Assembly: GCA_000002435.2 (NCBI GenBank) | Contig: CM018792.1 | Source of the DNA: Giardia intestinalis | Taxonomy: Eukaryota | Length of the DNA stretch: 64,000 nucleotides | Direction: 5' to 3' (one strand) | In this document: positions 1 to 64,000 of the stretch, piece by piece | Position numbering within the stretch: position 1 is the stretch's first letter | Layout of the letters: each line of letters starts with the position of its first letter | Position numbers and translations under genes: made by a program | The notes under the pieces: generated by a model | Told to the model about the DNA's origin: nothing | The model's input: the letters and a program-made list of their open reading frames with translations, nothing else | Databases searched by the model: none

Positions 1-1428
1 ACAGCCATCTATTCCCACATATGCCTTAGCAGCACTATCAGTGCCTGTTGATGTGCCTAGGGGGTTACTACATGCCAACACGGACTGCTGAGCATTGGTT
101 GCCCCCGGAACCAGGAAGTATCTATTGTTGGCTGCTTCTGTACAGACACCCTCCTTACTTGATGTCTTGCACATGAGGCTACCTGGTTCTGTATTAACCT
201 TGTAACAACCATTCATATACATAAAGTACCCTGTAGTACAAGACTCACAGACATGGTTGTTACAAGTATTACTTTGAGCCTCACTAGCACAGAGACCATC
301 TATAGGATACTTACTGCTATCCCCACAATAGGAACAGTAATGATGCTCTACTCCATCATTGTCGATCACTATAGCATCGCAGGCCCCTGCTGTCCCACCA
401 CACGCAGTATCATCTTCACAGGCCTTTGTACATGTGACCCCAGTTGAAGGTTCTCCACTGGGTCTGTAGTTCACCTTGCATTTTGTGCACTTAAATGTGC
501 CACTATTTGTGCACTCGGCACACCCCTCGATGCCACCTTTGGTTGTGTCACTACATGAGATGCACTCACCAGAGGAGCTATCCTTCAAGAAGTACCCTTG
601 CTTACATGTCAGGCACTTACTCGGATCTTCCTTCTTGGAGCATGTCGCACAGCCTGGAGCGCACGGATCGCATGTAAAGCCCCCGCTTCTGTTCTCGATG
701 TATCCCTCCAGGCATTCTGTGCAGGCTGGATTGGCACTCGCTGTCTTCGTGCAAGCCTTACAGCCAGCAATGCCTTTGTTCTTTTGTTCTGAATCCGACG
801 CTGCGGGATCACTGCACAAACGACACACGTTGTCCTCGGTCATAAAGAGACCGTTATCAGCTCCTTGACACCCGGCGTAGTTCTTCGCCACGCAGGTCGA
901 GGTTCCATCAAGGGTCGTCCTGGGGATCTTGGTTCCATCATCGCCACACTTACTGCACTTCGGCTTCTTGGTAGTCGAATCAACTTCACACTGGGTACAG
1001 CTGGGATCTATCGTACTACATTCCTTGCACGTTCTGGTAGCTTCGTCAGTATAGTGTGTGCCTGTGCATGAGCCAGCTACGACACAATCAGTCCCCTTCA
1101 GGTACTTCCCCGCTACGCAGAGGGTGCATGCATTCTGACCGGTTCCACTACACGTCTCGCAGTCGGTATGACATTTGACACATGCACCGTTACCATCTTT
1201 ATAGTACCCTGCTTGACACTCTGTACACGTGGCAGCTCCTGGACTACCACTTGGTTCCGTGCACTTGAGGCAGTTAGCCACTCCTTTGTTCTCATTCGCT
1301 CCCGTGGCATCATGGCACAGGATGCACTCCCCACCAGGGGTCACCTTCTCTGCCCTGTTCTGGAATATGTACTGACTATCTGTATTACAAGCAGTGCACA
1401 GTCCATTACTGGCCTTTGTACATATCAC
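1..1428 (-). CDS. Partial Giardia variant-specific surface protein (VSP) cassette. Its 5' end is inside the window at ~1428, beginning GTG-ATA-TGT = VICTKAS. The 3' part runs off the window start. It is a near-identical copy of 9323..10750.
   Basis: Translations of the overlapping ORFs in 1..1494 are identical to those of 9323..10816 (constant offset 9322). The protein is CXXC-rich and VSP-like. No ATG or signal peptide lies at its 5' end. Confidence 0.8.
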   Translation of the reverse strand, partial: MICTKASNGLCTACNTDSQYIFQNRAEKVTPGGECILCHDATGANENKGVANCLKCTEPSGSPGAATCTECQAGYYKDGNGACVKCHTDCETCSGTGQNACTLCVAGKYLKGTDCVVAGSCTGTHYTDEATRTCKECSTIDPSCTQCEVDSTTKKPKCSKCGDDGTKIPRTTLDGTSTCVAKNYAGCQGADNGLFMTEDNVCRLCSDPAASDSEQKNKGIAGCKACTKTASANPACTECLEGYIENRSGGFTCDPCAPGCATCSKKEDPSKCLTCKQGYFLKDSSSGECISCSDTTKGGIEGCAECTNSGTFKCTKCKVNYRPSGEPSTGVTCTKACEDDTACGGTAGACDAIVIDNDGVEHHYCSYCGDSSKYPIDGLCASEAQSNTCNNHVCESCTTGYFMYMNGCYKVNTEPGSLMCKTSSKEGVCTEAANNRYFLVPGATNAQQSVLACSNPLGTSTGTDSAAKAYVGIDGC

Positions 1429-1495
1429 ACTCCACTATCACACTATCACCCTCTATTACCCATTATCACACATTGTATAGCATTCACTACCTAAG
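1429..1495 (-). repeat. VSP inter-cassette spacer. It holds the extended poly(A) signal of the upstream unit (gene-strand TGA CTTAGGTAGTGAATGCTATACAATG) and then degenerate ~10-nt GTGATAGTG-like repeats.
   Basis: Read directly from the sequence. It is identical to spacer 10751..10817. AGTGAAT matches the Giardia AGTRAAY poly(A) consensus. Confidence 0.75.
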
Positions 1496-3229
1496 TCACG
1501 CCTTCCCCCTGCACACGAACCACCAGCAGAGGAAGCCCACGAGGCCCCCCACGACAGCGACCACAGCCACGGAGATCCCCGCGATGGCCCCCGCGGAGAG
1601 CCCGCTCCTGTTGGCGCCAGAGGACACACACTTACCATTGTCTAGACTGAAGCCACTGTTGCACTCCCCACATATATTATCCATCACACAGCTCTTACAA
1701 CCACCCACAGAGCACAGGACACACCCACTGCCGTCCCTGTTGGGCTTCCTATCACTGTCACAGGAGGTACAGACAGCGGGGGTCATACCAGCTGTTGTTA
1801 GAGCTGTCGGGGCTGTGCACTGGGAGCAGCCATCTACCCCCACATATGCCTTAGCAGTATTACCAGTGCCTGTCAGTGTGCCAAGGGGGTTACTACAAGC
1901 CAACACAGACTGATCAGTGTTGGATGCACCAGGCACTACGAAGTACCTATTGTTGGCTGCTTCTGTGCAGATCCCAGTATTACCTGCTGTCTTGCACATG
2001 AAGCTACCAGGAGCCTTCTGAGTGCTATAACAGCCACCCATATATAAGAAATATCCTGTAGTACAAGACTCACAGACATGGTTGTTACAAGTATTACTTT
2101 GAGCCTCACTAGCACAGAGACCATCTATAGGATACTTACTGCTATCCCCACAGTATGAACAATAGTGCTTTGTGGTGCCCTGATCATCTATTATCATGGC
2201 ATCACAGGCGCCAGAGGTACCACCGCAAGCCGTTGTATCCTCGCAGGTCTTTGTACATGTGACCCCAGTTGAAGGGGTACCGTTTTGCTTGTAGTTGGGC
2301 TTACAGGAGTTGCAGGTCAACGAGCCAGAGAAGGTGCACGTTGCACATCCATCGATGCCCCCCTGTGCATTATCACAAGCAACGCACTCACCAGTAGGAC
2401 CACTGCCTTTCATGAAGAATCCAGGCTTGCATTTAGTACACTGATTATTGCCAGTTTGAGTGCAGGTGGCACAATTATCACCACAGGCTGCGCATGTAAC
2501 CGTACCACTACCACTACTGTAGTATCCAGCTAAGCACTCTGAGCAGGTTGGATTGGCACTTGCTGTCTTCGTGCAAGCCTTACAGCCAGCAATGCCTTTG
2601 TTCTTTGGGTCTGATCCGCTGGTATCGCTGCACAAGACACACGCAGCATCACCATCTGCCTTGAAGTGATCAGCATCCTCGCAGCCAGAGCTTATATCGA
2701 CGCATGTCGTGGTGCCATCGATGGCCGTCTTCACCTTCTTATTGTTATTACAGGCGGTGCACTGGGGCTTACTGACAGTCGCATTGTACTTACAGGTAGT
2801 ACATGCTTGATCTATCGTACTGCATTCCTTGCACGTTCCAGACTCTGGGTCTGGATAAACGGTGCTCGTGCATTGATCACTAGTTACGCAAGTCTTATCA
2901 CCCTTCAAGTACTTCCCCTCTGGACACGATGTGCACTGGGCCGCCGATGTCTCACAGGTCAGACAAGTACCATCACACTTGCTACATGCCTGAAAGTCCT
3001 TGTAGTACCCTGCTTGACAGGCAGTACACGTGGCTGCCCCCTTATTACTATCTGACTTGGTGCATGTGGCGCAGTTAGCCACCCCCGTATACCCATCTGC
3101 TCCCGTGGCATCATGACAGAGTATGCACTCCCTTCCCTTCTCTGGTGCTGTAGCAGGGTTCTGGAATACGTACTTGTTATCTGTCTTACAAGCAGTGCAC
3201 AGTCCATTACTGGCTGCTGTGCATATCAC
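1496..3229 (-). CDS. VSP cassette (577 codons). It has the ...CRGKA C-terminus and a TM helix. It lacks an ATG start and a signal peptide: the first codon is GTG and stop codons lie upstream.
   Basis: The ORF is CXXC-rich, has a GGCY motif, and ends ...AIAGISVAVVAVVGGLVGFLCWWFVCRGKA*. I read codon 3227..3229 as cac, i.e. GTG on the coding strand. The in-frame upstream reading is TAG-TGG-GTG. Confidence 0.85.
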   Translation of the reverse strand: MICTAASNGLCTACKTDNKYVFQNPATAPEKGRECILCHDATGADGYTGVANCATCTKSDSNKGAATCTACQAGYYKDFQACSKCDGTCLTCETSAAQCTSCPEGKYLKGDKTCVTSDQCTSTVYPDPESGTCKECSTIDQACTTCKYNATVSKPQCTACNNNKKVKTAIDGTTTCVDISSGCEDADHFKADGDAACVLCSDTSGSDPKNKGIAGCKACTKTASANPTCSECLAGYYSSGSGTVTCAACGDNCATCTQTGNNQCTKCKPGFFMKGSGPTGECVACDNAQGGIDGCATCTFSGSLTCNSCKPNYKQNGTPSTGVTCTKTCEDTTACGGTSGACDAMIIDDQGTTKHYCSYCGDSSKYPIDGLCASEAQSNTCNNHVCESCTTGYFLYMGGCYSTQKAPGSFMCKTAGNTGICTEAANNRYFVVPGASNTDQSVLACSNPLGTLTGTGNTAKAYVGVDGCSQCTAPTALTTAGMTPAVCTSCDSDRKPNRDGSGCVLCSVGGCKSCVMDNICGECNSGFSLDNGKCVSSGANRSGLSAGAIAGISVAVVAVVGGLVGFLCWWFVCRGKA

Positions 3230-3265
3230 CCACTATCACACATTGTACAGCATTCACTACCCAAG
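3230..3265 (-). repeat. VSP inter-cassette spacer: poly(A) signal CTTGGGTAGTGAATGCTGTACAATG plus a short GTGATAGTG-like repeat.
   Basis: Seen in the sequence. It is homologous to the other spacers. Confidence 0.7.
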
Positions 3266-5032
3266 TCACGCCTTCCCCCTGCACACGAACCACCAGCAGA
3301 GGAAGCCCACGAGGCCCCCCACGACAGCGACCACAGCGACGGAGATCCCCGCGATGGCCCCCGTGGAGAGCCCGCTCCTGTTGGTACTCATAGACACACA
3401 GGAGGTCCCACTGCTGTCTAGACTGAAGCCACTGTTGCACTCCCCACACACATCATCCACCACACAGCTCTTGCAATCACCCACAGAGCACAGCACACAC
3501 CCGGTGCCATCCTTGTTGGGCTTCTTATCACTGTCACAGGAGGTGCATGTAGCGGCAGTCATACCACCATCAGACAGAGCTGTTGGGGCCGTGCATGCTG
3601 AGCAGTTGAGTACCCCAACGTATGCCTTAGCATTGTCTTGAGTACCTATTAGTGTGCCTAATGGGTTACCACATGCTAGTACAGACTGCTGAGCATTGGT
3701 TGCCTCTGGGACTACGAAGTATCTATTGTTGGCCGCTTCTGTGCATATCCCAGTATTACCTGCTGTCTTGCACATGAAGCTACCAGGAGCCTTCTGAGTG
3801 CTATAACAGCCACCCATGTATAGGAAGTAGTTGTTGGTGCACTGTGTACATACACCATTAGCACAAGTATTCCCAGCCTTTTGAGCCTCACTAGCACAGA
3901 GACCATCTATAGGAGCTTGTGAACTATCTCCACAATAGGAACAGTAGTGCTTTGTGGTGCCCTGATCATCTATTACGATGGCATCACAAGAGCCAGCTGT
4001 CCCCCCACAAGCCGTGGGGTCCTCGCAGGTCTTCTCTGTGCATGTATAGTTGTCTGAGGTTCCAGCGGGCTTCCTGTTAGGCTTGCACTTTGTGCACTTG
4101 AGAGGTCCTGTAGACTCCTTTGTGCACTCGGCACACCCATCGATGCCCCCCTGTGCATTATCACAAGCAACGCACTCACCAGTAGGACCATTGCCTTTCA
4201 TGAAGAACCCAGGCTTGCATGTATCACACTTATCATTGCCAGTTTGAGTGCAGGTGGCACAGTTAGCACCTGGACAAGCGGTGCATGTAACCGTACCACT
4301 ACCACTACTGTAGTATCCATCGAGGCACTCCGAGCAGGTCGGCGGTGTCGCCGAGTCCTTGGTACACTTCTTACACCCGGCAATGCCCTGGTAATTTGGA
4401 TCGGCTCCAGCTGAAACGGTACTGCATAAAACACATGTTTTGTCCTCCTTCATAAATAGGGCCTCGTCAGCGCCTTTACATCCAGCGTAGTCTTTTGTCA
4501 CGCACGTCGAGGTCCCATCAAGGGCCGTCCTGGGGATCTTACTGTTATCACAAGCTGTGCACTTCGGCTTCTTGGTAGTCGAATCAACCTCACACTGGGT
4601 ACATGCTTGATCTATCGTGTTGCAAGGAAGGCACTTCCCCGACTCCGGGTCAGCATAAGTGTTTCCAGTGCATCCATTATTATTCACGCATGACTTGTCA
4701 GTCTTCAGGTACTTCCCCTCTGGACACGATGTACACTGATTCGGACCACTTCCATCGCAGGTCAGACAAGACTGATCACACTGCATACATACCAGAGAGT
4801 CCTTGTAGTATCCATCTTGGCAGGTATCACACGTGGCAGCCCCTGGACTATTAGCTGGTGCCGTGCACTTGAGGCAATTAGCCACTCCCTTGTTCTCATT
4901 CGCTCCCGTGGCATCATGGCACAGGATGCACTCATTACCAGGGGTCACTGTCGTAGCCTTGTTCTGGAATATGTACTGGTTATCTACCTTACAAGCAGTG
5001 CACACTCCATCACTGGCTGCTGTGCATATCAC
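3266..5032 (-). CDS. VSP cassette (588 codons) ending CRGKA. It has no ATG or signal peptide and starts GTG-ATA-TGC = VICTAAS.
   Basis: Same architecture as 1496..3229. I read codon 5030..5032 as cac (GTG). Confidence 0.85.
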   Translation of the reverse strand: MICTAASDGVCTACKVDNQYIFQNKATTVTPGNECILCHDATGANENKGVANCLKCTAPANSPGAATCDTCQDGYYKDSLVCMQCDQSCLTCDGSGPNQCTSCPEGKYLKTDKSCVNNNGCTGNTYADPESGKCLPCNTIDQACTQCEVDSTTKKPKCTACDNSKIPRTALDGTSTCVTKDYAGCKGADEALFMKEDKTCVLCSTVSAGADPNYQGIAGCKKCTKDSATPPTCSECLDGYYSSGSGTVTCTACPGANCATCTQTGNDKCDTCKPGFFMKGNGPTGECVACDNAQGGIDGCAECTKESTGPLKCTKCKPNRKPAGTSDNYTCTEKTCEDPTACGGTAGSCDAIVIDDQGTTKHYCSYCGDSSQAPIDGLCASEAQKAGNTCANGVCTQCTNNYFLYMGGCYSTQKAPGSFMCKTAGNTGICTEAANNRYFVVPEATNAQQSVLACGNPLGTLIGTQDNAKAYVGVLNCSACTAPTALSDGGMTAATCTSCDSDKKPNKDGTGCVLCSVGDCKSCVVDDVCGECNSGFSLDSSGTSCVSMSTNRSGLSTGAIAGISVAVVAVVGGLVGFLCWWFVCRGKA

Positions 5033-5099
5033 ACTCCACTATCACACATTATCACACTATCACCTTCTATCACACATTGTACAGCATTCACTACCTAAG
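5033..5099 (-). repeat. VSP inter-cassette spacer: poly(A) signal CTTAGGTAGTGAATGCTGTACAATG plus about four degenerate decamer repeats (cactatcaca / cattatcaca on the plus strand).
   Basis: Seen in the sequence. Confidence 0.7.
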
Positions 5100-7070
5100 T
5101 CACGCCTTCCCCCTGCACACGAACCACCAGCAGAGGAAGCCCACGAGGCCCCCCACGACAGCGATGACAGCCACGGAGATCCCTGCTATGGCACCAGTAC
5201 TGAGGCCGCTTCTGTTGCCCCCGCTGGGCTTGGTGGACACGCACGCCTCACCCTCCAGCCTGTAGTCGTCCCCACACTGGCCGCACTTGTTCTCCTCGCT
5301 GCACCTGACGCACCCGTCGATACTGCAGGCGATGCACTGGGAGCCGTCCAGGCTGGGCCTCTGGTCTTTACTGGTACAGCCCTCGCACTTATCGCCTGCT
5401 CCACAGTGCGAACATCCACTAACGGTACATGCGAAGCACCCGCTCCCAGCCAGGTTGGGCTTGTTGTTGCCGCTACACGCTGTGCACGTGGCGGGGGCCA
5501 TGCCAGGAGCCTCTAGCTGTGTCGGGGCTGTACATGCTGAGCAGCCATCTACTCCCACATATGCCTTAGCAGTATCACCAGTGCCTGTCAGTGTGCCTAG
5601 GGGGTTGCTACAAGCCAACACGGACTGATCAGTGTTGGATGCCCCTGGGACCAGGAAGTACTTATTACTTGCTGCCTCTGTGCATATCCCATTACTACTT
5701 GATGCCTTGCACATGAAGCTACCTGGTTCTTGACCAACCTTATAACAGCCTCCCATATATAAGAAGTACCCTTGAGCACACTGTGTACATGTATGACTGT
5801 CACAGGTATTAGTTCCTTTCTTATTATTATCACTAGTACATATACCATCAATAGGGAACTTATTAGCCTCTCCACAGTAAGAACAATAGTGCTTTGTGGT
5901 GCCCTGATCATCTATTATCATGGCATCACAGGCGCCAGAGGTACCACCGCAAGCCGTTGTATCCTCGCAGGTCTTTGTACATGTGACCCCAGTTGAAGGG
6001 GTACCGTTTTGCTTGTAGTTGGGCTTACAGGAGTTGCAGGTCAACGAGCCAGAGAAGGTGCACGTTGCACATCCATCGATGCCCCCCTGTGCATTATCAC
6101 AAGCAACGCACTCACCAGTAGGACCATTGCCTTTCATGAAGAACCCAGGCTTGCATGTATCACACTTATCATTGCCAGTTTGAGTGCAGGTGGCACAGTT
6201 AGCACCTGGACAAGCGGTGCATGTAACCGTACCACTACCACTACTGTAGTATCCATCGAGGCACTCCGAGCAGGTCGGCGGTGTCGCCGAGTCCTTGGTA
6301 CACTTCTTACACCCGGCAATGCCCTGGTAATTTGGATCGGCTCCAGCTGAAACGGTACTGCATAAAACACATGTTTTGTCCTCCTTCATAAATAGGGCCT
6401 CGTCAGCGCCTTTACATCCAGCGTAGTCTTTTGTCACGCACGTCGAGGTCCCATCAAGGGCCGTCCTGGGGATCTTACTGTTATCACAAGCTGTGCACTT
6501 CGGCTTCTTGGTAGTCGAATCAACCTCACACTGGGTACATGCTTGATCTATCGTGTTGCAAGGAAGGCACTTCCCCGACTCCGGGTCAGCATAAGTGTTT
6601 CCAGTGCATCCATTATTATTCACGCATGACTTGTCAGTCTTCAGGTACTTCCCCTCTGGACACGATGTGCAATGATTCGGACCACTTCCATCGCAGGTCA
6701 GACAGGACGGATCACACTTCTCACATGCATCACCCTTCTTAATGTATCCATCTTGGCAGACAGTGCATGTGGCCGGTCCGCTAGTGCCCGTGTGGGAGCA
6801 TTCTGAGCATCCAGCGACTCCCATGACCCCGTTTCTATCTATAGTATCGGAGCACAAGATGCACTCACTACCCTTCTCTGATGGTGTAACTGGGTTCTTG
6901 AACAGGCCGTTAGCTGTATTACAAGCAGTGCACAGTCCTCCCTCAGCCTTTGTGCATATCTCACTGCCAGGGTGTGCATCCTTGTTGTAGCACCCGCCCA
7001 TGAAGAGGAGTCTCATACTATCACTATCACCCCCACACCACATAGCACTATCACTATCACTGTACAGCAT
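5100..7070 (-). CDS. VSP cassette (656 codons) ending CRGKA. Its apparent ATG is the ATG embedded in the upstream unit's poly(A) signal (AGTGAATGCTG). Its N-terminal extension translates the spacer repeats (MLYSDSDSAMWCGGDSDSM...) and then a partial GGCY module. There is no signal peptide.
   Basis: The translation MLYSDSDS... corresponds to the GTGATAGTG repeats read in frame. SEICTKAEGGLCTAC aligns with the start point of the other cassettes. Confidence 0.8.
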   Translation of the reverse strand: MLYSDSDSAMWCGGDSDSMRLLFMGGCYNKDAHPGSEICTKAEGGLCTACNTANGLFKNPVTPSEKGSECILCSDTIDRNGVMGVAGCSECSHTGTSGPATCTVCQDGYIKKGDACEKCDPSCLTCDGSGPNHCTSCPEGKYLKTDKSCVNNNGCTGNTYADPESGKCLPCNTIDQACTQCEVDSTTKKPKCTACDNSKIPRTALDGTSTCVTKDYAGCKGADEALFMKEDKTCVLCSTVSAGADPNYQGIAGCKKCTKDSATPPTCSECLDGYYSSGSGTVTCTACPGANCATCTQTGNDKCDTCKPGFFMKGNGPTGECVACDNAQGGIDGCATCTFSGSLTCNSCKPNYKQNGTPSTGVTCTKTCEDTTACGGTSGACDAMIIDDQGTTKHYCSYCGEANKFPIDGICTSDNNKKGTNTCDSHTCTQCAQGYFLYMGGCYKVGQEPGSFMCKASSSNGICTEAASNKYFLVPGASNTDQSVLACSNPLGTLTGTGDTAKAYVGVDGCSACTAPTQLEAPGMAPATCTACSGNNKPNLAGSGCFACTVSGCSHCGAGDKCEGCTSKDQRPSLDGSQCIACSIDGCVRCSEENKCGQCGDDYRLEGEACVSTKPSGGNRSGLSTGAIAGISVAVIAVVGGLVGFLCWWFVCRGKA

Positions 7071-7082
7071 TCACTACCTAAG
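7071..7082 (-). repeat. Minimal 12-nt spacer between the stop of unit 7083..8870 and the apparent ATG of unit 5100..7070. It is part of the conserved poly(A)-signal block.
   Basis: Seen in the sequence. My own base counting is off by one around here, so I used the track coordinates. Confidence 0.5.
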
Positions 7083-8870
7083 TCACGCCTTCCCCCTGCA
7101 CAGGAACCACCAGCAGAGGAAGCCCACGAGGCCCCCCACGACAGCGACCACGGCGACGGCAATGCCCGCGATGGCGCCCGTGGAGAGCCCGCTCCTGTTG
7201 GTGCTCGTAGACACACAGGAGGTCCCACTGCTGTCAGGGCTGTATCCACTGTTGCACACACAGACAGAGTTATCATCAGTGGAGTTGCTGGGGCAGCCAT
7301 CCACGCATGACTTCCTCCCAGGGCTCACCTTCTTACCACTACTACACACCTCGCACATGTCATCCCTGTTGCAGTGGGAGCATCCACTAATGGCACATGA
7401 GAAGCACCCACTGCCGTCCCTGTTGGGCTTCCTATCACTGTCACAGGAGGTACACACAGCAGCAGCCATACCACCCTCAGTCAGAGCTGTTGGGGCTGTG
7501 CACTGTGAGCAGCCATCCACCCCCACGTATGCCTTAGCAGTATCACCAGTGCCTGTCAGTGTGCCTAGGGGGTTGCTACAAGCCAACACGGACTGATCAG
7601 TGTTGGATGCCCCTGGGACCAGGAAGTACTTATTACTTGCTGCCTCTGTGCATATCCCATTACTACTTGATGCCTTGCACATGAAGCTACCTGGTTCTTG
7701 ACCAACCTTATAACAGCCTCCCATATATAAGAAGTACCCTTGAGCACACTGTGTACATGTATGACTGTTACAAGTATTACCTTTCTTATCAGTAGCACAG
7801 ATGCCATCAATTGGTACCTTAGTACTCTCCCCACAGTATGAGCAATAGTGAAGCTCCTTTCCATCAGCACCGATCACTATGGCATCACAAGAGCCAGCTG
7901 TCCCCCCGCATGCAGTCTCATCTTCACAGGTCTTTGTACACGTATAGTCATCCCCTGCATCTCCATTAAGCTGTTTCTTATAGTTAGGCTTACAGTCAGT
8001 ACATTTGAATCCACCACTGTTAGAGCATGCACTGCACCCATCGCGGCCACCATTTGCTGTATCACTACATGAGATGCACTCACCAGAGGAGCTATCCTTC
8101 AAGAAGTACCCTTGCTTGCAGGTCGTGCATTGGTCTTTTGTATCCTTAGCACAGGTGGCACAGTTCTCACCACAGGCTGTGCATGTAGCGGTATTACCAC
8201 TTGCACTATTGTAATATCCATCGAGGCACTTTGTACATGTAGTTTTAGAGGAGCAGGTATCACAACCTAGAATCCCACCATTTTTAGTATCACCACATGG
8301 AACACAAGCTTTTGGAGATTGTTCAAGGAAGTGCGTATTGCCACTTGTGCACTCTGCCTCCGCAACACACGTCGCTGACCCATCGGGGTTCACCTTAAGA
8401 AGCAGGTTTCCTCCACTATTACACCCAGTGCACACAGGCTTCTGAAGAGTGTCGCTGTATGCACACGTAGCACATTCATTGACACTTGTGTCCGTGCAGG
8501 CCTTGCATTGGCCTGTTTTTGGGTCTGCATACTTACCATTGTCACATTGATTAGCATCCACACACTTGTCAGCCTTCAGGAACTTCCCCTCAACGCAGGC
8601 GGTACACTGAGTCGGAGTATCAGCTGAGCAGGCAGAGCAGCCCTCTCCGCACTTCACACATGCACTGTCCTTCTTAACGAACCCATCTTGACAGGCAGTA
8701 CATGTGACAGGTCCTGCACTCTGTGGTGCCTGACACTGTGCGCAGTTAGCCACCCCCGTATATCCATCTGCTCCCTTGATATCATGACAGAGGATGCACT
8801 CACTACCCTTCTCTGGTGTTGCAGCAGGGTTCTTGAACAGGCCGTTATCTGCCTTACAAGTAGTGCACAC
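7083..8870 (-). CDS. VSP cassette (595 codons) ending CRGKA. It has no ATG or signal peptide. The stop-to-stop frame begins TAG-TGG-AGT-GAG-ATA = *WSEICTKAEGGVCTTCK (to ~8903).
   Basis: CXXC-rich VSP-like protein. I read codon 8868..8870 as cac (GTG). A stop codon lies at ~8904..8906 upstream. Confidence 0.85.
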   Translation of the reverse strand: MCTTCKADNGLFKNPAATPEKGSECILCHDIKGADGYTGVANCAQCQAPQSAGPVTCTACQDGFVKKDSACVKCGEGCSACSADTPTQCTACVEGKFLKADKCVDANQCDNGKYADPKTGQCKACTDTSVNECATCAYSDTLQKPVCTGCNSGGNLLLKVNPDGSATCVAEAECTSGNTHFLEQSPKACVPCGDTKNGGILGCDTCSSKTTCTKCLDGYYNSASGNTATCTACGENCATCAKDTKDQCTTCKQGYFLKDSSSGECISCSDTANGGRDGCSACSNSGGFKCTDCKPNYKKQLNGDAGDDYTCTKTCEDETACGGTAGSCDAIVIGADGKELHYCSYCGESTKVPIDGICATDKKGNTCNSHTCTQCAQGYFLYMGGCYKVGQEPGSFMCKASSSNGICTEAASNKYFLVPGASNTDQSVLACSNPLGTLTGTGDTAKAYVGVDGCSQCTAPTALTEGGMAAAVCTSCDSDRKPNRDGSGCFSCAISGCSHCNRDDMCEVCSSGKKVSPGRKSCVDGCPSNSTDDNSVCVCNSGYSPDSSGTSCVSTSTNRSGLSTGAIAGIAVAVVAVVGGLVGFLCWWFLCRGKA

Positions 8871-8992
8871 TCCTCCCTCAGCCTTTGTACATATCTCACT
8901 CCACTATCATACTATCACACACTATCACCCATTATCACCCTCTATCACACATTATCACCCATTATCATCACTCATAGCATTCACTACCTAAG
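8871..8992 (-). repeat. Longest VSP inter-cassette spacer (~120 nt). It holds the poly(A) signal CTTAGGTAGTGAATGCTATGAG and about eight degenerate decamer repeats (cattatcacc / ctctatcaca / cactatcata on the plus strand).
   Basis: Seen in the sequence. Confidence 0.75.
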
Positions 8993-10750
8993 TCACGCCT
9001 TCCCTCTACACACGAACCACCAGCAGAGGAAGCCCACGAGGCCCCCCACGACAGCGACCACAGCCACGGAGATCCCCGCGATGGCCCCCGCGGAGAGCCC
9101 GCTCCTGTTGGCGCCAGAGGACACACACTTACCATTGTCTAGACTGAAGCCACTGTTGCACTCCCCACACACACCGTCCACCACACAGCTCTTGCAGTTG
9201 GTGTCAGAGCATACTACACACCCACTGCCATCCTTGTTGGGCTTTTTATCACTGTCACAGGAGGTGCACACAGCGGGGGTCATACCACCATCAGACAGAC
9301 CTGCTGGGGCTGTACATGCTGAACAGCCATCTATTCCCACATATGCCTTAGCAGCACTATCAGTGCCTGTTGATGTGCCTAGGGGGTTACTACATGCCAA
9401 CACGGACTGCTGAGCATTGGTTGCCCCCGGAACCAGGAAGTATCTATTGTTGGCTGCTTCTGTACAGACACCCTCCTTACTTGATGTCTTGCACATGAGG
9501 CTACCTGGTTCTGTATTAACCTTGTAACAACCATTCATATACATAAAGTACCCTGTAGTACAAGACTCACAGACATGGTTGTTACAAGTATTACTTTGAG
9601 CCTCACTAGCACAGAGACCATCTATAGGATACTTACTGCTATCCCCACAATAGGAACAGTAATGATGCTCTACTCCATCATTGTCGATCACTATAGCATC
9701 GCAGGCCCCTGCTGTCCCACCACACGCAGTATCATCTTCACAGGCCTTTGTACATGTGACCCCAGTTGAAGGTTCTCCACTGGGTCTGTAGTTCACCTTG
9801 CATTTTGTGCACTTAAATGTGCCACTATTTGTGCACTCGGCACACCCCTCGATGCCACCTTTGGTTGTGTCACTACATGAGATGCACTCACCAGAGGAGC
9901 TATCCTTCAAGAAGTACCCTTGCTTACATGTCAGGCACTTACTCGGATCTTCCTTCTTGGAGCATGTCGCACAGCCTGGAGCGCACGGATCGCATGTAAA
10001 GCCCCCGCTTCTGTTCTCGATGTATCCCTCCAGGCATTCTGTGCAGGCTGGATTGGCACTCGCTGTCTTCGTGCAAGCCTTACAGCCAGCAATGCCTTTG
10101 TTCTTTTGTTCTGAATCCGACGCTGCGGGATCACTGCACAAACGACACACGTTGTCCTCGGTCATAAAGAGACCGTTATCAGCTCCTTGACACCCGGCGT
10201 AGTTCTTCGCCACGCAGGTCGAGGTTCCATCAAGGGTCGTCCTGGGGATCTTGGTTCCATCATCGCCACACTTACTGCACTTCGGCTTCTTGGTAGTCGA
10301 ATCAACTTCACACTGGGTACAGCTGGGATCTATCGTACTACATTCCTTGCACGTTCTGGTAGCTTCGTCAGTATAGTGTGTGCCTGTGCATGAGCCAGCT
10401 ACGACACAATCAGTCCCCTTCAGGTACTTCCCCGCTACGCAGAGGGTGCATGCATTCTGACCGGTTCCACTACACGTCTCGCAGTCGGTATGACATTTGA
10501 CACATGCACCGTTACCATCTTTATAGTACCCTGCTTGACACTCTGTACACGTGGCAGCTCCTGGACTACCACTTGGTTCCGTGCACTTGAGGCAGTTAGC
10601 CACTCCTTTGTTCTCATTCGCTCCCGTGGCATCATGGCACAGGATGCACTCCCCACCAGGGGTCACCTTCTCTGCCCTGTTCTGGAATATGTACTGACTA
10701 TCTGTATTACAAGCAGTGCACAGTCCATTACTGGCCTTTGTACATATCAC
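8993..10750 (-). CDS. VSP cassette (585 codons) ending CRGKA. It has no ATG or signal peptide and reads *WS-VICTKASNGLCTAC.
   Basis: I read codon 10748..10750 as cac (GTG). An in-frame stop lies at ~10757..10759. Its 5' 1428 nt is duplicated at 1..1428. Confidence 0.85.
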   Translation of the reverse strand: MICTKASNGLCTACNTDSQYIFQNRAEKVTPGGECILCHDATGANENKGVANCLKCTEPSGSPGAATCTECQAGYYKDGNGACVKCHTDCETCSGTGQNACTLCVAGKYLKGTDCVVAGSCTGTHYTDEATRTCKECSTIDPSCTQCEVDSTTKKPKCSKCGDDGTKIPRTTLDGTSTCVAKNYAGCQGADNGLFMTEDNVCRLCSDPAASDSEQKNKGIAGCKACTKTASANPACTECLEGYIENRSGGFTCDPCAPGCATCSKKEDPSKCLTCKQGYFLKDSSSGECISCSDTTKGGIEGCAECTNSGTFKCTKCKVNYRPSGEPSTGVTCTKACEDDTACGGTAGACDAIVIDNDGVEHHYCSYCGDSSKYPIDGLCASEAQSNTCNNHVCESCTTGYFMYMNGCYKVNTEPGSLMCKTSSKEGVCTEAANNRYFLVPGATNAQQSVLACSNPLGTSTGTDSAAKAYVGIDGCSACTAPAGLSDGGMTPAVCTSCDSDKKPNKDGSGCVVCSDTNCKSCVVDGVCGECNSGFSLDNGKCVSSGANRSGLSAGAIAGISVAVVAVVGGLVGFLCWWFVCRGKA

Positions 10751-10817
10751 ACTCCACTATCACACTATCACCCTCTATTACCCATTATCACACATTGTAT
10801 AGCATTCACTACCTAAG
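10751..10817 (-). repeat. VSP inter-cassette spacer, identical to 1429..1495.
   Basis: Seen in the sequence. Confidence 0.75.
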
Positions 10818-12887
10818 TCACGCCTTCCCCCTGCACACGAACCACCAGCAGAGGAAGCCCACGAGGCCCCCCACGACAGCGACCACAGCCACGGAGATCC
10901 CCGCGATGGCCCCCGCGGAGAGCCCGCTCCTGTTGGCGCCAGAGGACACACACTTACCATTGTCTAGACTGAAGCCACTGTTGCACTCCCCACATATATT
11001 ATCCATCACACAGCTCTTACAACCACCCACAGAGCACAGGACACACCCACTGCCGTCCCTGTTGGGCTTCTTACTACTGTCACAGGAGGTACAGACAGCG
11101 GGGGCCATACCACCATCAGACAGAGCTGCTGGGGCTGTACACTGGGAGCAGCCCTCTACTCCCACATATGCCTTAGCAGTATCACCAGTGCCTGTCAGTG
11201 TGCCTAGGGGGTTGCTACAAGCCAACACAGACTGATCAGTGTTGGATGCACCAGGCACTACGAAGTACCTATTGTTGGCTGCTTCTGTGCAGATCCCAGT
11301 ATTACCTGCTGTCTTGCACATGAAGCTACCAGGAGCCTTCTGAGTGCTATAACAGCCACCCATGTATAGGAAGTAGTTGTTGGTGCACTGTGTACATACA
11401 CCATTAGCACAAGTATTCCCAGCCTTTTGAGCCTCACTAGCACAGAGACCATCTATAGGAGCTTGTGAACTATCTCCACAATAGGAACAGTAGTGCTTTG
11501 TGGTGCCCTGATCATCTATTACGATGGCATCACAAGAGCCAGCTGTCCCCCCACAAGCCGTGGGGTCCTCGCAGGTCTTCTCTGTGCATGTATAGTTGTC
11601 TGAGGTTCCAGCGGGCTTCCTGTTAGGCTTGCACTTTGTGCACTTGAGAGGTCCTGTAGACTCCTTTGTGCACTCGGCACACCCATCGATGCCCCCCTGT
11701 GCATTATCACAAGCAACGCACTCACCAGTAGGACCATTGCCTTTCATGAAGAATCCAGGCTTGCATTTAGTGCACTTATCATTGCCAGCTTGAGTGCAGG
11801 TGGCACAGTTGGCACCACAGGCTTCACATGTAACCGTACCACCATTTCCACTATTGTAATATCCGTCGAGGCACTCCGAGCAGGTCGGCTTGGCTCCGTT
11901 CTTCTTACATGTTTTACACCCAGGCGTCCCTTTATTAGCTTCTAAACTTTCACTATCATCACTACACAATATGCACTTGGTGCTACCATCATTTAGAAAG
12001 TGGGATCCGTCAACGTTACTTGTTGCGCACCCATTTGCATCGACACAGGTTGTCGTGCCATCGATGGCCGTCTTCACCATCTTCTGACCACCGCAGTTAG
12101 TGCACTTCGGCTTCTTGGTAGTCGAATCAACCTCACACTGGGTACATGCTTGATCTATCGTGTTGCAAGGAAGGCACTTCCCCGACTCCGGGTCAGCATA
12201 AGTGTTTCCAGTGCATCCATTATTATTCACGCATGACTTGTCACCCTTCAAGTACTTCCCCTCTGGACACGATGTGCACTGGGCCGCCGATGTCTCACAG
12301 GTCAGACAAGTACCATCACACTTGCTACATGCCTGAAAGTCCTTGTAGTACCCTGCTTGACAGGCAGTACACGTGGCTGCCCCCTTATTACTGTCTGACT
12401 TGGTACACTGTGCGCAGTTAGCCACCCCCGTATATCCATCTGCTCCATTGATATCGGAGCACAGTATGCACTCACTACCCTTCTCTGGTGTTGCAGCAGG
12501 GTTCTTGAACAGGCCGTTAGCTGTCTTACACTCAGTGCACAGTCCTCCCTCAGCCTTTGTGCATATCTCGCTGCCGGGCCCGTCGGTTGTCTTGTAGCAC
12601 CCGCCCATGAAGAGGAAGTACCCGTCGCCGCACTTCTCGCAGGTTGCTGTCATCTTGTCAAGGGCAGCCCCGCCCGCTTTGGTGCACCCGGCTGCCGCGG
12701 CCTGGGGGGAGCCGAAGGGTCGGCAGAAGCCGTCGACCGGGACGCCCCCGGTCTTGCACTCGGTGCAGATCTCGGCTGACCCGACCGTCTCGCACTTGCC
12801 GGTCTGGCAGGTCGCGGCGTGGTCTCCGTCTGGCTGGCAGGCCGCCATGAGCGCGCTCGCTACGAACAGGGGTATCAGTTGGAACAT
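10818..12887 (-). CDS. Complete VSP gene (~689 aa). It has an ATG in an Inr-like context (CTCTAATGTTCC) and a signal peptide (MFQLIPLFVASALMAACQ). It has VSP repeats, a TM helix and a CRGKA tail. It is the head of the array.
   Basis: The track ORF 10818..13076 starts at a GTG. The first in-frame ATG, at 12887..12885, is followed by a hydrophobic leader. Everything downstream of the leader is VSP-like. Confidence 0.85.
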   Translation of the reverse strand: MFQLIPLFVASALMAACQPDGDHAATCQTGKCETVGSAEICTECKTGGVPVDGFCRPFGSPQAAAAGCTKAGGAALDKMTATCEKCGDGYFLFMGGCYKTTDGPGSEICTKAEGGLCTECKTANGLFKNPAATPEKGSECILCSDINGADGYTGVANCAQCTKSDSNKGAATCTACQAGYYKDFQACSKCDGTCLTCETSAAQCTSCPEGKYLKGDKSCVNNNGCTGNTYADPESGKCLPCNTIDQACTQCEVDSTTKKPKCTNCGGQKMVKTAIDGTTTCVDANGCATSNVDGSHFLNDGSTKCILCSDDSESLEANKGTPGCKTCKKNGAKPTCSECLDGYYNSGNGGTVTCEACGANCATCTQAGNDKCTKCKPGFFMKGNGPTGECVACDNAQGGIDGCAECTKESTGPLKCTKCKPNRKPAGTSDNYTCTEKTCEDPTACGGTAGSCDAIVIDDQGTTKHYCSYCGDSSQAPIDGLCASEAQKAGNTCANGVCTQCTNNYFLYMGGCYSTQKAPGSFMCKTAGNTGICTEAANNRYFVVPGASNTDQSVLACSNPLGTLTGTGDTAKAYVGVEGCSQCTAPAALSDGGMAPAVCTSCDSSKKPNRDGSGCVLCSVGGCKSCVMDNICGECNSGFSLDNGKCVSSGANRSGLSAGAIAGISVAVVAVVGGLVGFLCWWFVCRGKA

Positions 12888-12900
12888 TAGAGGGTCCCCT
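12880..12900 (-). promoter_or_regulatory. Initiator-like element around the VSP start codon (gene-strand GACCCTCTAATGTTCC, matching the Giardia VSP Inr PyAATGTT).
   Basis: Read directly from the sequence. The Inr consensus is established knowledge for Giardia VSP genes. Confidence 0.45.
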
Positions 12901-15675
12901 GCTGTGGCCTCTACCCCGTCTGTGGCTACCCAGCACGGCACACGGGGGGAGCGCTGTTCCACCCCTGCCTTGGAGGCCCCTGTCTCGACTCGGCCCACAG
13001 CACCAGAGCGTGGTGGTCTTCCACTCTTGGGCCCCGCACAGCCCGTCTCTGTGCCCAAGCGACTCACCCCAGGCACTCACACGACGGAGACCCCCGCGGC
13101 AGTGCTCCGGCAGGCGGGCTGCGCTGATGTCCGGCCCGGCGCAGAGCCCAGAAGGCTCAGAGGTCATGGCTCCTTGATGACTGCCATGTCGTTCTCCTCG
13201 CTCGGTTGACATGCACCCTGCTAGAAGGCTCCCACTTACTCGAGCTCATGCCCCCCTGTGGTGACTCTGCTCGACCATCAGCGAGGGTCCCGGTCCTCCT
13301 CCCAATAGGCCGGCCTCAGGTCCCCCGTGATCTGCCAGACCGGGCAGAGTGATCGCGGCGCCCGTCAGAGCCTGAGCCGACAGGCCCGCAGTGAAGTGCG
13401 CCTGGATCCACGGAGATCGTTCACTCCCCCAGTGGGCCGCAGCTTCCCCTGCCCTGCTGACAGTCCTCCAGCGAGGGCATGTCGTTGTGGGGCAGTCTTC
13501 TCGTCCTGCCGTGCACACAGGGCCCGACTGGTGACTTTCGGACAGTCCCGATGGTATGCCTGAAGCCCCGCCACGGCAGAGGGGGCAGCACACGGGGCGG
13601 CCCCTACGCTGCTACAGATTGCAATGGCAGCAGAGACCCCCTGCCCGAGAGGCCCGTGCATTGGCTGTGGCGGCCATCCACTCCATGCGGGCCCGGTGCG
13701 GCGCTCCTGGAGAGCCCTTGCCTCTGGTGGTGCTGACAGGGCTCCCGAGGGACCAAGGCGTCAGACGAGGGACGGGCCGAGCAGGACTCCCAGCCCACAT
13801 GCAGATGTCCCTGCCGTGTGCCCGGTCCTGTAGAGACCCGAGCCGCTGGAGGTGTCCCTCGGCATCCGGCCCCCTGCTGTGCCAGTCGGTGCAGGGGAGC
13901 AGCGTACAGGGCCCTCATGGGCAGTCTCCTCTCACAGACAGGGCACCAGGGGTCTCAGCAACCGACCGGCCGATGCAAGGGACAGGCTCTCCTGCCACGA
14001 CGGCGCTCTGCTGCTAGGAGGGTCTGGCGGACAAGCTATCAGCACACGCACTCTCCTGGGCCGCCTCGGGGCACTCCAGCGTGGCCAGCGGCTTGCGGAT
14101 CAGTCTGGTGTCCCGGAGCGTGTGAGGAAGATGAGGGGTTTACTCTGGGCTGCCGTCTTGTCGAGGGCAGTCCCGTGCATGAAGCTCTGAACTCATGTGA
14201 TGCCGGTCCAGAGGCACCTCTGACGAGAGCATTAACAAGAGAAGCGTTGAGTAGTCAATGGTCCATCCTGTAAGCAAGCTGCTAGGTGCGAAGGCATTGA
14301 ATCTGTGTGCGGTCGCATGGCCACACATCACGACCCACAACGTCATAGCGCACCGCATAGCTGGCACACCCCAAGGGTGTATGGAGACAGTAGACCAGTA
14401 GTTTAATGGATCAAGGCAGAGACTGTGCCACAAAGCGTGGAAAGACGGGTTCCACAGAAGCTGGTAAGCTACGATCACCAGTCTTCTATAATAGTGAGTG
14501 ATGTCAACAATCTCTTCCCGAAGGAGCTTACAGATCTATCTCTAATCAGCTAACTGGGGGATAAAGAAAAACAACTAGGGTCTACCGTGAGGCACCCTGC
14601 CACAGTTGATCATGGCAGCCACCGATGAATGCACTCCATTCCACAGAATAATAGACACCCGGAGTCCTTTCAATCTGATCGAGTCTAAGTCCACAGCAGA
14701 CCGCCCGGCCCGAGAGCCTACTGTTGCTGGGCGAGGGGCGTCAGTGGACCGTAGCCTTCCATAGACTGGGATAGGTGACCAGTGTCGGGGCTCGTCAACC
14801 ATGATGAATCGGCTGTGATCGGGTATTTCCCTGCCGCATAACTGGGACATGCAGAACAGCTCTGGGCAGAGCGAGAAATTGACTGGAGTGGCGGGGCTGA
14901 ATCCCTCGATTGATGCCAATCTCTGACTACGATATCGGGCGACTCATCGATCTTTTTAGCGATACTAGCCGAGAGTTACAGCTGTCTTTACTTAAGCTAT
15001 CTTTGCGCTTCACTATGCTGATGTTGCTTGTTGTACAGTAAGTCTGTGCTTGCTTAATCTAGATGCCTTTGCACAATAATACCGTAGATGCGCTTAACGA
15101 TTACCCATCAATGCAACTTTTTGCTGAGCTGATTGCATATTATAAAAGTCAATTGTGTCTAAGAAGCTAGCGCCTCAGTAAACCAAAGGAAGGCATATAC
15201 GATGTTAAAAAGTGCCTCTCTAACGTACAATTGACACCTTAATATTCTTCTGATTGTCAATGGCTATAAAGTGAATCTCGTCCGTAGTAAATTCTTAGAG
15301 GAGTTCACAGCTTCTTTGTTATAGCGGACTTGCACACAAATGCACCTCACTTGATGGTCAACACATTTCAATCAGATCAATCAAAAAAATTATTACAATT
15401 CTAGCCAAGTAAAAATCCAATCTTGAGTAAAGATTGAGTTCGATGGCGGCGTGGCAGTCTACATTATAACATCCCTAGGATTTACTGCTGAAAATTGCTG
15501 AGCAATGGCCAATGTGGATACAATTAGATCGTATTAAATAATTGCAATCACTTTAACTGTACATCGCTTGGGGCAGTAAGCAGTTCAGCAGTGCTGGTTT
15601 AGCTTTAGCAAACAAATAAGGTTTGGAAAGACGGTGACTTTATTTTGAATCGATGTTTTTAATAACTTTTATCCT

Positions 15676-16494
15676 ATGAGCGGGTACTGGACTGGAACTA
15701 CAAAGATACTGCTTCTGGTGGGGATTCCATGCATTATTACCACATATACGATAGCCGTTGTTCCACGCAGTCTCATTGGCGTTATTAACGTACTAAACTT
15801 GGAATATAGCTTCAGTTGGAAACTACACTTTTTCTATGAGTTTAGAGCATGGTTTGGAACAGTTATAGTGCTCTCTATTTTAGTTCTTTACTTCTTTGTG
15901 TCCCATTTGATGCTATGTTGCAGCTGCAGTAAAACTCGGAATGTGGTTGTCTATTGCTATCTAGCGTCAATTGGAACTGGGTATTGTGCAATTGTAGATC
16001 TATTTTCCTGCATAGTTACGCCATTTGTTAACCTCGAATCTGCCTATATTTCTTTATTACTCATAGGAGATCTATCCAAATACGCCACATTGAGTGTCGG
16101 GATTGCCTGGCTCTTTACTGTCACTGCAGGAGTACTTCTCCTAAATACCGAGTCAGCTTGCTTGCGAGCCCTTACGCCGACCATTGGCTCACTAATTTCA
16201 TTTGGACTTCCTTTATTCATCGTATTGATAAATGGTGTCGGGCACTACAATGTGTATACAACTCCACATTATATTATAGCCAGCTTTGTTCTAGCATTTC
16301 TAAGTCTGGTCTGCTATTTGCTCGCATATTTTGTGGAATTTCAAAAGACAAAGATTCTGAACAAGTATGATGTATTTGGTGGTCCTTCCACTTCGTTTGG
16401 GAGAACCCCGGCCTCCTCTACTACGATGCTAAGCACTGCCCACGATTCATCTACGTATCGAGGCTACTCAAATGATGCCTATTTGTATGCTTAG
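15676..16494 (+). CDS. Hypothetical multi-pass membrane protein (272 aa).
   Basis: The ORF has about seven hydrophobic segments. An AT-rich tract precedes it. I recognise no family. Confidence 0.5.
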   Translation: MSGYWTGTTKILLLVGIPCIITTYTIAVVPRSLIGVINVLNLEYSFSWKLHFFYEFRAWFGTVIVLSILVLYFFVSHLMLCCSCSKTRNVVVYCYLASIGTGYCAIVDLFSCIVTPFVNLESAYISLLLIGDLSKYATLSVGIAWLFTVTAGVLLLNTESACLRALTPTIGSLISFGLPLFIVLINGVGHYNVYTTPHYIIASFVLAFLSLVCYLLAYFVEFQKTKILNKYDVFGGPSTSFGRTPASSTTMLSTAHDSSTYRGYSNDAYLYA

Positions 16495-16747
16495 TGTTTT
16501 ATTGGGCCAATGCCACTATGCAATCTACTCTGCTACTGATGTGATATCGGAATACAGATCCTGCAAACGCTCATAATGCACAGTACTGAGTGTTAGTAAA
16601 TTTTGTTCATCAGATCACGAAGAAGCAAGATCTTGTCGTAGAAAAGATGCTAGTATGCAGGTCTGCTAAATGAATAGCAGAATAGCAGGTTCATTGGACG
16701 CCTTCTCACAAGTAGACATCTGTCCGCCGGCAAAAAATTGAGATTTC

Positions 16748-17668
16748 ATGCAGGTTCAGCAGAACCCAGAATTCCTCGGCTCGCAGCAAGTTACCGAAAG
16801 AACTCAGAGCCTCTTTCGCCCAGTTAATTCGATGAGTGATCCGCGTGTGGCGAAGGGCAGCACATGGGCTCGGGAAGCAGGCGGATCCAACTATGGCCGC
16901 TCCCTGGGGCTGACGAATACCAGGACTCGTGCACTTCAAAACGCTGCACGAACGGGTGTTAGCGACCTAATGAGCATGGTTCCAGAGAGACCGTCGCTGC
17001 CATCAATTCCTGTCCAAACTGCTCCCTACCTTGAGGCGTATCCAGATAAAATCGAAGAGGCTGGCGCCTGCACCCAGACAGACCCTATGCTTGAAATCAA
17101 GGAACCTGCCCCCTACGTTCCGCCGCCCCAGGGTATCGATGTGTCTACACAGATAGAAGAGGGCGATCTCTTTGACTTTGATAGAGAGGTTCAGCCGATC
17201 CTGGATGTGCTAGTCGGCTCTGTGCTGCAGCAAGCTCTCAGGGAATTTTCAGACGAAGAAGAGTTGCGATTGATTCGCATAGCCAGAGACAAGGTGCGGC
17301 AGCGCCGTGCTGCAGAGCTTCAGGAAGTCCGTCGCTTAGAGGAGGCAGAGCGTCGCAGAAGAGCCGAGATTGTCAAGCGCCAGGTTGAAGACCTCAGGAG
17401 AAAGGAGCTTGAGGAGGCCGTTGCCCGCAAGATGGCTGCCCAAACATTTGCCACAGCATATGCTGCTGAGTTGGAAAAGGATGCTGTGGACTCAATTGAA
17501 ACACGTGGCGGATTTATTTCGCCATTGGAGGCAGCAGTGACCGGCAGCTTCGTTCCGTACATCGTCTCTACCTCTATTACAAAAGCGAAGGCTAGGGGCC
17601 GCATTCATTCTATCTTGCGCTGCATCATAGAAGAGGCAGTCAGGACAGGACTCTCCATGGAAAGTTAA
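16748..17668 (+). CDS. Radial spoke protein 3 (RSP3)-like axonemal protein.
   Basis: GDLFDFDREVQPILDVLVGSVLQQAL...EEELRLIR...EVRRLEE matches the conserved RSP3 core (ELFDFDLEVKPVLEVLVGK...). Confidence 0.65.
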   Translation: MQVQQNPEFLGSQQVTERTQSLFRPVNSMSDPRVAKGSTWAREAGGSNYGRSLGLTNTRTRALQNAARTGVSDLMSMVPERPSLPSIPVQTAPYLEAYPDKIEEAGACTQTDPMLEIKEPAPYVPPPQGIDVSTQIEEGDLFDFDREVQPILDVLVGSVLQQALREFSDEEELRLIRIARDKVRQRRAAELQEVRRLEEAERRRRAEIVKRQVEDLRRKELEEAVARKMAAQTFATAYAAELEKDAVDSIETRGGFISPLEAAVTGSFVPYIVSTSITKAKARGRIHSILRCIIEEAVRTGLSMES

Positions 17669-17694
17669 TAACCGGCTAATAAACTATTATATTC

Positions 17695-20600
17695 TCAGCT
17701 TTTACTAGGTGACATTTCGTCCTGCATCATGGCTGTTATTATAAGGTTTGAGCTCTCTGTGAATTCCGTCCCTGGTGGCTGAGATCCTACAAAGGGTATC
17801 ACGTCACTCTTCTGGTCTGTGTTCACCATAGCAGAAAACCCGTCTACGGCCAGCACAGGCATGGGACAATCTGGAGCTGGTAACGTACTTTGAGCTAGTT
17901 GGGGAGCAGGACCTGACAACTCCGTTTCTGTCTGAAAATCGTTCAGACCCAGCGAAACGGCGGGGCGCTGAGAAGAGTCTGGATCAGTAGATATGCAATT
18001 AGCAGGCTTTGGTGCCTGATCAATAGACTTTGCTGCAGGCATGTCATCAGGAACTACCTGAGAATTATACCGCTTTTGCGATCTTTGGCCACCGCCAGAG
18101 ACAACTACATGGTGTTCTAAAAGCTCTTTATCCTTTAAGTAGTTCTTTGAGGCGTCGTCACTGAGGTCACTAGTTTCTTCAGTCAGCTCATTGCATCCAG
18201 AAAGGTTTGCGCCGTCCACATACTGCTCTAGCTCTGTCAAGAAAGCATCAGACTTAGCGAGCACCAGTGGTGATTCTTGGCAGGCGACAGACTCTAACGC
18301 ACAGACGACCTCGTCTAGCTTTTTCTGATATCCTGAGAGGACAGCCTCGAATTGCAAAGATTCGTTAAGTGAAGCAGTGGACTTAAACATGCGCGGCAAG
18401 TGTCTAATAAGATTCTTCTGCAAGATCTCATCCGTCCTTTTGGGATGAATTTGTATTCTCTGCAGTTTGGGAGCACTGTATCCCCCAGCTTGCTCTATAT
18501 CAATAACTGATAAAACCCCGCTCTTGAAAAGGGGATCATCCCGATAAGTAGTGCTTATCTGTAAATGCTCCCGTAGTGCTAAGCTATAGAGGCGTCTATG
18601 AGTGGTCTGTGTCACCGCCCGTAATCGTATCTGCTCATTGTAGTACTTTTTCACTCTACTTTCAAGAGCAAGAAGTCTCTTATAATTCTCCTCATCAAAA
18701 AATGGCAACTCAGCGATCCTTTTCCTCGTTGCAGCCAGTTTTGTAAAGAATTGATGCGTTGATGTTGAGAGTTCGCCGACAGAATCAAAGACGCTATCAA
18801 CAGACTCATTTGCACTTGCTTCTGGATAAAGTGTTTCTGTCGGGCCACTCGTGATCATCGCTCTATCTACATGGGTGTGTGGTGATGTATACCCAATCTC
18901 ATTGACTGTGTCTAATCCCCCTAAACTTGTCGAGTTAATATGTAAGTCATCAACTGGTAGTCGTGTGTCTGGCTCAGGACCCTCCGTCCCCGGACTGGTC
19001 TGCCTTGCTGCCTGGATAAATGCGGCCCGAGCCTTTTGCTGAGCCTGTAGTACCTCTGATTGTACTAGGTTTAAATGTGGATAGGATATTCTGGGTTTCT
19101 CTTTCATATTGCTCAAAAATCTGAGAACATCGGCGTGCTGCAAACGCTCATAGTTAGTGGACCTTAGGCGCATCGGCATAGACCCATTAGAAGCATAGTT
19201 CTTGACTAGATCTGCTTCTACAGTCAGGTTTGCTTGTCTTAATGTGTGCTCTTCCATATTCTTCCCCAAAAGGTATGACGGCTGCACTTGAAGCACTTTG
19301 GATTTTTCTATTTGAGGCAGTTGTATTTTGTTTAGATCATATTGAGTTATGTCTGAACCAGCTACTATTGAGCCATTGGGCTCTTCTGGTGAATACTTAA
19401 AATCTGGAGAGATATAAACTCTTGACTTATGATATTGCCCTGCGCAGAATGTTGTGGTTATGTGGCTATTAGATAAGTTGGTAGGAGCTTTGGTACCCCC
19501 AACGGGATGTGCTCCTTGTGGGTAGATGAATCGCGCGCCTGTCTGCACGAGTTTGTCATACAGGTTGGGCTCTTTGTTGACGTTATTCTTATAAATGGAT
19601 TCTGCAATGGATGCATACTCTGCTGTACTATATTTCTGCTGCTTGGAAATAACTGGGCTGCCGGTCACGGCTGAAAGAGCTGATGAAGCAGGTTGTGTAG
19701 TATTGTGAGTAGTGCTCTTTGATTCTACCCTATGACCAAGCGGCATTTGACAAGGGTGTTCATTTTGCCTACTTAGCGATTTTACAGGCGAGTTAGTTAG
19801 TGGGTCTGAAGCTGCTTCGTCTATCACAGAAAGCTTTCCCTTGTTATCATAAGACTTTGTCAGGATAGCCATATTTGCAGTGCATATTGCTTTGTGAAGA
19901 TAATGGTCAACGGGTAGACCGTTGGAAGCAGCCTGTTCTGGTGTCTTGAGGTTTCGAGCGGAACCAGATGCTCCCAAACTGTTCAATGGGCTCGCGTCGT
20001 GTTTGTGTGAATACTGTGAAAAGGAAGCCTGCCAAGCAAAGTCGTCCGCAGAGCCTGTAATTTCATTAACTAGAGCTGAGTGAGTGGATTGGAACTTTTC
20101 ATTAAACTCATCAGGAAGAAATCCGTCTCTAATAAACATCTGGGTCTTCGTGTACTCTCTGAATATATTAGCAGCGATGCTTATTGCAACAATTAGATGT
20201 TTAAATAACCCATCAAACCTAGAGTCATAAGGAATAGTAAGATACCATGATACAGTCGTTTCTGTGAGTACATGAAAATCGTAGAAGCTAAACTGGCATC
20301 CACGGCCAATATCCTCCAGCAGGATTGTGTGCAGGACACGTCTGTATTCCGGAGGTTTTGCCACCATGCTGAACCCGAGGCATAGGCCCAAGAGGGTTGT
20401 GCCATAGAGTTCCGAAAGAAGCTCTGTCACTGGCCCATCGCCATAATAATTCCGTAGAACTTCATAGTATATTGCTGAAAGCTTGAATGTATAGCCCAGA
20501 CAACATGAACGTAGTGCCTGCGAAAGGAATCCAAACAGCGGCCCCCCAGACTTTCTCGTTGGTGATGTAACATGTATTGGAGATAAGGAGTATTGATCGC

Positions 20601-21738
20601 GTGCATATTGCGTCTGCAACCCTGCATCACTGTACACCGAAGCGTTAGTAAAAGATGCTGATGTGCGCCGCCTTGGTGTCACAGAAACATCTGATTCACA
20701 CTGAATAGATGCCGTGGACACGGTTGATAGCCCCACCTGTTTGCTGAAGCTCGCCGAAAGGGTCGATTTTGTAAGTCTGGAGCTGGGTGGCCGAGAGGTT
20801 GCCCGTTGTCCTGGTTCAGACGTTTCGATTGCTCGAAGAATCAATGGGAAGTTCTGGAGGGTGAGGGAGTGCATATAAAACATAGCTCCAAATTCAGCCG
20901 GTATCCGCTTCCTGAGAGTGGTAAGCCTGACAAATAAAATGCTGAGATTGTGAGGATAAAGACTTTTGAAGCCTGCTAAGGTGTTAAGAAGCTCTTGAGA
21001 GATAACTAGACTGTTGAGTATATCTCCAGAGAGGTCCTCTCTCGGGGTGATATCAAGGTAATCATTGAAGAGCTTGTTGTACGTTTCATAGATATACGAA
21101 AGTTTATCAGGCACCGAAGCATTGGAGTGCAGGTTCTCAAACTTTGCTCTGTTGAACTTGAGGATCTTATGTGAGGGTTTGGCTGGTGAAAGTAAAGACT
21201 TCGATTCACGATAATGAGGCACAACTACCCCAGCCTTGACAGTCTCTGCCTGTCGCAAGAGGTGCTTTTGAAGCCGCGTCAGCTTCTCGTTATTGTCCTT
21301 TACGGTAAGGAGCCTCCTAGCTAACCTGCGCTCCTCATCTGAAATGTACTCTCCATTAAGACACCAAAGAAGAGGAAATGCCAGAACCATAAATGGCCGG
21401 GAAAATGGCAAACTCTCCAATTCGGGGTTACTCTTAAGGACCAGGTTCATTACTATTACTGACTGCAAAGGAATAAGATGCTTTAGAAGCAATCCATTAC
21501 CGGTAAAATCTAGAATACCCAGGGAGGTAAATAGCGAAAGTGAGCGTATATCTAATAAGGAAGGATTGTATGGTACAAGAATATTGAAAATCTCAAGGTT
21601 TTCGTGAAGTAGTCCAAGACTGCTAAGTCCAGACGCCGGGGAGAAGAAAGTATGGAGGTACGGATACTGAATAGTTGACTTCATATCGAATTTCTGGTTC
21701 GCTGCATTTACAAAAACGCTCTTGCTCCACGCTTTCAT
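17695..21738 (-). CDS. Large hypothetical protein (1347 aa).
   Basis: Long uninterrupted ORF with no recognisable motifs. Confidence 0.6.
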   Translation of the reverse strand: MKAWSKSVFVNAANQKFDMKSTIQYPYLHTFFSPASGLSSLGLLHENLEIFNILVPYNPSLLDIRSLSLFTSLGILDFTGNGLLLKHLIPLQSVIVMNLVLKSNPELESLPFSRPFMVLAFPLLWCLNGEYISDEERRLARRLLTVKDNNEKLTRLQKHLLRQAETVKAGVVVPHYRESKSLLSPAKPSHKILKFNRAKFENLHSNASVPDKLSYIYETYNKLFNDYLDITPREDLSGDILNSLVISQELLNTLAGFKSLYPHNLSILFVRLTTLRKRIPAEFGAMFYMHSLTLQNFPLILRAIETSEPGQRATSRPPSSRLTKSTLSASFSKQVGLSTVSTASIQCESDVSVTPRRRTSASFTNASVYSDAGLQTQYARDQYSLSPIHVTSPTRKSGGPLFGFLSQALRSCCLGYTFKLSAIYYEVLRNYYGDGPVTELLSELYGTTLLGLCLGFSMVAKPPEYRRVLHTILLEDIGRGCQFSFYDFHVLTETTVSWYLTIPYDSRFDGLFKHLIVAISIAANIFREYTKTQMFIRDGFLPDEFNEKFQSTHSALVNEITGSADDFAWQASFSQYSHKHDASPLNSLGASGSARNLKTPEQAASNGLPVDHYLHKAICTANMAILTKSYDNKGKLSVIDEAASDPLTNSPVKSLSRQNEHPCQMPLGHRVESKSTTHNTTQPASSALSAVTGSPVISKQQKYSTAEYASIAESIYKNNVNKEPNLYDKLVQTGARFIYPQGAHPVGGTKAPTNLSNSHITTTFCAGQYHKSRVYISPDFKYSPEEPNGSIVAGSDITQYDLNKIQLPQIEKSKVLQVQPSYLLGKNMEEHTLRQANLTVEADLVKNYASNGSMPMRLRSTNYERLQHADVLRFLSNMKEKPRISYPHLNLVQSEVLQAQQKARAAFIQAARQTSPGTEGPEPDTRLPVDDLHINSTSLGGLDTVNEIGYTSPHTHVDRAMITSGPTETLYPEASANESVDSVFDSVGELSTSTHQFFTKLAATRKRIAELPFFDEENYKRLLALESRVKKYYNEQIRLRAVTQTTHRRLYSLALREHLQISTTYRDDPLFKSGVLSVIDIEQAGGYSAPKLQRIQIHPKRTDEILQKNLIRHLPRMFKSTASLNESLQFEAVLSGYQKKLDEVVCALESVACQESPLVLAKSDAFLTELEQYVDGANLSGCNELTEETSDLSDDASKNYLKDKELLEHHVVVSGGGQRSQKRYNSQVVPDDMPAAKSIDQAPKPANCISTDPDSSQRPAVSLGLNDFQTETELSGPAPQLAQSTLPAPDCPMPVLAVDGFSAMVNTDQKSDVIPFVGSQPPGTEFTESSNLIITAMMQDEMSPSKS

Positions 21739-21835
21739 AGACGCCGGTTGACCGGCTTTTTAATTTTTCTCAGTACACCAATTGTATTTTGCACAAGAGG
21801 CGTTACCTGCTTAGGTAGCAGTGAAAGAAGCTAGC

Positions 21836-23926
21836 TTAGCTCACTACCACCCTAACCCATTTACCTGTTTCGCTCTGTGCGCAACTGGTGCAACATAGGA
21901 ATCCGTCCTCGATCCGACACATTGTCCAATCAAGCGTCTTACACTTTTTGCACCTTTTGTGAACCATGAGGCTGCTAAGAATGTGCTTGCTAGTATCGCT
22001 ACAAGGAAGAGCTCTTATTGTGGCCGTAAGCTTAAGTTGCTCTAAGTACAACGAACAGGCCTGGTTACTGTACTCAAGTCCCACCTCTAATATCTCGTCA
22101 ATCTCGTGATGTGCCGTATCTAGCATTTGCTCGATGGTTTGCTTGTGCTCTAGAAGCATCCCAGAGTACTTGGCTATGGTGGTACTGTTGGTTAGCTGTG
22201 CTTGCTCCTTGGCATATGCGTCAACTTTTGCCTTCACTTGGGACTCCCAGCGCTCAACCTTTGCTGGGATGGTCTTTAGGATGTTACGAAGAGCGGTCAC
22301 TGTGTCGCTGAAGGACTCCACATTATCTTGTCCCCTCACCGCAAAAGGGGAGTCAGATACATCGCCGGCGTGCTCACCGTGTTCATCATGTGCCATCTTA
22401 GTTATGAAACCTGCAAATCTTTTAGTTAGGCTCTTCTCCAAGGCATCTATTGCGTCGTGAATTATATCTCTTGCTGATCCTAGATAGAGTATCATCGACT
22501 GAAAATCTCCTGCTGCGCTATTAAATATTTCTAAATACTCTCTCGATTCCGTACCTGTAAAGCTGCTTTCTGATGTAGATGAAATGGTGGAGGTTGACGT
22601 GGTAATGGTAGATATCAGCCCGTCAAGCTTCTCTTTTTGCCGTATCATCGTCTTTATTTTCTGTACTATGTCTATAATCTCTTTGATTGCAGGAGTTTCC
22701 TTGACGAGGTCAGAGGGATCATTAGATATGCGTGCAGTGTTTAACATGCGTCCAAACAGCTCACCGACGTCATCTGTAGAGACTAAACTAGAGATAATTC
22801 CGTCTAGGAAATCGTCTGGGCTCTTATCATCAATGTCGTCGCTATTCTCTGCGGACTTATCCATAAGCTTTGAGTCTGTACCATTCTGTGCCCAGATATG
22901 TGTGATTTTATCATGGACATCATTCAAGTACTCACTGAGAGACCTTAGAGCCGATAGGTTAACGTTACGAAAAAGCGAGAAAAGCCTTTTTGATCTATCA
23001 TCTAGTGTGGATTGGTCTCTTTGTCCATTACCTGGCCGATCTTCTATTCTACTATTTTCCACTGCACTGCTGTTCAGCGATGACTCATTCTTAATACTGT
23101 GTGGTATATTATCGTGGTTGGTGCTATTGGGTGCATCAGTGTTCTCCGCGTTGAAGAGCTTTAACATGTTTATAACATCTCTGTTCAACCGGTGTAACAG
23201 TTCCACTAAGTCATCATGTTTGTGCTCCTCTGAGTTAGTGAGTGATACGTTACCATGGTTGTCATTGCTATCCTGTTGATTGGAGCCCTTTAGCTCACTA
23301 TTTGATACCATGCTACCGTTATCAATGCTATTACTTGCATAATCACATAGAGCTAGGACGTCTTCTGGAAATAAAAGTCCTATTCCAGGGTCATTAAGAA
23401 ACTGTTCTGAAAGCTGCCCACACAGGATGCGCGGCTTCTGTTCGACATCGCAAATAAGAACTTCGTTTGAAAAGTAGTTAGTACGCAGCTCTTCGAACTT
23501 ATTACTCTTCTTTGAGATGGGCTGAACGAAGTACTTCTGCTCTTTGTCTGTGGCAAACGCCTCGATTAATTGTAAAGCAGAGTTGAAAGCAGTAGATTGG
23601 TCATCTGCTTCAGATATCTTTTGCTCCTCTATACGAAGCATGGTTCCAAAGCATAGCGCGCTAAGAAGCTGAGTGGAGCTTTGTGCACGCTTTAGCTCTG
23701 GCTCACCGACAGTAGAAAAGCTTTCTACCTGATCAAGAGACTCTTCAAGAAGCTCCTCAAGTTTGCAATTGTAGGTGTCAAGAGAGCTTTGAAGCTCGCC
23801 GGCCTGCTCTTTAAGAGTTGCGCTAATCGACTGAAGCGCCCGCCGATACGTATTGAGAGAGGATATTTCTGCCGCTAGGCCCCGAAGGCGGTATTGCGAA
23901 ACGTAGAGCGGGAAGTTTCGAAGCAT
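21836..23926 (-). CDS. Hypothetical protein (696 aa) with a C-terminal Cys-rich zinc-binding-like segment (CKKCK...CRIEDGFLCCTSC).
   Basis: Long ORF. CxxC...CxxxxxxxCCxxC sits at the C-terminus. Confidence 0.55.
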   Translation of the reverse strand: MLRNFPLYVSQYRLRGLAAEISSLNTYRRALQSISATLKEQAGELQSSLDTYNCKLEELLEESLDQVESFSTVGEPELKRAQSSTQLLSALCFGTMLRIEEQKISEADDQSTAFNSALQLIEAFATDKEQKYFVQPISKKSNKFEELRTNYFSNEVLICDVEQKPRILCGQLSEQFLNDPGIGLLFPEDVLALCDYASNSIDNGSMVSNSELKGSNQQDSNDNHGNVSLTNSEEHKHDDLVELLHRLNRDVINMLKLFNAENTDAPNSTNHDNIPHSIKNESSLNSSAVENSRIEDRPGNGQRDQSTLDDRSKRLFSLFRNVNLSALRSLSEYLNDVHDKITHIWAQNGTDSKLMDKSAENSDDIDDKSPDDFLDGIISSLVSTDDVGELFGRMLNTARISNDPSDLVKETPAIKEIIDIVQKIKTMIRQKEKLDGLISTITTSTSTISSTSESSFTGTESREYLEIFNSAAGDFQSMILYLGSARDIIHDAIDALEKSLTKRFAGFITKMAHDEHGEHAGDVSDSPFAVRGQDNVESFSDTVTALRNILKTIPAKVERWESQVKAKVDAYAKEQAQLTNSTTIAKYSGMLLEHKQTIEQMLDTAHHEIDEILEVGLEYSNQACSLYLEQLKLTATIRALPCSDTSKHILSSLMVHKRCKKCKTLDWTMCRIEDGFLCCTSCAQSETGKWVRVVVS

Positions 23927-24053
23927 GGCGCAAGCTCCTCGGCCTCGGACTATTTCAGACTTCCATTTCTTAATTTCATCTGTTAAGTCTTTGCGTCCAC
24001 TTTCTATATTTATATGGCAAATTAACGTTTATCATAAGCACCGGCATCCTTTT

Positions 24054-24347
24054 ATGGCAAATATCGGGATACTAGCTGACGAGGCCACCATCACGGGCTT
24101 CCTTCTTGCTGGTGCAGGTTGCATTAGTAGCGGTAATCAGAAGAATTTTCACGTTGTAGACCAGAATGTGTCCAAAGCAGATGTCGAAGCAGCGTTTGAG
24201 GAGCTAAGGAACAGTCCAGATATCAGCATAATTATGGTGTCCAACGGTGTCATGGAGACAATAAAGGATACTATTGCTGAATACGATCTTCAAGGAAAAG
24301 TGGTAATGCCGTTTCCTACTAAAGATTCAGGTTTGTTCGCAAGCTAA
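24054..24347 (+). CDS. V-type H+-ATPase subunit F.
   Basis: MANIGILADEATITGFLLAGAG...HVVDQNV...ISIIMVS...GKVVMPFPTKD resembles V-ATPase F (IAVIGDEDTVTGFLLGGIG...). The track ORF begins earlier, at 23925; the ATG at 24054 fits the length of the family. Confidence 0.7.
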   Translation: MANIGILADEATITGFLLAGAGCISSGNQKNFHVVDQNVSKADVEAAFEELRNSPDISIIMVSNGVMETIKDTIAEYDLQGKVVMPFPTKDSGLFAS

Positions 24348-24414
24348 GTATTATGTGAAGTAAACCACTTTGTAGCCTTCGCAGACATAGCATGCCTAAT
24401 TTTATTCTTAGACG

Positions 24415-25275
24415 ATGGTTGCGCAGGGCTCCTGCTCACTGTGCTGCGGGCTTTTCTGGAAGACAGCGCCTCCTCTGACAATAGCAATCCCTGCTGTTGT
24501 GCTCCTATGTAGCATTGCGTTCTTTATCACATGCATGAGCATGTACATTCAGTTCCAGTGCTTCCTCATGGACTACACGGCGCTTATGCCCGGTGCTATC
24601 TTTCTTCAAGGTCACGTGTGGAGAATCGTGACGCCGCACCTGGTTCCTGCAACCCTGTGGCAAACACTGTTTATTCTTATGTCGTTTGTTCCGCCCGCGT
24701 TCATTCTAGAGAAGAAGATAGGATCACTGCGGTTCTTCGGATTGTTAGTGTTCTGCATGGCATTTGTATCTCTTACAATATCTGCAATAGCCGCGGTTTT
24801 GTACTACACACCTGGTATCAACAAGTGGAGCTACTTCAAGGCCCAGTGGTTCAGTACTTCCGATCTCGGGCCGACATCGCTGCTTCTCTTTACGATGATT
24901 TGTAGCATCCGAGCGCTCAGACAACGGACTCTCCCTTTCTGCTTTTGCCAAATACCCTCGTGGGCCTACATTCTCATCACATATGTCTTTGCACAACTTA
25001 TGATGTATCCGCCATGGTATGGCATTTTCTATAACCTGATGGCCGTAATAGCAGGACTAATAGTTCCACGATCTTGGCTTCAGGGGGCTGAAGATGTCAC
25101 TAGTATTTATGACATCTATACAGGCGCTGCACAACAGGCTGAATCTAAGGATGTTGAATTGCGTCCGCAAGGCCAGCAAGACATTAGTAATGCTATGAAT
25201 TCTATAAGGCAAGAACAGACAATACCAGCACCTGACAAAAGCGAAGCGTTTACGGCTCGCGGTCGCATTCTTTAA
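24415..25275 (+). CDS. Rhomboid-superfamily-like polytopic membrane protein, probably catalytically inactive (rhomboid- or Derlin-like).
   Basis: WRIVTPHLV...H and EKKIGSLRFFGLL resemble the rhomboid WRLxT...H and E..lG..rF motifs. I find no GxSG motif. Confidence 0.4.
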   Translation: MVAQGSCSLCCGLFWKTAPPLTIAIPAVVLLCSIAFFITCMSMYIQFQCFLMDYTALMPGAIFLQGHVWRIVTPHLVPATLWQTLFILMSFVPPAFILEKKIGSLRFFGLLVFCMAFVSLTISAIAAVLYYTPGINKWSYFKAQWFSTSDLGPTSLLLFTMICSIRALRQRTLPFCFCQIPSWAYILITYVFAQLMMYPPWYGIFYNLMAVIAGLIVPRSWLQGAEDVTSIYDIYTGAAQQAESKDVELRPQGQQDISNAMNSIRQEQTIPAPDKSEAFTARGRIL

Positions 25276-25305
25276 AACCCAGCATTTTCCGCGAAAAAAA
25301 ATTGG

Positions 25306-26484
25306 ATGAACTCCCTTACGCTCATACTGGGACCCATGTTCGCTGGCAAGTCCACAGAGCTCGTCGGCATCCATGCCCGGCTTGTAGCTGCCCATAAGCG
25401 CGTCTTAGTTGTTAAGCACACCTTTGACACTCGCTATGATGACAACTCCTTGACTACTCACGACAACACGAGGATAGCTGCGAAGAGAGCGGTACTTCTT
25501 GGCGAACTTGCAACAGAGTTTGGCGACTACGATGCCCTTATAGTAGATGAAGGCCAATTTTTTGCTGATATCGTCTCAGGTGTTCAGGATGCACTCTCGA
25601 AGGGGCTTTATGTGTACGTTTCGGCCCTTTCGGGGAACTTTAAGCGCGAGCCCTTTGAGCTGATACCGCGGTTATTCCCCCTAGCATCTGCTATTTATCT
25701 CCGATCGGCCATATGTGCAATATGCCATGCCCCTGCGCCGTTCTCTGCACGATTCTCTGCTCAGACAGAAGAGATTGTTATCGGTGGGGCCGAACTGTAT
25801 GCTCCTACCTGTCGCACCTGCTGGAAAAGTATAGCACATCAGCGGTCGATCAAGAAGGCCAGGCAACTAACTGACAGCGAAATCAAAAGCTTCGTAAGTG
25901 ATGCAGCAGCAATTCTGGAGAGATCAGCTCTTACAGGGAGCAAATTGCTTCTTGTTCCAGCAGTTACAAGCCCTCTTGATGCAGAGCTGCAATGTGTCTA
26001 CGCGTCCGCCTCAAGTGCAGGCCAGAATATCCTGGTGATAGCCCGGGAGGAATCTCAGGAACTGAACGAAGCGGCAAGTACCTTTGGATTTACTCTTAGA
26101 TACGTCGATTCACTCGTTCAGTCAGAGTCGGAGGACGATTGCACTATCAATAACGAGGTTAAGCATGCCATGGACCCGCACTCTATCGTCCTTGTCTACC
26201 ACGCAGACTCCTACGATCATGCTGATGTGGTTCTCGATGACTGCGTCTTCCAGGGTAAAGTCGTCATCGCAGCAACGTCTGCAAAGGCACCCTATCAGGT
26301 TTTAGGCAGCTTCCTAAGCCACGCAGATATTGTATCTTTTGGTTCGCTCACTAGAAACACAGGTGAAGGCCACGAAAAGCTAGGAGCGTCCGGGGTTTCC
26401 ACTGAAGTGCCACGGTTCTTTAGAACATGCCTTGCAGGACTTCCACTCGAAAAGCTGGTGCTAGGGATCAACGAAGACCTGTGA
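25306..26484 (+). CDS. Thymidine kinase of the TK1 family, with a ~200-aa C-terminal extension (392 aa in total).
   Basis: P-loop GPMFAGKST, DEGQFF, and a zinc ribbon (CAIC...CRTC) lie in residues 1-190. The C-terminal half has no P-loop. The upstream region is AT-rich (gcgaaaaaaaattggATG). Confidence 0.8.
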   Translation: MNSLTLILGPMFAGKSTELVGIHARLVAAHKRVLVVKHTFDTRYDDNSLTTHDNTRIAAKRAVLLGELATEFGDYDALIVDEGQFFADIVSGVQDALSKGLYVYVSALSGNFKREPFELIPRLFPLASAIYLRSAICAICHAPAPFSARFSAQTEEIVIGGAELYAPTCRTCWKSIAHQRSIKKARQLTDSEIKSFVSDAAAILERSALTGSKLLLVPAVTSPLDAELQCVYASASSAGQNILVIAREESQELNEAASTFGFTLRYVDSLVQSESEDDCTINNEVKHAMDPHSIVLVYHADSYDHADVVLDDCVFQGKVVIAATSAKAPYQVLGSFLSHADIVSFGSLTRNTGEGHEKLGASGVSTEVPRFFRTCLAGLPLEKLVLGINEDL

Positions 26485-26535
26485 TGCATGGGCCTCATCA
26501 CCTTGAAATTTCAGAAGCTCGGCTTGCAGAGTAAC

Positions 26536-29169
26536 TTACCTAAACACCCGTATAGCCTCCTGAGAAACCGCTGGGTCTAGCTTGAGTATGTTAACTACAC
26601 CCTCCAGCTGCCGATCTTTGTAGCAATCTGCCATGGCGAAGATCATGACATACTTAACGTTCTGACTATCTGTCTTGGCAGTCATAACTAGAAAAGATAT
26701 CACGCGTTGCAGGGCCGCGTCCAGCTCTTGCATCTTTGGCTCAAGCACTTTCAGACCTTTTCCAAGTCTATCACTCAATGAATTTATAACCTCGGACAGT
26801 ATACGATATGCAAAGAATAAGATCTCAATGGCGACCGCACGGTAGTAGTATCTAAGAGAAGTGAGTAGATGATCGCAGATATAAATAAGTTTGTTAACTG
26901 TAAGGTGCACGACAGTGTATGCTTCTGGTCGAAGATAAGCATCTAGCTTACTGGCAGCAGGAGACGAGGGATCAGGGAGCTTTAGATTGAGGATCCCAAC
27001 GTCTGTGTCAAAAACCCTTGCGAACCATCCAGAGAATGCTTGAATACACGAGTCTCGGACAACTGCGACGCTGTCGTAACACCAAAGAATAATAGAGACA
27101 GGGATAGAGGACAGACAGTCTCTGTTCATGATGAGGTCGTTGCTCTCGAGCAGGAGGTTCTCAGGGATAGCTGGGTTATACATACTGACGAGATCTGTGA
27201 AGTTATGCCGCGCTAGCATGTTCCACGTCGCTAGGCGAACCCGCCAAGACGGATCAAATAAGCCGTACTTTACGAGGGGCAATATATTGAGCGAAATGTG
27301 CTCCTTGTAGCTCTCTAGCACATGAAATGCAAAGTATCTTGCTAGTGCGTAGTTGGGTGTGACAGTAAATGGAAGGATTGCTTCGATGCACAGGGAAACA
27401 AAGTCTTCAGAAGGGTCTTCGAGGGGTCGCTTCACAAAGTAGGCAAGGAGCTGGTCTATCTGGTGAACAAGTTCAACGAGTAATAGCTTAGTCAGCTTTG
27501 TAATGGGCGCACCACTCATATACGTTATCAAGCTACAATTGGATATGATAATATGCTGGTCACTGGAGTGCACTGGGCTGGTGTCTGCAATATCAGGTTG
27601 AGATAACTTAACCTCAAGATTAAGGTGGTTAAGTATTTGCAGTATGACCTCTCGGGGAACGGTGCAAACCGTAATAGCTGTCTGGTTGATAAGAGTCATG
27701 ACATTTTTAAGGATGCTTGAAGTAAGAGCAGCAAGGCTATACTCTGCATCCATGAAGGATCCTATGCACCCCAGAACTCTAGTAATATGCAAGATCAAGG
27801 TCGGACTAACCACTTCTCTGGGACGGTCGGAGACGTTCTGCTGCCCCTCGATTTCTTTGCAGATATTGATAATCTTTATTGTAATGGAAAGTATGACATC
27901 TAGAACCGCTTGGTTGTGCTCTCTAGTGTGGTGTTTCTCATGTGCCTTAGCCGCCTTGCTGTTAGGGGCTATACTTAAGTTAGTTCCCAGCTTGTGCTGA
28001 AGACTAATTGCCAAGTAGACAACTGTCTCCATTATTATTTCTTTGGTGACTAGCTGTCTGTCGGCAGCCTCAAGTATAAGGGTTATCAGCAACAAGTAGG
28101 CCCCGACGTGGCAGGGCTGTACTACGACAATCACAGACAGTGAATGAAGTATAGATGTGAGCAGGTCAGCATTTTCATATGAAATTTTGGCCGCTGGTGC
28201 AGAGAGGGAGGGGACAAGATCATCCTTTAGCAAACCCTGGAGACGCCTCATGAGGTTCTGAGTATACACAGGCGTCAAATAGTTATTCAGCACGAAGTCT
28301 GCTCCAATAAGTTGCTTGAAAAATAAATCAATGATATGGCTAAAGTCAATGTGACCGGAGAGGCCGAGAATATATACTTGTCTTTCGTCATCGCTGTAAT
28401 TGAGCAGAAAGTCCCCGGTCTTCATGCGCACATGAACCTCCTTTCCACACAGATCGGTCTTAGAGGGAATGTCAAAGAGCTTCTTCTGAATAGCCTCCAT
28501 CTTATCCTCAAAGTATTTAGGCATTGATGATAGAAAGATGGGTCCATAAAGTTCGCACAGTGAGAGCACACCGTCCGCAATCGGGGCAATTCCCTCTGCA
28601 AAGGTCACCTCCTGGACAATATTCCTGATCAGTTCAGTTATCTTGGCATCTGTTATTCCTGTTGGGGTATCAAAGTTTTGCAGAAAGTTGTCCTGGGGAT
28701 CAGGCCCCACATAAAAGTAAGGCAGTAGAGCAAGAATGGACAGCTTAGGGGAAGAGCGCACTTCATCAGGAGACTGGTAGCTATTCATAAAGGTACACAT
28801 GCTATCGAAGATCTCCTGCGGGGCAAAGGGGATAAGCATGCGTATAGACTGAACAGAGTAGAGGATAACATCATACATAGGATGTGTCGTGGTAGAAAAC
28901 AGGATCTTCAACGCCTTAGGGAGGAGCTCAAGGAAGAGTTGTCGATCATCTGCCAAAAGTACCACGATTTTGCGAACACATGATAATATCATGTTAATGA
29001 GGTTCCCCTCTGAAACGATATAAAGCTCATACAGGTGGTCCAGGATGTGATCAGAGTCTCGAGGGTTAGAGAGGGCATACGCAGGTAGCTGATCAAGCGT
29101 TTGAGATACAACAGCCGGGATCGTCGAATTAAGGGAGGCAATTATGGAGTTGAGGCTCAACATGACCAA
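26536..29169 (-). CDS. Hypothetical helical-repeat (HEAT/ARM-like) protein (877 aa).
   Basis: Long ORF that is Leu-rich and helical. I see no diagnostic motif. Confidence 0.5.
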   Translation of the reverse strand: MVMLSLNSIIASLNSTIPAVVSQTLDQLPAYALSNPRDSDHILDHLYELYIVSEGNLINMILSCVRKIVVLLADDRQLFLELLPKALKILFSTTTHPMYDVILYSVQSIRMLIPFAPQEIFDSMCTFMNSYQSPDEVRSSPKLSILALLPYFYVGPDPQDNFLQNFDTPTGITDAKITELIRNIVQEVTFAEGIAPIADGVLSLCELYGPIFLSSMPKYFEDKMEAIQKKLFDIPSKTDLCGKEVHVRMKTGDFLLNYSDDERQVYILGLSGHIDFSHIIDLFFKQLIGADFVLNNYLTPVYTQNLMRRLQGLLKDDLVPSLSAPAAKISYENADLLTSILHSLSVIVVVQPCHVGAYLLLITLILEAADRQLVTKEIIMETVVYLAISLQHKLGTNLSIAPNSKAAKAHEKHHTREHNQAVLDVILSITIKIINICKEIEGQQNVSDRPREVVSPTLILHITRVLGCIGSFMDAEYSLAALTSSILKNVMTLINQTAITVCTVPREVILQILNHLNLEVKLSQPDIADTSPVHSSDQHIIISNCSLITYMSGAPITKLTKLLLVELVHQIDQLLAYFVKRPLEDPSEDFVSLCIEAILPFTVTPNYALARYFAFHVLESYKEHISLNILPLVKYGLFDPSWRVRLATWNMLARHNFTDLVSMYNPAIPENLLLESNDLIMNRDCLSSIPVSIILWCYDSVAVVRDSCIQAFSGWFARVFDTDVGILNLKLPDPSSPAASKLDAYLRPEAYTVVHLTVNKLIYICDHLLTSLRYYYRAVAIEILFFAYRILSEVINSLSDRLGKGLKVLEPKMQELDAALQRVISFLVMTAKTDSQNVKYVMIFAMADCYKDRQLEGVVNILKLDPAVSQEAIRVFR

Positions 29170-29297
29170 AAACTGACAAAGACTCTTTCAGGTTTCTTCC
29201 AGGTTTATCTTGCAAAGAATAAGAACCGGTCTACGAAATCCGTAAATGAAGGAAATGAACTTTCTTTGAAATTGCATAATTAGGGTGGAATTAAATC

Positions 29298-30848
29298 ATG
29301 ACACAAGTCAGGACAATTGTACGGTCTCGAGAAGACGGTGCGCGGCGCGGAGGCTATAGGACGGCAACCACAGGTCACGATCACTTCCAAGTCGAAAAAG
29401 AGTTTGTTCGGGCTCTCACTGCAGCCAAGCTGAAGCAAATGTTTGCCAAGCCTTTTATCAGAGCCATGAACGATCACGTTGACGGAGTTTATAATATTGC
29501 ACGCCACCCTTCTTCTATTACCACATTTGCCACGGCCAGCGTTGATGGATCTGTTAAGATCTATGACATCTCCTCTGGTGCGCAGCTTAGCTCTCTCACA
29601 GCTCACACTGGCTGGATTACCGGAGTTTGCTTTCCGGCGTGTACTGCTGACATGATGGTCACCTGTGCACGTGACTCTTTGTTGCGTTTCTGGAAGCTCC
29701 CAGACATATATGCCCTCAACGATCAGTCGGTGCCACTTCATAGAAGAGAAATTCAGCTCATCTCATCCATTAATCTGGAGGCGTCGCCGGCCGGCCTGGC
29801 GCACCATGCAGCGGATCGGAAGCTCGCGCTGGCTACCCCTACCGGAGTCCACATCTTTGACCACGAACGCCAAGAGGCGCTTGCTTGTCTGACATACTCT
29901 GATGGGGGCATCATGGACTCCAGCTTTTCTACCGTGCAGTTCAACCAGGCAGAGCAGCATCTTGTCGCAGCGACTTCGGAGACATACTGTGTCTTCTTTG
30001 ACGTGCGTGTGCACCGTCCTGCCTTTCGGTTCTCTTTGTGGAGCAGGCCGTCGTGCATCACTTTCAACAACTACTACCCTAACGTGCTTGCTATCGGGGC
30101 CAACGACGGGTACTGCTACTCCTTTGATATAAGGAACTTTAGCCGCAACGACAATTATAGAGCACTGGACAGATTCACAGGAAACACTGGTGCAGTTCTG
30201 TCGTGTGCCTTTTCCCCAGACGGAAGCGTCCTAGCGACGGGTGGTTATGACAAGGCTGTACGGCTGTATGATGTACGGACCGTTGGGCCTAACATGACTC
30301 TGAAGAACCACCGTGGTGAGGTCATCTTCCAGTCATTGGAGACGGCTGGGCTTCCCATGGGGGAGACACGCGACAAGTTGGAAATGGCTGAGTACAGCAA
30401 CCAGGAGACCATGTGCTCCGATGTTAGCAAGTCGCGGAATCACCCTTTCGCATTTAACATACAGCCATACGACACCTATCATAACCCTCGCATGATGCGT
30501 GTCTGGGCACTTGCATTCAGCGGCGATGGGCGCTTCCTACTTACTGGGTCGGATGATGCAAACCTCCGTGTGTGGAAGACTAGAGCATCTGAGTCACTGA
30601 AGACCTTGACGAGGTCAGAAGCAGACGCCATCGACTACCGAGAGACGTTAGTCAACAAGTTCCAGAACGTGCCAGCAGTCCGGCAGGTGTTAAAGAGTCA
30701 TCGCTTGCCTCACCTCCTTACTGTTGCACGCCGACGAGCAATCATACACAATCAAGCCGAGCGGAGGAAAGACGAGAACAGACGTACGCATAGACACGAG
30801 GAGGTGCCGTCTGCGGCTTCCCGTGTTGTTCACAGCGTTGACAAGTGA
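29298..30848 (+). CDS. Sof1/DCAF13-like WD40 protein (U3 snoRNP component).
   Basis: The N-terminus EFVRALTAAKLKQMFAKPF...HVDGVYNIARHP matches Sof1/DCAF13 (EYVRALNATKLERVFAKPF...HRDGVNCLAKHP). It has WD repeats and a C-terminal basic Sof1-like tail. Confidence 0.75.
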   Translation: MTQVRTIVRSREDGARRGGYRTATTGHDHFQVEKEFVRALTAAKLKQMFAKPFIRAMNDHVDGVYNIARHPSSITTFATASVDGSVKIYDISSGAQLSSLTAHTGWITGVCFPACTADMMVTCARDSLLRFWKLPDIYALNDQSVPLHRREIQLISSINLEASPAGLAHHAADRKLALATPTGVHIFDHERQEALACLTYSDGGIMDSSFSTVQFNQAEQHLVAATSETYCVFFDVRVHRPAFRFSLWSRPSCITFNNYYPNVLAIGANDGYCYSFDIRNFSRNDNYRALDRFTGNTGAVLSCAFSPDGSVLATGGYDKAVRLYDVRTVGPNMTLKNHRGEVIFQSLETAGLPMGETRDKLEMAEYSNQETMCSDVSKSRNHPFAFNIQPYDTYHNPRMMRVWALAFSGDGRFLLTGSDDANLRVWKTRASESLKTLTRSEADAIDYRETLVNKFQNVPAVRQVLKSHRLPHLLTVARRRAIIHNQAERRKDENRRTHRHEEVPSAASRVVHSVDK

Positions 30849-31123
30849 CCACGGGTGGCATACTATAGTCAAACCGGGTCTGCTGATTGGTGCTGAGGAC
30901 TCACTCTCATCCCGGAAAGCAATTGGCTAAGGTTTGAGCCCATGCAAAGCCCTTTCCTGTAGGAGCACGCCCAGTGAATCATTGGGTCTCTGCTTGCAAC
31001 GCTCCTGGCTGAACTTTAGCCAATTACGTCTGACAGCCTTTACTAACCACGGTATGTGTTAACTGAAACACATAATTAATTATAGTGTAAAAAGCGTGTA
31101 GTTTTTACATATTAGTTTTACAT

Positions 31124-32443
31124 ATGTTCTTGGCCGTGCTGCTCCTCTCTGTGGCCATCAGTGCCTACACGGTGACCTTCGTTGCGGATCCGCACTACGA
31201 CCCTCTCTATAAGGAAGATTCCAACCCCAGCGAGAATTGCCGCGTCAGTGGTGGTGCAGCACCTAATATAACTTATCCGTATGGCCAATACAAATGTGGA
31301 GCAGTTGACAAAGCGCTGGATGTGCTCGTGGATGCTCTCCGTCAGACAACTAAGACGTCTAACATCTCTTTCATGATCGGCGACGCCATCCTAGGTAAGC
31401 ATGCAAATCGTGAGGACCATGACCAGGCGATTAAATCCTTGTATGATAAGATTCGCAGCGGAATCAACGGACCTCTTTACCCCGTACTGGGCAACACCGA
31501 GTTCTATGGGATCAATCATTCATCATCCAACGAAGAAATTCTCTCACAGATTGAGAAGCTTGGTAAGCTTACCGGCCTTGAGAGTGTTTCTCCATCGGCG
31601 TACAAACAATTTCTTAACGGTGGCTACTACTCTGTTAGGGATGGCAGACTAAAGTTTATAGTCATCAACACGGGGCTGTATAACTCTCTTCAGAAGAGGG
31701 AGGAAGAGGATCCTCTTGGGCAAGTGGCCTTTGTTAAGGCGGAGTTGGAGGATTGCCGTAAGTCTAAGTGTCGGGTGGCAGTAATACAGCACATCCCCTT
31801 GATGATGTCCACGTACACTGGTACATATACCATGCAGCAAAGGTACTCTGATGCTCTAAGGCATTTGTACTGCGAATATTATGACGTGGTAGCGAACATT
31901 CACGCTGCAGAGGATCACCGCGACGAGTTCAAACTGATTTACTGTCAGAGCAACGCTTCAGGAATCCCTCTCTTCATGCTGCCTGCCATCTCTCCGAATA
32001 GATACAATAACCCGGGATATAGACAGGTCGAGCTTTCGCCGAAGACCGGCAACGTTATGGACTATGTACAATACTACCTAGACTTAGGGCTGGCCAACAT
32101 CAAAACGCGTACAGAAAACGTCTACACAAGGCATCGTACCGGACATAATGTTCCAACGGCCACTTATAATCTCGAGTACCGCTTCAGTGACGAGTACGGC
32201 TCTTCCATTGCGAAACACCTAAACGATCAGGAACTTATAGTGGCCTCCATGAAAACTGAGGGATGGGGGACATACACCCCCATGCGCGCTCTGTACCTGG
32301 CCCTACAGAATGACCCAGATGTTTGGAGCGTCTTCCACTCTCATATGAGCTCACTGTGTTACGACAAGAAGATTTCCTTTATCTGTGCGGCTAGAGCCAT
32401 TACGATAGAGTCATACAAGTCATGTTTAGCCAAGTTGCAGTGA
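31124..32443 (+). CDS. Secreted calcineurin-like metallophosphoesterase resembling acid sphingomyelinase-like phosphodiesterases.
   Basis: Signal peptide MFLAVLLLSVAISA. The motifs VTFVADPHYD, GDAILGKH and GNTEFYG are arranged as in ASM-like phosphodiesterases. Confidence 0.55.
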   Translation: MFLAVLLLSVAISAYTVTFVADPHYDPLYKEDSNPSENCRVSGGAAPNITYPYGQYKCGAVDKALDVLVDALRQTTKTSNISFMIGDAILGKHANREDHDQAIKSLYDKIRSGINGPLYPVLGNTEFYGINHSSSNEEILSQIEKLGKLTGLESVSPSAYKQFLNGGYYSVRDGRLKFIVINTGLYNSLQKREEEDPLGQVAFVKAELEDCRKSKCRVAVIQHIPLMMSTYTGTYTMQQRYSDALRHLYCEYYDVVANIHAAEDHRDEFKLIYCQSNASGIPLFMLPAISPNRYNNPGYRQVELSPKTGNVMDYVQYYLDLGLANIKTRTENVYTRHRTGHNVPTATYNLEYRFSDEYGSSIAKHLNDQELIVASMKTEGWGTYTPMRALYLALQNDPDVWSVFHSHMSSLCYDKKISFICAARAITIESYKSCLAKLQ

Positions 32444-32507
32444 TCAGTAAATCTCTGCTCTTAAAAGGGAATAAAGCCTGTAGAGTGCGCAGGCTAGCTC
32501 TTTCCGG

Positions 32508-33104
32508 TTACTTGCTGTCTTCAGTCTCTGAAGAACAGTCAGATATGTTAGCAGATTGACATGCAGAAGCGAATCTAGAATTCATGATGGTTCCGGCGAC
32601 ACGGGCTACTGAGTCCGTCGTTGGGTTCCGCACTTTTGCAAGACTGTTCATAAGATGTTCTACTGCGAAGGCAAAGGTTGCCCGCTCTATCAAGAGATTC
32701 CAGGAAATAATTGAAAGAAAAGCCTGCTGTAAAAGAATAACTTGTTGGAGATTGAACTTATTCTTCGATATGATGACCCACGACTCCAGGGTTGGGGATT
32801 CTCGACAAACAAGGTCGTATGATATCATAATAGCACTGAATAAATATCGCCTAATATTGCGGGAATTGAGGGATCCTCGGACTTGATAGTTGATTCGGTT
32901 AACTAGGCCACATGCGTAGACAACCACCTCTGCTGGAGCCTGAGACCGTCGGATGATCATAATCGCGAACTCCTTTAACCTGTGCTGAATCGAAGAATCT
33001 CTGAGAAGCTGGGCCATGGCAGTTGCAACGCTCGCACCAACCTCCACTGTTTCAGCCTCAAAGAACTCGCGAAATTCAAGCTCCTCCCCGTCCCAATGTC
33101 TCAT
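32508..33104 (-). CDS. Cyclin-like protein (198 aa), possibly of the PHO80 / cyclin-U type.
   Basis: LKEFAIMIIRRSQ...VVVYACGLVNRI resembles the cyclin-box core of PHO80-like cyclins. The match is weak. Confidence 0.35.
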   Translation of the reverse strand: MRHWDGEELEFREFFEAETVEVGASVATAMAQLLRDSSIQHRLKEFAIMIIRRSQAPAEVVVYACGLVNRINYQVRGSLNSRNIRRYLFSAIMISYDLVCRESPTLESWVIISKNKFNLQQVILLQQAFLSIISWNLLIERATFAFAVEHLMNSLAKVRNPTTDSVARVAGTIMNSRFASACQSANISDCSSETEDSK

Positions 33105-33205
33105 GCAGTCTATTTACGTTTTAATTGCATTTGTCCATTCCGTGTAATTCCTATGCAATTCAACTGTAGACTCCGGCGGTTTCCGGTCGCACCTTTGTCT
33201 CAAGG

Positions 33206-34600
33206 ATGAAGTACATTTTTGATCGGATATTTCTGGAAACTCATGAAGCTGGCACTGAGGAATGTCCGGCCTCGGATATTATCTCTTCTACACGTATTTC
33301 AGCAGACACTGGTCCAGAGCCTGAGCAGAGGTGCTGTGTTGCGAGGCCTGTAACAGTATTACAAGCAGCTAAATCGGATTCCTATGCGTCTAGACGAGAA
33401 CGAGAACTGCATAGCGAGATTCAAGGGGCTGAAGTGCAGTGCAAAATTCTGTCTACAACGATACACAAAACAGGACCTGTAAAGGTATTTAGTACGGCAA
33501 CAGATGAAACTGTGAGGGTGTCGACGCACCAAGTTCCTATTCAGCAGATCCGACGCGCAGAGCCGTCCCCAAAGCGTCTAGTGCCAATCCACAACGTTAT
33601 ATCAAATAAGGACTTTGAGGTGACGCGGATTCCTCGGCCTAGTCACAAAGAATCTTCAAGGGATGAAATACCCGAAGTAGACTTAGTTTCCACCTTGACC
33701 AGAAAAACCCCAATACTTACTTCCAAATGCATGGAGAAGTCCACTCTGCACGGTTCACATACAAACGAAGAAGAATCTTCATTTCTTGAGAGTAGCATAT
33801 CAGATTGCAAGCGCGTGTTGTCATCTGCTGGTTGTAGCAGCAGAAGCTGTGGTAAACCGTTTCCACATGAATCTAAAGTGCCTGCCAGTAACGATTCCGA
33901 TAACGACTACCTTTACACCGTTACATCCACAATTAAACACCCCAGCCTAGCTATTGACGATGTCCGCATATTCGAAGTTAAGAGCGCCGTTGACGAGCGT
34001 AGAAAGAAAAAGGACTACACCGATGGGTCATGGAGTACTATCAAGATTGATATGCCTCCGAGGGGTGCTGTTCGGGATGCATCGACACCCTTCATGGCAA
34101 ATACATCTCCGATGGAAACTAATAGGTACGCCCAGGGCAATAATAACGTTAATATGACATTCAATAGAGCAACTGCTGTACGAGTAACACCTACCAAATC
34201 GAACTCCATCGAGATACCGGCGAGCTATGCCAGTCACAGGGTTGAGGAAAGTACGCGTGCAATTCATGACGTGAATACTCCAGTAGAGCACCCTGTAATG
34301 CACTCAGGAATGTATGACATGGTGGAGAATGTTAGCGAAGACGAGATCGACACAGACTACCGAGTGGTGGATGCAAGTGTGTCCGGTAGTGCTCACTCCG
34401 ATTACTCTGATGAAAACTACTGCGTACAATCTCGCATGGAACGAATACACAGACCACCCATAAAGGAAAACACATATTCTGTTATCAAAGGTACGGCAGC
34501 GCGAGTTCCTGCTCCTATTCCCACCACCCTCCAAGACGGGGACAACCTCCGATGTTTTGTGCTTACGTTTGTGGACACAGAGCCCAAGAAGTTCAACTAG
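33206..34600 (+). CDS. Hypothetical protein (464 aa).
   Basis: Long ORF that is Ser/Thr-rich. No motifs. Confidence 0.5.
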   Translation: MKYIFDRIFLETHEAGTEECPASDIISSTRISADTGPEPEQRCCVARPVTVLQAAKSDSYASRRERELHSEIQGAEVQCKILSTTIHKTGPVKVFSTATDETVRVSTHQVPIQQIRRAEPSPKRLVPIHNVISNKDFEVTRIPRPSHKESSRDEIPEVDLVSTLTRKTPILTSKCMEKSTLHGSHTNEEESSFLESSISDCKRVLSSAGCSSRSCGKPFPHESKVPASNDSDNDYLYTVTSTIKHPSLAIDDVRIFEVKSAVDERRKKKDYTDGSWSTIKIDMPPRGAVRDASTPFMANTSPMETNRYAQGNNNVNMTFNRATAVRVTPTKSNSIEIPASYASHRVEESTRAIHDVNTPVEHPVMHSGMYDMVENVSEDEIDTDYRVVDASVSGSAHSDYSDENYCVQSRMERIHRPPIKENTYSVIKGTAARVPAPIPTTLQDGDNLRCFVLTFVDTEPKKFN

Positions 34601-34639
34601 AACTCTGTTTGTCCCCATCCATATATAGGATGGATAAGC

Positions 34640-35866
34640 TCACCGTACATCAAGTAAATTACTAAAGAGTACGTCTGCATCATTCTGAGAATCGGCATCA
34701 AATTCCGTGATAACCACATTTCTGCCTGTAATGTCAGTCCTTTTAATGGAGTGTGGTCTCAGTGGCTTCTGAGGCACTCCATTGCTGTGATAGGCGCCAG
34801 TGACGAAACCTGCACCAGTTGAAGGTGGGCGATGTACTCGAAACTCTAATCGATCAAATCTTAATAGATTGGAAGCTCCCTTTGTAGCCAAATCATACTG
34901 CGTAACTCTGGGTCTGTTTCGTGTGCAAGACGCAGTCATTACCATTGGCTTGACTTCCGGTGGCGGGCCTAGCGCCATTATCTCCTGTCTGAATTGCTTT
35001 GCGGTTCGTCTGGGATTAAACGGAAGCAATGCCTGTGGCCGTGCCAAGGGACTCTTCGCCGTTAGCGGCACATGTTGACTAACTCTGGAGCAGTGCCCTA
35101 TCCCAGTTGCCTTGGTTGTGCACATAGTAATAGGAGATTTAGGGTCACATTTTGCCAGTGACGCTTCTTCATAAGTAGCTGGCCCCGGTACTTGACCCTT
35201 TCTTCCCGGTATTTGCTTAGACTCTGAGACAGTTGTGTCCATTGGCTGTGCAGGATCGAGAGGACTGCATCCAGCGCGTGTAGAAGGGTTATGTGGGAGA
35301 GAGTGTCTTGTGGAGATAGAGTACACTCGTGGGGGGCGGGGCACACTGGCAGGCTTTGTAACCTGGTGACTGGTGTTATTCACGCATACGCTTTGACGCA
35401 GCGGGGTACTGACAACAAGGCTCTCACAAGGAGATCCTTTCCACTCAACTGTAGAGTTTGTTGGCGGAGTAAGTGCGTGCAAAGGCACAAGAGGACTAGA
35501 GACACTACTGTTCTGTAAGCCATTGGTGCATCCAATGACAACCATGGAATCACGTTGCAACGGAGGATCTGCGAGGGTATATTGACGGAAGTATAGAGGA
35601 GACTCAAGGACACTTCGGGCAGATGAAATGGATTTCCTCGAACAGCTAATTGGTAGTTGAGCCTCAGTCGCTTGTGGTGAGGCACACATAAGAGATGGTC
35701 TATCAGATGCAGATCCGTTAGAAATAGGCCGTCTCACCGGACGATGCTCTATCTTTGTCAAAAACGTTTCTGCCTTCCTTTCTTTCCAGGCCTTTTCCAG
35801 ACGGTTACCAACTTCAAGTACCTCCCTATATGGTATAGAGGCAGGCGAGCCTCCATACAGAGACAT
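34640..35866 (-). CDS. Hypothetical Pro/Ser-rich protein (408 aa).
   Basis: Long ORF with low-complexity composition. Confidence 0.45.
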   Translation of the reverse strand: MSLYGGSPASIPYREVLEVGNRLEKAWKERKAETFLTKIEHRPVRRPISNGSASDRPSLMCASPQATEAQLPISCSRKSISSARSVLESPLYFRQYTLADPPLQRDSMVVIGCTNGLQNSSVSSPLVPLHALTPPTNSTVEWKGSPCESLVVSTPLRQSVCVNNTSHQVTKPASVPRPPRVYSISTRHSLPHNPSTRAGCSPLDPAQPMDTTVSESKQIPGRKGQVPGPATYEEASLAKCDPKSPITMCTTKATGIGHCSRVSQHVPLTAKSPLARPQALLPFNPRRTAKQFRQEIMALGPPPEVKPMVMTASCTRNRPRVTQYDLATKGASNLLRFDRLEFRVHRPPSTGAGFVTGAYHSNGVPQKPLRPHSIKRTDITGRNVVITEFDADSQNDADVLFSNLLDVR

Positions 35867-35946
35867 TTTACAGTAACCGACAACGCTGCACCTAACAATT
35901 TTTAAATCAGAATTTATTAGTAACAGTTCTATTGCTCTATTGACAT

Positions 35947-38900
35947 CTAGATTGCAAAATTTGCCAGCTTCGGATTATTGAGGAGATTAAACGCTTGCGT
36001 GAACTCTGCCTTCATATGCTCAATATCCTCGTTCGCCTCCTGTTCCATCTTTGCCGATTCAGCCAAATACCCTGAAGCTAAAGAGTTCAGCCGCCTAGAG
36101 TTTTTAAGAGATTTGAGCAGCATCTTTACAGCGTCGTAAGAGCATCCAATGAGTAGTTGTACCTGCTCTGGCAAATGTGTAAGGACACCATCCTTGACGC
36201 CATTACCCATCGAATCTATCAATGGAAGTGTTACGTGGCCTAATTTATAATAAATCACAGGAGGAGACACAGCTCCGTCAACCTCAGTAGTAGCGCCGGA
36301 AGGCTTTTTAGGGTCTGCTGGCTGCTTCTTCTTGTCCTTATCCCTCAATGGAGAGGCTTGCTGAGTCTGGTCTCCAGACAAGCCTGCTTTGTACTTCAAC
36401 AAGTGCTGTAGAACATCGTCTAGATTTCGACATGTGAGAGTAGAAAGGATCTGAGGCTCCTCCAAAAGAATACTCTTCCCAGAAAAGGTATTGAAGAAAA
36501 TTTCGAGCTGAGTAGCTTCTGCAGTAATAAAATCAAGGCCGCTCGACGGCAAAATGGCGCTCTGGAGACAGCCGGTTTGTGCTGCCTCCTTTACTTTTCC
36601 ACTAGGAGGTTGGTTCTGGTGTGCAGTGGAAAAAGCTGCAGTAGGCTCTGTCTCAAACACGGCCTTTCCGGAGTTAATTGATGCTTCAATGTGCTGCATC
36701 ACTTGTACAAATGTGGCCGAACAGGACTTTATTTCTGACTCTGAAGAGACGCACGAATCTATCAGTATCTTGGTTGACTGTTCATCACCCAACAACTTCA
36801 CCGCCATAGAAGAGGATGGTACAGTGGTATTAGCGACACTCGCCGCAGATGATGCTCCGCTAGTTGGTCGCTTTTTGCCAGCTGCCTGTGCCCTGGCAGA
36901 CCCATCTATTGTGCTTCCAACAGGTGATAAGAAAGATAACAACTCTGAGATTTGCAAGGATGCACAATATGATACTCGGTTGTCGCCGGCCCACGATGGA
37001 TATAGAGATAGCAGAGTGGCTGGAACAGTCACAAGAAGGCAATTAGATATAGAGAGAAGTGTGAGTAGATCCTTATTAAGAGAGTTCAGAAGGCCCTGGC
37101 TGGTGCTAGTATACTCTGATAATGACGTTTTGATTTCCTGCTGCATGCCTAAGGCTTTTTCAGGAAACTTAATCAGAGCCGGCCTGAAACTATCATAAAT
37201 CTTAGCAAACCTCTGGGAAAAAGCGTCACAATTGTTTTTATATCCTTCCTTGTACACTTTCCACGCTCTCTCAATGGACCGATATGTGATCTCAAAGGAG
37301 CACGCACTAAATTGTTTGATTAATGTATCAAAAAGCTTGTCGCGTTGGACCATCAAGTCATGAAGCTGAGTGCGCGCTTCAGTAACTAGCTGGTTTATGC
37401 TGTCATAGGCTTCGCGGTAATAGTGCTGTAGCAACGAAAGCTCATCTTGAAAGGAGGAGTCTTTGAGGCGCTTAATCTTCATGGCAGGCAGAACCATCTG
37501 CTGCGTTGGCGAGGCAACGCATTCCTCCACAGGTGTGGCAGGCCGTAGATCCTTTTTTGAGGACTCTGCTGTCGAGACAATCTCCATTCCATCCAATTCG
37601 CGCGGCTCTATTACTGGTAGTTGCACAGTAGCCAGCTCGTCATCACGAGGCACATAGATGGGCTGAAAGAGGGTGTACGTGGAAAACATCTGCTCCAGTT
37701 CTGCCTGCAGCTGAGTGCAGATGTCACATTCGATAGAGGTATTGTAGAATGCTTTCATCCCAGGTTTGTAGTTAGTCGCTCGAGAGAAAAACTGTTGGAC
37801 CTTAGAGAAAATGGTGCTGGGGAGCTCTGAAATGTCTGCAGCATGTAGGTCGATAGTTCTGGACACTAGATTGGGTTGTTGTGTTACTAGTCGTTTTGGA
37901 GAAGAGCCTCTGGTGGGTGAAATGCGATAGCCAGGTGGAGAGCAAAATCGCTCTCGCACTTCTTCCTGATAGGTAAACGGTGTCTGCAAAACTGTGGCCG
38001 AGCACAGAATGTTCAGAACAGCTACGATCGCACCAATAAGTGCCCCTGCAAAAGAGTTAAATGCCTTCGACCTTTGCTTAAACAAGTCATAGGAAGTAAG
38101 AAACGTGTGATGCCTGTTAATAAGTGAGAGTTCAAATGGGTAGAATACGAATTGCAAAACAACCGTATAAGACAAGTAATAGGCTATTTGTTCAAGCTCG
38201 AAGCTAGCTTCTATTGCAGAAAGAGTATTAGAGAACACAGAATTTAGCGATGTCTTGTTTGGGCACTTGGCTGTCTGCATGAATATCTCTCGTATCGCAC
38301 TCATCCGTTCCTTGAATAAGAACAATCTATTTAGGGCCATTGTTTTAATGGAGATACACTTCTTCTTCATCGCTTCTACTGTTGACACCTTGGCAGAGTA
38401 TTCCGAATTAGCCAGCTTGACAGCCTGAGAAACGTTTTGCATAAGGTATTTGAAAAATAAGAGATCAGTGTGAAGACGACTGTAAGCCTCTTCTCGAAGC
38501 ATGCCTATCGTTGCAAGGAGCGACTGTGAGGCTGCTATAGCAGGATGGATCTTAACGGTGCTAGCAGCAGTATCAACTAAAGGCTGAACTTCTCCGTAAT
38601 TGTTCCGTAGCAAACTTACCGCTAAGTCTGCCACGGCAAAGTCAAAGGGGCCTGCACTATCAAGCCCAGACCATCCTATTGCTTGCTTTGTAAATGATTG
38701 CGTAATGCGCTCGGCAGAGTTTATGTCATTGTGAATGAGTGTTGAGAAGTTCTTTTTAAGGAGAACTTTGCATTCAGCAATAAACGCGTCACAGGCATAT
38801 ATGATGGTACGATCAGCTTGTTCTGGGAAAAGGAGTATGTTTTCATTAACGACTGCATCAAACTTTGTTTTGTATGCGCTTTCTGTGTGCTTAAAGAGTG

Positions 38901-41900
38901 GGTGGGATGCAGAAAGCTGTTTTCTTAGACGCAATGACGTTACTATTCCTCTGGATGAATCAAACGTTAATTCAACAAAGCGGTCCAACCGCTTGGCTGA
39001 TAAAAGGGCGAGAGACTCCTGGAACAGACGCGCCTCTCCTGTGGAGGATACTGTTTGCTTTCCTCTCGATGGGGCTCGAGCTCCAGATCCACTGGCAGAC
39101 CGAGACCCCGAAGGCGCTGCAGCACCTACAGGTACCTCTGGGGTGACGGTGGCATCCAGAATACGCTTCCGCAAAGACAGTATCGTAGACATTGCTCGGT
39201 TCAAAGTTCTGTACTCTACCCCAACATACTTGCTGCATCGCGATTCTATCTGTGCGACTTCTGAATGTAAAAGCTTCACAGTGTAGGGTACTAACGACGT
39301 GCGCAAGTCGTCAGAGATGGTGAGTATTCTGCGGATGTTGCCCATACTACGGGAAAGGATACTGGAGTACGTTTCTGCAAGACGAGACATTATAAGTGCA
39401 ATAACGTGAGTTGATATGTTTCCAAGGACAAGCTTTATTGCTAGACTATCAGAAGACGTATAGGAACGGCAGTCCATGATGATATCAGAGGTTGCATTTG
39501 CCATTGCATCTGCTTGCTGACTTTCTAAGCTGTGAGCTGCAGAGGTGGAGCCTAAAATATTGGGAGGACCCACCATTCTTTGTGACTTGGAGCTCCCTGG
39601 AGATATAATGGACCGATATCCAATCGAACATGCCAAGTCATTCTGCGACTCTTCAGCAGAGCTACATGGCCTTGCAAGGGTTAGAAGCTCGTCAATCCTA
39701 TCCTTATTGCGTGCTGCAAGAGAATTTTCTATTATCTGAGAACCCATGTTGGGAGATTGTCGATTGCCCACAGTGTTCTTACTAGAGAGACGCTTCTCAC
39801 TGTTGGCAGAAGCAGTCAGTCTCTTTCCTTGACAGCTCAATGCTACCACGGTCTGCTTCAGCTTTGTGAGAGTATCTCTAGCTCTGTCGTAGACGCAATC
39901 ACTAAACATCAAGTCGTCCACACTGACAGAGTACTTAGGTTGTGAAACTATTTTTTCAAAGTTTAGCAATGTTGGAGATTTAGTAAAGGCTTTCAACAAT
40001 GAAGACTTTGGCGGGGGTTGAGAGACGGCCTTTTTGGCATCTTTTGTGGAGGAAGGAGGTGCGGCTGCTGGGGGAGAAAGAAGTGGATTTGTTGAAACAG
40101 GCATATCTTGGCCAACCGTAAGGGGGACAATTTTTAGGTGCTCGAAGTCTAGGACTGTGTAGACGAGCTTTAGATATACGTCGAGTTCATCAAGGGGGCG
40201 TTCGTCTGGAACCTTGATTCCTGCAATGACCGCTTCTACATAGTCTGGAAGTTGTGTAGCCAACACGGGCTCGACAGGCCTTTCATCTTCATCATTTCCA
40301 TCCGGCCTTGATTCTGGCCTTGATGTACTGGTCTTTGATTTTGGTGCAGCCTTGGCCTTTTTAGCTGTCTCCTTTTCCCATTCTGCCAGTGCAGAAGCAT
40401 ACGCCTCTGTTGCTACAGAGTTGAGCTTCTGGAGGTAGGCGCTTCTGTAAGAAAGAATCGAGTCTTTGAAATCGGAAACGGCCCTATTGTATGCAATTCG
40501 TTCTCCGTCCTTGTAGAGTAGACGAAGAAGGGAGTGGTACAAAATCAATCGGAGGTCGGCAGGTAAGTTTATGAAGACGCACACACACGTCTTATCATAG
40601 GGGACCTCCTTGGAGAAGAGAACCTGCTGATATCTAGGAGCAATAAGACTAAAAATAAGAGGCTTTTGTTCAGGGACTTGTGCGGCTTGCTTCCCTTTAT
40701 CTTTCTCCTTATTGCCAGGCTCTGGTGATAAGAGCTGCGTAAACTCTGCCAGGACTTGAGCTGGGGTAGCTGCATCTTGAAAGTAGCTAAATCCGTATGC
40801 GCTAATATACGCCTTCATATCCACATCTTTATCAAAGTCAGGTGGCTCTAAAAGTAAATGGTGAGCTGAACTAGAATCTGACTCAGCGGCCTGGTCACTT
40901 GACAGTGGGCGGCCCTTAGAGGATGCCCGCTTCTTGTCCTGATTTGGTGTGGATGCTCGATTATTTGCTTTACTATCTGGCCTGACATTGGAAGGTGGAT
41001 GCTGCTCAATTTTGTTGGGAACCGTTTTGGAATCGTCCTGTATGTGCTCGTGATTTTGTAGATCACTAGCTGTTGCCAATCGATTGATAACACCAATGTC
41101 TGCACTGCGTTCGCTGATGAGATCAGTCAGTTCTGTTATTTGATACTCTGCGCAAGACCAGGGCTCGGCCAGGGAGCCCGTTGGAAAGGGAACATCTCGT
41201 AAAACAACTGCAGCGCAATCTACCAAATCATCAACAGTGACATCCTGAACAGGATTCTTCACTAGTGTATCATTGAACAAAGTAACAGCAGACAGTAAGG
41301 TCTCATCCCTGTCCGCTATTGTGCCAAATAAGGTTAGAAATGCAGACTCCTTCAGTTCTAGACTAAATATATCCAGTAGCGTGTGTAAAACTTTATTCCC
41401 AGTAGGCGATTGATTGGTCATGTTAACAACTGCCTCTTCGCGTTGAACGATGGCGTGTTCCAGCGCATCAAGTAGCTTCTTGGAAATTTGCTTGATCTTT
41501 TGGGCTTCGGAGATATCCCACACGTTCTTCACACGCGTGCTGATGTATTCCAAGCATTTGGTGGATCTACTCCAATCACGAGTAAACCGCTCCTCGATAG
41601 CTTTCAGTGCGTCATCACAGAGCCTGCACCAGTTGTCCTCTAACAGAGTTGTGTGTTTGACTGCCGTGTCGGCCGCTGCACAGAGAGATATAATACACGC
41701 GATAAAAAACGAGTTAGCGTGTACTGTTCTAATCAGGGTTTCCTCGATAAGAGATAAGCGAAGGTCCCACCTTTTCTTCCAGTGAGAGAGGGTTTCCGTT
41801 ATGAGAGCCCTAAGGTCATCACTCAGGATATCAAGCTGCTGCAATGATTCGAGTACATCCTTTGTGCTTTCGGCAAGTGACGTATAGACATCGTCGACTG

Positions 41901-43038
41901 TAAGCTTGAGTTCCTCTAGCCGGTACTGCACATCCTGTTTTCGCGGCAAGAAGACTGTCTTGACCAAGCGTACAGCCATATCCCTAGGATGCTCTGTTCT
42001 AATAGATAAGTCAGTAATGAAATTAAAAAGCGTTGATGAAAACTGTTGCAGTGCCGTATTAACGTCTTGGATGGCTGAAACCATCACCGGAGAAAACTCG
42101 TGCTCATGGTGAATGAAGAGTATATACTGTTCCACAAAGTCGTGAACAAGTTCCATTTTCCGTTGATGTATTATTCTACGGCACAATCCTCTACCATCCT
42201 CCATACACAACAGCGCTCTGTTATGACTGGATGTAATGAACATCAGCATTGAAGTACAGATCCGAGTGATTCGTTCCTCAACCTGGTGGACGATATCTCC
42301 AATGTATGCAAGGATTTCTCCCTCTGTGCAGCATGCATTACCAAGGCCCACCGAGAGCGTCTTAACAGCATCTGTAACGACCTCTCGAAGCATAGATGCT
42401 AGGCCATCGAAGCTTGAGCGAAGCTTTGTAAATACCATGATGACCTCGGCCTCTATTGTCTGCAGCGACGAATTCATTGCATAAGGCCGTACTCCTGGCT
42501 CTTTCACAAGTCGCAAAAACCGTGCGTCAACGCCTGACAAGTAATCCTGAAAAGTCATTCGCGCACGATCGAAATCGACATATAGGGACGAGAAGATTTT
42601 GTCAATATACTGAAGAAAGCTGTCAATCAGCGCTCGCCGTCGCTGCTCCAAAGAATCGGTATACCGTTGCATACGTGTGAGCTGCTGGCCTGCACTGTTA
42701 TCGTATTGTTCAGAAGGATTGGCTGGATCCTGAGTAGCTAAAAGCTCAAATTTCAGGAGAGACCTACCGCTTAGGATGGTGGGGGGCTTGCCTGCCATCG
42801 AATACGATAACCGCGGGGGCTCTGGAAGCGAGCTGTTGGGCTTGGACGGGTCAGGTCGGACAATTTTGAGGGTTGTTGATGAGTTGGCCCATTCCTTGAG
42901 AGCTTCGAAGCTCCGGGGAAACTGCTTAATCGCGAACGGTTGGCTCTGGGTGCGCACTCCATCCTTTCTGGGTTTGGAGAAGACCTTTTCACAGTGGAAG
43001 CTCCTGTGCAGGTTTGCCCCATCTGCAAAAAGATCCAT
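35947..43038 (-). CDS. Very large hypothetical protein (2363 aa).
   Basis: 7.1-kb uninterrupted ORF. I recognise no catalytic motifs. Confidence 0.65.
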   Translation of the reverse strand: MDLFADGANLHRSFHCEKVFSKPRKDGVRTQSQPFAIKQFPRSFEALKEWANSSTTLKIVRPDPSKPNSSLPEPPRLSYSMAGKPPTILSGRSLLKFELLATQDPANPSEQYDNSAGQQLTRMQRYTDSLEQRRRALIDSFLQYIDKIFSSLYVDFDRARMTFQDYLSGVDARFLRLVKEPGVRPYAMNSSLQTIEAEVIMVFTKLRSSFDGLASMLREVVTDAVKTLSVGLGNACCTEGEILAYIGDIVHQVEERITRICTSMLMFITSSHNRALLCMEDGRGLCRRIIHQRKMELVHDFVEQYILFIHHEHEFSPVMVSAIQDVNTALQQFSSTLFNFITDLSIRTEHPRDMAVRLVKTVFLPRKQDVQYRLEELKLTVDDVYTSLAESTKDVLESLQQLDILSDDLRALITETLSHWKKRWDLRLSLIEETLIRTVHANSFFIACIISLCAAADTAVKHTTLLEDNWCRLCDDALKAIEERFTRDWSRSTKCLEYISTRVKNVWDISEAQKIKQISKKLLDALEHAIVQREEAVVNMTNQSPTGNKVLHTLLDIFSLELKESAFLTLFGTIADRDETLLSAVTLFNDTLVKNPVQDVTVDDLVDCAAVVLRDVPFPTGSLAEPWSCAEYQITELTDLISERSADIGVINRLATASDLQNHEHIQDDSKTVPNKIEQHPPSNVRPDSKANNRASTPNQDKKRASSKGRPLSSDQAAESDSSSAHHLLLEPPDFDKDVDMKAYISAYGFSYFQDAATPAQVLAEFTQLLSPEPGNKEKDKGKQAAQVPEQKPLIFSLIAPRYQQVLFSKEVPYDKTCVCVFINLPADLRLILYHSLLRLLYKDGERIAYNRAVSDFKDSILSYRSAYLQKLNSVATEAYASALAEWEKETAKKAKAAPKSKTSTSRPESRPDGNDEDERPVEPVLATQLPDYVEAVIAGIKVPDERPLDELDVYLKLVYTVLDFEHLKIVPLTVGQDMPVSTNPLLSPPAAAPPSSTKDAKKAVSQPPPKSSLLKAFTKSPTLLNFEKIVSQPKYSVSVDDLMFSDCVYDRARDTLTKLKQTVVALSCQGKRLTASANSEKRLSSKNTVGNRQSPNMGSQIIENSLAARNKDRIDELLTLARPCSSAEESQNDLACSIGYRSIISPGSSKSQRMVGPPNILGSTSAAHSLESQQADAMANATSDIIMDCRSYTSSDSLAIKLVLGNISTHVIALIMSRLAETYSSILSRSMGNIRRILTISDDLRTSLVPYTVKLLHSEVAQIESRCSKYVGVEYRTLNRAMSTILSLRKRILDATVTPEVPVGAAAPSGSRSASGSGARAPSRGKQTVSSTGEARLFQESLALLSAKRLDRFVELTFDSSRGIVTSLRLRKQLSASHPLFKHTESAYKTKFDAVVNENILLFPEQADRTIIYACDAFIAECKVLLKKNFSTLIHNDINSAERITQSFTKQAIGWSGLDSAGPFDFAVADLAVSLLRNNYGEVQPLVDTAASTVKIHPAIAASQSLLATIGMLREEAYSRLHTDLLFFKYLMQNVSQAVKLANSEYSAKVSTVEAMKKKCISIKTMALNRLFLFKERMSAIREIFMQTAKCPNKTSLNSVFSNTLSAIEASFELEQIAYYLSYTVVLQFVFYPFELSLINRHHTFLTSYDLFKQRSKAFNSFAGALIGAIVAVLNILCSATVLQTPFTYQEEVRERFCSPPGYRISPTRGSSPKRLVTQQPNLVSRTIDLHAADISELPSTIFSKVQQFFSRATNYKPGMKAFYNTSIECDICTQLQAELEQMFSTYTLFQPIYVPRDDELATVQLPVIEPRELDGMEIVSTAESSKKDLRPATPVEECVASPTQQMVLPAMKIKRLKDSSFQDELSLLQHYYREAYDSINQLVTEARTQLHDLMVQRDKLFDTLIKQFSACSFEITYRSIERAWKVYKEGYKNNCDAFSQRFAKIYDSFRPALIKFPEKALGMQQEIKTSLSEYTSTSQGLLNSLNKDLLTLLSISNCLLVTVPATLLSLYPSWAGDNRVSYCASLQISELLSFLSPVGSTIDGSARAQAAGKKRPTSGASSAASVANTTVPSSSMAVKLLGDEQSTKILIDSCVSSESEIKSCSATFVQVMQHIEASINSGKAVFETEPTAAFSTAHQNQPPSGKVKEAAQTGCLQSAILPSSGLDFITAEATQLEIFFNTFSGKSILLEEPQILSTLTCRNLDDVLQHLLKYKAGLSGDQTQQASPLRDKDKKKQPADPKKPSGATTEVDGAVSPPVIYYKLGHVTLPLIDSMGNGVKDGVLTHLPEQVQLLIGCSYDAVKMLLKSLKNSRRLNSLASGYLAESAKMEQEANEDIEHMKAEFTQAFNLLNNPKLANFAI

Positions 43039-43058
43039 TCTTATTTTTAAAATACTTA

Positions 43059-44219
43059 ATGAGCCTTACCACGGGGACAGAGTTAGACAGGGACTATAGG
43101 ATCCTTCAGATGGCCGGACAAGGCGCCTTCGGGACAGTTTACAAAGCAGAGGCCGTGACCACGAGGGAGCTGGTGGCCATCAAGCAGTTAGATTACTCTG
43201 ACTTCAGTGACTCCGAACGCGACGCCATGCGCCAAGAACTTGATGTAATGCCTCTTCTGTCCCATCCACACATCGTCAACTACAAGGCCGTAGTCATGGA
43301 CACCAGAAACCAAAGAGCATATATCGTTATGGAGTTCTGCGAGGGCGGTGAGCTCTCCGAGTTTATTAGAATGCACAAGAACAAGAGGACGAAAATCCAT
43401 GAAGAGATCATTTGGAAATTCATTGCTCAATTGGCGTCTGCTCTCAACTACATGCACAGTCCCTTCAAAAAGAACTCCACGGTCTCGGGGAAGATCATGC
43501 ATAGAGACCTGAAACCGCAGAACATAATGCTGACGAAGACAGGGGACTGCAAGATCTGCGACTTTAATATGTGCCGCTCTGTGCAAACAGCCCGCGCCAA
43601 GACTCTGGCCGGGACTTTAGCGTACCTTGCCCCCGATGTCTGCTCGAATGTCGGCTATACCGAGAAAGCTGACATGTGGTCTCTCGGATGTATCATTTAT
43701 CAGATGTGCGAGTACTCTCTTCCCTTTTATTGGAACGGCATTGAAGATATCCATAAAGATCTGAAGGACATACAGTATAAACCCATAAGCTCAGACTATA
43801 GCAATGACATGAAGGGGGTTGTTAGCTCTCTTCTGGTCCTGGATCCTGCTCTTAGATACTCTGCCAGCGACCTTTTGAGCCATCCCCGAGTCTCCAGGTA
43901 CTTACCTGATCAGACAGCCCCCAGTCAGCAGCATGCACACCGCTCCCCACCTATTATCGCTGCACCACCGCCAATCTCGGATATAATGGCTCCGTGCCCA
44001 ATTTATGAATCTGATAGCCCTGCTCCTGCGCCGGTGCTTAACATACACCCCCCACCGCCCAATCCCAGTGCCTTCTGTGGTCCCGGAAGCGTGGGACACC
44101 AGCATCCCAGCTACAAGCCGCCCACCAAGCAGCAAGCTCCTGTTGTCACGGGGCCCAGAAGCCTACAGAATGCAGGGGTGATCAAAACTCCTGCATATAA
44201 ACCACCGAAACGCCTCTAA
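43059..44219 (+). CDS. Ser/Thr protein kinase, possibly NEK family.
   Basis: GQGAFGTVYKA, VAIK, HRDLKPQNIML, DFN/DFG-like and GTLAYLAPD kinase subdomains. The track ORF starts at 43014 and would overlap the divergent 2363-aa gene; the internal ATG at 43059 (MSLTTG) is more likely. Confidence 0.75.
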   Translation: MSLTTGTELDRDYRILQMAGQGAFGTVYKAEAVTTRELVAIKQLDYSDFSDSERDAMRQELDVMPLLSHPHIVNYKAVVMDTRNQRAYIVMEFCEGGELSEFIRMHKNKRTKIHEEIIWKFIAQLASALNYMHSPFKKNSTVSGKIMHRDLKPQNIMLTKTGDCKICDFNMCRSVQTARAKTLAGTLAYLAPDVCSNVGYTEKADMWSLGCIIYQMCEYSLPFYWNGIEDIHKDLKDIQYKPISSDYSNDMKGVVSSLLVLDPALRYSASDLLSHPRVSRYLPDQTAPSQQHAHRSPPIIAAPPPISDIMAPCPIYESDSPAPAPVLNIHPPPPNPSAFCGPGSVGHQHPSYKPPTKQQAPVVTGPRSLQNAGVIKTPAYKPPKRL

Positions 44220-44317
44220 GCCCCTTAACTCAATGCTGTTACCTAATAAACAATGCATTTACCTTGGCAACAAATATTTGGAGGCGCGGTGGTCATAGAG
44301 GAGTGCGTAGATATGCA

Positions 44318-47300
44318 TTACGCTGCCATGAGAGATATGTTGTCAGCAGACGCGTTACCAAAGTGTGAGGTGGATCTGGAAAGGGACATGTTGCTTGTAG
44401 ACTTGCCGAGTGAGGACGATTTCATGCGTCCCGTGCCAGACTTACAGACGTAGATACGAAGAAGGAAGAAGATCAGTGCTGCAACTGCACCGACTAGAAG
44501 AATAGCAAAAATAGAGGTGAATGCAATGTTGACTGGTGCTGCGCGACGAGATTCGATTCTATTAACAACAAGAACACCATCCTTCGGCTCCGCGGACAGG
44601 GCTGCGGGGGAACGAATACAAATGCCGTCAAACTTTGTAAATCCGTTGTTACACATGCAGGTGTACTGGTCACCAGAGATACTGAGACACGTGTTAAGGG
44701 GCCCGCCACACATGCCCGCATCGTTCATCCTGCAATACTGGACGCTGCAGTCGGATCCTCCGAGCCCATTTTGGCAGGAGCACAACCCTCTCTTGCACTG
44801 TCCGCCATGTTTGCAGAACGAATCTTTAGTGCAGACGTTGCAAAATTGGCCTGTCGCATTGTCCTTACAGGAGAATGAATCCGGTGTGCTTTTTCGACTG
44901 GAGCACAGCGACCAAGAAGTGCAGGCCTCCATTAATATGTCGAAGACCGGCCGGTTGCGGAATGCAGAGTCAACCTTCCAGGTGCCCTTGACAACGCTGG
45001 CTGCGTCGCTGCTCCAACAGAACTCCAGGTTGCAGTCGTTGAAGAGCTGGATTGACACGTCTGCACCCTGGACATTACTGAGCCTGGCAGCACGGTAAGG
45101 CATCGGCGAAAGGAACGGGAGCCTTCCCTCGTCCATATACCAGTTGCTGCTGGGAGAGAACTTGAAGTATCCACTAGACCCTAGAGACTCCTGTCCATAT
45201 GTGTCCACTTTGCATAATTCAGACAGTGTGAAGTTCTGCACAATGCCTTGAGCCGCAAAAGCTTTATCAAAGACATTACTAAGAGAAGGATCAGCGAGGG
45301 ACATGACACCTGCAAAATCGGTAGCATAGAGGCAGCCTGTGCACGGCGTAGGCCTGGTCTTGCTAGTACTGAGGCCCCCGTACCAAGTGATTGTAGATCC
45401 AGACTTAGCAGTGCCACTGAAGGATAGAGTAGCCATAGAGTGCTTGGCAATGCTTGAGCTCTGGGCCCCAACAAACAGACCGACACCACACGTGGCATCT
45501 GAACTTGCCAGCGTTCCCTCAGCATAGCTATAGCGAATATCCATTAAGTTTGATATCCTTCCTGCATATCCTCCAACATTACAGGATTCTTCTGCTAAAC
45601 ATGTGACACCGTCCTGACACTTAACGTGTATATTCGCATACGACCAGGTCTTATCGCTATCGAAGGTGCCCACGCCTACTGTTGTAAAGCCAATGAATCC
45701 GCCAACGTTGTATGACCCTAGATTCCGAGAGACAGAAATCTTATTTGCAATCGAATAAGAAAGGTAGTGGCGTGACGTGTTTGAAAACCCGGTAAACCCG
45801 CCAATAGATGCATATCTACAATTGGTAATAGTTGCTCCAATGCTACTTGTGTCAGAATATGTATGGCGAACGGTGGAAAACTTGGTGTATCCAGATCCGC
45901 CGCCGATGTAAACATCGCCAACCTTATCGCTACTGCCTTCAACGGCTTTGCTGTAGACGATGTTTTCTCCTACCGCAAAGACAGTTCCCAAACGAGAGTT
46001 GATACTTATGCCTTGTATGCCACCGATGCCCGCCGTTATTCCGTGAGTCTTCACAGCGATCGTCTTATATGTGACGTAAGTGTTACGCATGCTTACATAA
46101 ACCAGGGACCCCGCAACGCCCCCAACAGCCACCACGTGCTCCAGCTCGGTATTCAGGGCTTTATCAGACATTACGTCGACGTTGTTTAACACAGCGCAGC
46201 AGTCGTGTATCTCACCACCCATCTCGTTAACAGTATTTGAAACTGTTCTATGCGCGCCGACAATGCCGCCAACCTTTGCCGAGTTCTTGGTATAGACCTT
46301 AAGAGTATGGATTCGTACGTACGAGTTGCCTATAGACACGAAGCTATCGGATCCTCCACGCATCGCATCTCCAACAAGGCCACCAAGATGGATCTCAGTT
46401 GTATCCGATGTATCTGCAATGGCTATTGTGTCGAGGTACACACGGCCCCCGATAATCCGCCCAGCCGAGAGGGTCCCCACAAGTCCTCCCGCAGCAACGT
46501 GGCCTTTTCCGACCACCGTAGGAGACGCATAGGAAACACAGTCGTTGATGGTCATCCTGTTCACGATGCCGGCGACGCCTCCCGTGTGACAAGCGGAGGT
46601 GGCGTCAGACGAACAATATACCACTGAAGACGATGACAATGAGCGCAGCCTGACGCTCTCAGTGGGAGTGTTGTCATGATTGACAATCCCTCCAACTACG
46701 CCTCCAACGTAGCACTTGGAAGTCTCAGTAGCCGAGCAAGAGACATTCGAGGTTGTGCTGTCTATGTGCTGGATCGCCTGACAAAGACCCACAGCACCTC
46801 CCACAAAAGCACTTCCGCTGATTACTTTGCCCTTAACTAGTGCTGCGGAGGCCACAGAATACCGGAAAACCGCATTCTGGTAGACAACACCAACAAGCCC
46901 ACCCACAGTCAAGTTAGTGACTGCCTGAGTGACCGTGGCGTCGACTATGCTCTGGCTACCAACGGCCAAGTCAGTGAAAGTGCACCCTCCTTGGACTCTC
47001 CCAATCGTTCCACCAACAGCAAAGTACTTCACAAAGATCGTGGTTGTCGTCAAGTTGACGTTGCTATAGAGGCCCGCACCAGCAACAGTATTGCACTTGT
47101 AGTCACCTACAGCACCCCCAATAAACAACCTCGCGTCTTTGTTGTTCCCCAATGAGGTTACGCTGAAGCTCCCCTCGACCCTAACAAGGTAGAAAACAGT
47201 GTCAATAACGCTACCTGCCACAATTCCGGCTCCCGTATCACTCTTTCCGCTAGGGTTAGCCATGGTTATACTTGCGTTGGCGACAAAAGTCACATCATAA

Positions 47301-47581
47301 ATTTGGGCCATATTCAGTTGAGCAAAAAAGCCAACGTTGCCCGTCAGCTCTGCGCTGTCAAACGTGATATTGCGGATGCTTTTTCCCTGACCGTCAAGAA
47401 CGCCTGTGAAGGAGCTCACCGGGGTCCAGGGCTGCGTGAGGACTATGTCATTTTTTAGACGGTAAAACCCGTTGAGATTCGTAGACATGGTACGCAGGTC
47501 CTCCTCTGTCATGACATCGACCACCTCCACCTCTACGGCACAGAGCATGAAAGCCAGAAGCCAGCAGAGGAGAAGTAACAT
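44318..47581 (-). CDS. Large type-I surface protein (1087 aa): a signal peptide, then many GG(L/V)VG-type (GLUG-like) repeats, C-terminal EGF-like Cys modules, a TM helix and a cytoplasmic tail.
   Basis: MLLLLCWLLAFMLCAVE leader. Repeated HxGGVAGIVN / GGLVGxxxxG units. CxCxxGfxGxxC EGF-like motifs. TM segment IAFTSIFAILLVGAVAALIFFLL. Confidence 0.6.
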   Translation of the reverse strand: MLLLLCWLLAFMLCAVEVEVVDVMTEEDLRTMSTNLNGFYRLKNDIVLTQPWTPVSSFTGVLDGQGKSIRNITFDSAELTGNVGFFAQLNMAQIYDVTFVANASITMANPSGKSDTGAGIVAGSVIDTVFYLVRVEGSFSVTSLGNNKDARLFIGGAVGDYKCNTVAGAGLYSNVNLTTTTIFVKYFAVGGTIGRVQGGCTFTDLAVGSQSIVDATVTQAVTNLTVGGLVGVVYQNAVFRYSVASAALVKGKVISGSAFVGGAVGLCQAIQHIDSTTSNVSCSATETSKCYVGGVVGGIVNHDNTPTESVRLRSLSSSSVVYCSSDATSACHTGGVAGIVNRMTINDCVSYASPTVVGKGHVAAGGLVGTLSAGRIIGGRVYLDTIAIADTSDTTEIHLGGLVGDAMRGGSDSFVSIGNSYVRIHTLKVYTKNSAKVGGIVGAHRTVSNTVNEMGGEIHDCCAVLNNVDVMSDKALNTELEHVVAVGGVAGSLVYVSMRNTYVTYKTIAVKTHGITAGIGGIQGISINSRLGTVFAVGENIVYSKAVEGSSDKVGDVYIGGGSGYTKFSTVRHTYSDTSSIGATITNCRYASIGGFTGFSNTSRHYLSYSIANKISVSRNLGSYNVGGFIGFTTVGVGTFDSDKTWSYANIHVKCQDGVTCLAEESCNVGGYAGRISNLMDIRYSYAEGTLASSDATCGVGLFVGAQSSSIAKHSMATLSFSGTAKSGSTITWYGGLSTSKTRPTPCTGCLYATDFAGVMSLADPSLSNVFDKAFAAQGIVQNFTLSELCKVDTYGQESLGSSGYFKFSPSSNWYMDEGRLPFLSPMPYRAARLSNVQGADVSIQLFNDCNLEFCWSSDAASVVKGTWKVDSAFRNRPVFDILMEACTSWSLCSSRKSTPDSFSCKDNATGQFCNVCTKDSFCKHGGQCKRGLCSCQNGLGGSDCSVQYCRMNDAGMCGGPLNTCLSISGDQYTCMCNNGFTKFDGICIRSPAALSAEPKDGVLVVNRIESRRAAPVNIAFTSIFAILLVGAVAALIFFLLRIYVCKSGTGRMKSSSLGKSTSNMSLSRSTSHFGNASADNISLMAA

Positions 47582-47720
47582 TTTTTACTCTCGAATTAAA
47601 TGAAGTTGAAAAATGTACACCGAAAATGTGTAAACTTATTAATATAATATTGCGCGTTTGATGCCTGTATGGCCCTGTGCCTTTTCTGGCGCTGCCTGTT
47701 GTCAAAATGGCATAGGGTTG

Positions 47721-50700
47721 CTAACTAAAGTTCTCTTTGTAGCCGCTCATCAGACGCTTCAGACGCTCTTCAATCCCCTTCTCTACAGATTGTACTGCTT
47801 GTAATGTGTCTGTCAACGATGTTCTTATTTGTGCCCCGATGGGCTGATTCGAATGGATCGGGGTCGCAATTTTGGGTTCGTGATCAAGCGCAGCTGCTTT
47901 GACAGCCTCCTGCGCAGAAACTATTCCCAGCTCTGCTACTCGCGCTACATCAGGTGCCATCACCCGAAGCCGCTCTAGGCCAGCCATTGTGTATCCTGTT
48001 TGATATCCCTGCATAGTATCGTCCTTGTCTTCAGTATTAGTTGCTTTAATTGCACCGCTAATCATTCGTGAAGCAGTGTCCACAATGCTGCTCACTGGGA
48101 CCTCCTGTGCAGCAGGAGCGGGAGGAAGCTCGGCCGCAGTTTGAGGTAGGGTCACAGTGTACTTGTTATAGTCTGTAATATAGTTGTCAGCACTTGGTCC
48201 AGTAGTACGCGCACGAATTGCCTTAGTGAGGCACGCCTGAATGTCGTCCATGCAGTCTTTGACTCTTCTCTCGTCCGTCGTCAAGCCGGCTACAGTCCCC
48301 TTCTTACGGATTGCTTCCAGGACATCTTCTACTAAACCCAGCACGTGGTCTAATAGAGCAAGCGACTCCTCTCGTGTCCCCGGTTGTTCAGTAGGCTTTT
48401 GCATTTCGTGGATGGCATGAATGGCGAATGCACTGCCTGATTCTGCGCTTCTACGCATAAAATCTGCTGTTGCTTGCTCAAGGGGAACACTAGTTACATT
48501 TGTTTGATATGCGGGAAATACAACTGTTTCGGAGCCATGATCTGCAACCGCACGCTCCAGGTTCTGGAATGCAACCCGAAGAGAGCTAACGTCCAATTTT
48601 ATTTCCTGCAAAGTAGCGGTAGCAGAGGCCAGCTGCTTTTTTAAACTGTCCAGCTCTGCTTGGGATGTAAGATTCTGATGCTGCAGCTTTTTGTGCGACT
48701 CCTTTATCTGTCTCACCTCGCTGACCTTTCCTGAACGCTCCTGTTTGAGTACCGTGTGCTTCTTTTCGATCTCTTTGAATAATAGCATCTTGGCCGATAG
48801 TTCTCTTTCCTGGCGCTGAAGCTGGCGAAGCTTTATTTCGTTCTTGAGCCTTGCGTCCACTGCTTTACGGAGTTCATTCACGAGAGACTTCACCTGTGCG
48901 TCTTCCAAAGAGCGGGACGCCGCTTGCTTGTTGTAATTCAACGCCGACGCTATGGCTTCTTCGGCTTGCCCCTTTATTTCGGCGTAAAGTTTCTTTTCTA
49001 ACTGGCTGATATCCTCCTCGTGAGAGTTCAAAAGCCTCTTTATGTCAGCCACGGGGATTGCACTCTTGGCTAGAGATCCCGGTGCTGTGGTTGTTGTCCC
49101 AAGCGAAGCCGAGATTATCTTCCTTATGTCAGTAGCACGCTTCTGTGCGGCCATCATGTGTAATTCAGACACCAGAAGGGCCTCCTGTCCTTGACACTCT
49201 AGGTCTGTAATGCGCGCTAGAAGCTCGTCTTTGTAGAGAGTGGCGCGCTCTAGTGCTTGTGTCGCTGTTGTTAGCTTGTCTTTTAGAGCCTGAAGGTCCG
49301 ACTGGGAGGATGGCTGAGGTAGATCAAGCGCAAGAGAGTCAATGGTGCTTACCACATCGTCCTGCTCCGACGTCTTATCCGTCATCTTTGCTTTTGGGGC
49401 GTCTAACCTTGCATTGGCCCTGAGGGTCTCGAGAAACCTATTTGCTAGCATAGCTGCTGTTTCTTGCTGACGGCTAGCATCAGAAAGCTGAGTTTTTGGG
49501 GAGATAACGACATTACCAACAGTCTGTAACGAAACTTGATCTTCCGAAAGGCCTGTGTTAGAGGTTGCAAGAGCAGACTCTGCATGTAAAGAATTGAATA
49601 CGCTGGGGCTTATATTTGTTTCAACAACAGGATCTAGGGACACTATGTTGTGCTTTACCGATATTATATGCGCAGTATTGTCGACACCGCTGGAAGCCAG
49701 AGCAGCAGGGAACGCATCGGTGCTCATTGTGTAAACAGGACTATGTGCATCATGAACATACGCCTGGCCTGTGAGCTCATTCACCTCTTGGACGCCATAC
49801 ATAGCGGGGTCTACAACGTGCGTGATACTCGGCGGTTGGTCAAACAGCTCCACCTCTGGTCTCAAGGAAGTGGATGCTGGGGATACAAAACCTGCTGGTC
49901 TGGGCTGGGGCACTTGGGGAGGTGTCTTTTGCTCATGCATGGTGCTGTTAAATGAAGGATATGACCCGTCATAATGGGGCTCAGACGTCTTTGTGTACTT
50001 GTTTGAGTGCTTATCTTCATAGAGCATGCCCATGTCTGGTTTCATATCATCATCTTTAGTCCCTAAGTCTTGAGCGACAGGTAAAAGGGGAGAAGAGATC
50101 GAGGGGCGAGAGCGGATAGTAGCATCCAGCGCCTTTTGCAGTTCAGAGTCTATGAGATCTGTTACTTCTATAGGGGGGTTGACTGGCGGATGCATGCGAT
50201 TCCTAGCTACCTTGGTTGTCTCAAGAGAAGTCTTGCAAATATGCAACATTGCTAAGAGTGTTTCAGCGTATTGACCAGACTCGCTGGAGCCATTAAACAT
50301 TCCAATGAGGACGGGCCTAGCGCGAGCCAGAATGGGGAGTACAAGCTGAGTTATTGGGGCTGTAGGAATAGGGTTCGCGCTGATGAAGAACTCAACTGTC
50401 TGCCCACTTGATGCTATATCCAGCAGCCCAGTTGTTAGCGCATGAAGAACTGGCCCAGGTGTAGAGTCAATAAGGGTGACAGTAGAAATTGCCCCATTGG
50501 CTTGATTGTAAAGCTGTATTTTGAAGCACATGGTAGAGCTGCTAGGGGCTGGCTCCGCTACACCAGTTGTTTCTCTCTCAGTATAGTTCTTGCTAAGATT
50601 GCGGACATATTCCAAAAGCGTTAAGCTTTGGGCCTTGTCGGCCAGCTGGACCTTTGTAATCTTCATGTTGTCTATTGTCGACTCAAAATCATCTTCTGGT

Positions 50701-51098
50701 GCAAAGTGATCGATAATGACATCATCAAAAAGCTCAAACGCTGAAAAGGTGACCGAGTGGGATGAGTCAACTAACCCAGTTACCTCTGTGAGCAAGGCCT
50801 CAAGTATACCGGCCTGATAAGAAGAAAGCCTGGTCTTGCCCGTCCCCTGGGTCCCCATTACCAGGATTGTGGACGACTCCCCACTGGACAGTGTTCCCAC
50901 GGTGGTCCGAGCAAGATTGTCCACAAATGCCTTGCTTTCATATGCTTCCACGATTGTGCTCATAGAGAATTGCTTCCGCCGTCCATCCTTGCCGCAGAGA
51001 AAAAGAGACGTGCCATCTACCTCTAGATATCTGGGTCGCGGGTCGGAAAGAACAGCGATTGCTTTAGTGGCGTACATTTTTAAAACATCGCCTGCCAC
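47721..51098 (-). CDS. P-loop coiled-coil protein with a divergent, kinesin-like N-terminal domain that lacks canonical switch motifs.
   Basis: ILVMGTQGTGKT resembles kinesin AYGQTGSGKT. VTFSAFELFDDVIIDHF resembles VSYLEIYNE..DLL. TVTLIDSTPG sits where DLAGSE would be. I do not see SSRSH. The C-terminal half is a long heptad-rich coiled coil. Confidence 0.4.
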   Translation of the reverse strand: MAGDVLKMYATKAIAVLSDPRPRYLEVDGTSLFLCGKDGRRKQFSMSTIVEAYESKAFVDNLARTTVGTLSSGESSTILVMGTQGTGKTRLSSYQAGILEALLTEVTGLVDSSHSVTFSAFELFDDVIIDHFAPEDDFESTIDNMKITKVQLADKAQSLTLLEYVRNLSKNYTERETTGVAEPAPSSSTMCFKIQLYNQANGAISTVTLIDSTPGPVLHALTTGLLDIASSGQTVEFFISANPIPTAPITQLVLPILARARPVLIGMFNGSSESGQYAETLLAMLHICKTSLETTKVARNRMHPPVNPPIEVTDLIDSELQKALDATIRSRPSISSPLLPVAQDLGTKDDDMKPDMGMLYEDKHSNKYTKTSEPHYDGSYPSFNSTMHEQKTPPQVPQPRPAGFVSPASTSLRPEVELFDQPPSITHVVDPAMYGVQEVNELTGQAYVHDAHSPVYTMSTDAFPAALASSGVDNTAHIISVKHNIVSLDPVVETNISPSVFNSLHAESALATSNTGLSEDQVSLQTVGNVVISPKTQLSDASRQQETAAMLANRFLETLRANARLDAPKAKMTDKTSEQDDVVSTIDSLALDLPQPSSQSDLQALKDKLTTATQALERATLYKDELLARITDLECQGQEALLVSELHMMAAQKRATDIRKIISASLGTTTTAPGSLAKSAIPVADIKRLLNSHEEDISQLEKKLYAEIKGQAEEAIASALNYNKQAASRSLEDAQVKSLVNELRKAVDARLKNEIKLRQLQRQERELSAKMLLFKEIEKKHTVLKQERSGKVSEVRQIKESHKKLQHQNLTSQAELDSLKKQLASATATLQEIKLDVSSLRVAFQNLERAVADHGSETVVFPAYQTNVTSVPLEQATADFMRRSAESGSAFAIHAIHEMQKPTEQPGTREESLALLDHVLGLVEDVLEAIRKKGTVAGLTTDERRVKDCMDDIQACLTKAIRARTTGPSADNYITDYNKYTVTLPQTAAELPPAPAAQEVPVSSIVDTASRMISGAIKATNTEDKDDTMQGYQTGYTMAGLERLRVMAPDVARVAELGIVSAQEAVKAAALDHEPKIATPIHSNQPIGAQIRTSLTDTLQAVQSVEKGIEERLKRLMSGYKENFS

Positions 51099-51261
51099 GC
51101 TTACTGCATAATGGATCTTCCTCTTCCGTGTGAGGTAGCACCCTTTCCCCAGGCTCAGACTGAGTCCATGCGCTTCTGCCCCCCAAAGCTTCTGCCAATA
51201 ATATCATCGCAGGTACTCAAAACAGAGGCTGCAAGCCGAGACGAGTAAGTGTAAATGTTTT

Positions 51262-51924
51262 CTATAGTTCACTCTTTGTAGCGTGCTTGTCTGCAGATGC
51301 AAACCGGCGTAGGGCAATCTTCCGTCTGTACTCATCCAGCTCTTTTGCAAATTGGCGGGTCTTCTCTATTTCCATCCGGAGCTCCTCCTCAACAGCAGCA
51401 TTTTCCTTTCTTAGCTCTTCCAGGTCAATGCTTGGGGCAGTGAAGTAGCTGATTGGTAGGGCGTCAACGCTCTTTCGGATCTCTGTAAGGTGCTCTACGA
51501 TGCTTTGCCCCGCCATTGTGCTGATTTCGATTGGTGTGGAAAGGGTCGTGACGTCTGCACCGCCTTTCACAGGAAGTTCGAGGCTTCTATAATACTCTGT
51601 CGGGAATCGCATGCCTAAACGGACAACCCCAACTGCACTTCCAGCCAGCTCCTTATCGTCATCTGTACCGTTCTGAGGTTGCTGCATGGGGGCCGGCTGC
51701 TGCGATGTCTCCAAGTGCCGAAAAGTCATAGATTGCATTCTATCGTCAAGTTCGTAGTTGAGTTCGTAGATGAGCTTCCACTCAATATTGGTGAGTGGGT
51801 CAAACGAAAGGGTGGGAGCCTGGCGAAGAGGGGAATCGTGCTCCTGGGATGCCATGTTTTTTATCCTTCGGTAAACCTGGAGCCTAGGCTTCATGGACAG
51901 AATAGAGCGCAGGAGCCTTATCAC
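51262..51924 (-). CDS. Hypothetical protein (220 aa) with a C-terminal coiled coil.
   Basis: ORF only. Confidence 0.4.
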   Translation of the reverse strand: MIRLLRSILSMKPRLQVYRRIKNMASQEHDSPLRQAPTLSFDPLTNIEWKLIYELNYELDDRMQSMTFRHLETSQQPAPMQQPQNGTDDDKELAGSAVGVVRLGMRFPTEYYRSLELPVKGGADVTTLSTPIEISTMAGQSIVEHLTEIRKSVDALPISYFTAPSIDLEELRKENAAVEEELRMEIEKTRQFAKELDEYRRKIALRRFASADKHATKSEL

Positions 51925-52316
51925 TCCTCGACAAGAAAGCGGGCTCCGTTGACCCCGTACGTATTCAAGAGATGAGTAACGTGCTTTGGCGTAATGATGT
52001 ACGGTGGCTGGCTTTTGTTCATAGTACCTTGATGAATCGCTAATTCCAGAAGCTCCGTATAGAGGCTCTCGGTTATCGCATTAAGTATGAAGTAGGGGTC
52101 TGCCCGATCCAGCATACCCTCAGTTGCTCCTGTGTGCTCTGAAGTAAGGCGGGCCTCTCTATCGCAAAGGGCTACCAGCGCGTCTAGTGCTTCTCTGTCT
52201 AAGTACTCTCGCTTGGTAAAATCAGCCACCTGCATTGGTGTTTCGGCCTGATAAAAAGAATGGAGTAATTTTAAAATGGCCTTCACCCCGTATGTGCCAC
52301 CGAGCGTGCTCCACAT
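51921..52316 (-). CDS. Hypothetical protein (131 aa). Its stop overlaps the start of 51262..51924 (ATGA).
   Basis: ORF only. It may be the N-terminal part of one frameshifted gene. Confidence 0.3.
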   Translation of the reverse strand: MWSTLGGTYGVKAILKLLHSFYQAETPMQVADFTKREYLDREALDALVALCDREARLTSEHTGATEGMLDRADPYFILNAITESLYTELLELAIHQGTMNKSQPPYIITPKHVTHLLNTYGVNGARFLVEE

Positions 52317-55300
52317 ACCTCAGGGCCTACTGGACTTTCCTGCGATGGAGGAGGAGATGCTTAACTACTGGGACCAGATCCAGGCATTTGAGACGCAGCT
52401 CCGCCTCACCAGAAGCTACCCACCTTTCAACTTCTACGACGGTCCGCCGTTCGCCACTGGGCTTCCTCACTACGGTCATCTTTTAGCCGGTACCATAAAG
52501 GATGTTGTCTGTAGATATTATTCGATGAATCGTCGTTATGTGAATCGTCGTTTTGGCTGGGATTGCCACGGACTTCCTGTCGAGTATGAAGTTGACAAGA
52601 TGCTTGACGTCAAGAGCCCTAGCGATGTCATCAATAAAATAGGCATCAGAAAGTACAATCAAACGTGCAGGTCAATCGTCATGAGATATTCGCAGGAGTG
52701 GGAGGCCATCGTCAAGCGATCTGGTCGCTGGATAGACTTTAAGCGTGACTACAAGACTATGAATCTTCTCTTTATGGAGTCTGTGTGGTGGGTGTTTAAA
52801 GAGCTATACGACAAAGGTCTTGTTTATGAGGGGACCAAGGTGATGCCATACAGCACGGCCTGTGCTACGCCTCTATCTAACTTCGAAGCCAACTTAAATT
52901 ACAAAGAGGTCCAAGACATGACGTGTATCGTTAGCTTCCCAGTGATAGTACCAGACACAAACCGCGAGGTGGGTGGGACCGTTGATAAGAACGTGAATGA
53001 GGAGAAGATCTCCCTTTGGAAGAAGGTGTTTTCTCCTTTTCCCGAGGTACACCTAGTGGCTTGGACCACGACACCGTGGACTCTACCCTCCAATCTTGCT
53101 CTTTGCGTCAATCCTTCTCTAGCTTATCTTCTTTGCCGACGAGTGTTGGATTCTGATGGCGGAAAAGCTGAGAACTCACCGTGCTATCTCGTTGCTGAAT
53201 CTCTTGTAAAGACCCTGTTTCCTCCTCTGGTGGACAAAAAGACGAAGAAGGAGACCCCTACGCATGAAGTTCTCCACCGGCTTGTTGGCCAGGACTTGGC
53301 AGGTCTGCGTTACAACCCCCTTTTCCCGTACTTTAAGTCCTCATATGGAGCGAAGCATGCTTGCTGGAAGGTTGTCGCAGATGACTATGTAACGTCAGAC
53401 TCTGGAGTGGGCATAGTCCATATTGCTCCTTTCTTTGGCGAGGACGACTACAGAGTTGGTTTGGAAAACAACATTATCGTGAAGGATGGAGATATCGTTT
53501 GTCCTCTGGACGACTCTGGCAACTTCCTCCCCGACGTTGTTGACTTTGCAGGCCTCTATGTTAAGGACGCCAACAAGCCCATATTAAAGTATCTCAAGGA
53601 GGCCGGCAGGCTTGTCTCCCAGTCTACATGTACCCACAGCTATCCCTATTGTTGGCGCTCAGACACTCCTCTAATCTATCGGGCGATTCCCTCCTGGTTT
53701 GTCCGGGTCGAGCAGATAAAGGATTCCTTGATAAGGAACAACCTGAAGGCCTCTTGGGTTCCAAAGGCAATTCAAGAGAAGAGGTTCCACAACTGGCTGG
53801 AGAATGCCCGTGACTGGTCTATAAGTCGCAACCGCTTTTGGGGCTGCCCGATTCCCATTTGGATGTCAGCCGACAAGACCCAGCTGAAAGTTATTGGAAG
53901 TATCTCGGAGTTGAGTGAGCTGACTGGGGTTCCTCTGACCCGAATCAGGGATATCCACCGGGACTATCTCGATAACATGACAATACCCGATCCGCGAGGG
54001 CCGGACTATCCCCCAATGAGACGCATTTCTCCTGTCTTTGACTGCTGGTTTGAGTCTGGGTCTATGCCCTATGCGCAAAAGCACTACCCATTCCATCCTG
54101 ATTACAAGAAGGCACAGGGCGTAGACGCGTTTCTCAAGGAGTTTCCAGGAGACTTTATCGCTGAAGGCCTTGATCAGACACGAGGCTGGTTCTACACACT
54201 TCTCATTCTCTCAACAGCTCTCTTCGACAGCCCACCGTCCATGAACTGCATCGTCAACGGTCTTGTCCTGGCGAGCGACGGCCAGAAGATGTCCAAGCGT
54301 ATCCGTAACTATCCGGACGTTAACCACATTATCAATACCTATGGGTCCGATGCACTTCGCCTCTATCTGGTAAACTCCCCTGCGGTCCGTGCTCAAGAGC
54401 TGCGGTTCCGTGAGGAAGGTGTAAAGGGCGTGACGAAGGACCTGTTTGTTCCTTGGTACAATAGCTTCCGCTTCTTCACACAACAGGCCACCAGGTATCA
54501 CGAGGTCACAGGGAAAGATTTCCTTTCACTGCTTATTCACTCAGAAAAGCCGCTATTTGAGGAAGCGCTGAAACGAATGGTAACTAGCGTCCTCGATATG
54601 TGGATTTTAGCTTCCTTTGAGCAGTTGGTCGCGACTGTTAGACGCGAAATGGCCTCCTACCAACTATATAACGTGCTTCCTGAGCTTCTACGGTTCATCG
54701 ACGATCTGACAAAATGGTATATCCGCTTCAACAGAGACACGCTCAAGGGAGAGGATGGGGTCAGCGCCACGTACGTCAGTCTAAATGTTTTGTTCTATGT
54801 CCTGTTCATGCTCTGTCGCTTAATGGCACCCTACACTCCTTTTGTGTGCGACTGGATGTACCTTCAACTCAGGCCAGTTATGAATCTCCCCGGTGTGTTC
54901 GATAAAGTGGCATACCGCTCGATCCACTTTTGGGCAGTTCCTAGCCTTGCGCCCAACACCTTCAAGTTTCAAGCACAGCCCAACGTTATCCAGAAGATGA
55001 CTGCGCTCAAAGACGTCATCATGCTCGGGCGGATGGTACGCAAGGACAAGTGTGGGGTCACGTCGTTCAAGATGCCACTGGGGAGTGTTACCATAGCACA
55101 CGACAGGAAGGAAATTCTGGATGAGCTCAAAACTCTGGTGTCGTTCATTCAAAGCGAACTGAATGTCCTCGAGGTCAACTTCCATGTAGGCGAGGAGGGG
55201 CTGGCAACGTTTGCTGTTATTCCAGACTTTATAGCCATCAAAGAAGTGTATGCTGGGGATAAGAAGGTGCTTGGAAACGTAATCAACAAGGTGAAAGGGC

Positions 55301-55773
55301 TCTGTGACATCTCAAAGCCTGAAAACCTAGCCTTTGTAAAGGAGCTCAGAAAGACTGGGCGCTGCCAGCTGGACGGCATAACTGTGACAAGCGATCTATG
55401 CAAAGTAATGCTGGAGCCCATCCCCGTCCCGAATTACGCCAGTGCAGCGGACGAGAACGGATTCCTCTGCTCCTTCGATACACGCATCACTCAAGAGATA
55501 AAGCAGAAGGCTGTCGTGCGTATTCTATTCAGTAAGATTCAACAACTGCGCAGGCGGGTTGGCATGGACTTTCGCGACAAGGCAGATGTCTATGTATACT
55601 CCGTTCAAGAGGGGGACGAGTTGGTCCAGTACGCCGTCGACTCTATTGCAGATCGCTTGAACGGAACAATCCGTAACTCAGAGCCGGGGAACATCGAGAG
55701 CAAATCAGCTACAGAGATGGCCTCGATAGAGAACGACATCTTCAAGTGCACAGTCCAGATTGTCAAATATTAG
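52276..55773 (+). CDS. Cytosolic isoleucyl-tRNA synthetase (class I).
   Basis: PPFATGLPHYGHLLAGTIKD (HIGH motif), KMSKR, and a large CP1/editing domain. The N-terminal FPAMEEEMLNYW resembles the eukaryotic IleRS NFPAEEEKILEFW. Confidence 0.9.
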   Translation: MAFTPYVPPSVLHIPQGLLDFPAMEEEMLNYWDQIQAFETQLRLTRSYPPFNFYDGPPFATGLPHYGHLLAGTIKDVVCRYYSMNRRYVNRRFGWDCHGLPVEYEVDKMLDVKSPSDVINKIGIRKYNQTCRSIVMRYSQEWEAIVKRSGRWIDFKRDYKTMNLLFMESVWWVFKELYDKGLVYEGTKVMPYSTACATPLSNFEANLNYKEVQDMTCIVSFPVIVPDTNREVGGTVDKNVNEEKISLWKKVFSPFPEVHLVAWTTTPWTLPSNLALCVNPSLAYLLCRRVLDSDGGKAENSPCYLVAESLVKTLFPPLVDKKTKKETPTHEVLHRLVGQDLAGLRYNPLFPYFKSSYGAKHACWKVVADDYVTSDSGVGIVHIAPFFGEDDYRVGLENNIIVKDGDIVCPLDDSGNFLPDVVDFAGLYVKDANKPILKYLKEAGRLVSQSTCTHSYPYCWRSDTPLIYRAIPSWFVRVEQIKDSLIRNNLKASWVPKAIQEKRFHNWLENARDWSISRNRFWGCPIPIWMSADKTQLKVIGSISELSELTGVPLTRIRDIHRDYLDNMTIPDPRGPDYPPMRRISPVFDCWFESGSMPYAQKHYPFHPDYKKAQGVDAFLKEFPGDFIAEGLDQTRGWFYTLLILSTALFDSPPSMNCIVNGLVLASDGQKMSKRIRNYPDVNHIINTYGSDALRLYLVNSPAVRAQELRFREEGVKGVTKDLFVPWYNSFRFFTQQATRYHEVTGKDFLSLLIHSEKPLFEEALKRMVTSVLDMWILASFEQLVATVRREMASYQLYNVLPELLRFIDDLTKWYIRFNRDTLKGEDGVSATYVSLNVLFYVLFMLCRLMAPYTPFVCDWMYLQLRPVMNLPGVFDKVAYRSIHFWAVPSLAPNTFKFQAQPNVIQKMTALKDVIMLGRMVRKDKCGVTSFKMPLGSVTIAHDRKEILDELKTLVSFIQSELNVLEVNFHVGEEGLATFAVIPDFIAIKEVYAGDKKVLGNVINKVKGLCDISKPENLAFVKELRKTGRCQLDGITVTSDLCKVMLEPIPVPNYASAADENGFLCSFDTRITQEIKQKAVVRILFSKIQQLRRRVGMDFRDKADVYVYSVQEGDELVQYAVDSIADRLNGTIRNSEPGNIESKSATEMASIENDIFKCTVQIVKY

Positions 55774-55873
55774 TGGACCATCAATAAATTGCCCTTTTGT
55801 GGTTGATTGAACAATTTCTAAAAAATGTTGCAATTAAATTCTGCCCACGTCAGCCACAAGTTAGCCTCCGGGG

Positions 55874-56995
55874 ATGATATACTTCGTCTTCTGTTCAGCA
55901 GACTGTAACTTAGCTTGCTCGTATTGTGGCAACTCGCCCGAGGATCTCTGCATGCCTGCCAAGCCAACCTATGAGTTCGAGAAGCTCGCGGAGTTTATTG
56001 CCGGAGACGATGATCCTGTCTTCGTGTTTTACGGTGGAGAGCCCTTGCTGAACCGTCCCTATGTATGCCGCGTCATGGATCGCTTTCCAGACGCCACTTT
56101 TGTGCTGCAATCCAACTGCACGTTGCTCTATGATTTGCCCACCCCCTACCTTAAGAGATTCGCCTGCATACTGCTTTCCATTGATGGCCGCCCGGAAACG
56201 GTTGATGCTTATCGGGGAGAGGGCGTCTACGAAAGGATTGAGAAGAACATCAACGACGCCCGCTCTCGAGGATATACTGGACCGATCGTGGCTCGTATGG
56301 CGTGCTCGTTGAAGACAGACATATATAAGGATGTCCACTACCTCATGTATGAATCTCCGCTGAAGTTTGACGCTGTTTATTGGCAGCTAGATGTCGAGTG
56401 GGACTCTCCCATGAATGCCCGTTGGGGGAACTTCGAGGTCTGGATGCGTCAAACATATATGCCAGGGGTTGACAGGCTCTTCAAGGAATGGCGCGAGGGT
56501 CTGGAGCGTGGAGATGTGAAGGTCATTGTCCCGTTCAACACAATTACAGAGGCATACTTGGATTGCAATGCCATCGATGGTGCAGATCCTTCTGTCCCCA
56601 GACGCGGATACTTGCGCTGCTCAGCTGGGCACAAGGCGGTTAGCATCACAACTGATGGCCGAGTGCTGGCGTGTCCTGTTGCAAGCGGGGAATGCTGGAA
56701 CAACCTCGGAAAGCTAAGTGACTCTCGGACCTCTCTCTTGGGTCAGAAGTCTGTTGGAGGAATGTGTGACGTCTGTGAGGTCCGAGAGGTTTGCGGGGGT
56801 CGCTGCTTATACGCAAACCAAACCCTCTGGTGGGGTGATGATGGACATGCCTTAGTGTGTGAGCTCAACAAGCACCTTATCGCCCTTTGTGAATCGCACT
56901 CTGACAGGGTCCAAACGATGCTTGCAACTGGAAAGATCTCATGGGCTCAGTTCCACTTTCCGAGCGAGCGCTACAGTCTGGAGATCATCCCCTGA
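55874..56995 (+). CDS. Radical SAM enzyme with a C-terminal SPASM/twitch Cys cluster (anaerobic sulfatase-maturase-like).
   Basis: CNLACSYC (CX3CX2C), GGEPLL, and the C-terminal CDVCEVREVCGGRC (CX2CX5CX3C). Confidence 0.7.
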   Translation: MIYFVFCSADCNLACSYCGNSPEDLCMPAKPTYEFEKLAEFIAGDDDPVFVFYGGEPLLNRPYVCRVMDRFPDATFVLQSNCTLLYDLPTPYLKRFACILLSIDGRPETVDAYRGEGVYERIEKNINDARSRGYTGPIVARMACSLKTDIYKDVHYLMYESPLKFDAVYWQLDVEWDSPMNARWGNFEVWMRQTYMPGVDRLFKEWREGLERGDVKVIVPFNTITEAYLDCNAIDGADPSVPRRGYLRCSAGHKAVSITTDGRVLACPVASGECWNNLGKLSDSRTSLLGQKSVGGMCDVCEVREVCGGRCLYANQTLWWGDDGHALVCELNKHLIALCESHSDRVQTMLATGKISWAQFHFPSERYSLEIIP

Positions 56996-57055
56996 GTAAA
57001 TTCCCGAAAGATTTTAAAATGAATTTGCGGCCTTAGAGAAAAGCGATCCCGAACT

Positions 57056-57460
57056 ATGGTCCACATTCCGAAGGCAGTCTACAAGGCCGTTTACGCGCAT
57101 CTGTACGAGAATGCGTCTCTGGCTCTGAAGGAATACTGGCGCGTAGGGAACGTGCCAGGGATCACGTATGTCGATGAGAATGGCAAGCTCTGCAATCCCA
57201 CCTATCTTCACGTCAATTGTATAATGCAGTCTCTTGAGTCCCGTGGCGTTGTGAAGGATACATTCGCCTGGAGACACCACTACTATCTTCTCACTGAGAA
57301 GGGCGAGCAGTTCATCCGCAAGGAGTTGGATCTCACCGACGATGTTCTCCCGACGCCGTATTCGAAGCCTAGTATTAAGCCTCCTCAATATGCACAGTGC
57401 TTCTCGTCGAAGGGCAAGCCCGATAGAGCCCCCCAGCCTAAGCCCGATGAAGCAAAGTAA
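57056..57460 (+). CDS. RPS10: 40S ribosomal protein S10e.
   Basis: MVHIPKAVYKAVYAHLYE...FAWRHHYYLLTEKGEQFIRKEL matches the S10e N-terminal domain (...FAWRHFYWYLTNEGIQYLR). Confidence 0.8.
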   Translation: MVHIPKAVYKAVYAHLYENASLALKEYWRVGNVPGITYVDENGKLCNPTYLHVNCIMQSLESRGVVKDTFAWRHHYYLLTEKGEQFIRKELDLTDDVLPTPYSKPSIKPPQYAQCFSSKGKPDRAPQPKPDEAK

Positions 57461-57530
57461 AATCTGAGCCCATAGCTTCCACGCACAGATGATCCCCAGC
57501 GGAATGTTGGAGTAAATCAAGTCCTGGCCC

Positions 57531-60500
57531 GTGTGGTCTTATCCCTTGAGCCAGATAAAAATGAGTGCTGGGGTGCAGGCTCCCACGCCTGTTAAACGCT
57601 ACTCGTCTCTCTTCCCGACTGGCCAGCACAACATTAGCGATGGCGATGGCGTTGGGCCTGCGTCTGGATCATTCTTGGAGATTTTCCGCTATGTTCACAA
57701 GAAGAGGCCTTCAATGGCAGTTCTGTCCTGCTCGCTGAACACCATTCCTCGGTCAGAGGGTATACTGCGTAAGCTCGGGGTTCCGATAGCTCTGAGCGTG
57801 TCTCCTCTCGCTCCGCTAGACAATCTGCGTGTTGTGGGTCTCCAGTCAAGCAGTATACCCCTAATAACGGCCCCGCCCATTCGTTGCCAGCGGTGTCGGG
57901 GATACATGAATCCATACAACATATTGCTTAACGAAAGCTGGACGTGCGTCCTCTGCTCCCGCGTGAACCCATATCCCCCTAACCGTGTTCCAGCCCTAGT
58001 CTTTAGCGCACAAGCCAACGCCTTTGTTCCCTCTATTCCACCCGAGTGTAGTCCAGGTAACACATGCTCCTTCCCCTACGCGGAGTTCCTCTGTGCTACG
58101 GTGGAGTATGACGTATCGGCTAACCTGGCGTTTCTACCCGCTACCACCGATGCAGCTGCTGCACGGTTTAGCGAGCTGAATCCTGGAGAGGTGTCCCATG
58201 TGCAAGCATCGGTCCTGTCTGCAGATGCCATTATGGAGGCCAATGCCATTACCGTAGCAGCAGAACAGCCTTTTTCAAGTCTAGAATTAGCACAGAATCG
58301 CTTTGAAGGGAACAACATCTCAATACCAAGTACTGAGTGCCTATATGCAAGGAAGCTCCCCGTGCTAAATGCAGATGAGCTTATTGCGAACGCCGTACCT
58401 GTATCGGAGAAAGACTCTGTACATCTTCTGCACAAGGCACAGCCCGTTTGTCTTCCATTTAGTATAATAGTTCTTATTCCAATTACTGTTAATAGCATTA
58501 ATTCAGGGGTTCTCGCCAGCTCATGCACATCCATTTTGTCCTCGCTGCAGCTAATGAACCAGCACATATCCTTTGTACCACTGTTCTATAATCAAAAGAT
58601 CATCTGTTACAGACGGATCAACCACGATCCAGAGCGCATAGAAGAGATAGAAATAACTCCAGATCCTCTAGTGTCGGAGCCAGTTATCCCATATCCGCTT
58701 GAAGAATTGGCCATAACCAGAGACTTCGCAAAGGAACAATCCTTCTTTCAAAAGCTGCTTTCCCGGTTCTACAATCAGGCTGCCGCCTCTGTGGCCGCGG
58801 GTGCAGAGCATTACACCGTGTCCTCAATGATCTCTGCCATTTCTGGGTGCATCTCCACACTACAGAGGATGAGCGGTAAGATAGTAGTTGTTCAAACAGA
58901 TCCTTGCACGCGCGGCATTGGGTGCAATCCCCTTTCCACTATCAACCCAGTTGAGTATTCGAATCCTAGCGTTGAGAAGCTTTACTTATCGAGAAGCATG
59001 TTGATAAATAGACTTGCCTATGCTGCAGCTAGTCATAATATTGGTATTGACATTATAGCTCTGCCCATGGACAAAAACGTGAATTTGGGCCTCGTGCCCC
59101 TATCCTCTCTTTGCGTCATGACAGGTGGCGCGCTTCTCTACAACGAGGCGTCCGCCTATGCCGAAAAGCATTCTGCTAGCGCTATGGGTCTCGGAAATGC
59201 CGATTTTGCCACCAATGCACTATTACGGCTCTTGACTGCAACACAGGGCGTCTCAGCAACTTTGTCAATCCGGACGAGCGAGGGCCTAACAGTTAGCATG
59301 CAAGAAGTCACTGGGAAGCCTGCATCGTCCTCTCTCAGCTCGGCTTTCACTGCTACAGGGGCATCCGCCCTCTGGGCTAATACACGAGACTTCATTGCGA
59401 CTACCATGAGTAGACGCTCCGGGGATGGGTCTGGTAATGAGGATTCCGCCCTCAATAAGGGCATGCTTTCCGCCAGTGGCCAGGCATCTGAAGTCTCAAA
59501 GGGGCGGCCATCCATTGAGAATATTGCACAGCTAATTCAAACAGAAAACAAACCACGCTACAAGGTGTCTTCTGCGGATAACTTCTTTGCAAATTACCTT
59601 AAGGTCTCCGATGTGGAGTACAGTTTTGCCAGCATCTCCGAGTACACTTCCTACGTTATGGAGTTGAAGTATAACGCAAAATTGCCCGCTGAGTGTAGCA
59701 ACAGTTATGTCCAGACAGCGCTTCTTTACACAAGTACAGACGGTTCTCGAAGACTCCGCGTGTCGACACTGCAACTAGCGGTGAGTGACAACCTCACGGA
59801 TATATACTCAAATATAGACCAGAGCATCTATATGAGCTGGTTGGCAAAGAAGCTAGCGTTTCTCACTTTGAATAGCGCCGCACTCGTGATGGGTGACATC
59901 GGCGCGCTTGGAGGACGCATCTTGCTGGAAAAGCCTATCTCAGATAGTGGTGTGGATGTTGAAATCGAGGCTGGTCTTGTGAAGTATGGCAGTATTGTCA
60001 TAGGGTCGGCTGTGCCTGCAAGCGGTGATTATTTATCCATGCCGCTTCATGGGGGAGGCATGGCTGATAACAATCTACTCAACGCATCCCAAGCCAGTCA
60101 GAATATACAGACGTCTGTAGTACAGTCCATTTCCAATTCCCTTGGCCTGCAAGGAAAACGCAAGACCATAGACGAGGGTGTCCGCACAGGGCATATGTCA
60201 GCCAATGGAGCAGCCTACTTGCTTTCTAAATACGGTGGACTACTAACAACGAAACAGCTGCCACTCAACATCGCATCGTCCTCTCTACTCTTCGATGGAG
60301 AATATTCCTATGGGGCCGTTCTTAGAGGGAGAAAAACATTAGAGCAAATGGTGTATCCTCTTATCAGGCAATTTAGAGACCTCTCAACAAGCATTGCAAA
60401 CGACAGACTTACAGTTCCAACTAATATGGACCTAGTTCCGTTCTACCTTATGGGGCTGACACGAACTGCACTCTGTCATGCTCACCGCTCTGAAAGCGAG

Positions 60501-61094
60501 GGTGGTCCCTTTACCGCGGACATGCGATGTAGCACTGCATTCCTAGTTGTCTCTGCGTCGGTCAGCTCCATCGCATCGATGCTTTATCCGGTGATATACA
60601 ACATCACTACTTACTTGACATCCTTTGTCCCAGAAATTGGGACCTACAAGACTGCGCACCCAGAGGCGGTGCTCACCATGCCCGTCTCCATTCCTACACC
60701 AATACGTGCATGCAGCAGATATATAGAAAATCTGACCGGAAGCATCTTATATATCGTATCTGGGAATCTGTCATTCTTTTGGGTAGGATCTCTGGTACCT
60801 GAAGAACTCAGAAGGGGGCTCTTCGGTGCACAGTCGCATGGCGAGTTAAGGGTTGCCCCGTTTAGTCTTTATGCTTCTGCTTCTCAGGACAAAGGCATTT
60901 GCTCCACGCTGCTAAACTTTATTACAATCGTTAAGAGGCTTACGGACTGTTGCGGAGGTGACATTGTAGTTCCCGAGGGAGTTGGTGGCGTGGAGGGCCT
61001 TGTACGCTGGATGCTCGTTGAAGACTCGACCAGTCAAGACAAGAGCTATGCAGACTTTCTAAATGGGTTTGCAACGGCAATTGGTGCTGCGTGA
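57531..61094 (+). CDS. SEC24: COPII coat subunit Sec24.
   Basis: Sec23/24 zinc finger CQRCRGYMNPY...CVLCSRVN. Length 1187 aa, with trunk and helical regions. Its size fits Sec24 rather than Sec23. Confidence 0.7.
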   Translation: MWSYPLSQIKMSAGVQAPTPVKRYSSLFPTGQHNISDGDGVGPASGSFLEIFRYVHKKRPSMAVLSCSLNTIPRSEGILRKLGVPIALSVSPLAPLDNLRVVGLQSSSIPLITAPPIRCQRCRGYMNPYNILLNESWTCVLCSRVNPYPPNRVPALVFSAQANAFVPSIPPECSPGNTCSFPYAEFLCATVEYDVSANLAFLPATTDAAAARFSELNPGEVSHVQASVLSADAIMEANAITVAAEQPFSSLELAQNRFEGNNISIPSTECLYARKLPVLNADELIANAVPVSEKDSVHLLHKAQPVCLPFSIIVLIPITVNSINSGVLASSCTSILSSLQLMNQHISFVPLFYNQKIICYRRINHDPERIEEIEITPDPLVSEPVIPYPLEELAITRDFAKEQSFFQKLLSRFYNQAAASVAAGAEHYTVSSMISAISGCISTLQRMSGKIVVVQTDPCTRGIGCNPLSTINPVEYSNPSVEKLYLSRSMLINRLAYAAASHNIGIDIIALPMDKNVNLGLVPLSSLCVMTGGALLYNEASAYAEKHSASAMGLGNADFATNALLRLLTATQGVSATLSIRTSEGLTVSMQEVTGKPASSSLSSAFTATGASALWANTRDFIATTMSRRSGDGSGNEDSALNKGMLSASGQASEVSKGRPSIENIAQLIQTENKPRYKVSSADNFFANYLKVSDVEYSFASISEYTSYVMELKYNAKLPAECSNSYVQTALLYTSTDGSRRLRVSTLQLAVSDNLTDIYSNIDQSIYMSWLAKKLAFLTLNSAALVMGDIGALGGRILLEKPISDSGVDVEIEAGLVKYGSIVIGSAVPASGDYLSMPLHGGGMADNNLLNASQASQNIQTSVVQSISNSLGLQGKRKTIDEGVRTGHMSANGAAYLLSKYGGLLTTKQLPLNIASSSLLFDGEYSYGAVLRGRKTLEQMVYPLIRQFRDLSTSIANDRLTVPTNMDLVPFYLMGLTRTALCHAHRSESEGGPFTADMRCSTAFLVVSASVSSIASMLYPVIYNITTYLTSFVPEIGTYKTAHPEAVLTMPVSIPTPIRACSRYIENLTGSILYIVSGNLSFFWVGSLVPEELRRGLFGAQSHGELRVAPFSLYASASQDKGICSTLLNFITIVKRLTDCCGGDIVVPEGVGGVEGLVRWMLVEDSTSQDKSYADFLNGFATAIGAA

Positions 61095-61161
61095 CAGAAT
61101 TAGCCTGAGTTGTTTGTGAGTGACGCCTATAACAAAGCAGTCGCAAGCACTTCAGCAATTT

Positions 61162-62157
61162 CTATAATAAACCGTCCTCTTTCCCCTTTTCCACCAGAGC
61201 CTCCATGTCACCGACAATTTCCGAGATGATTTGCAACTTATCCAAGATAGACAGCTTGCTCTCATACTCTCTGCCTATCTTCGAGGTGGCAAGACAGCGG
61301 AGATACAGGTTGTCTATTCCAAGTATGATGACCCCTATGTTGGCCATTGTCCGGTCAATCGTCAGCTTGTGCTTCGCGATCATAGCACTGAGGCCTGTCG
61401 TGTCCCGCTCCTTTATTTCGAGTTCCTTGATAACATTAGAAGTCTCGCTGTTGATTGCATAGACCTTGGCTGCCTGCATCTTTTCAATAGCCCGTGCTTT
61501 TTCGCGTAGCTGCTCGGCATTAAGCTGCTCGGCGCTTACCTGCTCCATTAGCTTTGCATGGGTGGTTTTCAAGTTGGCATATCTGTGAAGGATCTGGTCA
61601 GCGTAGATGAACTCCTCGGAGGCCTGGGTCACGTTCTGGAGAAAGTCCTCATAGACACTCATGTTACTCAGCTCACGCTTCAGACAGCGAAAGCGGGCAG
61701 CCATTCCCTCCTGTGTATGTAGCAGTTCTGCTTGCAGCATGCGAAGCTGCTCCTCATTGCTATACTCCTCGTGCATCCGGAGTAGCGCAGTCTCCTTCTT
61801 TTCATTGTTCTCCTGGATAAACTTTGTGAACCGCTGCTTGGCCACTTCTAGCTCCTTACGTTGGCTGGCCAGAATGGCCTCGCGGTCCTCGAGCGCCTTT
61901 ATCTCCTCGGTGTAGAGAATCCGGCGCTCGTCCAGCCTCGTCTGATAGTCAGCGAGCTGCTTGCGTTTCTGAAGGAGGACAGTCTCGTCGGAGATATGCT
62001 CGAGGGGATGCTGTGTTCCCGTCGATTCTGAGAAGGCGCCCCTAATGTTGTAGATCTTGTCCAAGGAGTCCGATATCATCTTGTCGACGGAGACCTCCTG
62101 CTTTGATGCATCCAACCGCCGCAAAAACTCAAGGTCGTTGACGTTGTCCTCGTTCAT
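61162..62157 (-). CDS. Coiled-coil protein (331 aa), possibly a CCDC42/CFAP73-like axonemal protein.
   Basis: Continuous heptad-rich sequence. The family assignment is weak. Confidence 0.35.
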   Translation of the reverse strand: MNEDNVNDLEFLRRLDASKQEVSVDKMISDSLDKIYNIRGAFSESTGTQHPLEHISDETVLLQKRKQLADYQTRLDERRILYTEEIKALEDREAILASQRKELEVAKQRFTKFIQENNEKKETALLRMHEEYSNEEQLRMLQAELLHTQEGMAARFRCLKRELSNMSVYEDFLQNVTQASEEFIYADQILHRYANLKTTHAKLMEQVSAEQLNAEQLREKARAIEKMQAAKVYAINSETSNVIKELEIKERDTTGLSAMIAKHKLTIDRTMANIGVIILGIDNLYLRCLATSKIGREYESKLSILDKLQIISEIVGDMEALVEKGKEDGLL

Positions 62158-62182
62158 CCCGCACAGAATTTTGAATCAGTAT

Positions 62183-63061
62183 TTACAACAACTCGCCGAT
62201 AGCGTTGCAACCCAGCTTGGTGCCGAGAAGTTCAAGGGTTCTGCGCTTAAACACGTTAGTTGTCAATGTGATGCCCATGCGATTGCGTAGCTTTGTAACG
62301 GCGGCTTCATACGCAGCTGAGTCAGAATTCTTCAAGGCCAAGAGGCACTCATAGATAAACTCTCCTTCGGGGGACCCCACAAGCGTCGGGTCTTGCTTCT
62401 CAAACCTAGAAAGAGCGTCCCTAAGCTGGGCCTCTTCCTGGAAGAAGGTCATGCAGATAAACGATGAAAAGAAGAAATGCTTGGCCGAGTCTCGAAGAGC
62501 AGGGGTCTGAATGCACTCTATGGCAACGTCTTCAAAGATAGATGCGCTTATCTCGTAGTTACTACCAAGACAGGCGCCAAGCTCTGCAAGGCGGATTCTG
62601 CAATTCCGATGTTCGTTAGCCGAGGCGCAGTCATGCTTGAAGGCAACCTCAGCCTTAGCGTAGAGGGCGTATGCTTCTTCGTAATCTTCATGGTCTTCTG
62701 AAAGAACGGCCAGATCCTGGAGGACCTTCCCGGCCTGGGAGTAGCTTCCAATCTGCATGGCAACTGTGGCCAATTGCTTAGCGGTAATGATGGCTAACTG
62801 GAGGTGGTCTTCCTTGTACACTGAAATGGCCGAGCTGTAAAAGTCCAGGGATAGATGCGGCTTCTCATGGGAAAGGCACAGAGAGGCGCACTTCTCGTAA
62901 AGCTCGCCGGCCTTGAGATTGTTTTTTGCAAGCTTATACATGTTTCCCGCCTTCTCGTAATTGTCCACCGCCGCATCCACTGCTCCTTCCTCCTCAGATT
63001 CTTTTGCCAGCATCTCTTCGGCGATCTGGATGTACGCCTCCGCCTGCTTTGCATAACTCAT
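62183..63061 (-). CDS. Alpha-soluble NSF attachment protein (alpha-SNAP).
   Basis: AGNMYKLAKNN, YEKCASLCLSHEKPH and DSAKHFFFSSFICMTF align with alpha-SNAP AANMFKMAKNW, FCQAAQLHLQLQSKH and YSAKDYFFKAALCHFC. The TPR-like length, ~292 aa, fits. Confidence 0.8.
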   Translation of the reverse strand: MSYAKQAEAYIQIAEEMLAKESEEEGAVDAAVDNYEKAGNMYKLAKNNLKAGELYEKCASLCLSHEKPHLSLDFYSSAISVYKEDHLQLAIITAKQLATVAMQIGSYSQAGKVLQDLAVLSEDHEDYEEAYALYAKAEVAFKHDCASANEHRNCRIRLAELGACLGSNYEISASIFEDVAIECIQTPALRDSAKHFFFSSFICMTFFQEEAQLRDALSRFEKQDPTLVGSPEGEFIYECLLALKNSDSAAYEAAVTKLRNRMGITLTTNVFKRRTLELLGTKLGCNAIGELL

Positions 63062-63089
63062 GTTTTAATAAAAGAATGGTATTCACTCC

Positions 63090-64000
63090 TTAAAGCATGG
63101 AAGACCCGTAATCCTGGCTCAGAAGGGAGGTCGATGTTTCGTCTGGATGGAACCTCCTGCGAGGGCTCTTCTTCATGGGCCCCTTCCGATTTCTGAAAAG
63201 GAAGAACCAGACCAGAACCCCAGCAACGGAGCCTCCGACAACCACCAGGACGGCTATGGTTATCCCCGCTATGGCTCCAGTGGACATCATCTTACCGGCG
63301 CTCTCTGTGGTCAGGCAGATTACCGAGACGGGATTCTCGTTTGTTCCATTCGTCAGCGGAAGAGTGCAATACTTGCATCCGGGAACACCGACGATTCCAT
63401 CCATGGGTGTGGTGTCGGAACAAGGGCGGCAAGGGCCACTGGCATCGCCAGAGAAGGAAAACGACGCGAAGTACTCATCTTTGCAGCTTTTGCACGTACT
63501 TGGTGATCCCTGCGTGCAGCTTTCGCACTCTGCAGCACAGCTTACACACTCACCATTGACCAGGGACCAACCGGGCTTGCACTCATCGCAAGTTGTCACA
63601 ATGTTGCAGCTGGCGCAGTTTTCGTTTTTACATGCAGTACACGTCCCAGCAAGGTTGCTATATCCTATCTTGCAATAGCTGCAGCTCCCACTAGAGGCCA
63701 TGGAGCAAACGTCCCTACCGGGTAACTTCGATGTCTCGTAGCAGCCGCCTTCGTAGAGGAAATACCCATCGGCACACGCTAAGCACGCACCCTTGGAGTA
63801 GCGAGAACACTCACTAGCCCTCGTAGCTTGGGACTTACATTCTCCGTTGACCGGAACAGAGGTCTGGCTTTGGCACTGGGAGCAGTATTTTGTCTTGGAT
63901 ATCATAGCCCCACAGGACTTGCATCCATCCACGTTGATTCTGCACTCCTCCTTACAGCCAGACGCACCCATTCCGTTGAGGCTATGAACCTTCCCCTCTA
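63090..64000 (-). CDS. High-cysteine membrane protein (HCMP-like). It has CXXC/CXC repeats, a TM helix and a ~40-aa cytoplasmic tail. Its N-terminus lies beyond the window end.
   Basis: CXXC-rich. TM segment AIAGITIAVLVVVGGSVAGVLVWFFLF, then RNRKGPMKKSPRRRFHPDETSTSLLSQDYGSSML. The frame stays open upstream of the track's start at 63971, right to 64000. The tail is not CRGKA, so this is HCMP rather than VSP. Confidence 0.7.
   Translation of the reverse strand, partial: EGKVHSLNGMGASGCKEECRINVDGCKSCGAMISKTKYCSQCQSQTSVPVNGECKSQATRASECSRYSKGACLACADGYFLYEGGCYETSKLPGRDVCSMASSGSCSYCKIGYSNLAGTCTACKNENCASCNIVTTCDECKPGWSLVNGECVSCAAECESCTQGSPSTCKSCKDEYFASFSFSGDASGPCRPCSDTTPMDGIVGVPGCKYCTLPLTNGTNENPVSVICLTTESAGKMMSTGAIAGITIAVLVVVGGSVAGVLVWFFLFRNRKGPMKKSPRRRFHPDETSTSLLSQDYGSSML

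Follow-up and report, generated by a model that had tools for sequence, protein, structure and literature searches.

The DNA analysed here, a window of 64,000 nucleotides from the reference assembly of Giardia intestinalis WB C6 (AACB03 / GCA_000002435.2), carries at its left end (1..12887) a VSP array on the minus strand, in which one complete VSP gene (10818..12887, the head gene) is followed by at least six further units arranged head-to-tail. The array and its upstream region comprise the following features:

12570..14200, minus strand: GC-rich 5' module, made up of ~1.3 kb upstream of the head gene, its leader and its first 106 codons
12883..12889, minus strand: initiator TAATGTT around the head start codon, from a regex scan
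12837..12887, minus strand: signal-peptide codons of the head gene, MFQLIPLFVASALMAAC, from hydropathy
10818..12887, minus strand: head VSP gene, 689 aa; open reading frame with exact protein match, Pfam VSP match of 150.6 bits, initiator and leader
8993..10756, minus strand: U2, start-less ψVSP, 587 codons, opening TAG TGG AGT GTG ATA TGT
7083..8903, minus strand: U3, start-less ψVSP, 606 codons, opening TAG TGG AGT GAG ATA TGT
5100..7070, minus strand: U4, ψVSP with a different junction, its ORF opening at TGA ATG
3266..5038, minus strand: U5, start-less ψVSP, 590 codons
1496..3232, minus strand: U6, start-less ψVSP, 578 codons, with a shorter spacer and TAG TGG GTG ATA TGC
1..1434, minus strand: U7, start-less ψVSP cut by the window edge, identical to U2
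10757..10820, minus strand: representative spacer, with stop codon, extended VSP poly(A) signal ACTTAGGTAGTGAAT and short GTGATARNG-type repeats
8904..8995, 7071..7085, 5039..5102, 3233..3268 and 1435..1498, minus strand: equivalent spacer sequences

All six complete units (the head gene and U2-U6) match the Pfam VSP family (PF03302) with scores of 115-151 bits, the cut-off being 31.4, and each ends in a TM helix followed by ...GFLCWWF(V/L)CRGKA; the units contain 26-29 CXXC motifs apiece and ~12% cysteine. An initial annotation of this DNA had described the downstream units as otherwise full-length VSPs with CXXC, TM and CRGKA elements, with which the Pfam matches and motif counts agree, but the GGCY motif that it placed in every unit is NGCY in U2 and U7. 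The units repeat at a spacing of 1.77-1.98 kb, with 0-90 nt between a stop codon and the open frame of the next unit. A VSP-type extended poly(A) signal, as defined in 10.1101/2022.03.07.483299, follows 6 of 6 units, and the spacer repeats are detected by TRF as arrays of period 6-10. The spacers are moderately AT-rich. To the right the array is flanked by housekeeping genes, the neighbour being GL50803_0095451; no RNA genes were detected in the window by Rfam or tRNA scans. Positions 1..1748 are an exact copy of 9323..11070 that crosses a unit boundary, and because of this copy and the truncation of U7 at the edge the array must continue to the left of the window. The unit count is thus a lower bound, and the five or six downstream units counted initially become at least six, the last of them incomplete.

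The head protein corresponds residue for residue to a VSP annotated in G. intestinalis WB C6, KAE8304460.1 / XP_037902103.1; both it and its neighbour match WB C6 proteins exactly, on a 2.76-Mb contig, and no other unit of the array is annotated as a protein. Its start codon lies within the sole occurrence of PyAATGTT, the initiator (Inr) motif PyAatgTT as defined in Adam 2010, that a regex scan detects on the minus strand in 1..13300. After the ATG at 12887 the leader MFQLIPLFVASALMAAC attains a best 9-residue Kyte-Doolittle mean of 2.34, over LFVASALMA, and this value is not equalled at any other candidate start in the array that leads in frame into a VSP body. Using the definitions of Xu 2020 and Rodriguez-Walker 2022, the head gene alone is predicted, from hydropathy, to possess the signal peptide of a bona fide VSP. 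The single PyAatgTT and single leader bear out the initial proposal that only 10818..12887 combines an ATG in Inr context with a signal peptide. The 5' module that houses these elements has a GC content of 0.67-0.68 and a GC3 of 0.87, and it ends where the truncated units begin: at the equivalent of their break point in the head gene (GAGATATGC, at 12569) GC3 falls from 0.87 to 0.53 in the remainder of the head body.

The later units lack the initiator and leader throughout, and five of the six also lack any early ATG. In U2, U5 and U7 the junction reads TAG TGG AGT GTG ATA TGY; in U3 the GTG is replaced by GAG, and U6 has no AGT codon. The first in-frame methionine in these five units comes at codon 84 to 393 (codon 197 in U2, codon 393 in U3). 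U4 presents a second type of junction: its frame opens at TGA ATG, inside U3's poly(A) signal, and continues across the spacer, and its break lies 16 codons farther upstream, the extra codons being homologous to the head gene (LLFMGGCYNKDAHPGS). The first 24 codons of U4 include four in-frame ATGs (7070, 7043, 7016 and 7001), none of which has an Inr or a leader (maximum hydropathy 1.27). The claim that all units begin at the same residue and have no ATG consequently stands for five units and fails for U4, while the junction sequence thought to be universal is restricted to U2, U5 and U7. The absence of a secretory leader from every unit is upheld, as hydropathy finds one at the head ATG only. 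With CRGKA bodies, short spacers, no Inr and neither a signal peptide nor a proper start, the later units have the features of ψVSPs and of downstream members of the WB linear arrays.

A spliced or alternative ATG with a leader, which would have rescued the inner units, was looked for and not found: no spacer contains a Giardia-type splice acceptor/branch motif, GTATGT is absent from the head leader region, and ORFs that begin with ATG in other frames around the junctions are short and do not look like leaders. Frame shifts or TAG/TGA codons prevent translation from running on out of the preceding unit. An assembly artefact is also unlikely, as the start-less layout has been reported from a Sanger assembly with directed sequencing and again from a PacBio assembly. 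We conclude from the predicted reading frames that the units cannot make a secreted VSP by themselves. It is conceivable that translation of the units instead begins at internal or non-canonical starts and that the products get to the membrane with no leader at their N-terminus, given that Li et al. 2013 (PMC3656445) reported membrane targeting of episomal VSP constructs without sequence upstream of the C-terminal motifs, that U4 has four in-frame ATGs, and that the frames are intact and constrained (see below). However, those localisations have been disputed on methodological grounds (10.1101/2022.03.07.483299), the units have neither Inr nor leader, the first methionine lies deep within five of the six, and the units are missing from the protein annotation, with no unit ORF, that of U4 included, present as a protein record in the collection. 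Translation of this kind thus appears exceedingly improbable.

The initial annotation took the identical break point as the signature of a cassette system. In fact, the common break point goes back to a single truncated unit that was duplicated in tandem, and so to shared ancestry and not to repeated independent truncation; amplification of one such unit is sufficient to explain the sharing, and U4 departs from it with its second junction type. One founding truncation followed by amplification would equally suffice if the units were non-functional debris of unequal crossing-over, whose open frames persist through youth or through passive homogenisation by conversion. Such an origin is in keeping with the exact duplications of at least 1.75 kb, which indicate very recent copying, with the annotation of the units as pseudogenes or not at all, and with the report that the ψVSPs of G. 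muris are essentially untranscribed (PMC7641422). Against it stands the state of the reading frames. The start-less units contain no stop and no frameshift in 3,495 codons, and because about 443×d new stops are expected under neutrality, their neutral divergence d would have to be below 0.7%, whereas the units differ from each other by 18-34%. Their dN/dS is ~0.33 (range 0.31-0.44), with dS up to ~1.0, and the cysteines are nearly invariant (68 of 72 cysteine columns against 172 of 489 others). Purely neutral copies at dS ~1 would be full of stops; the sequence must, at the least, pass repeatedly through selected, translated genes. We therefore regard plain debris as rather unlikely. At the same time, the constraint could be a legacy of functional ancestors or have been brought in from functional genes by conversion, and it need not mean selection on the units as a reservoir. 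Differences inside the near-identical tracts gave a pN/pS of ~0.33, but tract edges contaminate these differences.

Below the break point the head body is a patchwork of tracts that are 100% identical to different units over up to 471 nt (permutation p<1e-4). Its sliding-window identity flips abruptly between ~50% and ~100%, and its best-matching unit changes in the order U3/U4, U6, U4/U5, a unique stretch, U5 and finally U6/U2. The final 253 nt of U6 (1496..1748), which take in its stop codon, match the 3' end of the head gene without a difference. Mosaicism is equally strong among the silent units themselves. In 14 of 15 pairs the longest run of matching polymorphic sites exceeds those of all 10,000 permutations, and U5 shares tracts without mismatch at polymorphic sites of 471 nt with the head gene and 616 nt with U4. 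The central segment of the head gene (alignment columns ~450-700) has no close match in the visible units or in protein databases; searches with this segment and the N-terminus of the head protein, made with a word index that did not return the query's own cluster, gave a few partial matches at 51-74% identity and no donor. These patterns show that the head gene and the units trade tracts downstream of the break point; the mosaic is evidence of exchange, in one direction or both, and does not go as far as showing that units donate to the head gene. The locus accordingly displays two features of a gene-conversion system, namely silent copies devoid of expression signals and segmental exchange with an expressible gene.

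The resemblance to bacterial antigen systems is close in layout. As in Neisseria pilE/pilS and Borrelia vlsE/vls, there is one expressed locus with a promoter, start, leader and constant 5' region, adjoined by silent copies without expression signals, and mosaics arise by segmental non-reciprocal exchange. This layout, together with the assembly of the head gene from unit-type tracts, raises the possibility of programmed switching by gene conversion, in which units are copied frequently into the head gene during infection, as in Borrelia vls, Neisseria pilS or the trypanosome VSGs. In the bacteria, however, high-frequency unidirectional conversion has been demonstrated, alongside dedicated cis elements (the G4 of pilE, the inverted repeat of vls), whereas a search near the head gene revealed nothing that would induce breaks or target conversion. 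Giardia can moreover switch among more than 130 other intact VSP genes, for which the literature describes epigenetic/RNAi control. Furthermore, the silent units are just as mosaic as the head gene, as undirected exchange predicts, and an older, independently deposited partial head protein is identical at 675 of 677 residues, a difference of only 2, which argues against rapid rewriting of the head gene. We thus hold programmed switching to be very improbable. The initial donor-cassette reading survives in its expressible head, its silent 5'-truncated units and the exchange of tracts between them, which such a model predicts, but its switching mechanism finds no support.

A further proposal is that the units feed RNAi, with sterile sense, antisense or read-through RNA giving rise to dsRNA or small RNAs that silence homologous VSP mRNAs. 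RNAi components have been linked to the control of VSPs, antisense reads exceed sense reads for most VSPs, and the long tracts identical between units and head gene as well as the moderately AT-rich spacers would be compatible with such a role. Yet a source of RNA needs no intact frames, conserved cysteines or dN/dS of ~0.33, the poly(A) signal of each unit would limit read-through, and the essentially non-transcribed state reported for the G. muris ψVSPs (PMC7641422) is contrary to it. Hence, this role seems quite improbable.

The account that we favor, and consider reasonably probable on the evidence of the sequence, is that this is a linear VSP array of WB in which the silent units form an archive that exchanges sequence with one expressible head gene. 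Tandem duplication or unequal crossing-over would have amplified a unit of ~1.8-2.0 kb, spanning the S-(E/V)-I-C-T codons, the CRGKA stop, the VSP poly(A) signal and a short GTGATA-type microsatellite. The boundary of this unit lies ~106 codons inside the VSP gene; therefore, all copies but the first lack the initiator, the start codon, the signal peptide and the first cysteine-rich segment. The first copy retains the GC-rich 5' module with its upstream region, Inr, leader and first 106 codons. Below the break point, the units and the head gene exchange tracts by segmental gene conversion or unequal crossover. A constant, expressible 5' module could in this way be furnished with newly assembled VSP bodies, which would diversify the repertoire over evolutionary or population time. 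VSP switching itself most likely continues to be governed by RNAi/epigenetic mechanisms, as described for intact genes, and the evidence fits slow repertoire diversification alongside that accepted control. In a stronger version, selection would keep the units translation-ready, the head gene or other intact VSPs receiving copies of them often enough to matter within infections, so that recombinational diversification would operate beside RNAi/epigenetic switching, with the 5' module as a fixed expression slot and S-E-I-C-T as the upstream limit of conversion; this version we consider improbable.

The layout and the donor-cassette idea are already known for the WB genome, and the locus is one instance of that class. 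Adam et al. 2010 (BMC Genomics 11:424, PMC2996952) place more than half of the WB vsp genes in linear arrays with spacers of ~60 bp, find the Inr often on the first gene of an array and on no downstream member, and propose the downstream members as recombination cassettes for the first gene; start-less ψVSP arrays are annotated in WB by Xu et al. 2020 (Sci Data 7:38). The doubt in the initial annotation as to whether a start-less cassette structure had been described is thereby removed. The same architecture and hypothesis appear in Adam 2010, Xu 2020, the G. muris genome paper (PMC7641422), which draws the comparison with trypanosomes, and Rodriguez-Walker 2022. The present array shares with those of Adam 2010 and Xu 2020 the organism, the assembly, the head-to-tail units, the ~60 bp spacers, a first gene with a PyAatgTT Inr and extended upstream region, later members without Inr or proper start, recombination among members and the cassette/reservoir hypothesis, and it differs from them in kind in nothing. 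Details added here, and not found in the consulted sections of the two papers, are the exact junctions, the second junction type of U4, the mosaicism of the head gene, the dN/dS and stop statistics and the GC3 discontinuity.

The ψVSP arrays of Giardia muris (Xu et al. 2020, Microb Genom 6:mgen000402) likewise consist of tandem VSPs without signal peptides, for which recombination or gene conversion with intact VSPs has been inferred and which have been likened to trypanosome and Pneumocystis reservoirs. However, the G. muris VSPs end in GCRGK and those of the present array in CRGKA; this tail, together with the exact matches to WB proteins, rules out G. muris as the source of the DNA. Furthermore, nearly all of the G. 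muris arrays lie next to telomeres, the intact genes being elsewhere, whereas here an intact gene stands at the head and housekeeping genes lie on the right. Trypanosoma brucei also possesses extensive silent arrays made up of incomplete antigen genes, which serve or have been proposed to serve mosaic formation, but most of its VSG pseudogenes carry damaging stops and frameshifts, while the Giardia units are uniformly 5'-truncated and otherwise intact. Expression in T. brucei requires a telomeric expression site, whereas the expressible copy in Giardia is the first gene of the array. In other isolates, the short-read contigs reached through GL50803_0095451 all end ~1.1-1.55 kb upstream of that gene, in the GC-rich block before the head gene, and both contigs reached through proteins resembling the head 5' module (P0011 and P0012) stop ~50-100 nt past the module.

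The locus offers no new concept; it is a clear worked example, with a patchwork head gene and intact units unable to start translation, of a donation idea that entered the literature in 2010 and has yet to be put to an experimental test. If ψVSP arrays do donate to expressible VSPs, the effective repertoire of Giardia would be larger and more plastic than its ~133-136 intact genes, which, if true, bears on chronic infection and on VSP-based vaccines.

An ORF scan of the window recovered seven VSP units arranged head-to-tail on the minus strand, the array and its neighbor being as follows:

10818..12887, minus strand: head gene, its ORF (10821..12887) an exact full-length match to the annotated "VSP" KAE8304460.1 / XP_037902103.1 of Giardia intestinalis WB clone C6
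8993..10756, minus strand: U2, start-less VSP unit
7083..8903, minus strand: U3, start-less VSP unit
5100..7070, minus strand: U4, VSP unit with a different junction
3266..5038, minus strand: U5, start-less VSP unit
1496..3232, minus strand: U6, start-less VSP unit
1..1434, minus strand: U7, start-less VSP unit interrupted by the window edge
15676..16491: GL50803_0095451, the gene to the right of the head gene

By this exact match the window falls within the published chromosome-scale reference genome of WB. All six complete units score far over the cut-off of the Pfam VSP model, contain 26-29 CXXC motifs and end in a TM helix followed by CRGKA, a tail of the G. intestinalis type, unlike the GCRGK terminus of G. 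muris VSPs. Downstream of every unit stands a VSP poly(A) signal of the extended type, ACTTAGGTAGTGAAT, with a short GTGATA-type microsatellite behind it. No records for the unit ORFs were found in the protein collection, as would be expected of pseudogene annotation. On the plus strand, six antisense ORFs of 165-241 aa (1416..1913, 3123..3641, 4833..5516, 7000..7596, 8688..9413 and 10738..11235) face the TM/CRGKA end and spacer of each unit and have ...HAFPLHTNHQQRKPTRPPTTATTATEIPAMAP... in common; they probably arise as a side effect of the scarcity of stops opposite coding sequence rich in Cys, Gly and Ala. Elsewhere, a minus-strand ORF of 1,125 aa (47721..51098) shares ~30% identity with the head VSP in two regions (tblastn E ~2e-11) and has no Pfam VSP match; its product is probably not a VSP but a high-cysteine membrane protein (HCMP/CRMP).

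Over 1..13300 of the array strand, a motif scan for the initiator (Inr) PyAATGTT returned a single instance, TAATGTT at the start codon of the head gene, and this ATG is the only one of the candidate starts compared across the array to have a hydrophobic leader behind it. This bears out the initial annotation in regarding the head gene as the sole expression-competent unit. Its further claim that the inner units lack an ATG and share one break point holds for U2, U3, U5, U6 and U7, whose frames each open at the equivalent S-(E/V)-I-C-T residues, directly past a TAG in the same frame, with the first in-frame Met not earlier than codon 84-393. U4 departs from it: its frame starts at TGA-ATG within the preceding poly(A) signal, continues through the spacer, and carries four early ATGs, none with a leader or Inr, as well as 16 extra codons with homology to the head gene (LLFMGGCY...GS). 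The absence of a secretory leader from the inner units likewise stands, as none was apparent by hydrophobicity and our search for an N-terminus source turned up neither a splice-acceptor motif nor a leader in another frame nor a route for read-through in any unit. Save for U4 and minor details, the original observation is correct and the feature is real.

The start-less units comprise 3,495 codons with zero stops and zero frameshifts. As 4.2% of all single-base changes create a stop, the sequences can have diverged neutrally by less than ~0.7% since they last passed a purifying filter. The units nevertheless differ from each other by 18-34%, with dN/dS of 0.31-0.44 at dS of up to ~1.0, and 68 of 72 Cys columns are invariant versus 172 of 489 others. 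Intact frames, this divergence and the low dN/dS together indicate that the differences built up while the sequences were translated. Such patterns imply either a continuing circulation of sequence between array and expressed genes or a recent import of the units from functional genes. They fit poorly with the units being pure debris, whose frames would be neither intact nor constrained. Within near-identical tracts, pN/pS is ~0.33, a value confounded by differences at the tract edges. Feeding of the RNAi pathway by the units would need no coding constraint, and the ψVSPs (units without a signal peptide or proper start) of G. muris are reported to be silent (PMC7641422). Leaderless translation of the inner units has contested support, the evidence in its favor (PMC3656445) having been disputed (10.1101/2022.03.07.483299).

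Base composition sets the 5' end of the head gene apart. Its first 106 codons and 1.3 kb of upstream sequence have a GC content of 0.67-0.68 and GC3 of 0.87, versus ~0.52 and 0.49-0.55 in the remainder of the gene and all units. Since this step coincides with the break point, the head gene looks like an array-type body to which a separate 5' expression module has been attached. A ~1.6 kb block (12601..14200; GC 64-69% versus 45-52% elsewhere) spans the ~100 first codons and the gene-free upstream region; its long ORFs (12658..13212, minus; 13556..14017 and 13818..14273, plus) look like composition artefacts, and in other samples every short-read assembly breaks off within it. Short ORFs resembling the N-terminal segment of the head protein (71-74% identity; ...CQTGKCETVG.AEICTEC..GGVP...) occur in G. 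intestinalis GCA_000498715.1 (AHGT01000095.1; locus positions 10001..10486) and in an ENA metagenome scaffold (locus positions 10001..10228), so the GC-rich module is present at other loci and isolates as well. Both ORFs then enter Pro/Arg-rich sequence, seemingly frame-shifted, and lie at contig ends in differing gene neighborhoods.

In a codon alignment of the head gene and units, the identity of the head to single units jumps between ~50% and 100%. Its columns 0-150 are similar to U3/U4, 180-300 match U6 at 100%, 335-481 show zero mismatch at polymorphic sites to U4 and U5, and 850-1320, a stretch of 471 nt, equal U5 at all such sites; up to its 3' end it has no polymorphic-site mismatch to U6 from column 1544 onward, and none to U2 from 1622. 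Columns 450-700 have no close partner among the units. The units are as mosaic among themselves, U4 agreeing at every polymorphic site with U5 over 616 nt and with U6 over 258 nt. In 14 of 15 pairs, none of 10,000 permutations gave a run of matching polymorphic sites as long as the longest one observed. Recent exchange, by segmental conversion or by unequal crossover, is thereby shown throughout the array, including the head gene, though the direction of transfer is not. A switching engine like vls or pilS is unlikely, as the exchange is undirected and the literature ascribes switching in Giardia to a choice between intact genes under RNAi/epigenetic control. Moreover, an older, independent partial deposit of the head protein (UniParc UPI000017B5CF, 677 aa, without the first 12 residues) is identical at 675 of 677 positions, and neither difference (D441N and G to A in the TM helix) corresponds to any unit.

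The units recur with a period of 1.77-1.98 kb, and 1..1748 is an exact 1,748-nt copy of 9323..11070 that crosses a unit boundary, pairing partial U7, spacer and the 3' end of U6 with U2, spacer and the 3' end of the head gene. The array was thus copied very recently and extends past the window; the duplication implies a higher-order repeat with a period of 9,322 nt running beyond the left edge. The common break point, previously taken as a mark of donor cassettes, is what amplification of one 5'-truncated unit would give, and so reflects shared ancestry. The 5' end of U4 (7001..7070) retains ~25 nt identical to the head FLFMGGCY codons (12590..12640), upstream of that break point, so that the array carries two junction types, of which that of U4 is possibly the older; this hints that the shorter, common junction may have come from a secondary loss of sequence between AGTGAGATATG and the GTGATAGT repeats of the spacer. 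The spacer repeats (GTGATAGTG...) are similar to the codons around the break point (AGTGAGATATG), a likeness that suggests microhomology at the junction.

All elements of this finding are already published for the WB genome. Adam et al. 2010 (PMC2996952) assign over half of the WB vsp genes to linear arrays whose members are ~60 bp apart, describe the first gene as often having an upstream region and PyAatgTT Inr and the downstream members as having no Inr, and support recombination with GENECONV; the donor-cassette reading is reasonable and the same as their hypothesis, not new. Xu et al. 2020 (Sci Data 7:38) record arrays of start-less ψVSPs and count 133 VSPs and 208 ψVSPs. Rodriguez-Walker et al. 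2022 (10.1101/2022.03.07.483299) define the extended poly(A) signal found here and regard incomplete VSPs as a reservoir of sequence. The G. muris genome paper (PMC7641422) reports that silent ψVSP arrays trade sequence with intact VSPs, likening these arrays to trypanosome and Pneumocystis reservoirs. We are highly confident of the array structure and exchange taken jointly; that the units have a selected role as a reservoir is an evenly balanced proposition. In the favored account, a silent, tandemly amplified archive swaps tracts with the body of one expressible head gene, behind its fixed 5' module, and this exchange would slowly diversify the VSP repertoire.

Follow-up and report, generated by a model that had tools for sequence, protein, structure and literature searches.

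The window analysed here, a stretch of 64,000 nt from Giardia intestinalis, begins with a linear head-to-tail array of VSP genes (1..12887, minus strand, as are all of the array features described below), the members of which have very probably swapped segments repeatedly by homologous exchange, in keeping with the picture of a cassette reservoir acting on an evolutionary time scale. One intact head gene is followed in this array by at least six 5'-truncated units lacking a start ATG. Segmental homologous exchange is well supported, since the units are linked by exact tracts that switch partners along their length, with permutation probabilities below 1e-4 for most pairs. The phenomenon has already been published for the G. 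intestinalis genome, and the locus is a good example of it and not a new kind. The whole analysis is based on a single assembled sequence of a tetraploid organism.

The array comprises seven units, six complete (U1-U6) and one clipped by the window edge (U0). A homology search retrieved 324 homologues, of which those carrying names are Giardia VSPs, and the PF03302 profile scored 150.6 bits for the head gene and 134.1 bits for U5 against a curated cut-off of 31.4 bits. The six complete units are all minus-strand ORFs ending in ...GFLCWWF[VL]CRGKA-TGA, corresponding to a transmembrane segment and a CRGKA tail. In an alignment of the units 67 of the 71 cysteine columns are invariant, and the GGCY motif is found in every unit, in the variant form NGCY in U5; both the cysteine scaffold and the transmembrane/CRGKA region at the 3' end are conserved throughout. 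With same-strand units, and with an extended noncoding upstream region and an initiator on the first member only, the locus has the defining features of the linear VSP arrays of Adam et al. (2010). Housekeeping genes lie within 3 kb of the array, and the approximately 2.8 kb separating U6 from the next gene (15676) contain no long ORF or Pfam match.

The head gene U6 (10818..12887) encodes 689 amino acids (PF03302, E = 7e-44) and displays an ATG, a signal peptide (MFQLIPLFVASALMAAC, called by eye), a CXXC-rich ectodomain, a transmembrane segment and the CRGKA tail. Its product matches a VSP of G. intestinalis WB C6 (XP_037902103.1/KAE8304460.1) with 100% identity. An initiator element, TAATGTT (12883..12889; PyAatgTT as defined in PMC2996952), overlaps the head ATG, and no further PyAatgTT initiator was found on the minus strand of 1..14000. 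A signal peptide and a proper start codon are present in U6 alone among the units. Judged by its initiator element, ATG and signal peptide, U6 appears to be the sole expression-competent member of the array.

The remaining units are cassettes with open reading frames. U5 (8993..10750) has 585 open codons, without a signal peptide and with its first in-frame ATG at codon 196; U4 (7083..8870), U2 (3266..5032) and U1 (1496..3229) span 595, 588 and 577 codons, with the first in-frame ATG at codons 383, 83 and 273, respectively. No in-frame ATG was found near the 5' end of any of these four units, and the GTG 'starts' assigned to them are for this reason an artefact of the bacterial code. ORF analysis indicated that U3 (5100..7070) has a longer 5' end that retains LLFMGGCY. 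Its 656-residue ORF is opened by an ATG lying within the poly(A) signal of the upstream unit and begins with MLYSDSDSAMWCGGDS, which has neither a hydrophobic core nor a signal peptide. U0 (1..1430), which was missed in the earlier note, is 100% identical to U5. Since only U6 has a start and a signal peptide, the downstream units are psi-VSPs by the criterion of PMC7000408, and the missing initiator, start codon and signal peptide suggest that the cassettes are silent. Neither stops nor frameshifts nor other signs of decay were found in their approximately 2,900 codons, and all reading frames stay open across every tract junction. Such intact cassettes are unexpected if the units are long-dead pseudogenes, and recombination alone does not account for their intactness.

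The cassettes are set apart by nothing but spacers of 12-122 nt composed of a poly(A) signal and (GTGATA)n. That between U6 and U5 (10751..10817) reads CTTAGGTAGTGAATGCT followed by (GTGATAnn)n, with the AGTGAA poly(A) signal at 10805..10810. By comparison of positions, the equivalent spacers are 8871..8992, 7071..7082, 5033..5099, 3230..3265 and 1431..1495, giving lengths of 67, 122, 12, 67, 36 and 65 nt from U6/U5 onwards. AGTGAA is located 8 nt past every stop codon in the array.

Within 1..13000, an alignment-free search detected 22 exact repeats with a minimum length of 60 nt, each of them in register and in the same orientation; the rest of the window and the opposite strand gave no such repeat. 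At the nucleotide level, the exact tracts between units measure 62-596 nt, with the addition of a single tract of 1,748 nt in which 1..1748 repeats 9323..11070 with a period of 9,322 nt. This repeat, the length of which is a lower bound, takes in U0 (identical to U5), the spacer and the final 250 coding nucleotides of U1 (identical to those of U6), and breaks off abruptly at 1749/11071. The longest of the other tracts (596 nt) is common to U2 (4137..4732) and U3 (6073..6668). The head gene shares 461 nt (11293..11753) with U2 (3747..4207), 149 nt (11215..11363) with U1 (1893..2041), 144 nt (12100..12243) with both U2 (4557..4700) and U3 (6493..6636), and 152 nt (12241..12392) with U1 (2898..3049), the last two tracts adjoining each other with a switch interval of only 3 nt. 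Among the cassettes, U1 and U3 share 246 nt (2157..2402 and 5881..6126), U3 and U4 share an internal patch of 241 nt (5560..5800 and 7528..7768) flanked by sequence of 60-70% identity, and a 98-nt patch in U1 (2055..2152) recurs in U5 (9552..9649) and U0 (230..327). On either side of the patches of 98, 144, 241 and 246 nt, identity falls to approximately 55-70%. Exact tracts of at least 50 nt common to another unit make up 55-59% of U1, U2, U3 and U6, and tracts between cassettes are as frequent as those between head and cassette.

As a consequence of this arrangement, the nearest relative of a unit depends on the segment considered. Along U1 it changes from U6 to none, U3, U5, U6/U2 and again U6, the 98-nt patch being inserted between the U3-like and the U6/U2-like segments. 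The head gene, which the earlier note had described as alternating between sequence like that of U1 and of U2, indeed does so at the nucleotide level, passing from U1-like to U2/U3-like, U2-like and finally U1-like sequence. Cassette-shared exact tracts account for approximately 59% of the head gene and for about three quarters of its cassette-homologous part, while a segment at 11754..12099 has only 55-69% identity to anything in the window, according to a window-wise nearest-partner comparison. At the protein level, this segment is identical to residues 146-312 of another WB VSP entry, XP_001703902.1. A 59-residue block is likewise common to the array and to a VSP on a 1.49-Mb WB contig, and Sanger-era WB proteins contain the same blocks in other combinations.

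The mosaic of recurring blocks in changing combinations, originally proposed from the translated units, is thus borne out by the exact nucleotide tracts and by the permutation test described below, although some of its details required correction. Two of the three protein blocks then cited are exact: a 67-residue block (CATCTFSG...SYCG) in U1 and U3 and a 34-residue block (GDSSKYPIDG...TTGYF) in U1 and U5. The third occurs nowhere as originally typed, with CSSC in place of CTSC; once its first residues are left off, 57 residues are exact in U2 and U3, and only the last 46 (KSCVNNN...KKPKC) are found in the head gene, which reads KGDKSC and not KTDKSC. The last 75 or so codons and the 3' flank had also been considered identical in U1, U5 and U6. 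For U1 and U6 the identity is more extensive and runs over 83 terminal codons, the entire spacer and all of the next unit, but in U5 it is limited to 58 terminal residues (a 161-nt exact tract); the CRGKA codons of U5 differ synonymously and its flank diverges 17 nt past the stop.

Identity between units is bimodal, with exact tracts embedded in a background of 50-75% identity and dS values of 0.7-1.4; the uniform decay that would speak against mosaicism was not seen, and the boundaries are sharp. Outside the tracts dN/dS is approximately 0.3, whereas inside them there are no differences at all. In a Sawyer-type test with 10,000 site permutations, p was below 1e-4 in 14 of 15 pairs when assessed pairwise and in eight pairs globally, the 893 polymorphic sites yielding concordant runs of up to 342 (followed by 220, 125, 101, 99 and 93) against a permutation maximum of 44. 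Identical 60-nt windows numbered 32, against 0.0003 expected if the differences were spread evenly. Divergence of the flanking single-copy DNA from two other Giardia assemblies is 1.0-1.2%, the non-redundant tracts contain no mismatch in a total of approximately 3.8 kb, and the chance of a 596-nt tract remaining identical at 1.1% divergence is approximately 0.001. On these comparisons, the units appear to be ancient paralogues (dS of about 1) that bear recent, exact, partner-switching tracts. Duplication of whole genes with subsequent divergence was rejected, given the bimodal identity and the change of partner from segment to segment, which agrees with the preference for segmental exchange already voiced in the earlier note.

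Functional constraint with uneven rates, according to which the identical blocks are strongly conserved and the divergent parts have been under diversifying selection since duplication, is hardly credible as a general explanation. The cysteine scaffold and the 3' region are conserved in all units, and constraint may contribute to the 62-82-nt tracts at the 3' end, but the tracts are identical at synonymous sites as well, so that constraint at the protein level is no explanation for them. Moreover, the same columns are only 50-70% identical in other pairs, and the identical pair varies from block to block, which is impossible for a single tree with rate variation; for tracts of at least 98 nt, synonymous identity and the block-wise change of partner refute this explanation. 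It is also very unlikely that the tracts and the 9.3-kb repeat are absent from the cell and result from a consensus that is a chimera of paralogous or allelic reads. Short-read assemblies do end at the locus edge, and the assembly was polished with Quiver before its correction by 75-bp Illumina reads, with more apparent allelic variation around VSPs (PMC7000408). On the other hand, PacBio coverage was 200x with a read N50 of 12.7 kb, which exceeds both the length of six units and the 9.3-kb period, without any misassembly being detected (PMC7000408); polishing is unable to produce boundaries between 100% and 55% identity, and the frames are open at all junctions. Furthermore, a much older and independent protein record (UniParc UPI000017B5CF) spans the head mosaic with two differences in 675 residues, and the Sanger-era proteins contain the same blocks.

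Unequal crossing-over is more difficult to separate from conversion, as the two predict the same pattern for several tracts. Misaligned exchanges between sister chromatids or homologues give rise to hybrid units, with duplication or loss of the units in between, and the repeat of 9323..11070 at 1..1748 has precisely this form, a hybrid unit and, behind it, a copy of the next one. The tail identity of U1 and U6, which is part of this repeat of at least 1,748 nt, would accordingly find a better explanation in an unequal crossover or in a segmental duplication than in conversion. At alignment columns 1167-1240, too, four units are identical, with a re-assortment of partners on either side of the kind expected from single crossovers. 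As the only process, without non-reciprocal patches, crossing-over is nonetheless quite unlikely: U1 has at least five changes of partner in 1.7 kb and bears 98-246-nt patches of the non-adjacent U5 and U3 without co-duplication of their neighbours, and some blocks are common to VSP entries outside the array, with which crossovers would rearrange chromosomes. Short internal patches of 98-246 nt, with flanks of approximately 65% identity on either side, suggest strict gene conversion. The favoured explanation is thus one of homologous recombination between misaligned or paralogous units that would repeatedly copy segments of 75-600 nt from unit to unit, that is, short-tract gene conversion, with at least one unequal crossover or segmental duplication accounting for the 9.3-kb period. 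Exchange endpoints would fall in short conserved stretches near the cysteine scaffold, and the net outcome would be the re-assortment of old, divergent modules on a fixed CXXC framework. New ectodomain combinations may arise in this way, including in the only expressible member, and the start-less cassettes would therefore behave as a sequence reservoir for the evolution of the repertoire.

In Borrelia burgdorferi, the expressed vlsE gene adjoins contiguous, promoter-less, start-less, in-frame vls cassettes, from which tens to hundreds of nucleotides are copied by a unidirectional and programmed conversion that proceeds at a high rate during infection. The Giardia array is similar in placing an expressible gene beside in-frame start-less cassettes, in shared segments of tens to hundreds of nucleotides and in framing variable stretches with conserved ones, but the protein families are unrelated and Giardia has many expressible VSPs. 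Silent arrayed donor copies also serve Babesia bovis ves1 segmental gene conversion, Neisseria pilE/pilS and Pneumocystis MSG. In Trypanosoma brucei, mosaic VSGs are formed from pseudogene arrays (PMC13233330). All four systems resemble the array in that silent, often truncated donors give rise to antigen mosaics. They rely on a dedicated expression site and DNA rearrangement, whereas in Giardia the routine switching of VSPs is regarded as an epigenetic or post-transcriptional (RNA-based) process. In Giardia WB, 133-136 intact VSP genes each possess a start of their own (PMC7000408; bioRxiv 10.1101/2022.03.07.483299), and a single dedicated expression site is therefore not expected.

A programmed, high-rate system of this type, in which start-less donors rewrite the head unidirectionally during infection as in vlsE or trypanosome VSG mosaics, is unlikely in Giardia, even though the hypothesis has been raised (PMC2996952) and the layout, at the level of sequence, fits: one expressible gene adjoins promoter-less in-frame cassettes, the frames of which are kept open and which share so much of the head in exact tracts. 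Since tracts between cassettes are as common as those involving the head, there is no directional signal, and the direction of transfer, from cassette to head or the reverse, is not readable from one haplotype. The 2020 assembly contains an identical head sequence and the much older record departs from it by only two residues, VSPs occupy conserved positions across AI isolates (PMC11169602), and the more than 130 intact VSP genes of Giardia, each with its own start, are switched without known DNA change (PMC7000408; PMC2996952). The mosaics are best seen as diversification over evolutionary time, with no sign here of DNA rearrangement during VSP switching. That the cassettes form a maintained donor library by which the adjacent head VSP, and perhaps remote VSPs as well, are still rewritten through segmental conversion within the time spans of infections or culture seems unlikely; this reading is kept open by the approximately 3.8 kb of mismatch-free tracts, the five open cassettes with intact cysteine scaffolds but no start codons, and a head that is for the most part a patchwork of its own cassettes.

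Linear VSP arrays whose downstream members lack the initiator were described in G. intestinalis by Adam et al. (2010; PMC2996952), who also gave GENECONV evidence and raised the cassette hypothesis, and its psi-VSP arrays were described by Xu et al. (2020; PMC7000408). These arrays, from the same organism and isolate, consist of vsp genes in the same orientation with spacers of approximately 60 bp, a first member with an upstream noncoding region and PyAatgTT, and later members without initiator or start; 'long regions of 100% identity' between members, recombination and a cassette or reservoir role were all reported or proposed, and the present array does not differ in kind. Published recombination tests covered the 3' 234-657 bp of selected clades only, and, as far as we found, the literature holds no unit-by-unit description comparable to the full-length mosaic map and the 9.3-kb higher-order repeat given here. 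In Giardia muris, Xu et al. (2020; PMC7641422) described tandem pseudogenized VSPs that trade sequence with intact ones through what they termed recombination or segmental gene conversion. Nearly all of those arrays are adjacent to telomeres, with the intact genes elsewhere, whereas the present array starts with an intact gene and has housekeeping genes nearby; the cytoplasmic tail is CRGK in G. muris and CRGKA here.

VSPs form the trophozoite coat and are the antigens met by the host, and renewal of their repertoire (approximately 130 intact and 200 pseudo-VSP genes) is relevant to chronic infection and to VSP-based vaccines. The array leaves the current picture of VSP diversification unchanged, but it offers a very clean and fully resolved case of the proposed reshuffling of modules, with breakpoints mapped to a few nucleotides, and a defined locus for measuring the rate and direction of exchange. 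If the donor-library reading were true, Giardia would possess a layer of antigen diversification at the DNA level on top of epigenetic switching.

The first 12,887 nt of the window (1..12887) are occupied by seven minus-strand reading frames arranged head to tail, each ending in a hydrophobic segment and CRGKA-TGA. These comprise an intact head gene, U6 (10818..12887), and six 5'-truncated VSP cassettes, U5 (8993..10750), U4 (7083..8870), U3 (5100..7070), U2 (3266..5032), U1 (1496..3229) and U0 (1..1430), the last of which is incomplete at the window edge and does not figure among the units listed in the earlier note. The Pfam model of Giardia VSPs (PF03302) matched the head unit and U5 far above the cut-off, and 324 homologues were found in a large protein collection, those with names being Giardia VSPs. 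XP_037902103.1/KAE8304460.1, a G. intestinalis VSP from WB clone C6 located on a 2.76-Mb contig, matches the head protein at 100% identity over 689 aa, and the single-copy DNA beside the array displays 99.99-100% identity to two short-read assemblies and 98.8-99.0% to two others; judging from both identities, the window is WB-type assemblage A Giardia.

The earlier note had proposed that the array units are mosaics of shared blocks produced by segmental gene conversion. An alignment-free search revealed, within 1..13000, 22 exact repeats ≥60 nt long that are all in register and share one strand; elsewhere in the window there were no such repeats. The longest, of 1,748 nt, equates U0 and the U1 tail with U5 and the U6 tail (1..1748 = 9323..11070, minus strand, as are all of the following). 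Pairwise tracts of 596 nt (U2 = U3, 4137..4732 = 6073..6668), 461 nt (U2 = U6, 3747..4207 = 11293..11753), 246 nt (U1 = U3, 2157..2402 = 5881..6126), 241 nt (U3 = U4, 5560..5800 = 7528..7768), 152 nt (U1 = U6, 2898..3049 = 12241..12392) and 149 nt (U1 = U6, 1893..2041 = 11215..11363) were also found, together with three tracts common to three units, of 161 nt (U1 = U5 = U6, 1512..1672 = 9009..9169 = 10834..10994), 144 nt (U2 = U3 = U6, 4557..4700 = 6493..6636 = 12100..12243) and 98 nt (U0 = U1 = U5, 230..327 = 2055..2152 = 9552..9649). Outside these tracts the same pairs are 45-75% identical. Along U1, for instance, the closest partner changes from U6 (100%) to none (~70%), then to U3 (100%), U5 (100%), U6/U2 (100%) and again U6 (97-100%). 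The peptide blocks that the earlier note had assigned to U1 and U3 and to U1 and U5 are exact as claimed. Its block common to U2, U3 and the head gene had been mistyped (CSSC for the actual CTSC); the 57-aa sequence occurs without change in both U2 and U3, and its final 46 aa alone recur exactly in the head gene, where the reading is KGDKSC. The 3' end said to be common to U1, U5 and U6 is indeed identical between U1 and U6 for the last 83 codons and the entire flank, but U5 shares only 58 terminal residues, with synonymous differences in the CRGKA codons and a flank that diverges 17 nt past the stop.

The mosaic pattern is far beyond chance. In a purpose-written Sawyer/GENECONV-style runs test (893 polymorphic sites, 1,672 ungapped columns), complementing the alignment-free repeat detection, the longest concordant runs spanned 342, 220, 125, 101, 99 and 93 sites, while the highest run for any pair after permuting the site order 10,000 times was 44 (p<1e-4 for most pairs, with the global maximum also taken into account). 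Among 418 non-overlapping windows of 60 nt, taken with the universally conserved 3' end left out, 32 were 100% identical, against 0.0003 expected with the differences of each pair evenly spread. Uniform decay of identity, which the earlier note had named as incompatible with its claim, is clearly absent: the distribution of 60-nt window identities has a separate spike at 100%, and partners switch. Codon analysis of the divergent parts gave, for every pair, a dS of 0.7-1.4 and a dN/dS of ~0.3, and within the tracts there are zero differences, at synonymous sites too. Since the closest partner shifts along each unit, a single tree with rate variation cannot produce the pattern.

An assembly artefact is also poorly compatible with the data. 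The WB assembly, in which no misassemblies were found, was built from 200x PacBio reads with an N50 of 12.7 kb (PMC7000408); this read N50 exceeds both the 1.8-kb unit and the 9.3-kb repeat period. Polishing cannot generate 100%/55% boundaries. An older protein record of independent origin, UPI000017B5CF (677 aa), contains the whole head mosaic with two differences in 675 aa, and Sanger-era WB proteins contain the same blocks in still other combinations. The residual doubt is small and falls chiefly on the 9.3-kb repeat.

The breakpoints point to how the blocks may have been exchanged. In the head gene, U1-identical sequence gives way to U2/U3-identical sequence across a 3-nt interval, located where a conserved stretch of ~45 nt encoding CTSCPEGKYLK ends; in alignment columns 1167-1240 U6, U3, U2 and U1 are identical, and on either side of these columns the partners are regrouped. 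Such point-like transitions would be expected of homology-dependent exchange that is seeded in conserved islands within the cysteine scaffold. A number of tracts lie internally, as patches of 98-246 nt with divergent sequence to either side, and join non-adjacent units without co-duplicated neighbours, a pattern read here as the putative mark of short-tract gene conversion or of the formally equivalent double crossovers. On the other hand, the 1,748-nt repeat extends from within U1/U6 across the stop, the spacer and all of the next unit as far as the window edge, with an abrupt end at 1749/11071; it is perfect, has a period of 9,322 nt and takes in the extra unit U0, which suggests a higher-order repeat and an array that continues past the left window edge. 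Had the head unit undergone one unequal crossover with a unit downstream of it, the product would be exactly a hybrid unit and then a copy of the next one, with an array continuing to the left in copies of U4, U3 and so on. From the internal patches and the 1,748-nt repeat it was concluded that short-tract exchange and unequal crossover are both apparently recorded in the array. The original reading of repeated segmental exchange is thus upheld, with at least one shared block reassigned to unequal crossover or duplication.

Some of the exchange is probably ectopic, since parts of the array match sequences outside it: the head gene at 11754..12099 is without a partner in the window, and the protein it encodes there matches XP_001703902.1 aa 146-312 exactly; a WB VSP on a different (1.49-Mb) contig contains head residues 73-131 unchanged, and U5 residues 196-523 equal 'VSP S6'. 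The nesting of the 144-nt U6 patch within the 596-nt U2 = U3 tract is suggestive, though not decisive, of U6 as a recipient.

Among the array units, only the head gene carries the hallmarks of an expressible VSP. Its initiator TAATGTT spans the ATG (12883..12889) and is the sole PyAATGTT on the minus strand in 1..14000, and its N-terminus, MFQLIPLFVASALMAAC, is signal-peptide-like. Every unit is followed by TGA-CTTAGGTAGTGAATGCT, with an AGTGAA poly(A) signal 8 nt past the stop and then variable GTGATA-like repeats. The complete inter-unit spacers, which consist of the fixed CTTAGGTAGTGAATGCT and a GTGATA-like microsatellite of variable length, measure 67 (10751..10817), 122 (8871..8992), 12 (7071..7082), 67 (5033..5099), 36 (3230..3265) and 65 nt (1431..1495), all on the minus strand. 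Their microsatellites resemble what slippage in the coding sequence AGTGAGATATGC (..SEIC..) would leave. Old WB annotations contain spacers translated as MLYSDSDS(DS)AMWCGGDS, and such spacers are therefore also present in other arrays of the genome. Past the spacer, the next unit picks up in frame in mid-VSP at ...SEICT, equivalent to head-gene codon ~107; U3 does so ~16 codons earlier, at LLFMGGCY. The earliest in-frame ATG is codon 273 in U1, 83 in U2, 383 in U4 and 196 in U5, and that of U3 is located within the U4 poly(A) signal, the resulting ORF beginning MLYSDSDSAMWCGGDS, without a hydrophobic core. A translated junction of this U4/U3 type begins several 2007-era WB annotations (P0002, P0008, P0042 and P0096), so the unit boundary is common to arrays elsewhere in the genome. 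The GTG starts of U1, U2, U4 and U5 were rejected as gene starts, being the first sense codons past spacer stop codons; the ORF lister used the bacterial genetic code, inapplicable to start codons in Giardia. Plus-strand ORFs of 165-241 aa (1416..1913, 3123..3641, 4833..5516, 7000..7596, 8688..9413 and 10738..11235) recur with the array, each of them antisense to the 3' end of one VSP unit and to the 5' end of its successor. Most likely they arise as a side effect of VSP codon usage, and they may be of interest as Giardia VSP silencing invokes antisense VSP RNA.

The five complete start-less units (U1-U5, 1496..10750) contain no stops or frameshifts in ~2,900 codons and have 67 invariant cysteine columns out of 71, and dN/dS between cassettes is as low as between cassette and head gene (~0.3). 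This lack of decay is unexpected for long-silent pseudogenes, and recent origin, overwriting from intact genes or selection after transfer may account for the open frames. In zones of 90-99.5% identity, taken to look for relaxed constraint once the units were arrayed, pN/pS is 0.46 between cassettes and 0.36 between head and cassette, each from only ~45-55 differences and with tract-edge contamination. The mismatch-free tracts total ~3.8 kb (non-redundant), and two other Giardia assemblies diverge from the window by 1.0-1.2% in the single-copy flanks, a level at which a 596-nt tract would have a chance of ~0.001 of staying identical; we therefore infer, given similar rates, that the main exchange events are younger than the split from those assemblies. 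Tracts of 85-97% identity also exist (e.g. U6/U4 columns 345-497 and U6/U1 columns 1650-1768), and the exchange process therefore reaches back in time.

On its other side, 14,300..64,000, the window holds densely packed, ordinary single-copy genes, including a radial spoke 3 homologue (16748..17668), a V-ATPase F subunit and thymidine kinase, and no more CRGKA-ending frames; therefore, the array adjoins housekeeping DNA there, not a telomere. A GC-rich block at ~12,500..14,100 (65-70% G+C, versus ~51% in the cassettes and ~47% downstream) spans the first ~125 codons of the head gene and ~1.25 kb upstream. Rfam gave no match over the whole window, nor did Pfam for four ORFs in the block upstream of the head gene. 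A look-up of the neighbouring 272-aa gene retrieved four short-read contigs, all ending at 14,124-14,597, short of the array; because these independent contigs stop there, part of the block may be repeated elsewhere in the genome. Exact-protein look-ups for orthologous arrays (head gene, U3 and the proteins P0121, P0005 and P0007) found nothing on record, and a metagenome scan gave no match to the stop/poly(A) junction. The locus of a further protein, P0003, in a different Giardia assembly (L005, ENA ERZ28528424) is a VSP standing alone in unrelated context, 71% identical to the head gene. Its homologous N-terminal module (10,001-10,200) is likewise GC-rich, at 72% G+C; at 9,960..10,010 the gene has TTTCTACTGATACCCCTGTTCG in place of the window's TAATGTTCCAACTGATACCCCTGTTCG and therefore lacks the initiator and ATG, the gene call beginning at an internal Met.

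The array displays all defining features of a VSP linear array. In the vsp repertoire of the same isolate, 'linear arrays' with ~60-bp spacers account for more than half of the genes, the first member often having an upstream non-coding region and a PyAatgTT initiator, which downstream members never have; 'long regions of 100% identity' are possible between members, and recombination was detected by GENECONV and DualBrothers (Adam et al., 2010; PMC2996952). A 2022 preprint again terms incomplete VSPs a sequence reservoir. The locus may work in a manner akin to the vlsE, VSG-mosaic and pilE/pilS cassette systems; those systems are defined by unidirectional, high-rate conversion into a single expression site, which the literature contradicts in part. 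The mosaic observation is real and statistically overwhelming, and segmental exchange among VSPs is an established phenomenon in this gene family and genome. The array described here is an unusually clean example, with breakpoints resolved, and offers a defined locus at which one could measure how fast and in which direction exchange proceeds.

What the first reader, a model, noticed from the sequence alone, without database searches (positions are those of the whole stretch)
8871..8992. Inter-cassette spacers carry the extended poly(A) signal plus variable-copy ~10-nt repeats that run into the cassette 5' boundary
Each spacer starts, on the gene strand, with TGA-CTTAGGTAGTGAATGCT. This is the VSP extended poly(A) signal and contains AGTGAAT. 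Between one and eight degenerate GTGATAGTG / GGTGATAATG units follow (spacers are 36, 67, 67, 12, 122 and 67 nt). The repeat-like sequence continues into the first cassette codons (TAG TGG AGT GTG ATA TGT). The cassette 5' boundary is therefore defined by the repeat. The conserved 3' TM/CRGKA/poly(A) block and the 5' repeat together flank every unit. They could act as homology or targeting sites for cassette exchange. They could also be replication-slippage hotspots that set the unit boundaries.
Basis: seen in the sequence. Interest (0 to 1): 0.55.

Follow-up and report, generated by a model that had tools for sequence, protein, structure and literature searches.

The report
Short repeats between Giardia VSP cassettes
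The gaps between tandem, promoter-less surface-antigen (VSP) gene copies in Giardia WB hold the known VSP poly(A) signal followed by a small, length-unstable GTGATA repeat, which looks like a slippage-prone scar of the duplication junction, not a recombination signal.

Summary
Window 1-12887 (minus strand) is a Giardia intestinalis WB "linear array". One complete VSP gene is followed by six 5'-truncated, start-less VSP cassettes.

Every junction begins with the VSP extended poly(A) signal. CTTAGGTAGTGAATGCT is exact at 5 of 6 junctions, against 0.14 expected by chance. A cytosine-free run of degenerate GTGATA units (periods 6, 8 and 10) follows and runs into the first cassette codons. GTGATARTG occurs 20 times against 1.02 expected, and 16 of those lie in the spacers.

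The arrays, the "cassette reservoir" idea and the extended poly(A) signal are already published. I found no published mention of the spacer repeat in the papers I could search.

- **Distribution.** The repeat recurs in other WB array units, in isolate DH (assemblage A2) and in a Giardia contig from a human gut metagenome. It is absent after solitary VSPs and from the assemblage B and E arrays sampled.
- **Length instability.** Junctions with matching flanks differ in copy number, which points to slippage.
- **Recombination.** The near-identical tracts shared by cassettes all end inside coding sequence. A 1748-nt identical block runs straight through a spacer. The only expressible gene has no repeat.

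The slippage reading is supported and the recombination-target reading is not. Interest is modest.

The parts
10818..12887 (-). Head gene of the array. It is a complete VSP of 689 aa (KAE8304460.1 / XP_037902103.1) with a TAATGTT initiator element, a signal peptide (MFQLIPLFVASALM), a transmembrane segment and the CRGKA tail.
   Evidence: Pfam PF03302 (VSP) is the precomputed domain for the near-identical database protein P0001.
10754..10817 (-). Junction J1, type A. Poly(A) block CTTAGGTAGTGAATGCTATACAATG (10793-10817), then a 39-nt repeat block with no cytosine (10754-10792).
8993..10753 (-). Cassette U1. A 5'-truncated VSP with an open frame, no start codon and no signal peptide. Its last 390 aa are 99.5% identical to GenBank 'VSP S6' (AAN52101).
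8901..8992 (-). Junction J2, the flagged spacer, type A. A 25-nt poly(A) block (8968-8992) is followed by a 67-nt repeat block with no cytosine, about 7 units (8901-8967). Positions 8871-8900 of the flagged interval are already cassette sequence homologous to the head gene.
7083..8900 (-). Cassette U2, a 5'-truncated VSP. The stop-to-stop open frame is 606 codons.
7010..7082 (-). Junction J3, type B: poly(A) block, (GTGATA)2, GTGCTATGTGGTGTGGGG, (GTGATA)2, GTATGAGAC. Homology to the head gene starts at TCCTCTTCATGG, about 25 codons earlier than in type A. The junction translates as MLYSDSDSAMWCGGDSDSMRL.
5100..7009 (-). Cassette U3, a 5'-truncated VSP. An ORF of 656 codons opens at an ATG inside the poly(A) signal.
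5036..5099 (-). Junction J4, type A. Poly(A) block plus a 39-nt repeat block with no cytosine.
3266..5035 (-). Cassette U4, a 5'-truncated VSP.
3231..3265 (-). Junction J5, type A, the shortest. The poly(A) block carries one substitution (CTTGGG) and is followed by a single 10-nt unit, TGTGATAGTG.
1496..3230 (-). Cassette U5, a 5'-truncated VSP.
1432..1495 (-). Junction J6, identical to J1. It lies inside the perfect duplicate 1-1748 = 9323-11070.
1..1431 (-). Cassette U6, cut by the window edge and identical to U1. The array continues beyond the window.

Best explanation
The spacer has two parts with different histories.

Part 1: the first 25-31 nt after each CRGKA stop codon (CTTAGGTAGTGAATGCTRTACAATG) are the VSP 3' UTR with its extended poly(A) signal. 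This block was copied along with the conserved transmembrane/CRGKA region every time a unit was duplicated or converted. It ends about where mRNA cleavage is expected.

Part 2: the rest is a degenerate microsatellite with no cytosine. Its core is GTGATA and its units are 6, 8 or 10 nt long. It sits at the scar where the 3' flank of one VSP copy was joined to a 5'-truncated next copy. The tract probably grew from short seeds that are present in repeat-free relatives:
- GGTGATGG in the 3' flank.
- GTGAGATATG, the Ser-Glu-Ile-Cys codons at the start of the cassette.

The tract changes length by replication slippage or unequal sister-chromatid exchange. It is inherited by descent within one family of assemblage-A arrays. 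On this reading it is a passenger and a marker of array ancestry, not a recombination signal. Cassettes exchange sequence through homology inside their coding regions.

Shown by the data:
- the anatomy of the junctions;
- enrichment of the motif;
- copy-number differences between junctions with matching flanks;
- the distribution of the repeat across isolates;
- the positions of the identical tracts.

Inferred:
- slippage as the mechanism;
- the seed sequences;
- the position of the cleavage site;
- the absence of a function.
For: Anatomy and enrichment. The repeat blocks contain 0 cytosines in 39, 67, 39, 10 and 39 nt.

Length instability: J5, L018 and J4 share the left flank GCTGTACAATG and the right flank GTGATATGCACAGCAGCCAGT but hold 1.5, 3.5 and 4.5 units. 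Old WB proteins start MLYSDSDS or MLYSDSDSDS, a difference of one GATAGT unit.

Descent within assemblage A: the repeat is present in
- further WB units: P0002, P0008, P0042 and P0096, and in degenerate form P0026;
- DH protein P0187, which starts VIEGDSDSVGLLFMGGCY;
- the metagenome contig L018.

The repeat is absent from
- solitary VSPs L001 and L002;
- the syntenic single VSP in DH and the VSP 3' end next to the acyltransferase gene in contigs carrying the WB acyltransferase allele;
- the GS and P15 arrays.

Seed: the repeat-free flank GTAGTGAATGTATCAATGGATCCTGGTGATGG resembles the spacer start GTAGTGAATGCTATACAATGTGTGATAATGG.

Cleavage site: the signal hexamer AGTGAA lies 8-13 nt after the stop codon. 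Giardia cleaves most often 13-15 nt past the signal (bioRxiv 10.1101/2022.03.07.483299). That places the cut at the boundary between the conserved block and the repeats.

Passenger status: the identical tracts end in coding sequence, and one runs through a spacer.

No sign of other roles: no secondary structure (z-scores +0.6 to +1.2) and no Rfam match.
Against: Slippage was not observed directly. I could not compare the same junction between isolates, so the copy-number variation is between paralogous junctions and a non-orthologous contig.

The repeat persists in at least three assemblage-A genomes and in both junction types. Persistence could reflect selection and not only descent.

Only one array was available as DNA from WB. 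The evidence for other WB and DH units comes from translated protein N-termini.

With about 13 internal tracts, finding no endpoints in spacers that make up about 3-5% of each unit is weak negative evidence.
Confidence: 0.6

Rival explanations
1. The repeats are cassette-boundary recombination elements. Together with the conserved 3' block they would give upstream and downstream homology for moving whole cassettes between arrays or into an expressed gene. They would work like the 70-bp repeats upstream of trypanosome VSG genes or the 17-bp direct repeats of Borrelia vls.
For: - A repeat block lies upstream and a conserved block downstream of every cassette.
- The same spacer family occurs in other WB units, in DH and in L018.
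- The cassettes stay open and are under purifying selection, with dN/dS 0.30-0.43 and 68 of 70 cysteine columns conserved. This is expected of useful donors.
- The cassettes are clearly mosaic.
Against: - The head gene and solitary VSPs have no repeat, so a recipient would lack the upstream homology.
- None of the internal identical tracts ends at a repeat, and the 1748-nt duplicate crosses one.
- The blocks are short (10-67 nt) and degenerate.
- The assemblage B and E arrays sampled, which the literature reports as also recombining, lack the repeat.
Confidence: 0.13
2. The GT-rich, cytosine-free tract has a role in RNA handling. It could act as a downstream element that strengthens 3'-end cleavage or termination after each unit. 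It could also act as a stop-codon barrier: TGA, TAA and TAG occur in shifting frames and would keep read-through transcripts from being translated into the next cassette.
For: - The tract begins at the predicted cleavage site.
- J1/J6, J2 and J4 carry stop codons in all three frames, 1 to 7 per frame.
- The tract is unstructured.
Against: - Solitary, expressed-type VSPs manage without the tract.
- The type-B junction has period-6 repeats. The reading frame that opens at the ATG inside the poly(A) signal stays open right through them, giving the MLYSDSDS... ORFs.
- J5 has only one unit, and two of its three frames have no stop codon.
- No downstream cleavage element came up for Giardia in the papers I read for this report.
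Confidence: 0.12
3. The pattern is due to chance or is an assembly artefact of a collapsed or expanded repeat region.
For: The array contains a perfect 1748-nt duplicate. Short-read assemblies break at its edges, so this region is hard to assemble.
Against: - The motif enrichment is far beyond any shuffle.
- The same spacer appears in an independent metagenome assembly and in DH and old WB protein models.
- The junctions differ from one another in ways a collapse would not create.
Confidence: 0.03

Closest known systems
Giardia VSP linear arrays / pseudo-VSP arrays (Adam et al. 2010, PMC2996952; Xu et al. 2020, PMC7000408; G. muris, PMC7641422)
   Same: - Head-to-tail VSP units with very short gaps. 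The published mean is 60 bp, ranging from overlap to 241 bp.
- The first member has an initiator element and upstream region. Downstream members lack the initiator, a start codon and a signal peptide.
- Units are mosaic.
- The units are proposed as a reservoir for recombination.

The window is one such array in the WB GL2.1 assembly.
   Different: Nothing differs at the level of the array. The searchable text of these papers contains neither 'spacer' nor the GTGATA motif. A full-text search for Giardia plus GTGATAGTG found only one unrelated paper, on Cryptosporidium genotyping in cattle.
VSP extended polyadenylation signal ACUUAGRUAGURAAYRY (bioRxiv 10.1101/2022.03.07.483299)
   Same: The first 17-25 nt of every spacer match this motif. 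That paper reports that 323 of 327 motif hits belong to VSPs or pseudo-VSPs.
   Different: The array uses the less common AGUGAA hexamer. Past the published motif it carries a further conserved GCTRTACAATG.
Trypanosoma brucei VSG 70-bp repeats with the conserved VSG 3' end (from my own knowledge)
   Same: Silent cassettes are flanked upstream by imperfect short repeats and downstream by a conserved 3' block.
   Different: - The 70-bp repeats also lie upstream of the gene in the expression site, and conversion tracts start in them.
- Here the expressible head gene lacks the repeat and the tracts end in coding sequence.
- The repeat blocks here are 10-67 nt, not hundreds to thousands of nt.
Borrelia burgdorferi vls silent cassettes with 17-bp direct repeats (from my own knowledge)
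   Same: A contiguous array of promoter-less cassettes sits next to one expression locus, with segmental conversion and short direct repeats at the cassette boundaries.
   Different: - In vls the same 17-bp repeat flanks the cassette region of the expressed vlsE gene. There is no equivalent here.
- Giardia antigen switching is described as epigenetic (PMC2996952). It is not described as relying on DNA rearrangement.
Ordinary microsatellite or minisatellite at a duplication junction
   Same: - Short degenerate tandem units.
- Strand-biased composition.
- Copy number differs between copies that share the same flanks.
- No secondary structure and no coding role.
   Different: It is inherited as part of a multi-copy 1.8-2.0 kb unit. 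It is therefore found at many junctions of one gene family instead of at a single locus.

Membership tests
Giardia VSP linear array (pseudo-VSP array) | Two or more VSP units head to tail, with gaps of 0-241 bp | tested here: met
   Seven units lie on the minus strand. Gaps are 12-122 nt by ORF call and 35-92 nt by homology.
Giardia VSP linear array (pseudo-VSP array) | Each unit ends with the conserved transmembrane segment, the CRGKA tail and the extended poly(A) signal | tested here: met
   All six complete 3' ends encode ...GFLCWWF[VL]CRGKA followed by a stop codon and the 17-mer.
Giardia VSP linear array (pseudo-VSP array) | The first member has the initiator element (PyAATGTT) and a signal peptide, and downstream members lack them | tested here: met
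   The head gene has CTAATGTT and MFQLIPLFVASALM. Cassettes begin at ...SEICT or ...LFMGGCY with an in-frame stop codon or a spurious ATG upstream.
Giardia VSP linear array (pseudo-VSP array) | Belongs to a Giardia genome | tested here: met
   The head gene and four neighbouring proteins are exact matches to WB C6 GL2.1 proteins on a 2,761,001-bp chromosome.
Recombination boundary repeat (VSG 70-bp-repeat type) | A repeat lies upstream of every silent cassette | tested here: met
   All six junctions carry GTGATA units.
Recombination boundary repeat (VSG 70-bp-repeat type) | The same repeat lies upstream of the variable region in the expressed or recipient gene | tested here: not met
   There is no GTGATA cluster in or upstream of the head gene. 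The only GTGATA sites above 10817 are isolated ones at 11185 and 11710. Solitary VSPs have none either.
Recombination boundary repeat (VSG 70-bp-repeat type) | Conversion tracts start or end in the repeat | tested here: not met
   Both ends of all 13 internal near-identical tracts lie in coding sequence, and the 1748-nt duplicate crosses a spacer. The sample is small, a single array.
Slippage-prone microsatellite | Tandem short units, with copy number differing between copies that share both flanks | tested here: met
   J5, L018 and J4 hold 1.5, 3.5 and 4.5 units between the same flanks. SDSDS and SDSDSDS variants occur in other units.
Slippage-prone microsatellite | Length polymorphism at the same (orthologous) locus between isolates or between genome copies | not testable with these tools
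   No second assembly of this array could be retrieved. Short-read contigs break at the array edges. In DH the syntenic position holds a single VSP.
Giardia spliceosomal intron / alternative splicing onto cassettes (considered) | A GTATGT 5' splice site, and a CTRACACACAG-type branch point and 3' splice site at the cassette boundary (consensus from my own knowledge) | tested here: not met
   The type-A repeat blocks have no cytosine on the gene strand and the type-B block has two. No CACACAG-type site is seen at the boundary. The head gene has no GTATGT at the equivalent point.

The most novel reading that the evidence does not exclude
The cytosine-free GTGATA tracts could be cis-acting elements specific to assemblage-A Giardia. 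They might be fragile, replication-pausing or protein-bound sites that start breaks or template switches at cassette boundaries. On this reading they would drive expansion, contraction and whole-cassette shuffling of pseudo-VSP arrays. That would make them a functional analogue of the trypanosome 70-bp repeats, in an organism where antigen switching is thought to be purely epigenetic.
Probability: 0.1. Interest if true: 0.7.

Novelty: new member of a known kind. Interest (0 to 1): 0.3.

Why it matters
VSP arrays make up a large share of the Giardia antigen repertoire, and how they grow and exchange sequence is unsettled. The spacer repeat is a cheap marker in two ways:
- It identifies one family of arrays shared by assemblage A1 and A2 and not seen in the B and E arrays sampled.
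- Its length could serve as a fast-evolving tag for tracking array history between isolates.

It also explains the odd MLYSDSDS... N-termini of 'VSP' proteins in the old WB annotation. They are translated spacers, not real protein sequence.

The analysis bears on the reservoir hypothesis as well. The cassettes are kept open under purifying selection and exchange segments through coding homology. The spacers do not act as boundaries for that exchange. If the repeats did prove to start recombination, they would make DNA-level VSP diversification experimentally testable. Present evidence does not favour that.

Tried and rejected
- **Splicing of the head exon onto cassettes.** Rejected. No Giardia-type splice or branch motifs are present, and the type-A repeat tracts have no cytosine.
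- **Structured RNA or DNA element.** Rejected. Folding is no better than shuffled sequence, and Rfam found nothing in the window.
- **Retroposed cDNA origin of the units.** Rejected. There is no A-tract after the poly(A) signal.
- **General property of VSP 3' flanks.** Rejected by solitary VSPs.
- **General property of all VSP arrays.** Rejected by the GS and P15 arrays.
- **JGI metagenome scan** for GGTAGTGAATGCTRTACA. It gave 26 hits, all unrelated chance matches and none from Giardia.
- **Short-peptide protein searches** with the translated spacer. They found nothing useful because of the word index.
- **Looking up the head gene's own contig.** It failed with 'not on record', so I could not read other arrays of the WB chromosome-level assembly.
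- **Contigs from other isolates around the flanking genes.** They break about 1.1-1.55 kb upstream of the 272-aa gene (mostly near window position 14130) and at the conserved VSP 3' end, so they give no orthologous junctions.

Full report
**What the region is**

The window comes from Giardia intestinalis WB C6, GL2.1 assembly. The first VSP gene and four neighbouring proteins are exact matches to WB proteins on a 2,761,001-bp chromosome. The matches are KAE8304460.1, thymidine kinase, SOF1, GL50803_008358 and an AstB/chuR-related protein.

On the minus strand, 10818-12887 encodes a complete VSP. It has the TAATGTT initiator element, a signal peptide, a transmembrane segment and the CRGKA tail.

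Six further VSP units follow head to tail. Their stop codons are at 8993, 7083, 5100, 3266 and 1496, and the sixth unit runs off the window start. All six lack the roughly 90-115 N-terminal codons, including the signal peptide. Most begin directly after an in-frame stop codon.

This is a 'linear array' as described by Adam et al. 2010. In that description the gaps average 60 bp and the downstream members lack the initiator element. The authors suggested the downstream members serve as cassettes for recombination (PMC2996952). The units are the pseudo-VSPs of Xu et al. 2020 (PMC7000408).

**Checking the observation**

The 17-mer CTTAGGTAGTGAATGCT follows all six stop codons. Five copies are exact and one has a single mismatch, against 0.14 expected by chance. 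It matches the published VSP extended poly(A) signal ACUUAGRUAGURAAYRY, which is tied almost exclusively to VSPs and pseudo-VSPs (bioRxiv 10.1101/2022.03.07.483299).

Degenerate GTGATA-based units follow the signal at every junction. Tandem Repeats Finder reports period 10 x 5.7 copies and period 20 x 3.7 copies at 8896-8967, with weaker arrays at the other junctions.

GTGATARTG occurs 20 times in 64 kb against 1.02 expected. All 20 are on the gene strand inside the array, and 16 are in the roughly 390 nt of spacers.

The repeat blocks contain no cytosine at the five type-A junctions and two at the type-B junction.

Measured by homology to the head gene, the junctions are 64, 92, 73, 64, 35 and 64 nt. 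The flagged interval 8871-8992 includes 30 nt of true cassette sequence. The '12-nt' spacer exists only because an ATG inside the poly(A) signal opens an ORF through the repeats.

**Two junction types**

| | Type A | Type B |
|---|---|---|
| Where | 10817, 8992, 5099, 3265, 1495 | 7082 |
| Sequence | GCTRTACAATG (GCTATGAGTGATG at 8992), then units KGTGATARWR (10 nt) or GTGTGATA (8 nt) | GCTGTACA, (GTGATA)2, an 18-nt spacer, (GTGATA)2 |
| Cassette start | (A)GTGWGATATG, the Ser-Glu/Val-Ile-Cys codons | TCCTCTTCATGG, about 25 codons further upstream |

In type A, the cassette's first decamer is in register with the repeats. So the repeat is not tied to one truncation point.

**Where else the repeat occurs**

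Type B translates as MLYSDSDSAMWCGGDSDS.... The same N-terminus heads several old-annotation WB 'VSP' proteins that are only 55-72% identical to the window units across most of their length:
- P0002, P0042 and P0096.
- P0008, which carries one extra Asp-Ser pair, that is one more GATAGT unit.
- P0026, in degenerate form.

A partial VSP from isolate DH (assemblage A2, ESU39685.1) starts VIEGDSDSVGLLFMGGCY, a translated type-B-like spacer.

A Giardia contig from a human gut metagenome (L018) is a tandem VSP unit of about 2009 bp. Its spacer is type A with 4.1 ten-nt units.

The repeat is absent in the following:
- Downstream of solitary VSPs in an ENA assembly and in P15.
- Downstream of the single VSP at the syntenic position in DH.
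- At the VSP 3' end next to the acyltransferase gene in contigs carrying the WB acyltransferase allele.
- In arrays of GS (assemblage B) and P15 (assemblage E).
- In about 200 kb of other Giardia loci, where the motif occurs three times apart from the two L018 spacers.

So the repeat marks a family of assemblage-A arrays. It is not a feature of VSP genes in general.

**Evidence for length instability**

J5, L018 and J4 share the same left flank (GCTGTACAATG) and right flank (GTGATATGCACAGCAGCCAGT). They hold about 1.5, 3.5 and 4.5 units. J2 shows a 20-nt super-period, consistent with duplication of unit pairs.

A repeat-free relative of the spacer start exists next to the acyltransferase gene. 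It reads GTAGTGAATGTATCAATGGATCCTGGTGATGG, against GTAGTGAATGCTATACAATGTGTGATAATGG in the array. That offers a plausible seed, as do the cassette's own first codons. Both seeds are inference.

**Evidence on recombination**

The units are 63-82% identical overall but share 13 internal tracts of 71-596 nt with 0-2 mismatches. This is clear segmental exchange. Every end of these tracts lies in coding sequence.

A perfect 1748-nt duplicate (1-1748 = 9323-11070) covers a whole cassette and a spacer. It ends 252 nt inside the preceding unit's coding region.

Tracts that cover the universally conserved 3' block stop about 15-32 nt past the stop codon, at or just inside the start of the repeats. That region is close to where mRNA cleavage is predicted, 13-15 nt after the AGTGAA hexamer. 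It is best read as the end of the selected 3' UTR.

The head gene has no repeat. It therefore could not pair with the cassettes' upstream repeat.

The cassettes have no internal stop codons. Their dN/dS is 0.30-0.43 at dS up to about 1, and 68 of 70 cysteine columns are conserved. So they evolve as coding sequence. This fits the published reservoir idea but does not involve the spacers.

**Other roles considered**

- The spacers do not fold.
- Rfam finds nothing in the window.
- There are no Giardia splice motifs at the boundary.
- There is no A-tract that would suggest a cDNA origin.
- Stop codons occur in all three frames at four of the five type-A junctions (J5 is the exception). At the type-B junction the ORF that opens at the ATG inside the poly(A) signal reads through the repeats uninterrupted.

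**Conclusion**

The spacer is the known VSP 3' UTR and poly(A) signal followed by a junction microsatellite. The microsatellite is inherited within one array family and drifts in length, most likely by slippage (confidence about 0.6).

The 'homology or targeting site' idea is not supported, though one array cannot exclude it.

The array, the cassette hypothesis and the poly(A) signal are already known. The repeat itself appears undescribed in the searchable literature. It is a minor addition.

Noticed in passing
window 1-1748 and 9323-11070: These two stretches are a perfect 1748-nt duplicate with no mismatches. It covers cassette U1/U6, the spacer and 252 nt of the preceding unit. This implies a higher-order repeat of 9322 bp (five units), and the array continues beyond the window start.
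   Followed up: partly
window 1496-10753 (cassettes U1-U5): The start-less cassettes, annotated as pseudogenes, have no internal stop codons. Their dN/dS is 0.30-0.43 at dS up to about 1, and 68 of 70 cysteine columns are conserved. They evolve as protein-coding sequence despite having no start codon or signal peptide.
   Followed up: yes
window 8993-10165 (3' part of U1) and its identical partial copy in U6 (window 1-843): The last 390 aa of U1 are 99.5% identical to GenBank AAN52101, 'variant-specific surface protein S6' (P0097). If that entry is a cDNA, a cassette with no start codon of its own is represented in transcripts. I could not establish the origin of the entry.
   Followed up: partly
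L008 (DH contig AHGT01000028.1) compared with window 10818-23076: In isolate DH (A2) the syntenic position holds a single, diverged VSP followed directly by an acyltransferase gene, with no array. In WB the acyltransferase is KAE8304521.1. Accession numbering in this region follows gene order, which puts it about 60 genes from the head VSP (KAE8304460.1), on the far side of the window's other genes. This suggests an inversion or rearrangement with VSP genes at the breakpoints, or a collapsed DH assembly.
   Followed up: partly
window ~12900-14140: The 2-kb window 12001-14000, which includes the region upstream of the head VSP, is GC-rich (63%). Three of four short-read contigs from other isolates carrying the neighbouring 272-aa gene end near window position 14130, and the fourth near 14600. 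This suggests the upstream region is repeated elsewhere in the genome.
   Followed up: no
window 7010-7082, and proteins P0002, P0008, P0026, P0042, P0096, P0187: An ATG inside the poly(A) signal (GAATGCT) opens an ORF through the type-B spacer. Several database 'VSP' proteins therefore carry a spurious N-terminus such as MLYSDSDSAMWCGGDS..., or VIEGDSDS in DH, which is translated spacer.
   Followed up: yes
L003 9800-10001, L006 3330-3533, L007 20-221 (GS, assemblage B): In the three GS units examined as DNA, the 5'-truncated unit starts at a different point (VNDPAGVSIDSLCRP...). A different non-coding stretch ending ...GTGA precedes it, conserved between L003 and L006. Some of these units end in frameshifted tails instead of CRGKA. 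This is a separate junction family that I did not analyse further.
   Followed up: no
L018 (ERZ28595607, human gut metagenome scaffold_10471): This 3.6-kb Giardia contig from a human gut metagenome is 1.8 copies of a tandem VSP unit of about 2009 bp. One copy carries an in-frame stop codon (GVDGC*QC), so it is a degenerating cassette.
   Followed up: partly

What the first reader, a model, noticed from the sequence alone, without database searches (positions are those of the whole stretch)
55874..56995. Bacterial-type radical SAM/SPASM enzyme between IleRS and RPS10: a candidate lateral gene transfer
CNLACSYC (CX3CX2C) and GGEPLL, together with a C-terminal CX2CX5CX3C auxiliary cluster, define an anSME- or SPASM-like radical SAM maturase. 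This family is overwhelmingly prokaryotic. Its presence among core eukaryotic housekeeping genes suggests an acquired anaerobic-metabolism gene. Its substrate is unknown. Possibilities are sulfatase maturation, peptide modification and cofactor maturation.
Basis: partly seen in the sequence, partly recalled or inferred. Interest (0 to 1): 0.55.

Follow-up and report, generated by a model that had tools for sequence, protein, structure and literature searches.

The report
Archaeal-type radical SAM enzyme in Giardia
This is an intact, already annotated Giardia gene for a three-iron-sulfur-cluster radical SAM enzyme of an archaeal (not bacterial) family that many anaerobic protists share; what it acts on is still unknown.

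Summary
The ORF and its motifs are real: 55874-56995 (+) encodes 373 aa with CX3CX2C, GGEPLL and a seven-cysteine SPASM motif. The protein is identical to Giardia intestinalis WB XP_001705220.1, annotated "AstB/chuR-related protein". It is a full-length member of NCBIfam TIGR04084 (AF0577 family; 332 bits against a cut-off of 225). It is not an anaerobic sulfatase maturase (36 bits against 349).

"Bacterial-type" is wrong. The 80 best relatives among 185,579 prokaryotic species genomes are all archaeal, with Asgard lineages marginally closest. The only bacterial copy seen nests inside the eukaryotic clade.

It is not a recent Giardia acquisition. Orthologues occur across Fornicata and two unclassified eukaryotes, in an order largely matching the species tree. 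Further copies are in parabasalids, Anaeramoeba, Archamoebae, Blastocystis and Euglena. Codon usage matches the neighbouring genes.

The fold is closest to anSME and CteB but lacks a leader-peptide recognition domain. Archaeal homologues have no conserved neighbour or adjacent peptide. This points to a stand-alone modifier of a protein or metabolite encoded elsewhere.

One speculative reading is an oxygen-independent deoxyhypusine hydroxylase. It has only phyletic support.

Verdict: a known gene, correctly spotted, with its origin mis-assigned and its function open.

The parts
55874..56995 (+). Complete intronless coding sequence (373 codons plus stop) of the TIGR04084/AF0577-family radical SAM/SPASM protein, identical to XP_001705220.1 / UniProt A8BRX1
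   Evidence: ORF. TIGR04084 E=3.3e-99, profile positions 1-347 of 347. Exact match to the public Giardia protein. AlphaFold2 model with pLDDT 89.5 and pTM 0.91.
55904..55927 (+). CX3CX2C motif (C11, C15, C18), which binds the radical SAM [4Fe-4S] cluster. It lies only 10 residues from the N-terminus, leaving no room for an RRE/leader-binding domain.
   Evidence: Invariant in A1. Pfam PF04055 covers residues 9-139. The profile aligns to CteB residues 101-443, that is, after CteB's N-terminal domain.
56033..56050 (+). GGEPLL, the 'GGE' SAM-binding motif
   Evidence: G54, G55, E56 and P57 are invariant and L58 is at least 90% conserved.
56618..56674 (+). First half of the SPASM motif: C249-x12-G262-x4-C267 (pattern CX9-15GX4C)
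   Evidence: C249, G252, G262, C267 and P268 are invariant. TIGR04085 SPASM domain at residues 249-316, 27.8 bits against a cut-off of 27.
56765..56806 (+). Second half of the SPASM motif: C298-x2-C301-x5-C307-x3-C311, followed by the GGRCL signature
   Evidence: C298, C301, C307, G308, G309, R310, C311 and L312 are invariant. The motif aligns to the CX2CX5CX3C of CteB and anSME.
56858..56860 (+). C329, the seventh SPASM cysteine. It is replaced by Asp in the Metallosphaera, Vulcanisaeta and Thermocladium homologues.
   Evidence: Alignment A1, columns 360-370.
56981..56992 (+). Family-specific C-terminal end E-I-I-P. E370, I372 and P373 are invariant and always the last residues.
   Evidence: Also seen in every additional eukaryotic and archaeal sequence read. 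Role unknown.

Best explanation
The gene encodes a functional, stand-alone radical SAM/SPASM enzyme of the archaeal TIGR04084 (AF0577) family. Giardia inherited it vertically from at least the common ancestor of Fornicata and the two unclassified eukaryotes TZLM1-RC and GEM-RC1. Its ultimate source is archaeal.

Inferred mechanism, by homology to anSME and CteB: the N-terminal CX3CX2C [4Fe-4S] cluster reductively cleaves SAM to a 5'-deoxyadenosyl radical. That radical abstracts a hydrogen atom from an unactivated C-H of the substrate. The two SPASM auxiliary clusters then take up the second electron or hold the substrate. One auxiliary cluster has only three conserved Cys ligands, as in CteB, and so probably has an open or non-Cys site.

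Three observations bear on the substrate. The protein has no leader-peptide recognition domain. Archaeal homologues have no conserved neighbouring gene. They also have no conserved adjacent small ORF. The substrate is therefore most likely a protein side chain (or a metabolite) encoded elsewhere in the genome, not a dedicated RiPP precursor and not a sulfatase.

Shown here: family membership, motif conservation, fold, phylogenetic distribution and lack of operon context. Inferred: the chemistry and the substrate class.
For: Family: TIGR04084 scores 332.1 bits against a cut-off of 225 over the whole profile. One Giardia assembly already names the protein 'AF0577 family'.

Motifs: all three cluster motifs are invariant across 18 diverse homologues.

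Fold: the AF2 model has pLDDT 89.5. The best PDB matches are anSMEcpe (TM 0.67-0.70), then CteB, TigE and SuiB. The family profile hits CteB at 1.3e-29 and anSME at 2.8e-25, and it aligns only to the post-RRE part of CteB.

Archaeal affinity: the top 80 genome hits are all archaeal. Identity of the aligned eukaryotic proteins to Asgard sequences reaches at best about 41-53% (Giardia 44.6%), against maxima of about 38-50% for the other archaeal groups.

Old residency: the clade of Fornicata, the Leptospiraceae MAG and the two unclassified eukaryotes has 96-97.5% bootstrap support. Diplomonads have 87.5-95%, and the branching order largely follows the species tree. Codon usage and GC3 are indistinguishable from the neighbouring genes.

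Stand-alone: in 83 archaeal loci the commonest neighbour family occurs in only 6. No conserved short ORF lies within 800 bp. No domain fusions were seen in longer homologues.
Against: No experimental data on any member of the family were found. 'TIGR04084' returned no papers, and the 'AF0577' hits were unrelated accession strings. The chemistry therefore rests on homology at 16-21% identity to characterised enzymes.

Absence of a neighbouring partner does not prove a protein substrate. A small-molecule substrate is equally compatible.

The trees are neighbour-joining on corrected p-distances, not maximum likelihood. Deep nodes are unresolved: eukaryote monophyly has 35-43% bootstrap support.

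Expression of the Giardia gene was not examined.
Confidence: 0.8

Rival explanations
1. It is the missing oxygen-independent deoxyhypusine hydroxylase. It would abstract H from C2 of the 4-aminobutyl group of deoxyhypusine on a/eIF5A. The radical would be oxidised through the auxiliary clusters and quenched by water to give hypusine. In archaea and anaerobic protists this would replace the O2- and di-iron-dependent DOHH.
For: No DOHH orthologue exists in any archaeal genome, yet hypusine is found in Sulfolobus, Acidianus, Thermoproteus and Pyrodictium (PMC5178350; PMC6105217). TIGR04084 members occur in Sulfolobales, Thermoproteales and Desulfurococcales. E. histolytica lacks DOHH (PMC7909649). 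T. vaginalis also has no separate DOHH, its DHS being claimed as bifunctional (cited in PMC6105217). Both organisms carry TIGR04084 orthologues (P0236 and P0239). The enzyme is RRE-less like anSME, which acts on a protein. Giardia has DHS (PMC3663545).
Against: The support is purely phyletic. No aIF5A or DHS gene lies within 10 kb in 83 archaeal loci (regex test; clustering). No radical SAM protein appeared among the 31 partners in the S. solfataricus aIF5A pull-down, though that purification was aerobic. The family is also present in Thermoplasmatota, Archaeoglobi and some methanogens, and Euryarchaeota are reported to carry mainly deoxyhypusine. Euglena and a fungal MAG also carry the gene. 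I do not know of a radical SAM hydroxylation that uses water. I could not check whether Giardia lacks DOHH.
Confidence: 0.1
2. It is an anaerobic sulfatase-maturating enzyme (anSME/AtsB/ChuR) that converts Cys or Ser to formylglycine in a sulfatase. This was one of the substrates the first reader proposed.
For: The best structural match is anSMEcpe (TM 0.67-0.70). The historical annotation is 'AstB/chuR-related'. Like anSME, it has no RRE domain.
Against: The anSME equivalog TIGR03942 scores 35.9 bits against a cut-off of 349.45. Identity to anSMEcpe is 16-18%. The family profile matches CteB better than anSME. E. histolytica has an orthologue but only Zn-dependent, not formylglycine-dependent, sulfatases. 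No sulfatase recurs next to the gene in 83 archaeal loci.
Confidence: 0.03
3. It is a RiPP maturase (sactipeptide/ranthipeptide-type thioether synthase or similar) acting on a dedicated small precursor peptide.
For: The next-best NCBIfam hits are peptide maturases: PapB 55 bits, QhpD 48, CbpB 47 and DynA 44. The best profile hit in the PDB is the sactisynthase CteB. The seven-Cys pattern without the eighth upstream Cys is as in CteB, whose open auxiliary-cluster site binds the substrate Cys (structural knowledge of CteB, from memory).
Against: All those scores are far below their cut-offs of 340-453. There is no RRE: the CX3CX2C motif starts at residue 11. No conserved short ORF lies within 800 bp in 83 archaeal loci. 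There is no transporter, protease or other RiPP cluster gene: the commonest neighbour family, an ABC-type ATPase, occurs in only 6 of 83 loci. The gene appears as a single isolated gene in each of the 83 archaeal loci examined, which span many archaeal phyla, and that is atypical for RiPP clusters.
Confidence: 0.1
4. Origin rival: the gene descends vertically from the Asgard-archaeal ancestor of eukaryotes and was lost in most aerobic lineages. Under this view it was not laterally transferred into anaerobic protists.
For: Asgard sequences (Njord-, Heimdall-, Hod- and Thorarchaeota) are among the best prokaryotic hits. For most of the eukaryotic sequences they also show the highest best identity. 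With the widest sampling, all eukaryotes form one clade. The gene occurs in at least four eukaryotic supergroup-level lineages: Metamonada, Amoebozoa, Stramenopiles and Euglenozoa.
Against: Eukaryote monophyly has only 35-43% bootstrap support, and the sister group is unstable. When the all-eukaryote clade was recovered, its sister was Asgard-only or mostly Asgard in about half of the replicates. The identity advantage of Asgard over other archaea is only 1-5 points. Inside clade E2 the branching conflicts with the species tree: Entamoeba groups with Blastocystis, and other Archamoebae with parabasalids. That is the usual signature of eukaryote-to-eukaryote transfer among anaerobes (compare PMC4217692).
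Confidence: 0.15

Closest known systems
NCBIfam TIGR04084 (rSAM_AF0577) radical SAM/SPASM family, named after Archaeoglobus fulgidus AF0577
   Same: Full-length match above the curated cut-off. It shares all invariant residues, including the three Cys motifs and the C-terminal E-[IV]-IP end. Length is about 350-375 aa.
   Different: Nothing structural. The Giardia and other diplomonad sequences have a 10-15 residue insertion before C249 (A1 columns 270-290). The family itself has no assigned function.
Anaerobic sulfatase-maturating enzyme anSMEcpe (PDB 4K36-4K39; TIGR03942; COG0641 AslB/AtsB/ChuR)
   Same: Closest solved fold, at TM 0.67-0.70. It has the same architecture of a radical SAM partial barrel plus a SPASM domain, and no N-terminal RRE. 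It acts on a protein rather than a leader-bearing peptide.
   Different: Identity is 16-18%. The equivalog HMM fails by a factor of ten. The query lacks the eighth upstream Cys that, from memory, completes auxiliary cluster I in anSME. There is no link to formylglycine-type sulfatases.
CteB sactipeptide thioether synthase (PDB 5WGG/5WHY) and related thioether-forming maturases (PapB, QhpD)
   Same: Best sequence-profile match in the PDB, at 1.3e-29. It has the same seven-Cys SPASM pattern. PapB and QhpD are the next-best NCBIfam hits after TIGR04084.
   Different: CteB has an N-terminal RRE of about 100 residues that the query lacks. CteB and PapB sit in RiPP gene clusters next to a precursor peptide, and none is conserved here.
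Deoxyhypusine hydroxylase (DOHH/Lia1), as a possible functional analogue only
   Same: Only a complementary phyletic pattern. DOHH is absent from archaea, E. histolytica and T. vaginalis, all of which have TIGR04084 members.
   Different: DOHH is an unrelated protein: a HEAT-repeat, di-iron, O2-dependent enzyme. No direct evidence links the query to eIF5A.

Membership tests
Radical SAM superfamily (PF04055) | CX3CX2C cluster motif near the N-terminus and a match to the Pfam model above the gathering score | tested here: met
   C11-x3-C15-x2-C18 is invariant. PF04055 scores 36.4 bits against 29.5.
Radical SAM superfamily (PF04055) | GGE-type SAM-binding motif and a partial (beta/alpha)6 barrel | tested here: met
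   GGEP 54-57 is invariant. The AF2 model shows six alternating strands and helices over residues 2-172 and superposes on radical SAM structures.
SPASM subfamily (TIGR04085) | Seven-Cys motif CX9-15GX4C / CX2CX5CX3C / C, located C-terminal to the barrel | tested here: met
   C249-x12-G262-x4-C267, C298-x2-C301-x5-C307-x3-C311 and C329. TIGR04085 scores 27.8 bits against 27, only marginally above the cut-off.
SPASM subfamily (TIGR04085) | Two auxiliary [4Fe-4S] clusters actually bound | not testable with these tools
   Requires anaerobic purification with Fe/S quantification, EPR or a crystal structure.
TIGR04084 (AF0577 family) | Whole-protein score above the curated cut-off, end-to-end alignment | tested here: met
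   332.1 bits against 225. Residues 5-373 align to profile positions 1-347 of 347.
Anaerobic sulfatase maturase (TIGR03942) | Score above the equivalog cut-off | tested here: not met
   35.9 bits against 349.45.
Anaerobic sulfatase maturase (TIGR03942) | Co-occurrence with formylglycine-dependent sulfatases | tested here: inconclusive
   The Giardia genome could not be searched. For the E. histolytica orthologue, the literature says all five sulfatases are Zn-dependent and not formylglycine-type. No sulfatase recurs among the archaeal neighbours.
RiPP maturase (sacti-/ranthipeptide type) | N-terminal RRE/leader-binding domain | tested here: not met
   Only 10 residues precede the CX3CX2C motif. 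The profile aligns to CteB only from residue 101 onward.
RiPP maturase (sacti-/ranthipeptide type) | Adjacent precursor peptide and cluster genes | tested here: not met
   There is no conserved short ORF and no neighbour family in more than 6 of 83 archaeal loci.
Recent bacterial-to-Giardia lateral transfer | Nearest relatives are bacterial, the gene is absent from related eukaryotes, and composition is deviant | tested here: not met
   Nearest prokaryotes are archaeal. Orthologues occur throughout Fornicata and other anaerobic eukaryotes. GC3 and codon preference match the neighbouring genes.

The most novel reading that the evidence does not exclude
TIGR04084 is the long-sought oxygen-independent deoxyhypusine hydroxylase of archaea and anaerobic eukaryotes. 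Under this reading the Giardia gene completes hypusine on eIF5A without O2. The enzyme would either be an Asgard-derived ancestral solution that DOHH later replaced in aerobic eukaryotes, or have been acquired from archaea by anaerobes that lost DOHH.
Probability: 0.1. Interest if true: 0.85.

Novelty: already known. Interest (0 to 1): 0.35.

Why it matters
As it stands, this is an annotated Giardia gene of a catalogued but uncharacterised family, so the finding adds little.

Two points could matter. First, the family is archaeal, with Asgard sequences marginally closest. It is also shared by Metamonada, Archamoebae, Blastocystis and Euglena. That makes it a useful test case for distinguishing Asgard inheritance followed by loss in aerobes from gene sharing among anaerobic protists.

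Second, it is a conserved enzyme that appears as a single isolated gene in the archaeal loci examined. It has no human homologue in the searches run here, and it occurs in three major gut or urogenital parasites (Giardia, Entamoeba, Trichomonas).

If its substrate is a housekeeping protein such as eIF5A, it would close a decades-old gap in the archaeal hypusine pathway. It would also provide a parasite-specific drug target.

Tried and rejected
(1) GDGT ring synthases. The archaeal distribution resembled that of ring-bearing tetraether producers. However, GrsA and GrsB are B12-binding radical SAM enzymes without auxiliary clusters (PMC13459092). Tes (PDB 7TOL) matches the family profile only over the radical SAM core, at 3.7e-7. 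Rejected.

(2) Operon context. Searches examined three archaeal or bacterial genomes. One search clustered all ORFs of at least 70 aa within 6 kb in 83 loci. No neighbour family occurred in more than 6 loci. Only lineage-local associations appeared: LeuRS in Sulfolobales, the S13-S4-S11-RpoD cluster in DHVE2, and a GNAT in some Asgard archaea.

(3) Adjacent precursor peptide. One search found only clusters confined to close relatives. They look like off-frame translations of neighbouring genes.

(4) aIF5A or DHS neighbours. The regex search found none. The patterns may be too strict.

(5) aIF5A interactome of S. solfataricus. It contains no radical SAM protein.

(6) Domain fusions in longer homologues. 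These have only low-complexity N-terminal tails.

(7) Compositional test for recent transfer. Negative.

(8) Literature searches for 'TIGR04084', 'AF0577', 'AstB chuR', and SPASM combined with protist names found nothing on this gene.

(9) Deep phylogeny. Neighbour-joining could not resolve eukaryote monophyly or the archaeal sister group. No maximum-likelihood software was available.
Full report
**1. Observation**

The window is Giardia intestinalis. Its first 13 kb carry VSP genes (PF03302). The protein studied is identical over its whole length to XP_001705220.1 / UniProt A8BRX1 of isolate WB, annotated "AstB/chuR-related protein".

One search shows one uninterrupted ORF at 55874-56995 (+) of 373 codons. 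It lies 100 bp downstream of a 1165-aa class I tRNA synthetase and 60 bp upstream of eS10. A Sec24 homologue follows (Pfam).

Beyond what was reported, the protein has the complete seven-cysteine SPASM signature: C249-x12-G262-x4-C267, then C298-x2-C301-x5-C307-x3-C311, then C329. These positions are invariant or nearly so in an 18-sequence alignment of eukaryotes, archaea and one bacterium.

**2. What it is**

Pfam recognises only the generic Radical_SAM and Fer4_12 domains. NCBIfam places the protein end to end in TIGR04084, the AF0577 family of radical SAM/SPASM proteins. The score is 332 bits against a curated cut-off of 225, at E=3.3e-99.

Every functionally named SPASM family scores 55 bits or less against cut-offs of 340-855. 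These include PapB, QhpD, CbpB, DynA, anSME and AhbD. anSME (TIGR03942) reaches only 35.9 of 349 bits.

An AlphaFold2 model built from the family alignment is confident, with pLDDT 89.5 and pTM 0.91. Its best matches among solved structures are anSMEcpe (TM 0.67-0.70, 16-18% identity), then CteB, TigE, SuiB and SkfB. A family profile searched against PDB sequences ranks CteB first (1.3e-29) and anSME second (2.8e-25). It aligns to CteB only from residue 101, that is, without CteB's N-terminal leader-recognition domain.

The query has just ten residues before its CX3CX2C motif. Architecturally it is therefore an RRE-less, anSME-like three-cluster enzyme. Only seven SPASM cysteines are conserved, the CteB pattern. 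This suggests that one auxiliary cluster has a free or non-cysteine coordination site. In three Thermoproteota homologues (Metallosphaera, Vulcanisaeta, Thermocladium) the seventh Cys is Asp. All family members end in an invariant E-[IV]-I-P, whose role is unknown.

**3. Where it comes from**

The label "bacterial-type" does not hold. A scan of one genome for each of 185,579 bacterial and archaeal species found at least 385 relatives. The best 80 are all archaeal: Njord-, Heimdall-, Thor-, Hod- and Promethearchaeota, Bathyarchaeia, Nitrososphaeria, Thermoplasmatota, Archaeoglobi, Sulfolobales, Thermoproteales and a few methanogens.

The only bacterial sequence seen is from a Leptospiraceae MAG (P0008). 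Its genomic context is genuinely leptospiral. It nests inside the eukaryotic clade (83-91% bootstrap with Fornicata). It therefore looks like a transfer out of eukaryotes, not a donor.

Three database searches progressively revealed eukaryotic orthologues in the following groups:
- Diplomonads: Giardia assemblages A, B and E, G. muris, Hexamita, Spironucleus.
- Other Fornicata: Kipferlia, Carpediemonas, Ergobibamus.
- Two unclassified eukaryotes, TZLM1-RC and GEM-RC1. From memory I take these to be skoliomonad metamonads; NCBI taxonomy lists TZLM1-RC as unclassified.
- Anaeramoebae: Anaeramoeba ignava and A. flamelloides.
- Parabasalids: Trichomonas vaginalis, Tritrichomonas, Histomonas.
- Archamoebae: Mastigamoeba, Pelomyxa, Entamoeba histolytica, E. 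invadens, E. marina.
- Others: Blastocystis, a Euglena gracilis transcript, and a fungal MAG.

Neighbour-joining trees (356-359 columns, Kimura-corrected distances, 200 bootstraps) give two robust eukaryotic clades:
- E1 contains Fornicata, the Leptospiraceae MAG, TZLM1-RC and GEM-RC1 (96-97.5%).
- E2 contains all the other eukaryotic sequences (83-97%).

Inside E1 the order largely follows the species tree: Giardia, then G. muris, then other diplomonads, then Carpediemonas-like organisms, then TZLM1-RC/GEM-RC1.

Monophyly of all eukaryotes is recovered with the widest sampling, but at only 35-43% bootstrap. The archaeal sister group is unstable. For most eukaryotic sequences Asgard sequences give the highest best identity (about 41-53%; Giardia 44.6%). 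The margin over other archaea is only 1-5 points.

The Giardia gene's GC (0.528), GC3 (0.603) and codon preference are the same as those of IleRS next door and lie within the range of the window's other genes.

In summary, the gene is of archaeal ancestry. It has been in the Giardia lineage since at least the common ancestor of Fornicata and TZLM1-RC/GEM-RC1. Two scenarios remain open: a single ancient acquisition or Asgard inheritance followed by losses, or transfer among anaerobes. The branching inside E2 conflicts with organismal relationships. That fits the eukaryote-to-eukaryote exchange proposed for Entamoeba and parabasalids (PMC4217692).

**4. How it probably works**

Two steps follow from the conserved motifs and established radical SAM chemistry. 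First, the CX3CX2C cluster binds and reductively cleaves SAM. Second, the resulting 5'-deoxyadenosyl radical abstracts a hydrogen atom from the substrate. By analogy with anSME and CteB, the SPASM clusters then accept the second electron or ligate the substrate. This part is inference.

I looked for clues to the substrate in the archaeal homologues.
- In 83 loci, no neighbouring gene family recurs in more than six.
- No conserved small ORF flanks the gene.
- Longer homologues carry no fused domains.

The family appears as a single isolated gene in archaeal loci from many phyla. It therefore behaves like a stand-alone housekeeping modifier rather than a RiPP cluster component.

Sulfatase maturation is unlikely for two reasons. 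The anSME model fails. E. histolytica keeps an orthologue although its five sulfatases are Zn-dependent rather than formylglycine-dependent (PMC6801973).

My best-supported statement is therefore a three-cluster radical SAM enzyme that oxidises or cross-links an unactivated C-H. The target would be a protein, or possibly a metabolite, encoded elsewhere. The exact reaction is unknown.

**5. A speculative lead**

Radical SAM enzymes often serve as anaerobic counterparts of O2-dependent enzymes. One O2-dependent step shared by archaea and eukaryotes still has no known archaeal enzyme: hydroxylation of deoxyhypusine on a/eIF5A.

The literature read here establishes the following:
- No DOHH orthologue exists in archaea, although Sulfolobus, Acidianus, Thermoproteus and Pyrodictium contain hypusine (PMC5178350; PMC6105217; PMC8153317).
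- E. histolytica lacks DOHH (PMC7909649).
- T. vaginalis has no separate DOHH (cited).

TIGR04084 is present in all these groups.

Several observations count against the idea:
- No aIF5A or DHS gene lies near the gene in 83 loci.
- No radical SAM protein appeared in the (aerobic) Sulfolobus aIF5A pull-down.
- The family also occurs in euryarchaeal groups reported to carry mainly deoxyhypusine, and in Euglena and a fungal MAG.
- I know of no precedent for radical SAM hydroxylation with water.

I rate the idea at about 10% and list the experiments that would settle it.

**6. Comparison with the known, and verdict**

The gene is a bona fide member of TIGR04084 and of the SPASM subclass. It works like anSME or CteB in architecture but fails the membership tests for both. 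It is not a recent or bacterial transfer.

The exact protein and its family assignment are already in public databases. One Giardia assembly even labels it "AF0577 family". I found no paper that discusses it.

Novelty is therefore "already known". Interest is modest (0.35) and rests on the open function and the archaeal or Asgard-like ancestry shared by many anaerobic protists.

Noticed in passing
L004:8001-9095 (Leptospiraceae MAG JAGRNA010000018.1; protein P0008): This is the only bacterial member of the family seen. It is 46% identical to the Giardia protein and sits among genuinely leptospiral genes (Lepto_8Cys, DUF1574). It branches inside the Fornicata clade (83-91% bootstrap), which suggests a eukaryote-to-bacterium transfer.
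   Followed up: partly
window 1496-12887 (- strand): There is a run of ORFs on the minus strand with strong negative GC skew. The three tested (3266-4786, 5100-7070, 10818-12887) are variant-specific surface protein genes (PF03302). This confirms the window is Giardia.
   Followed up: partly
window 12900-14300: A GC-rich stretch (63% in the 12001-14000 bin) lies upstream of the last VSP gene. It contains only low-complexity overlapping ORFs on both strands and no evident gene.
   Followed up: no
L005-L007 (Metallosphaera) and L062 (Ca. Aramenus): gene at 8001-9056 / 10001-11050, LeuRS about 45-50 bp downstream: In Sulfolobales the family member sits directly upstream of leucyl-tRNA synthetase on the same strand. 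In Giardia it sits directly downstream of isoleucyl-tRNA synthetase. This is probably coincidence, but it is curious.
   Followed up: no
L014, L023, L025, L039 (DHVE2 / Aciduliprofundum): In these loci the gene lies immediately downstream, on the same strand, of the ribosomal S13-S4-S11-RpoD cluster (gap about 30 bp). This is a lineage-local link to the translation apparatus.
   Followed up: no
proteins P0271 (fungal MAG Cirrosporium novae-zelandiae, 763-kb contig) and P0292 (Euglena gracilis transcript): Family members are found in organisms that are not obligate anaerobes. Both fall in eukaryotic clade E2. They could reflect contamination, transfer or facultative anaerobiosis.
   Followed up: partly
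alignment A1, position of C329 (window 56858-56860): The seventh SPASM cysteine is replaced by Asp in the Metallosphaera, Vulcanisaeta and Thermocladium homologues. This is reminiscent of the Asp ligand of an auxiliary cluster in PqqE (from memory).
   Followed up: no
window 17695-21738, 35947-43038, 44318-47581, 47721-51077 (all - strand): Four very long ORFs (1087-2363 aa) have no Pfam match at E<=1e-5. This is typical of Giardia's highly divergent proteins.
   Followed up: no
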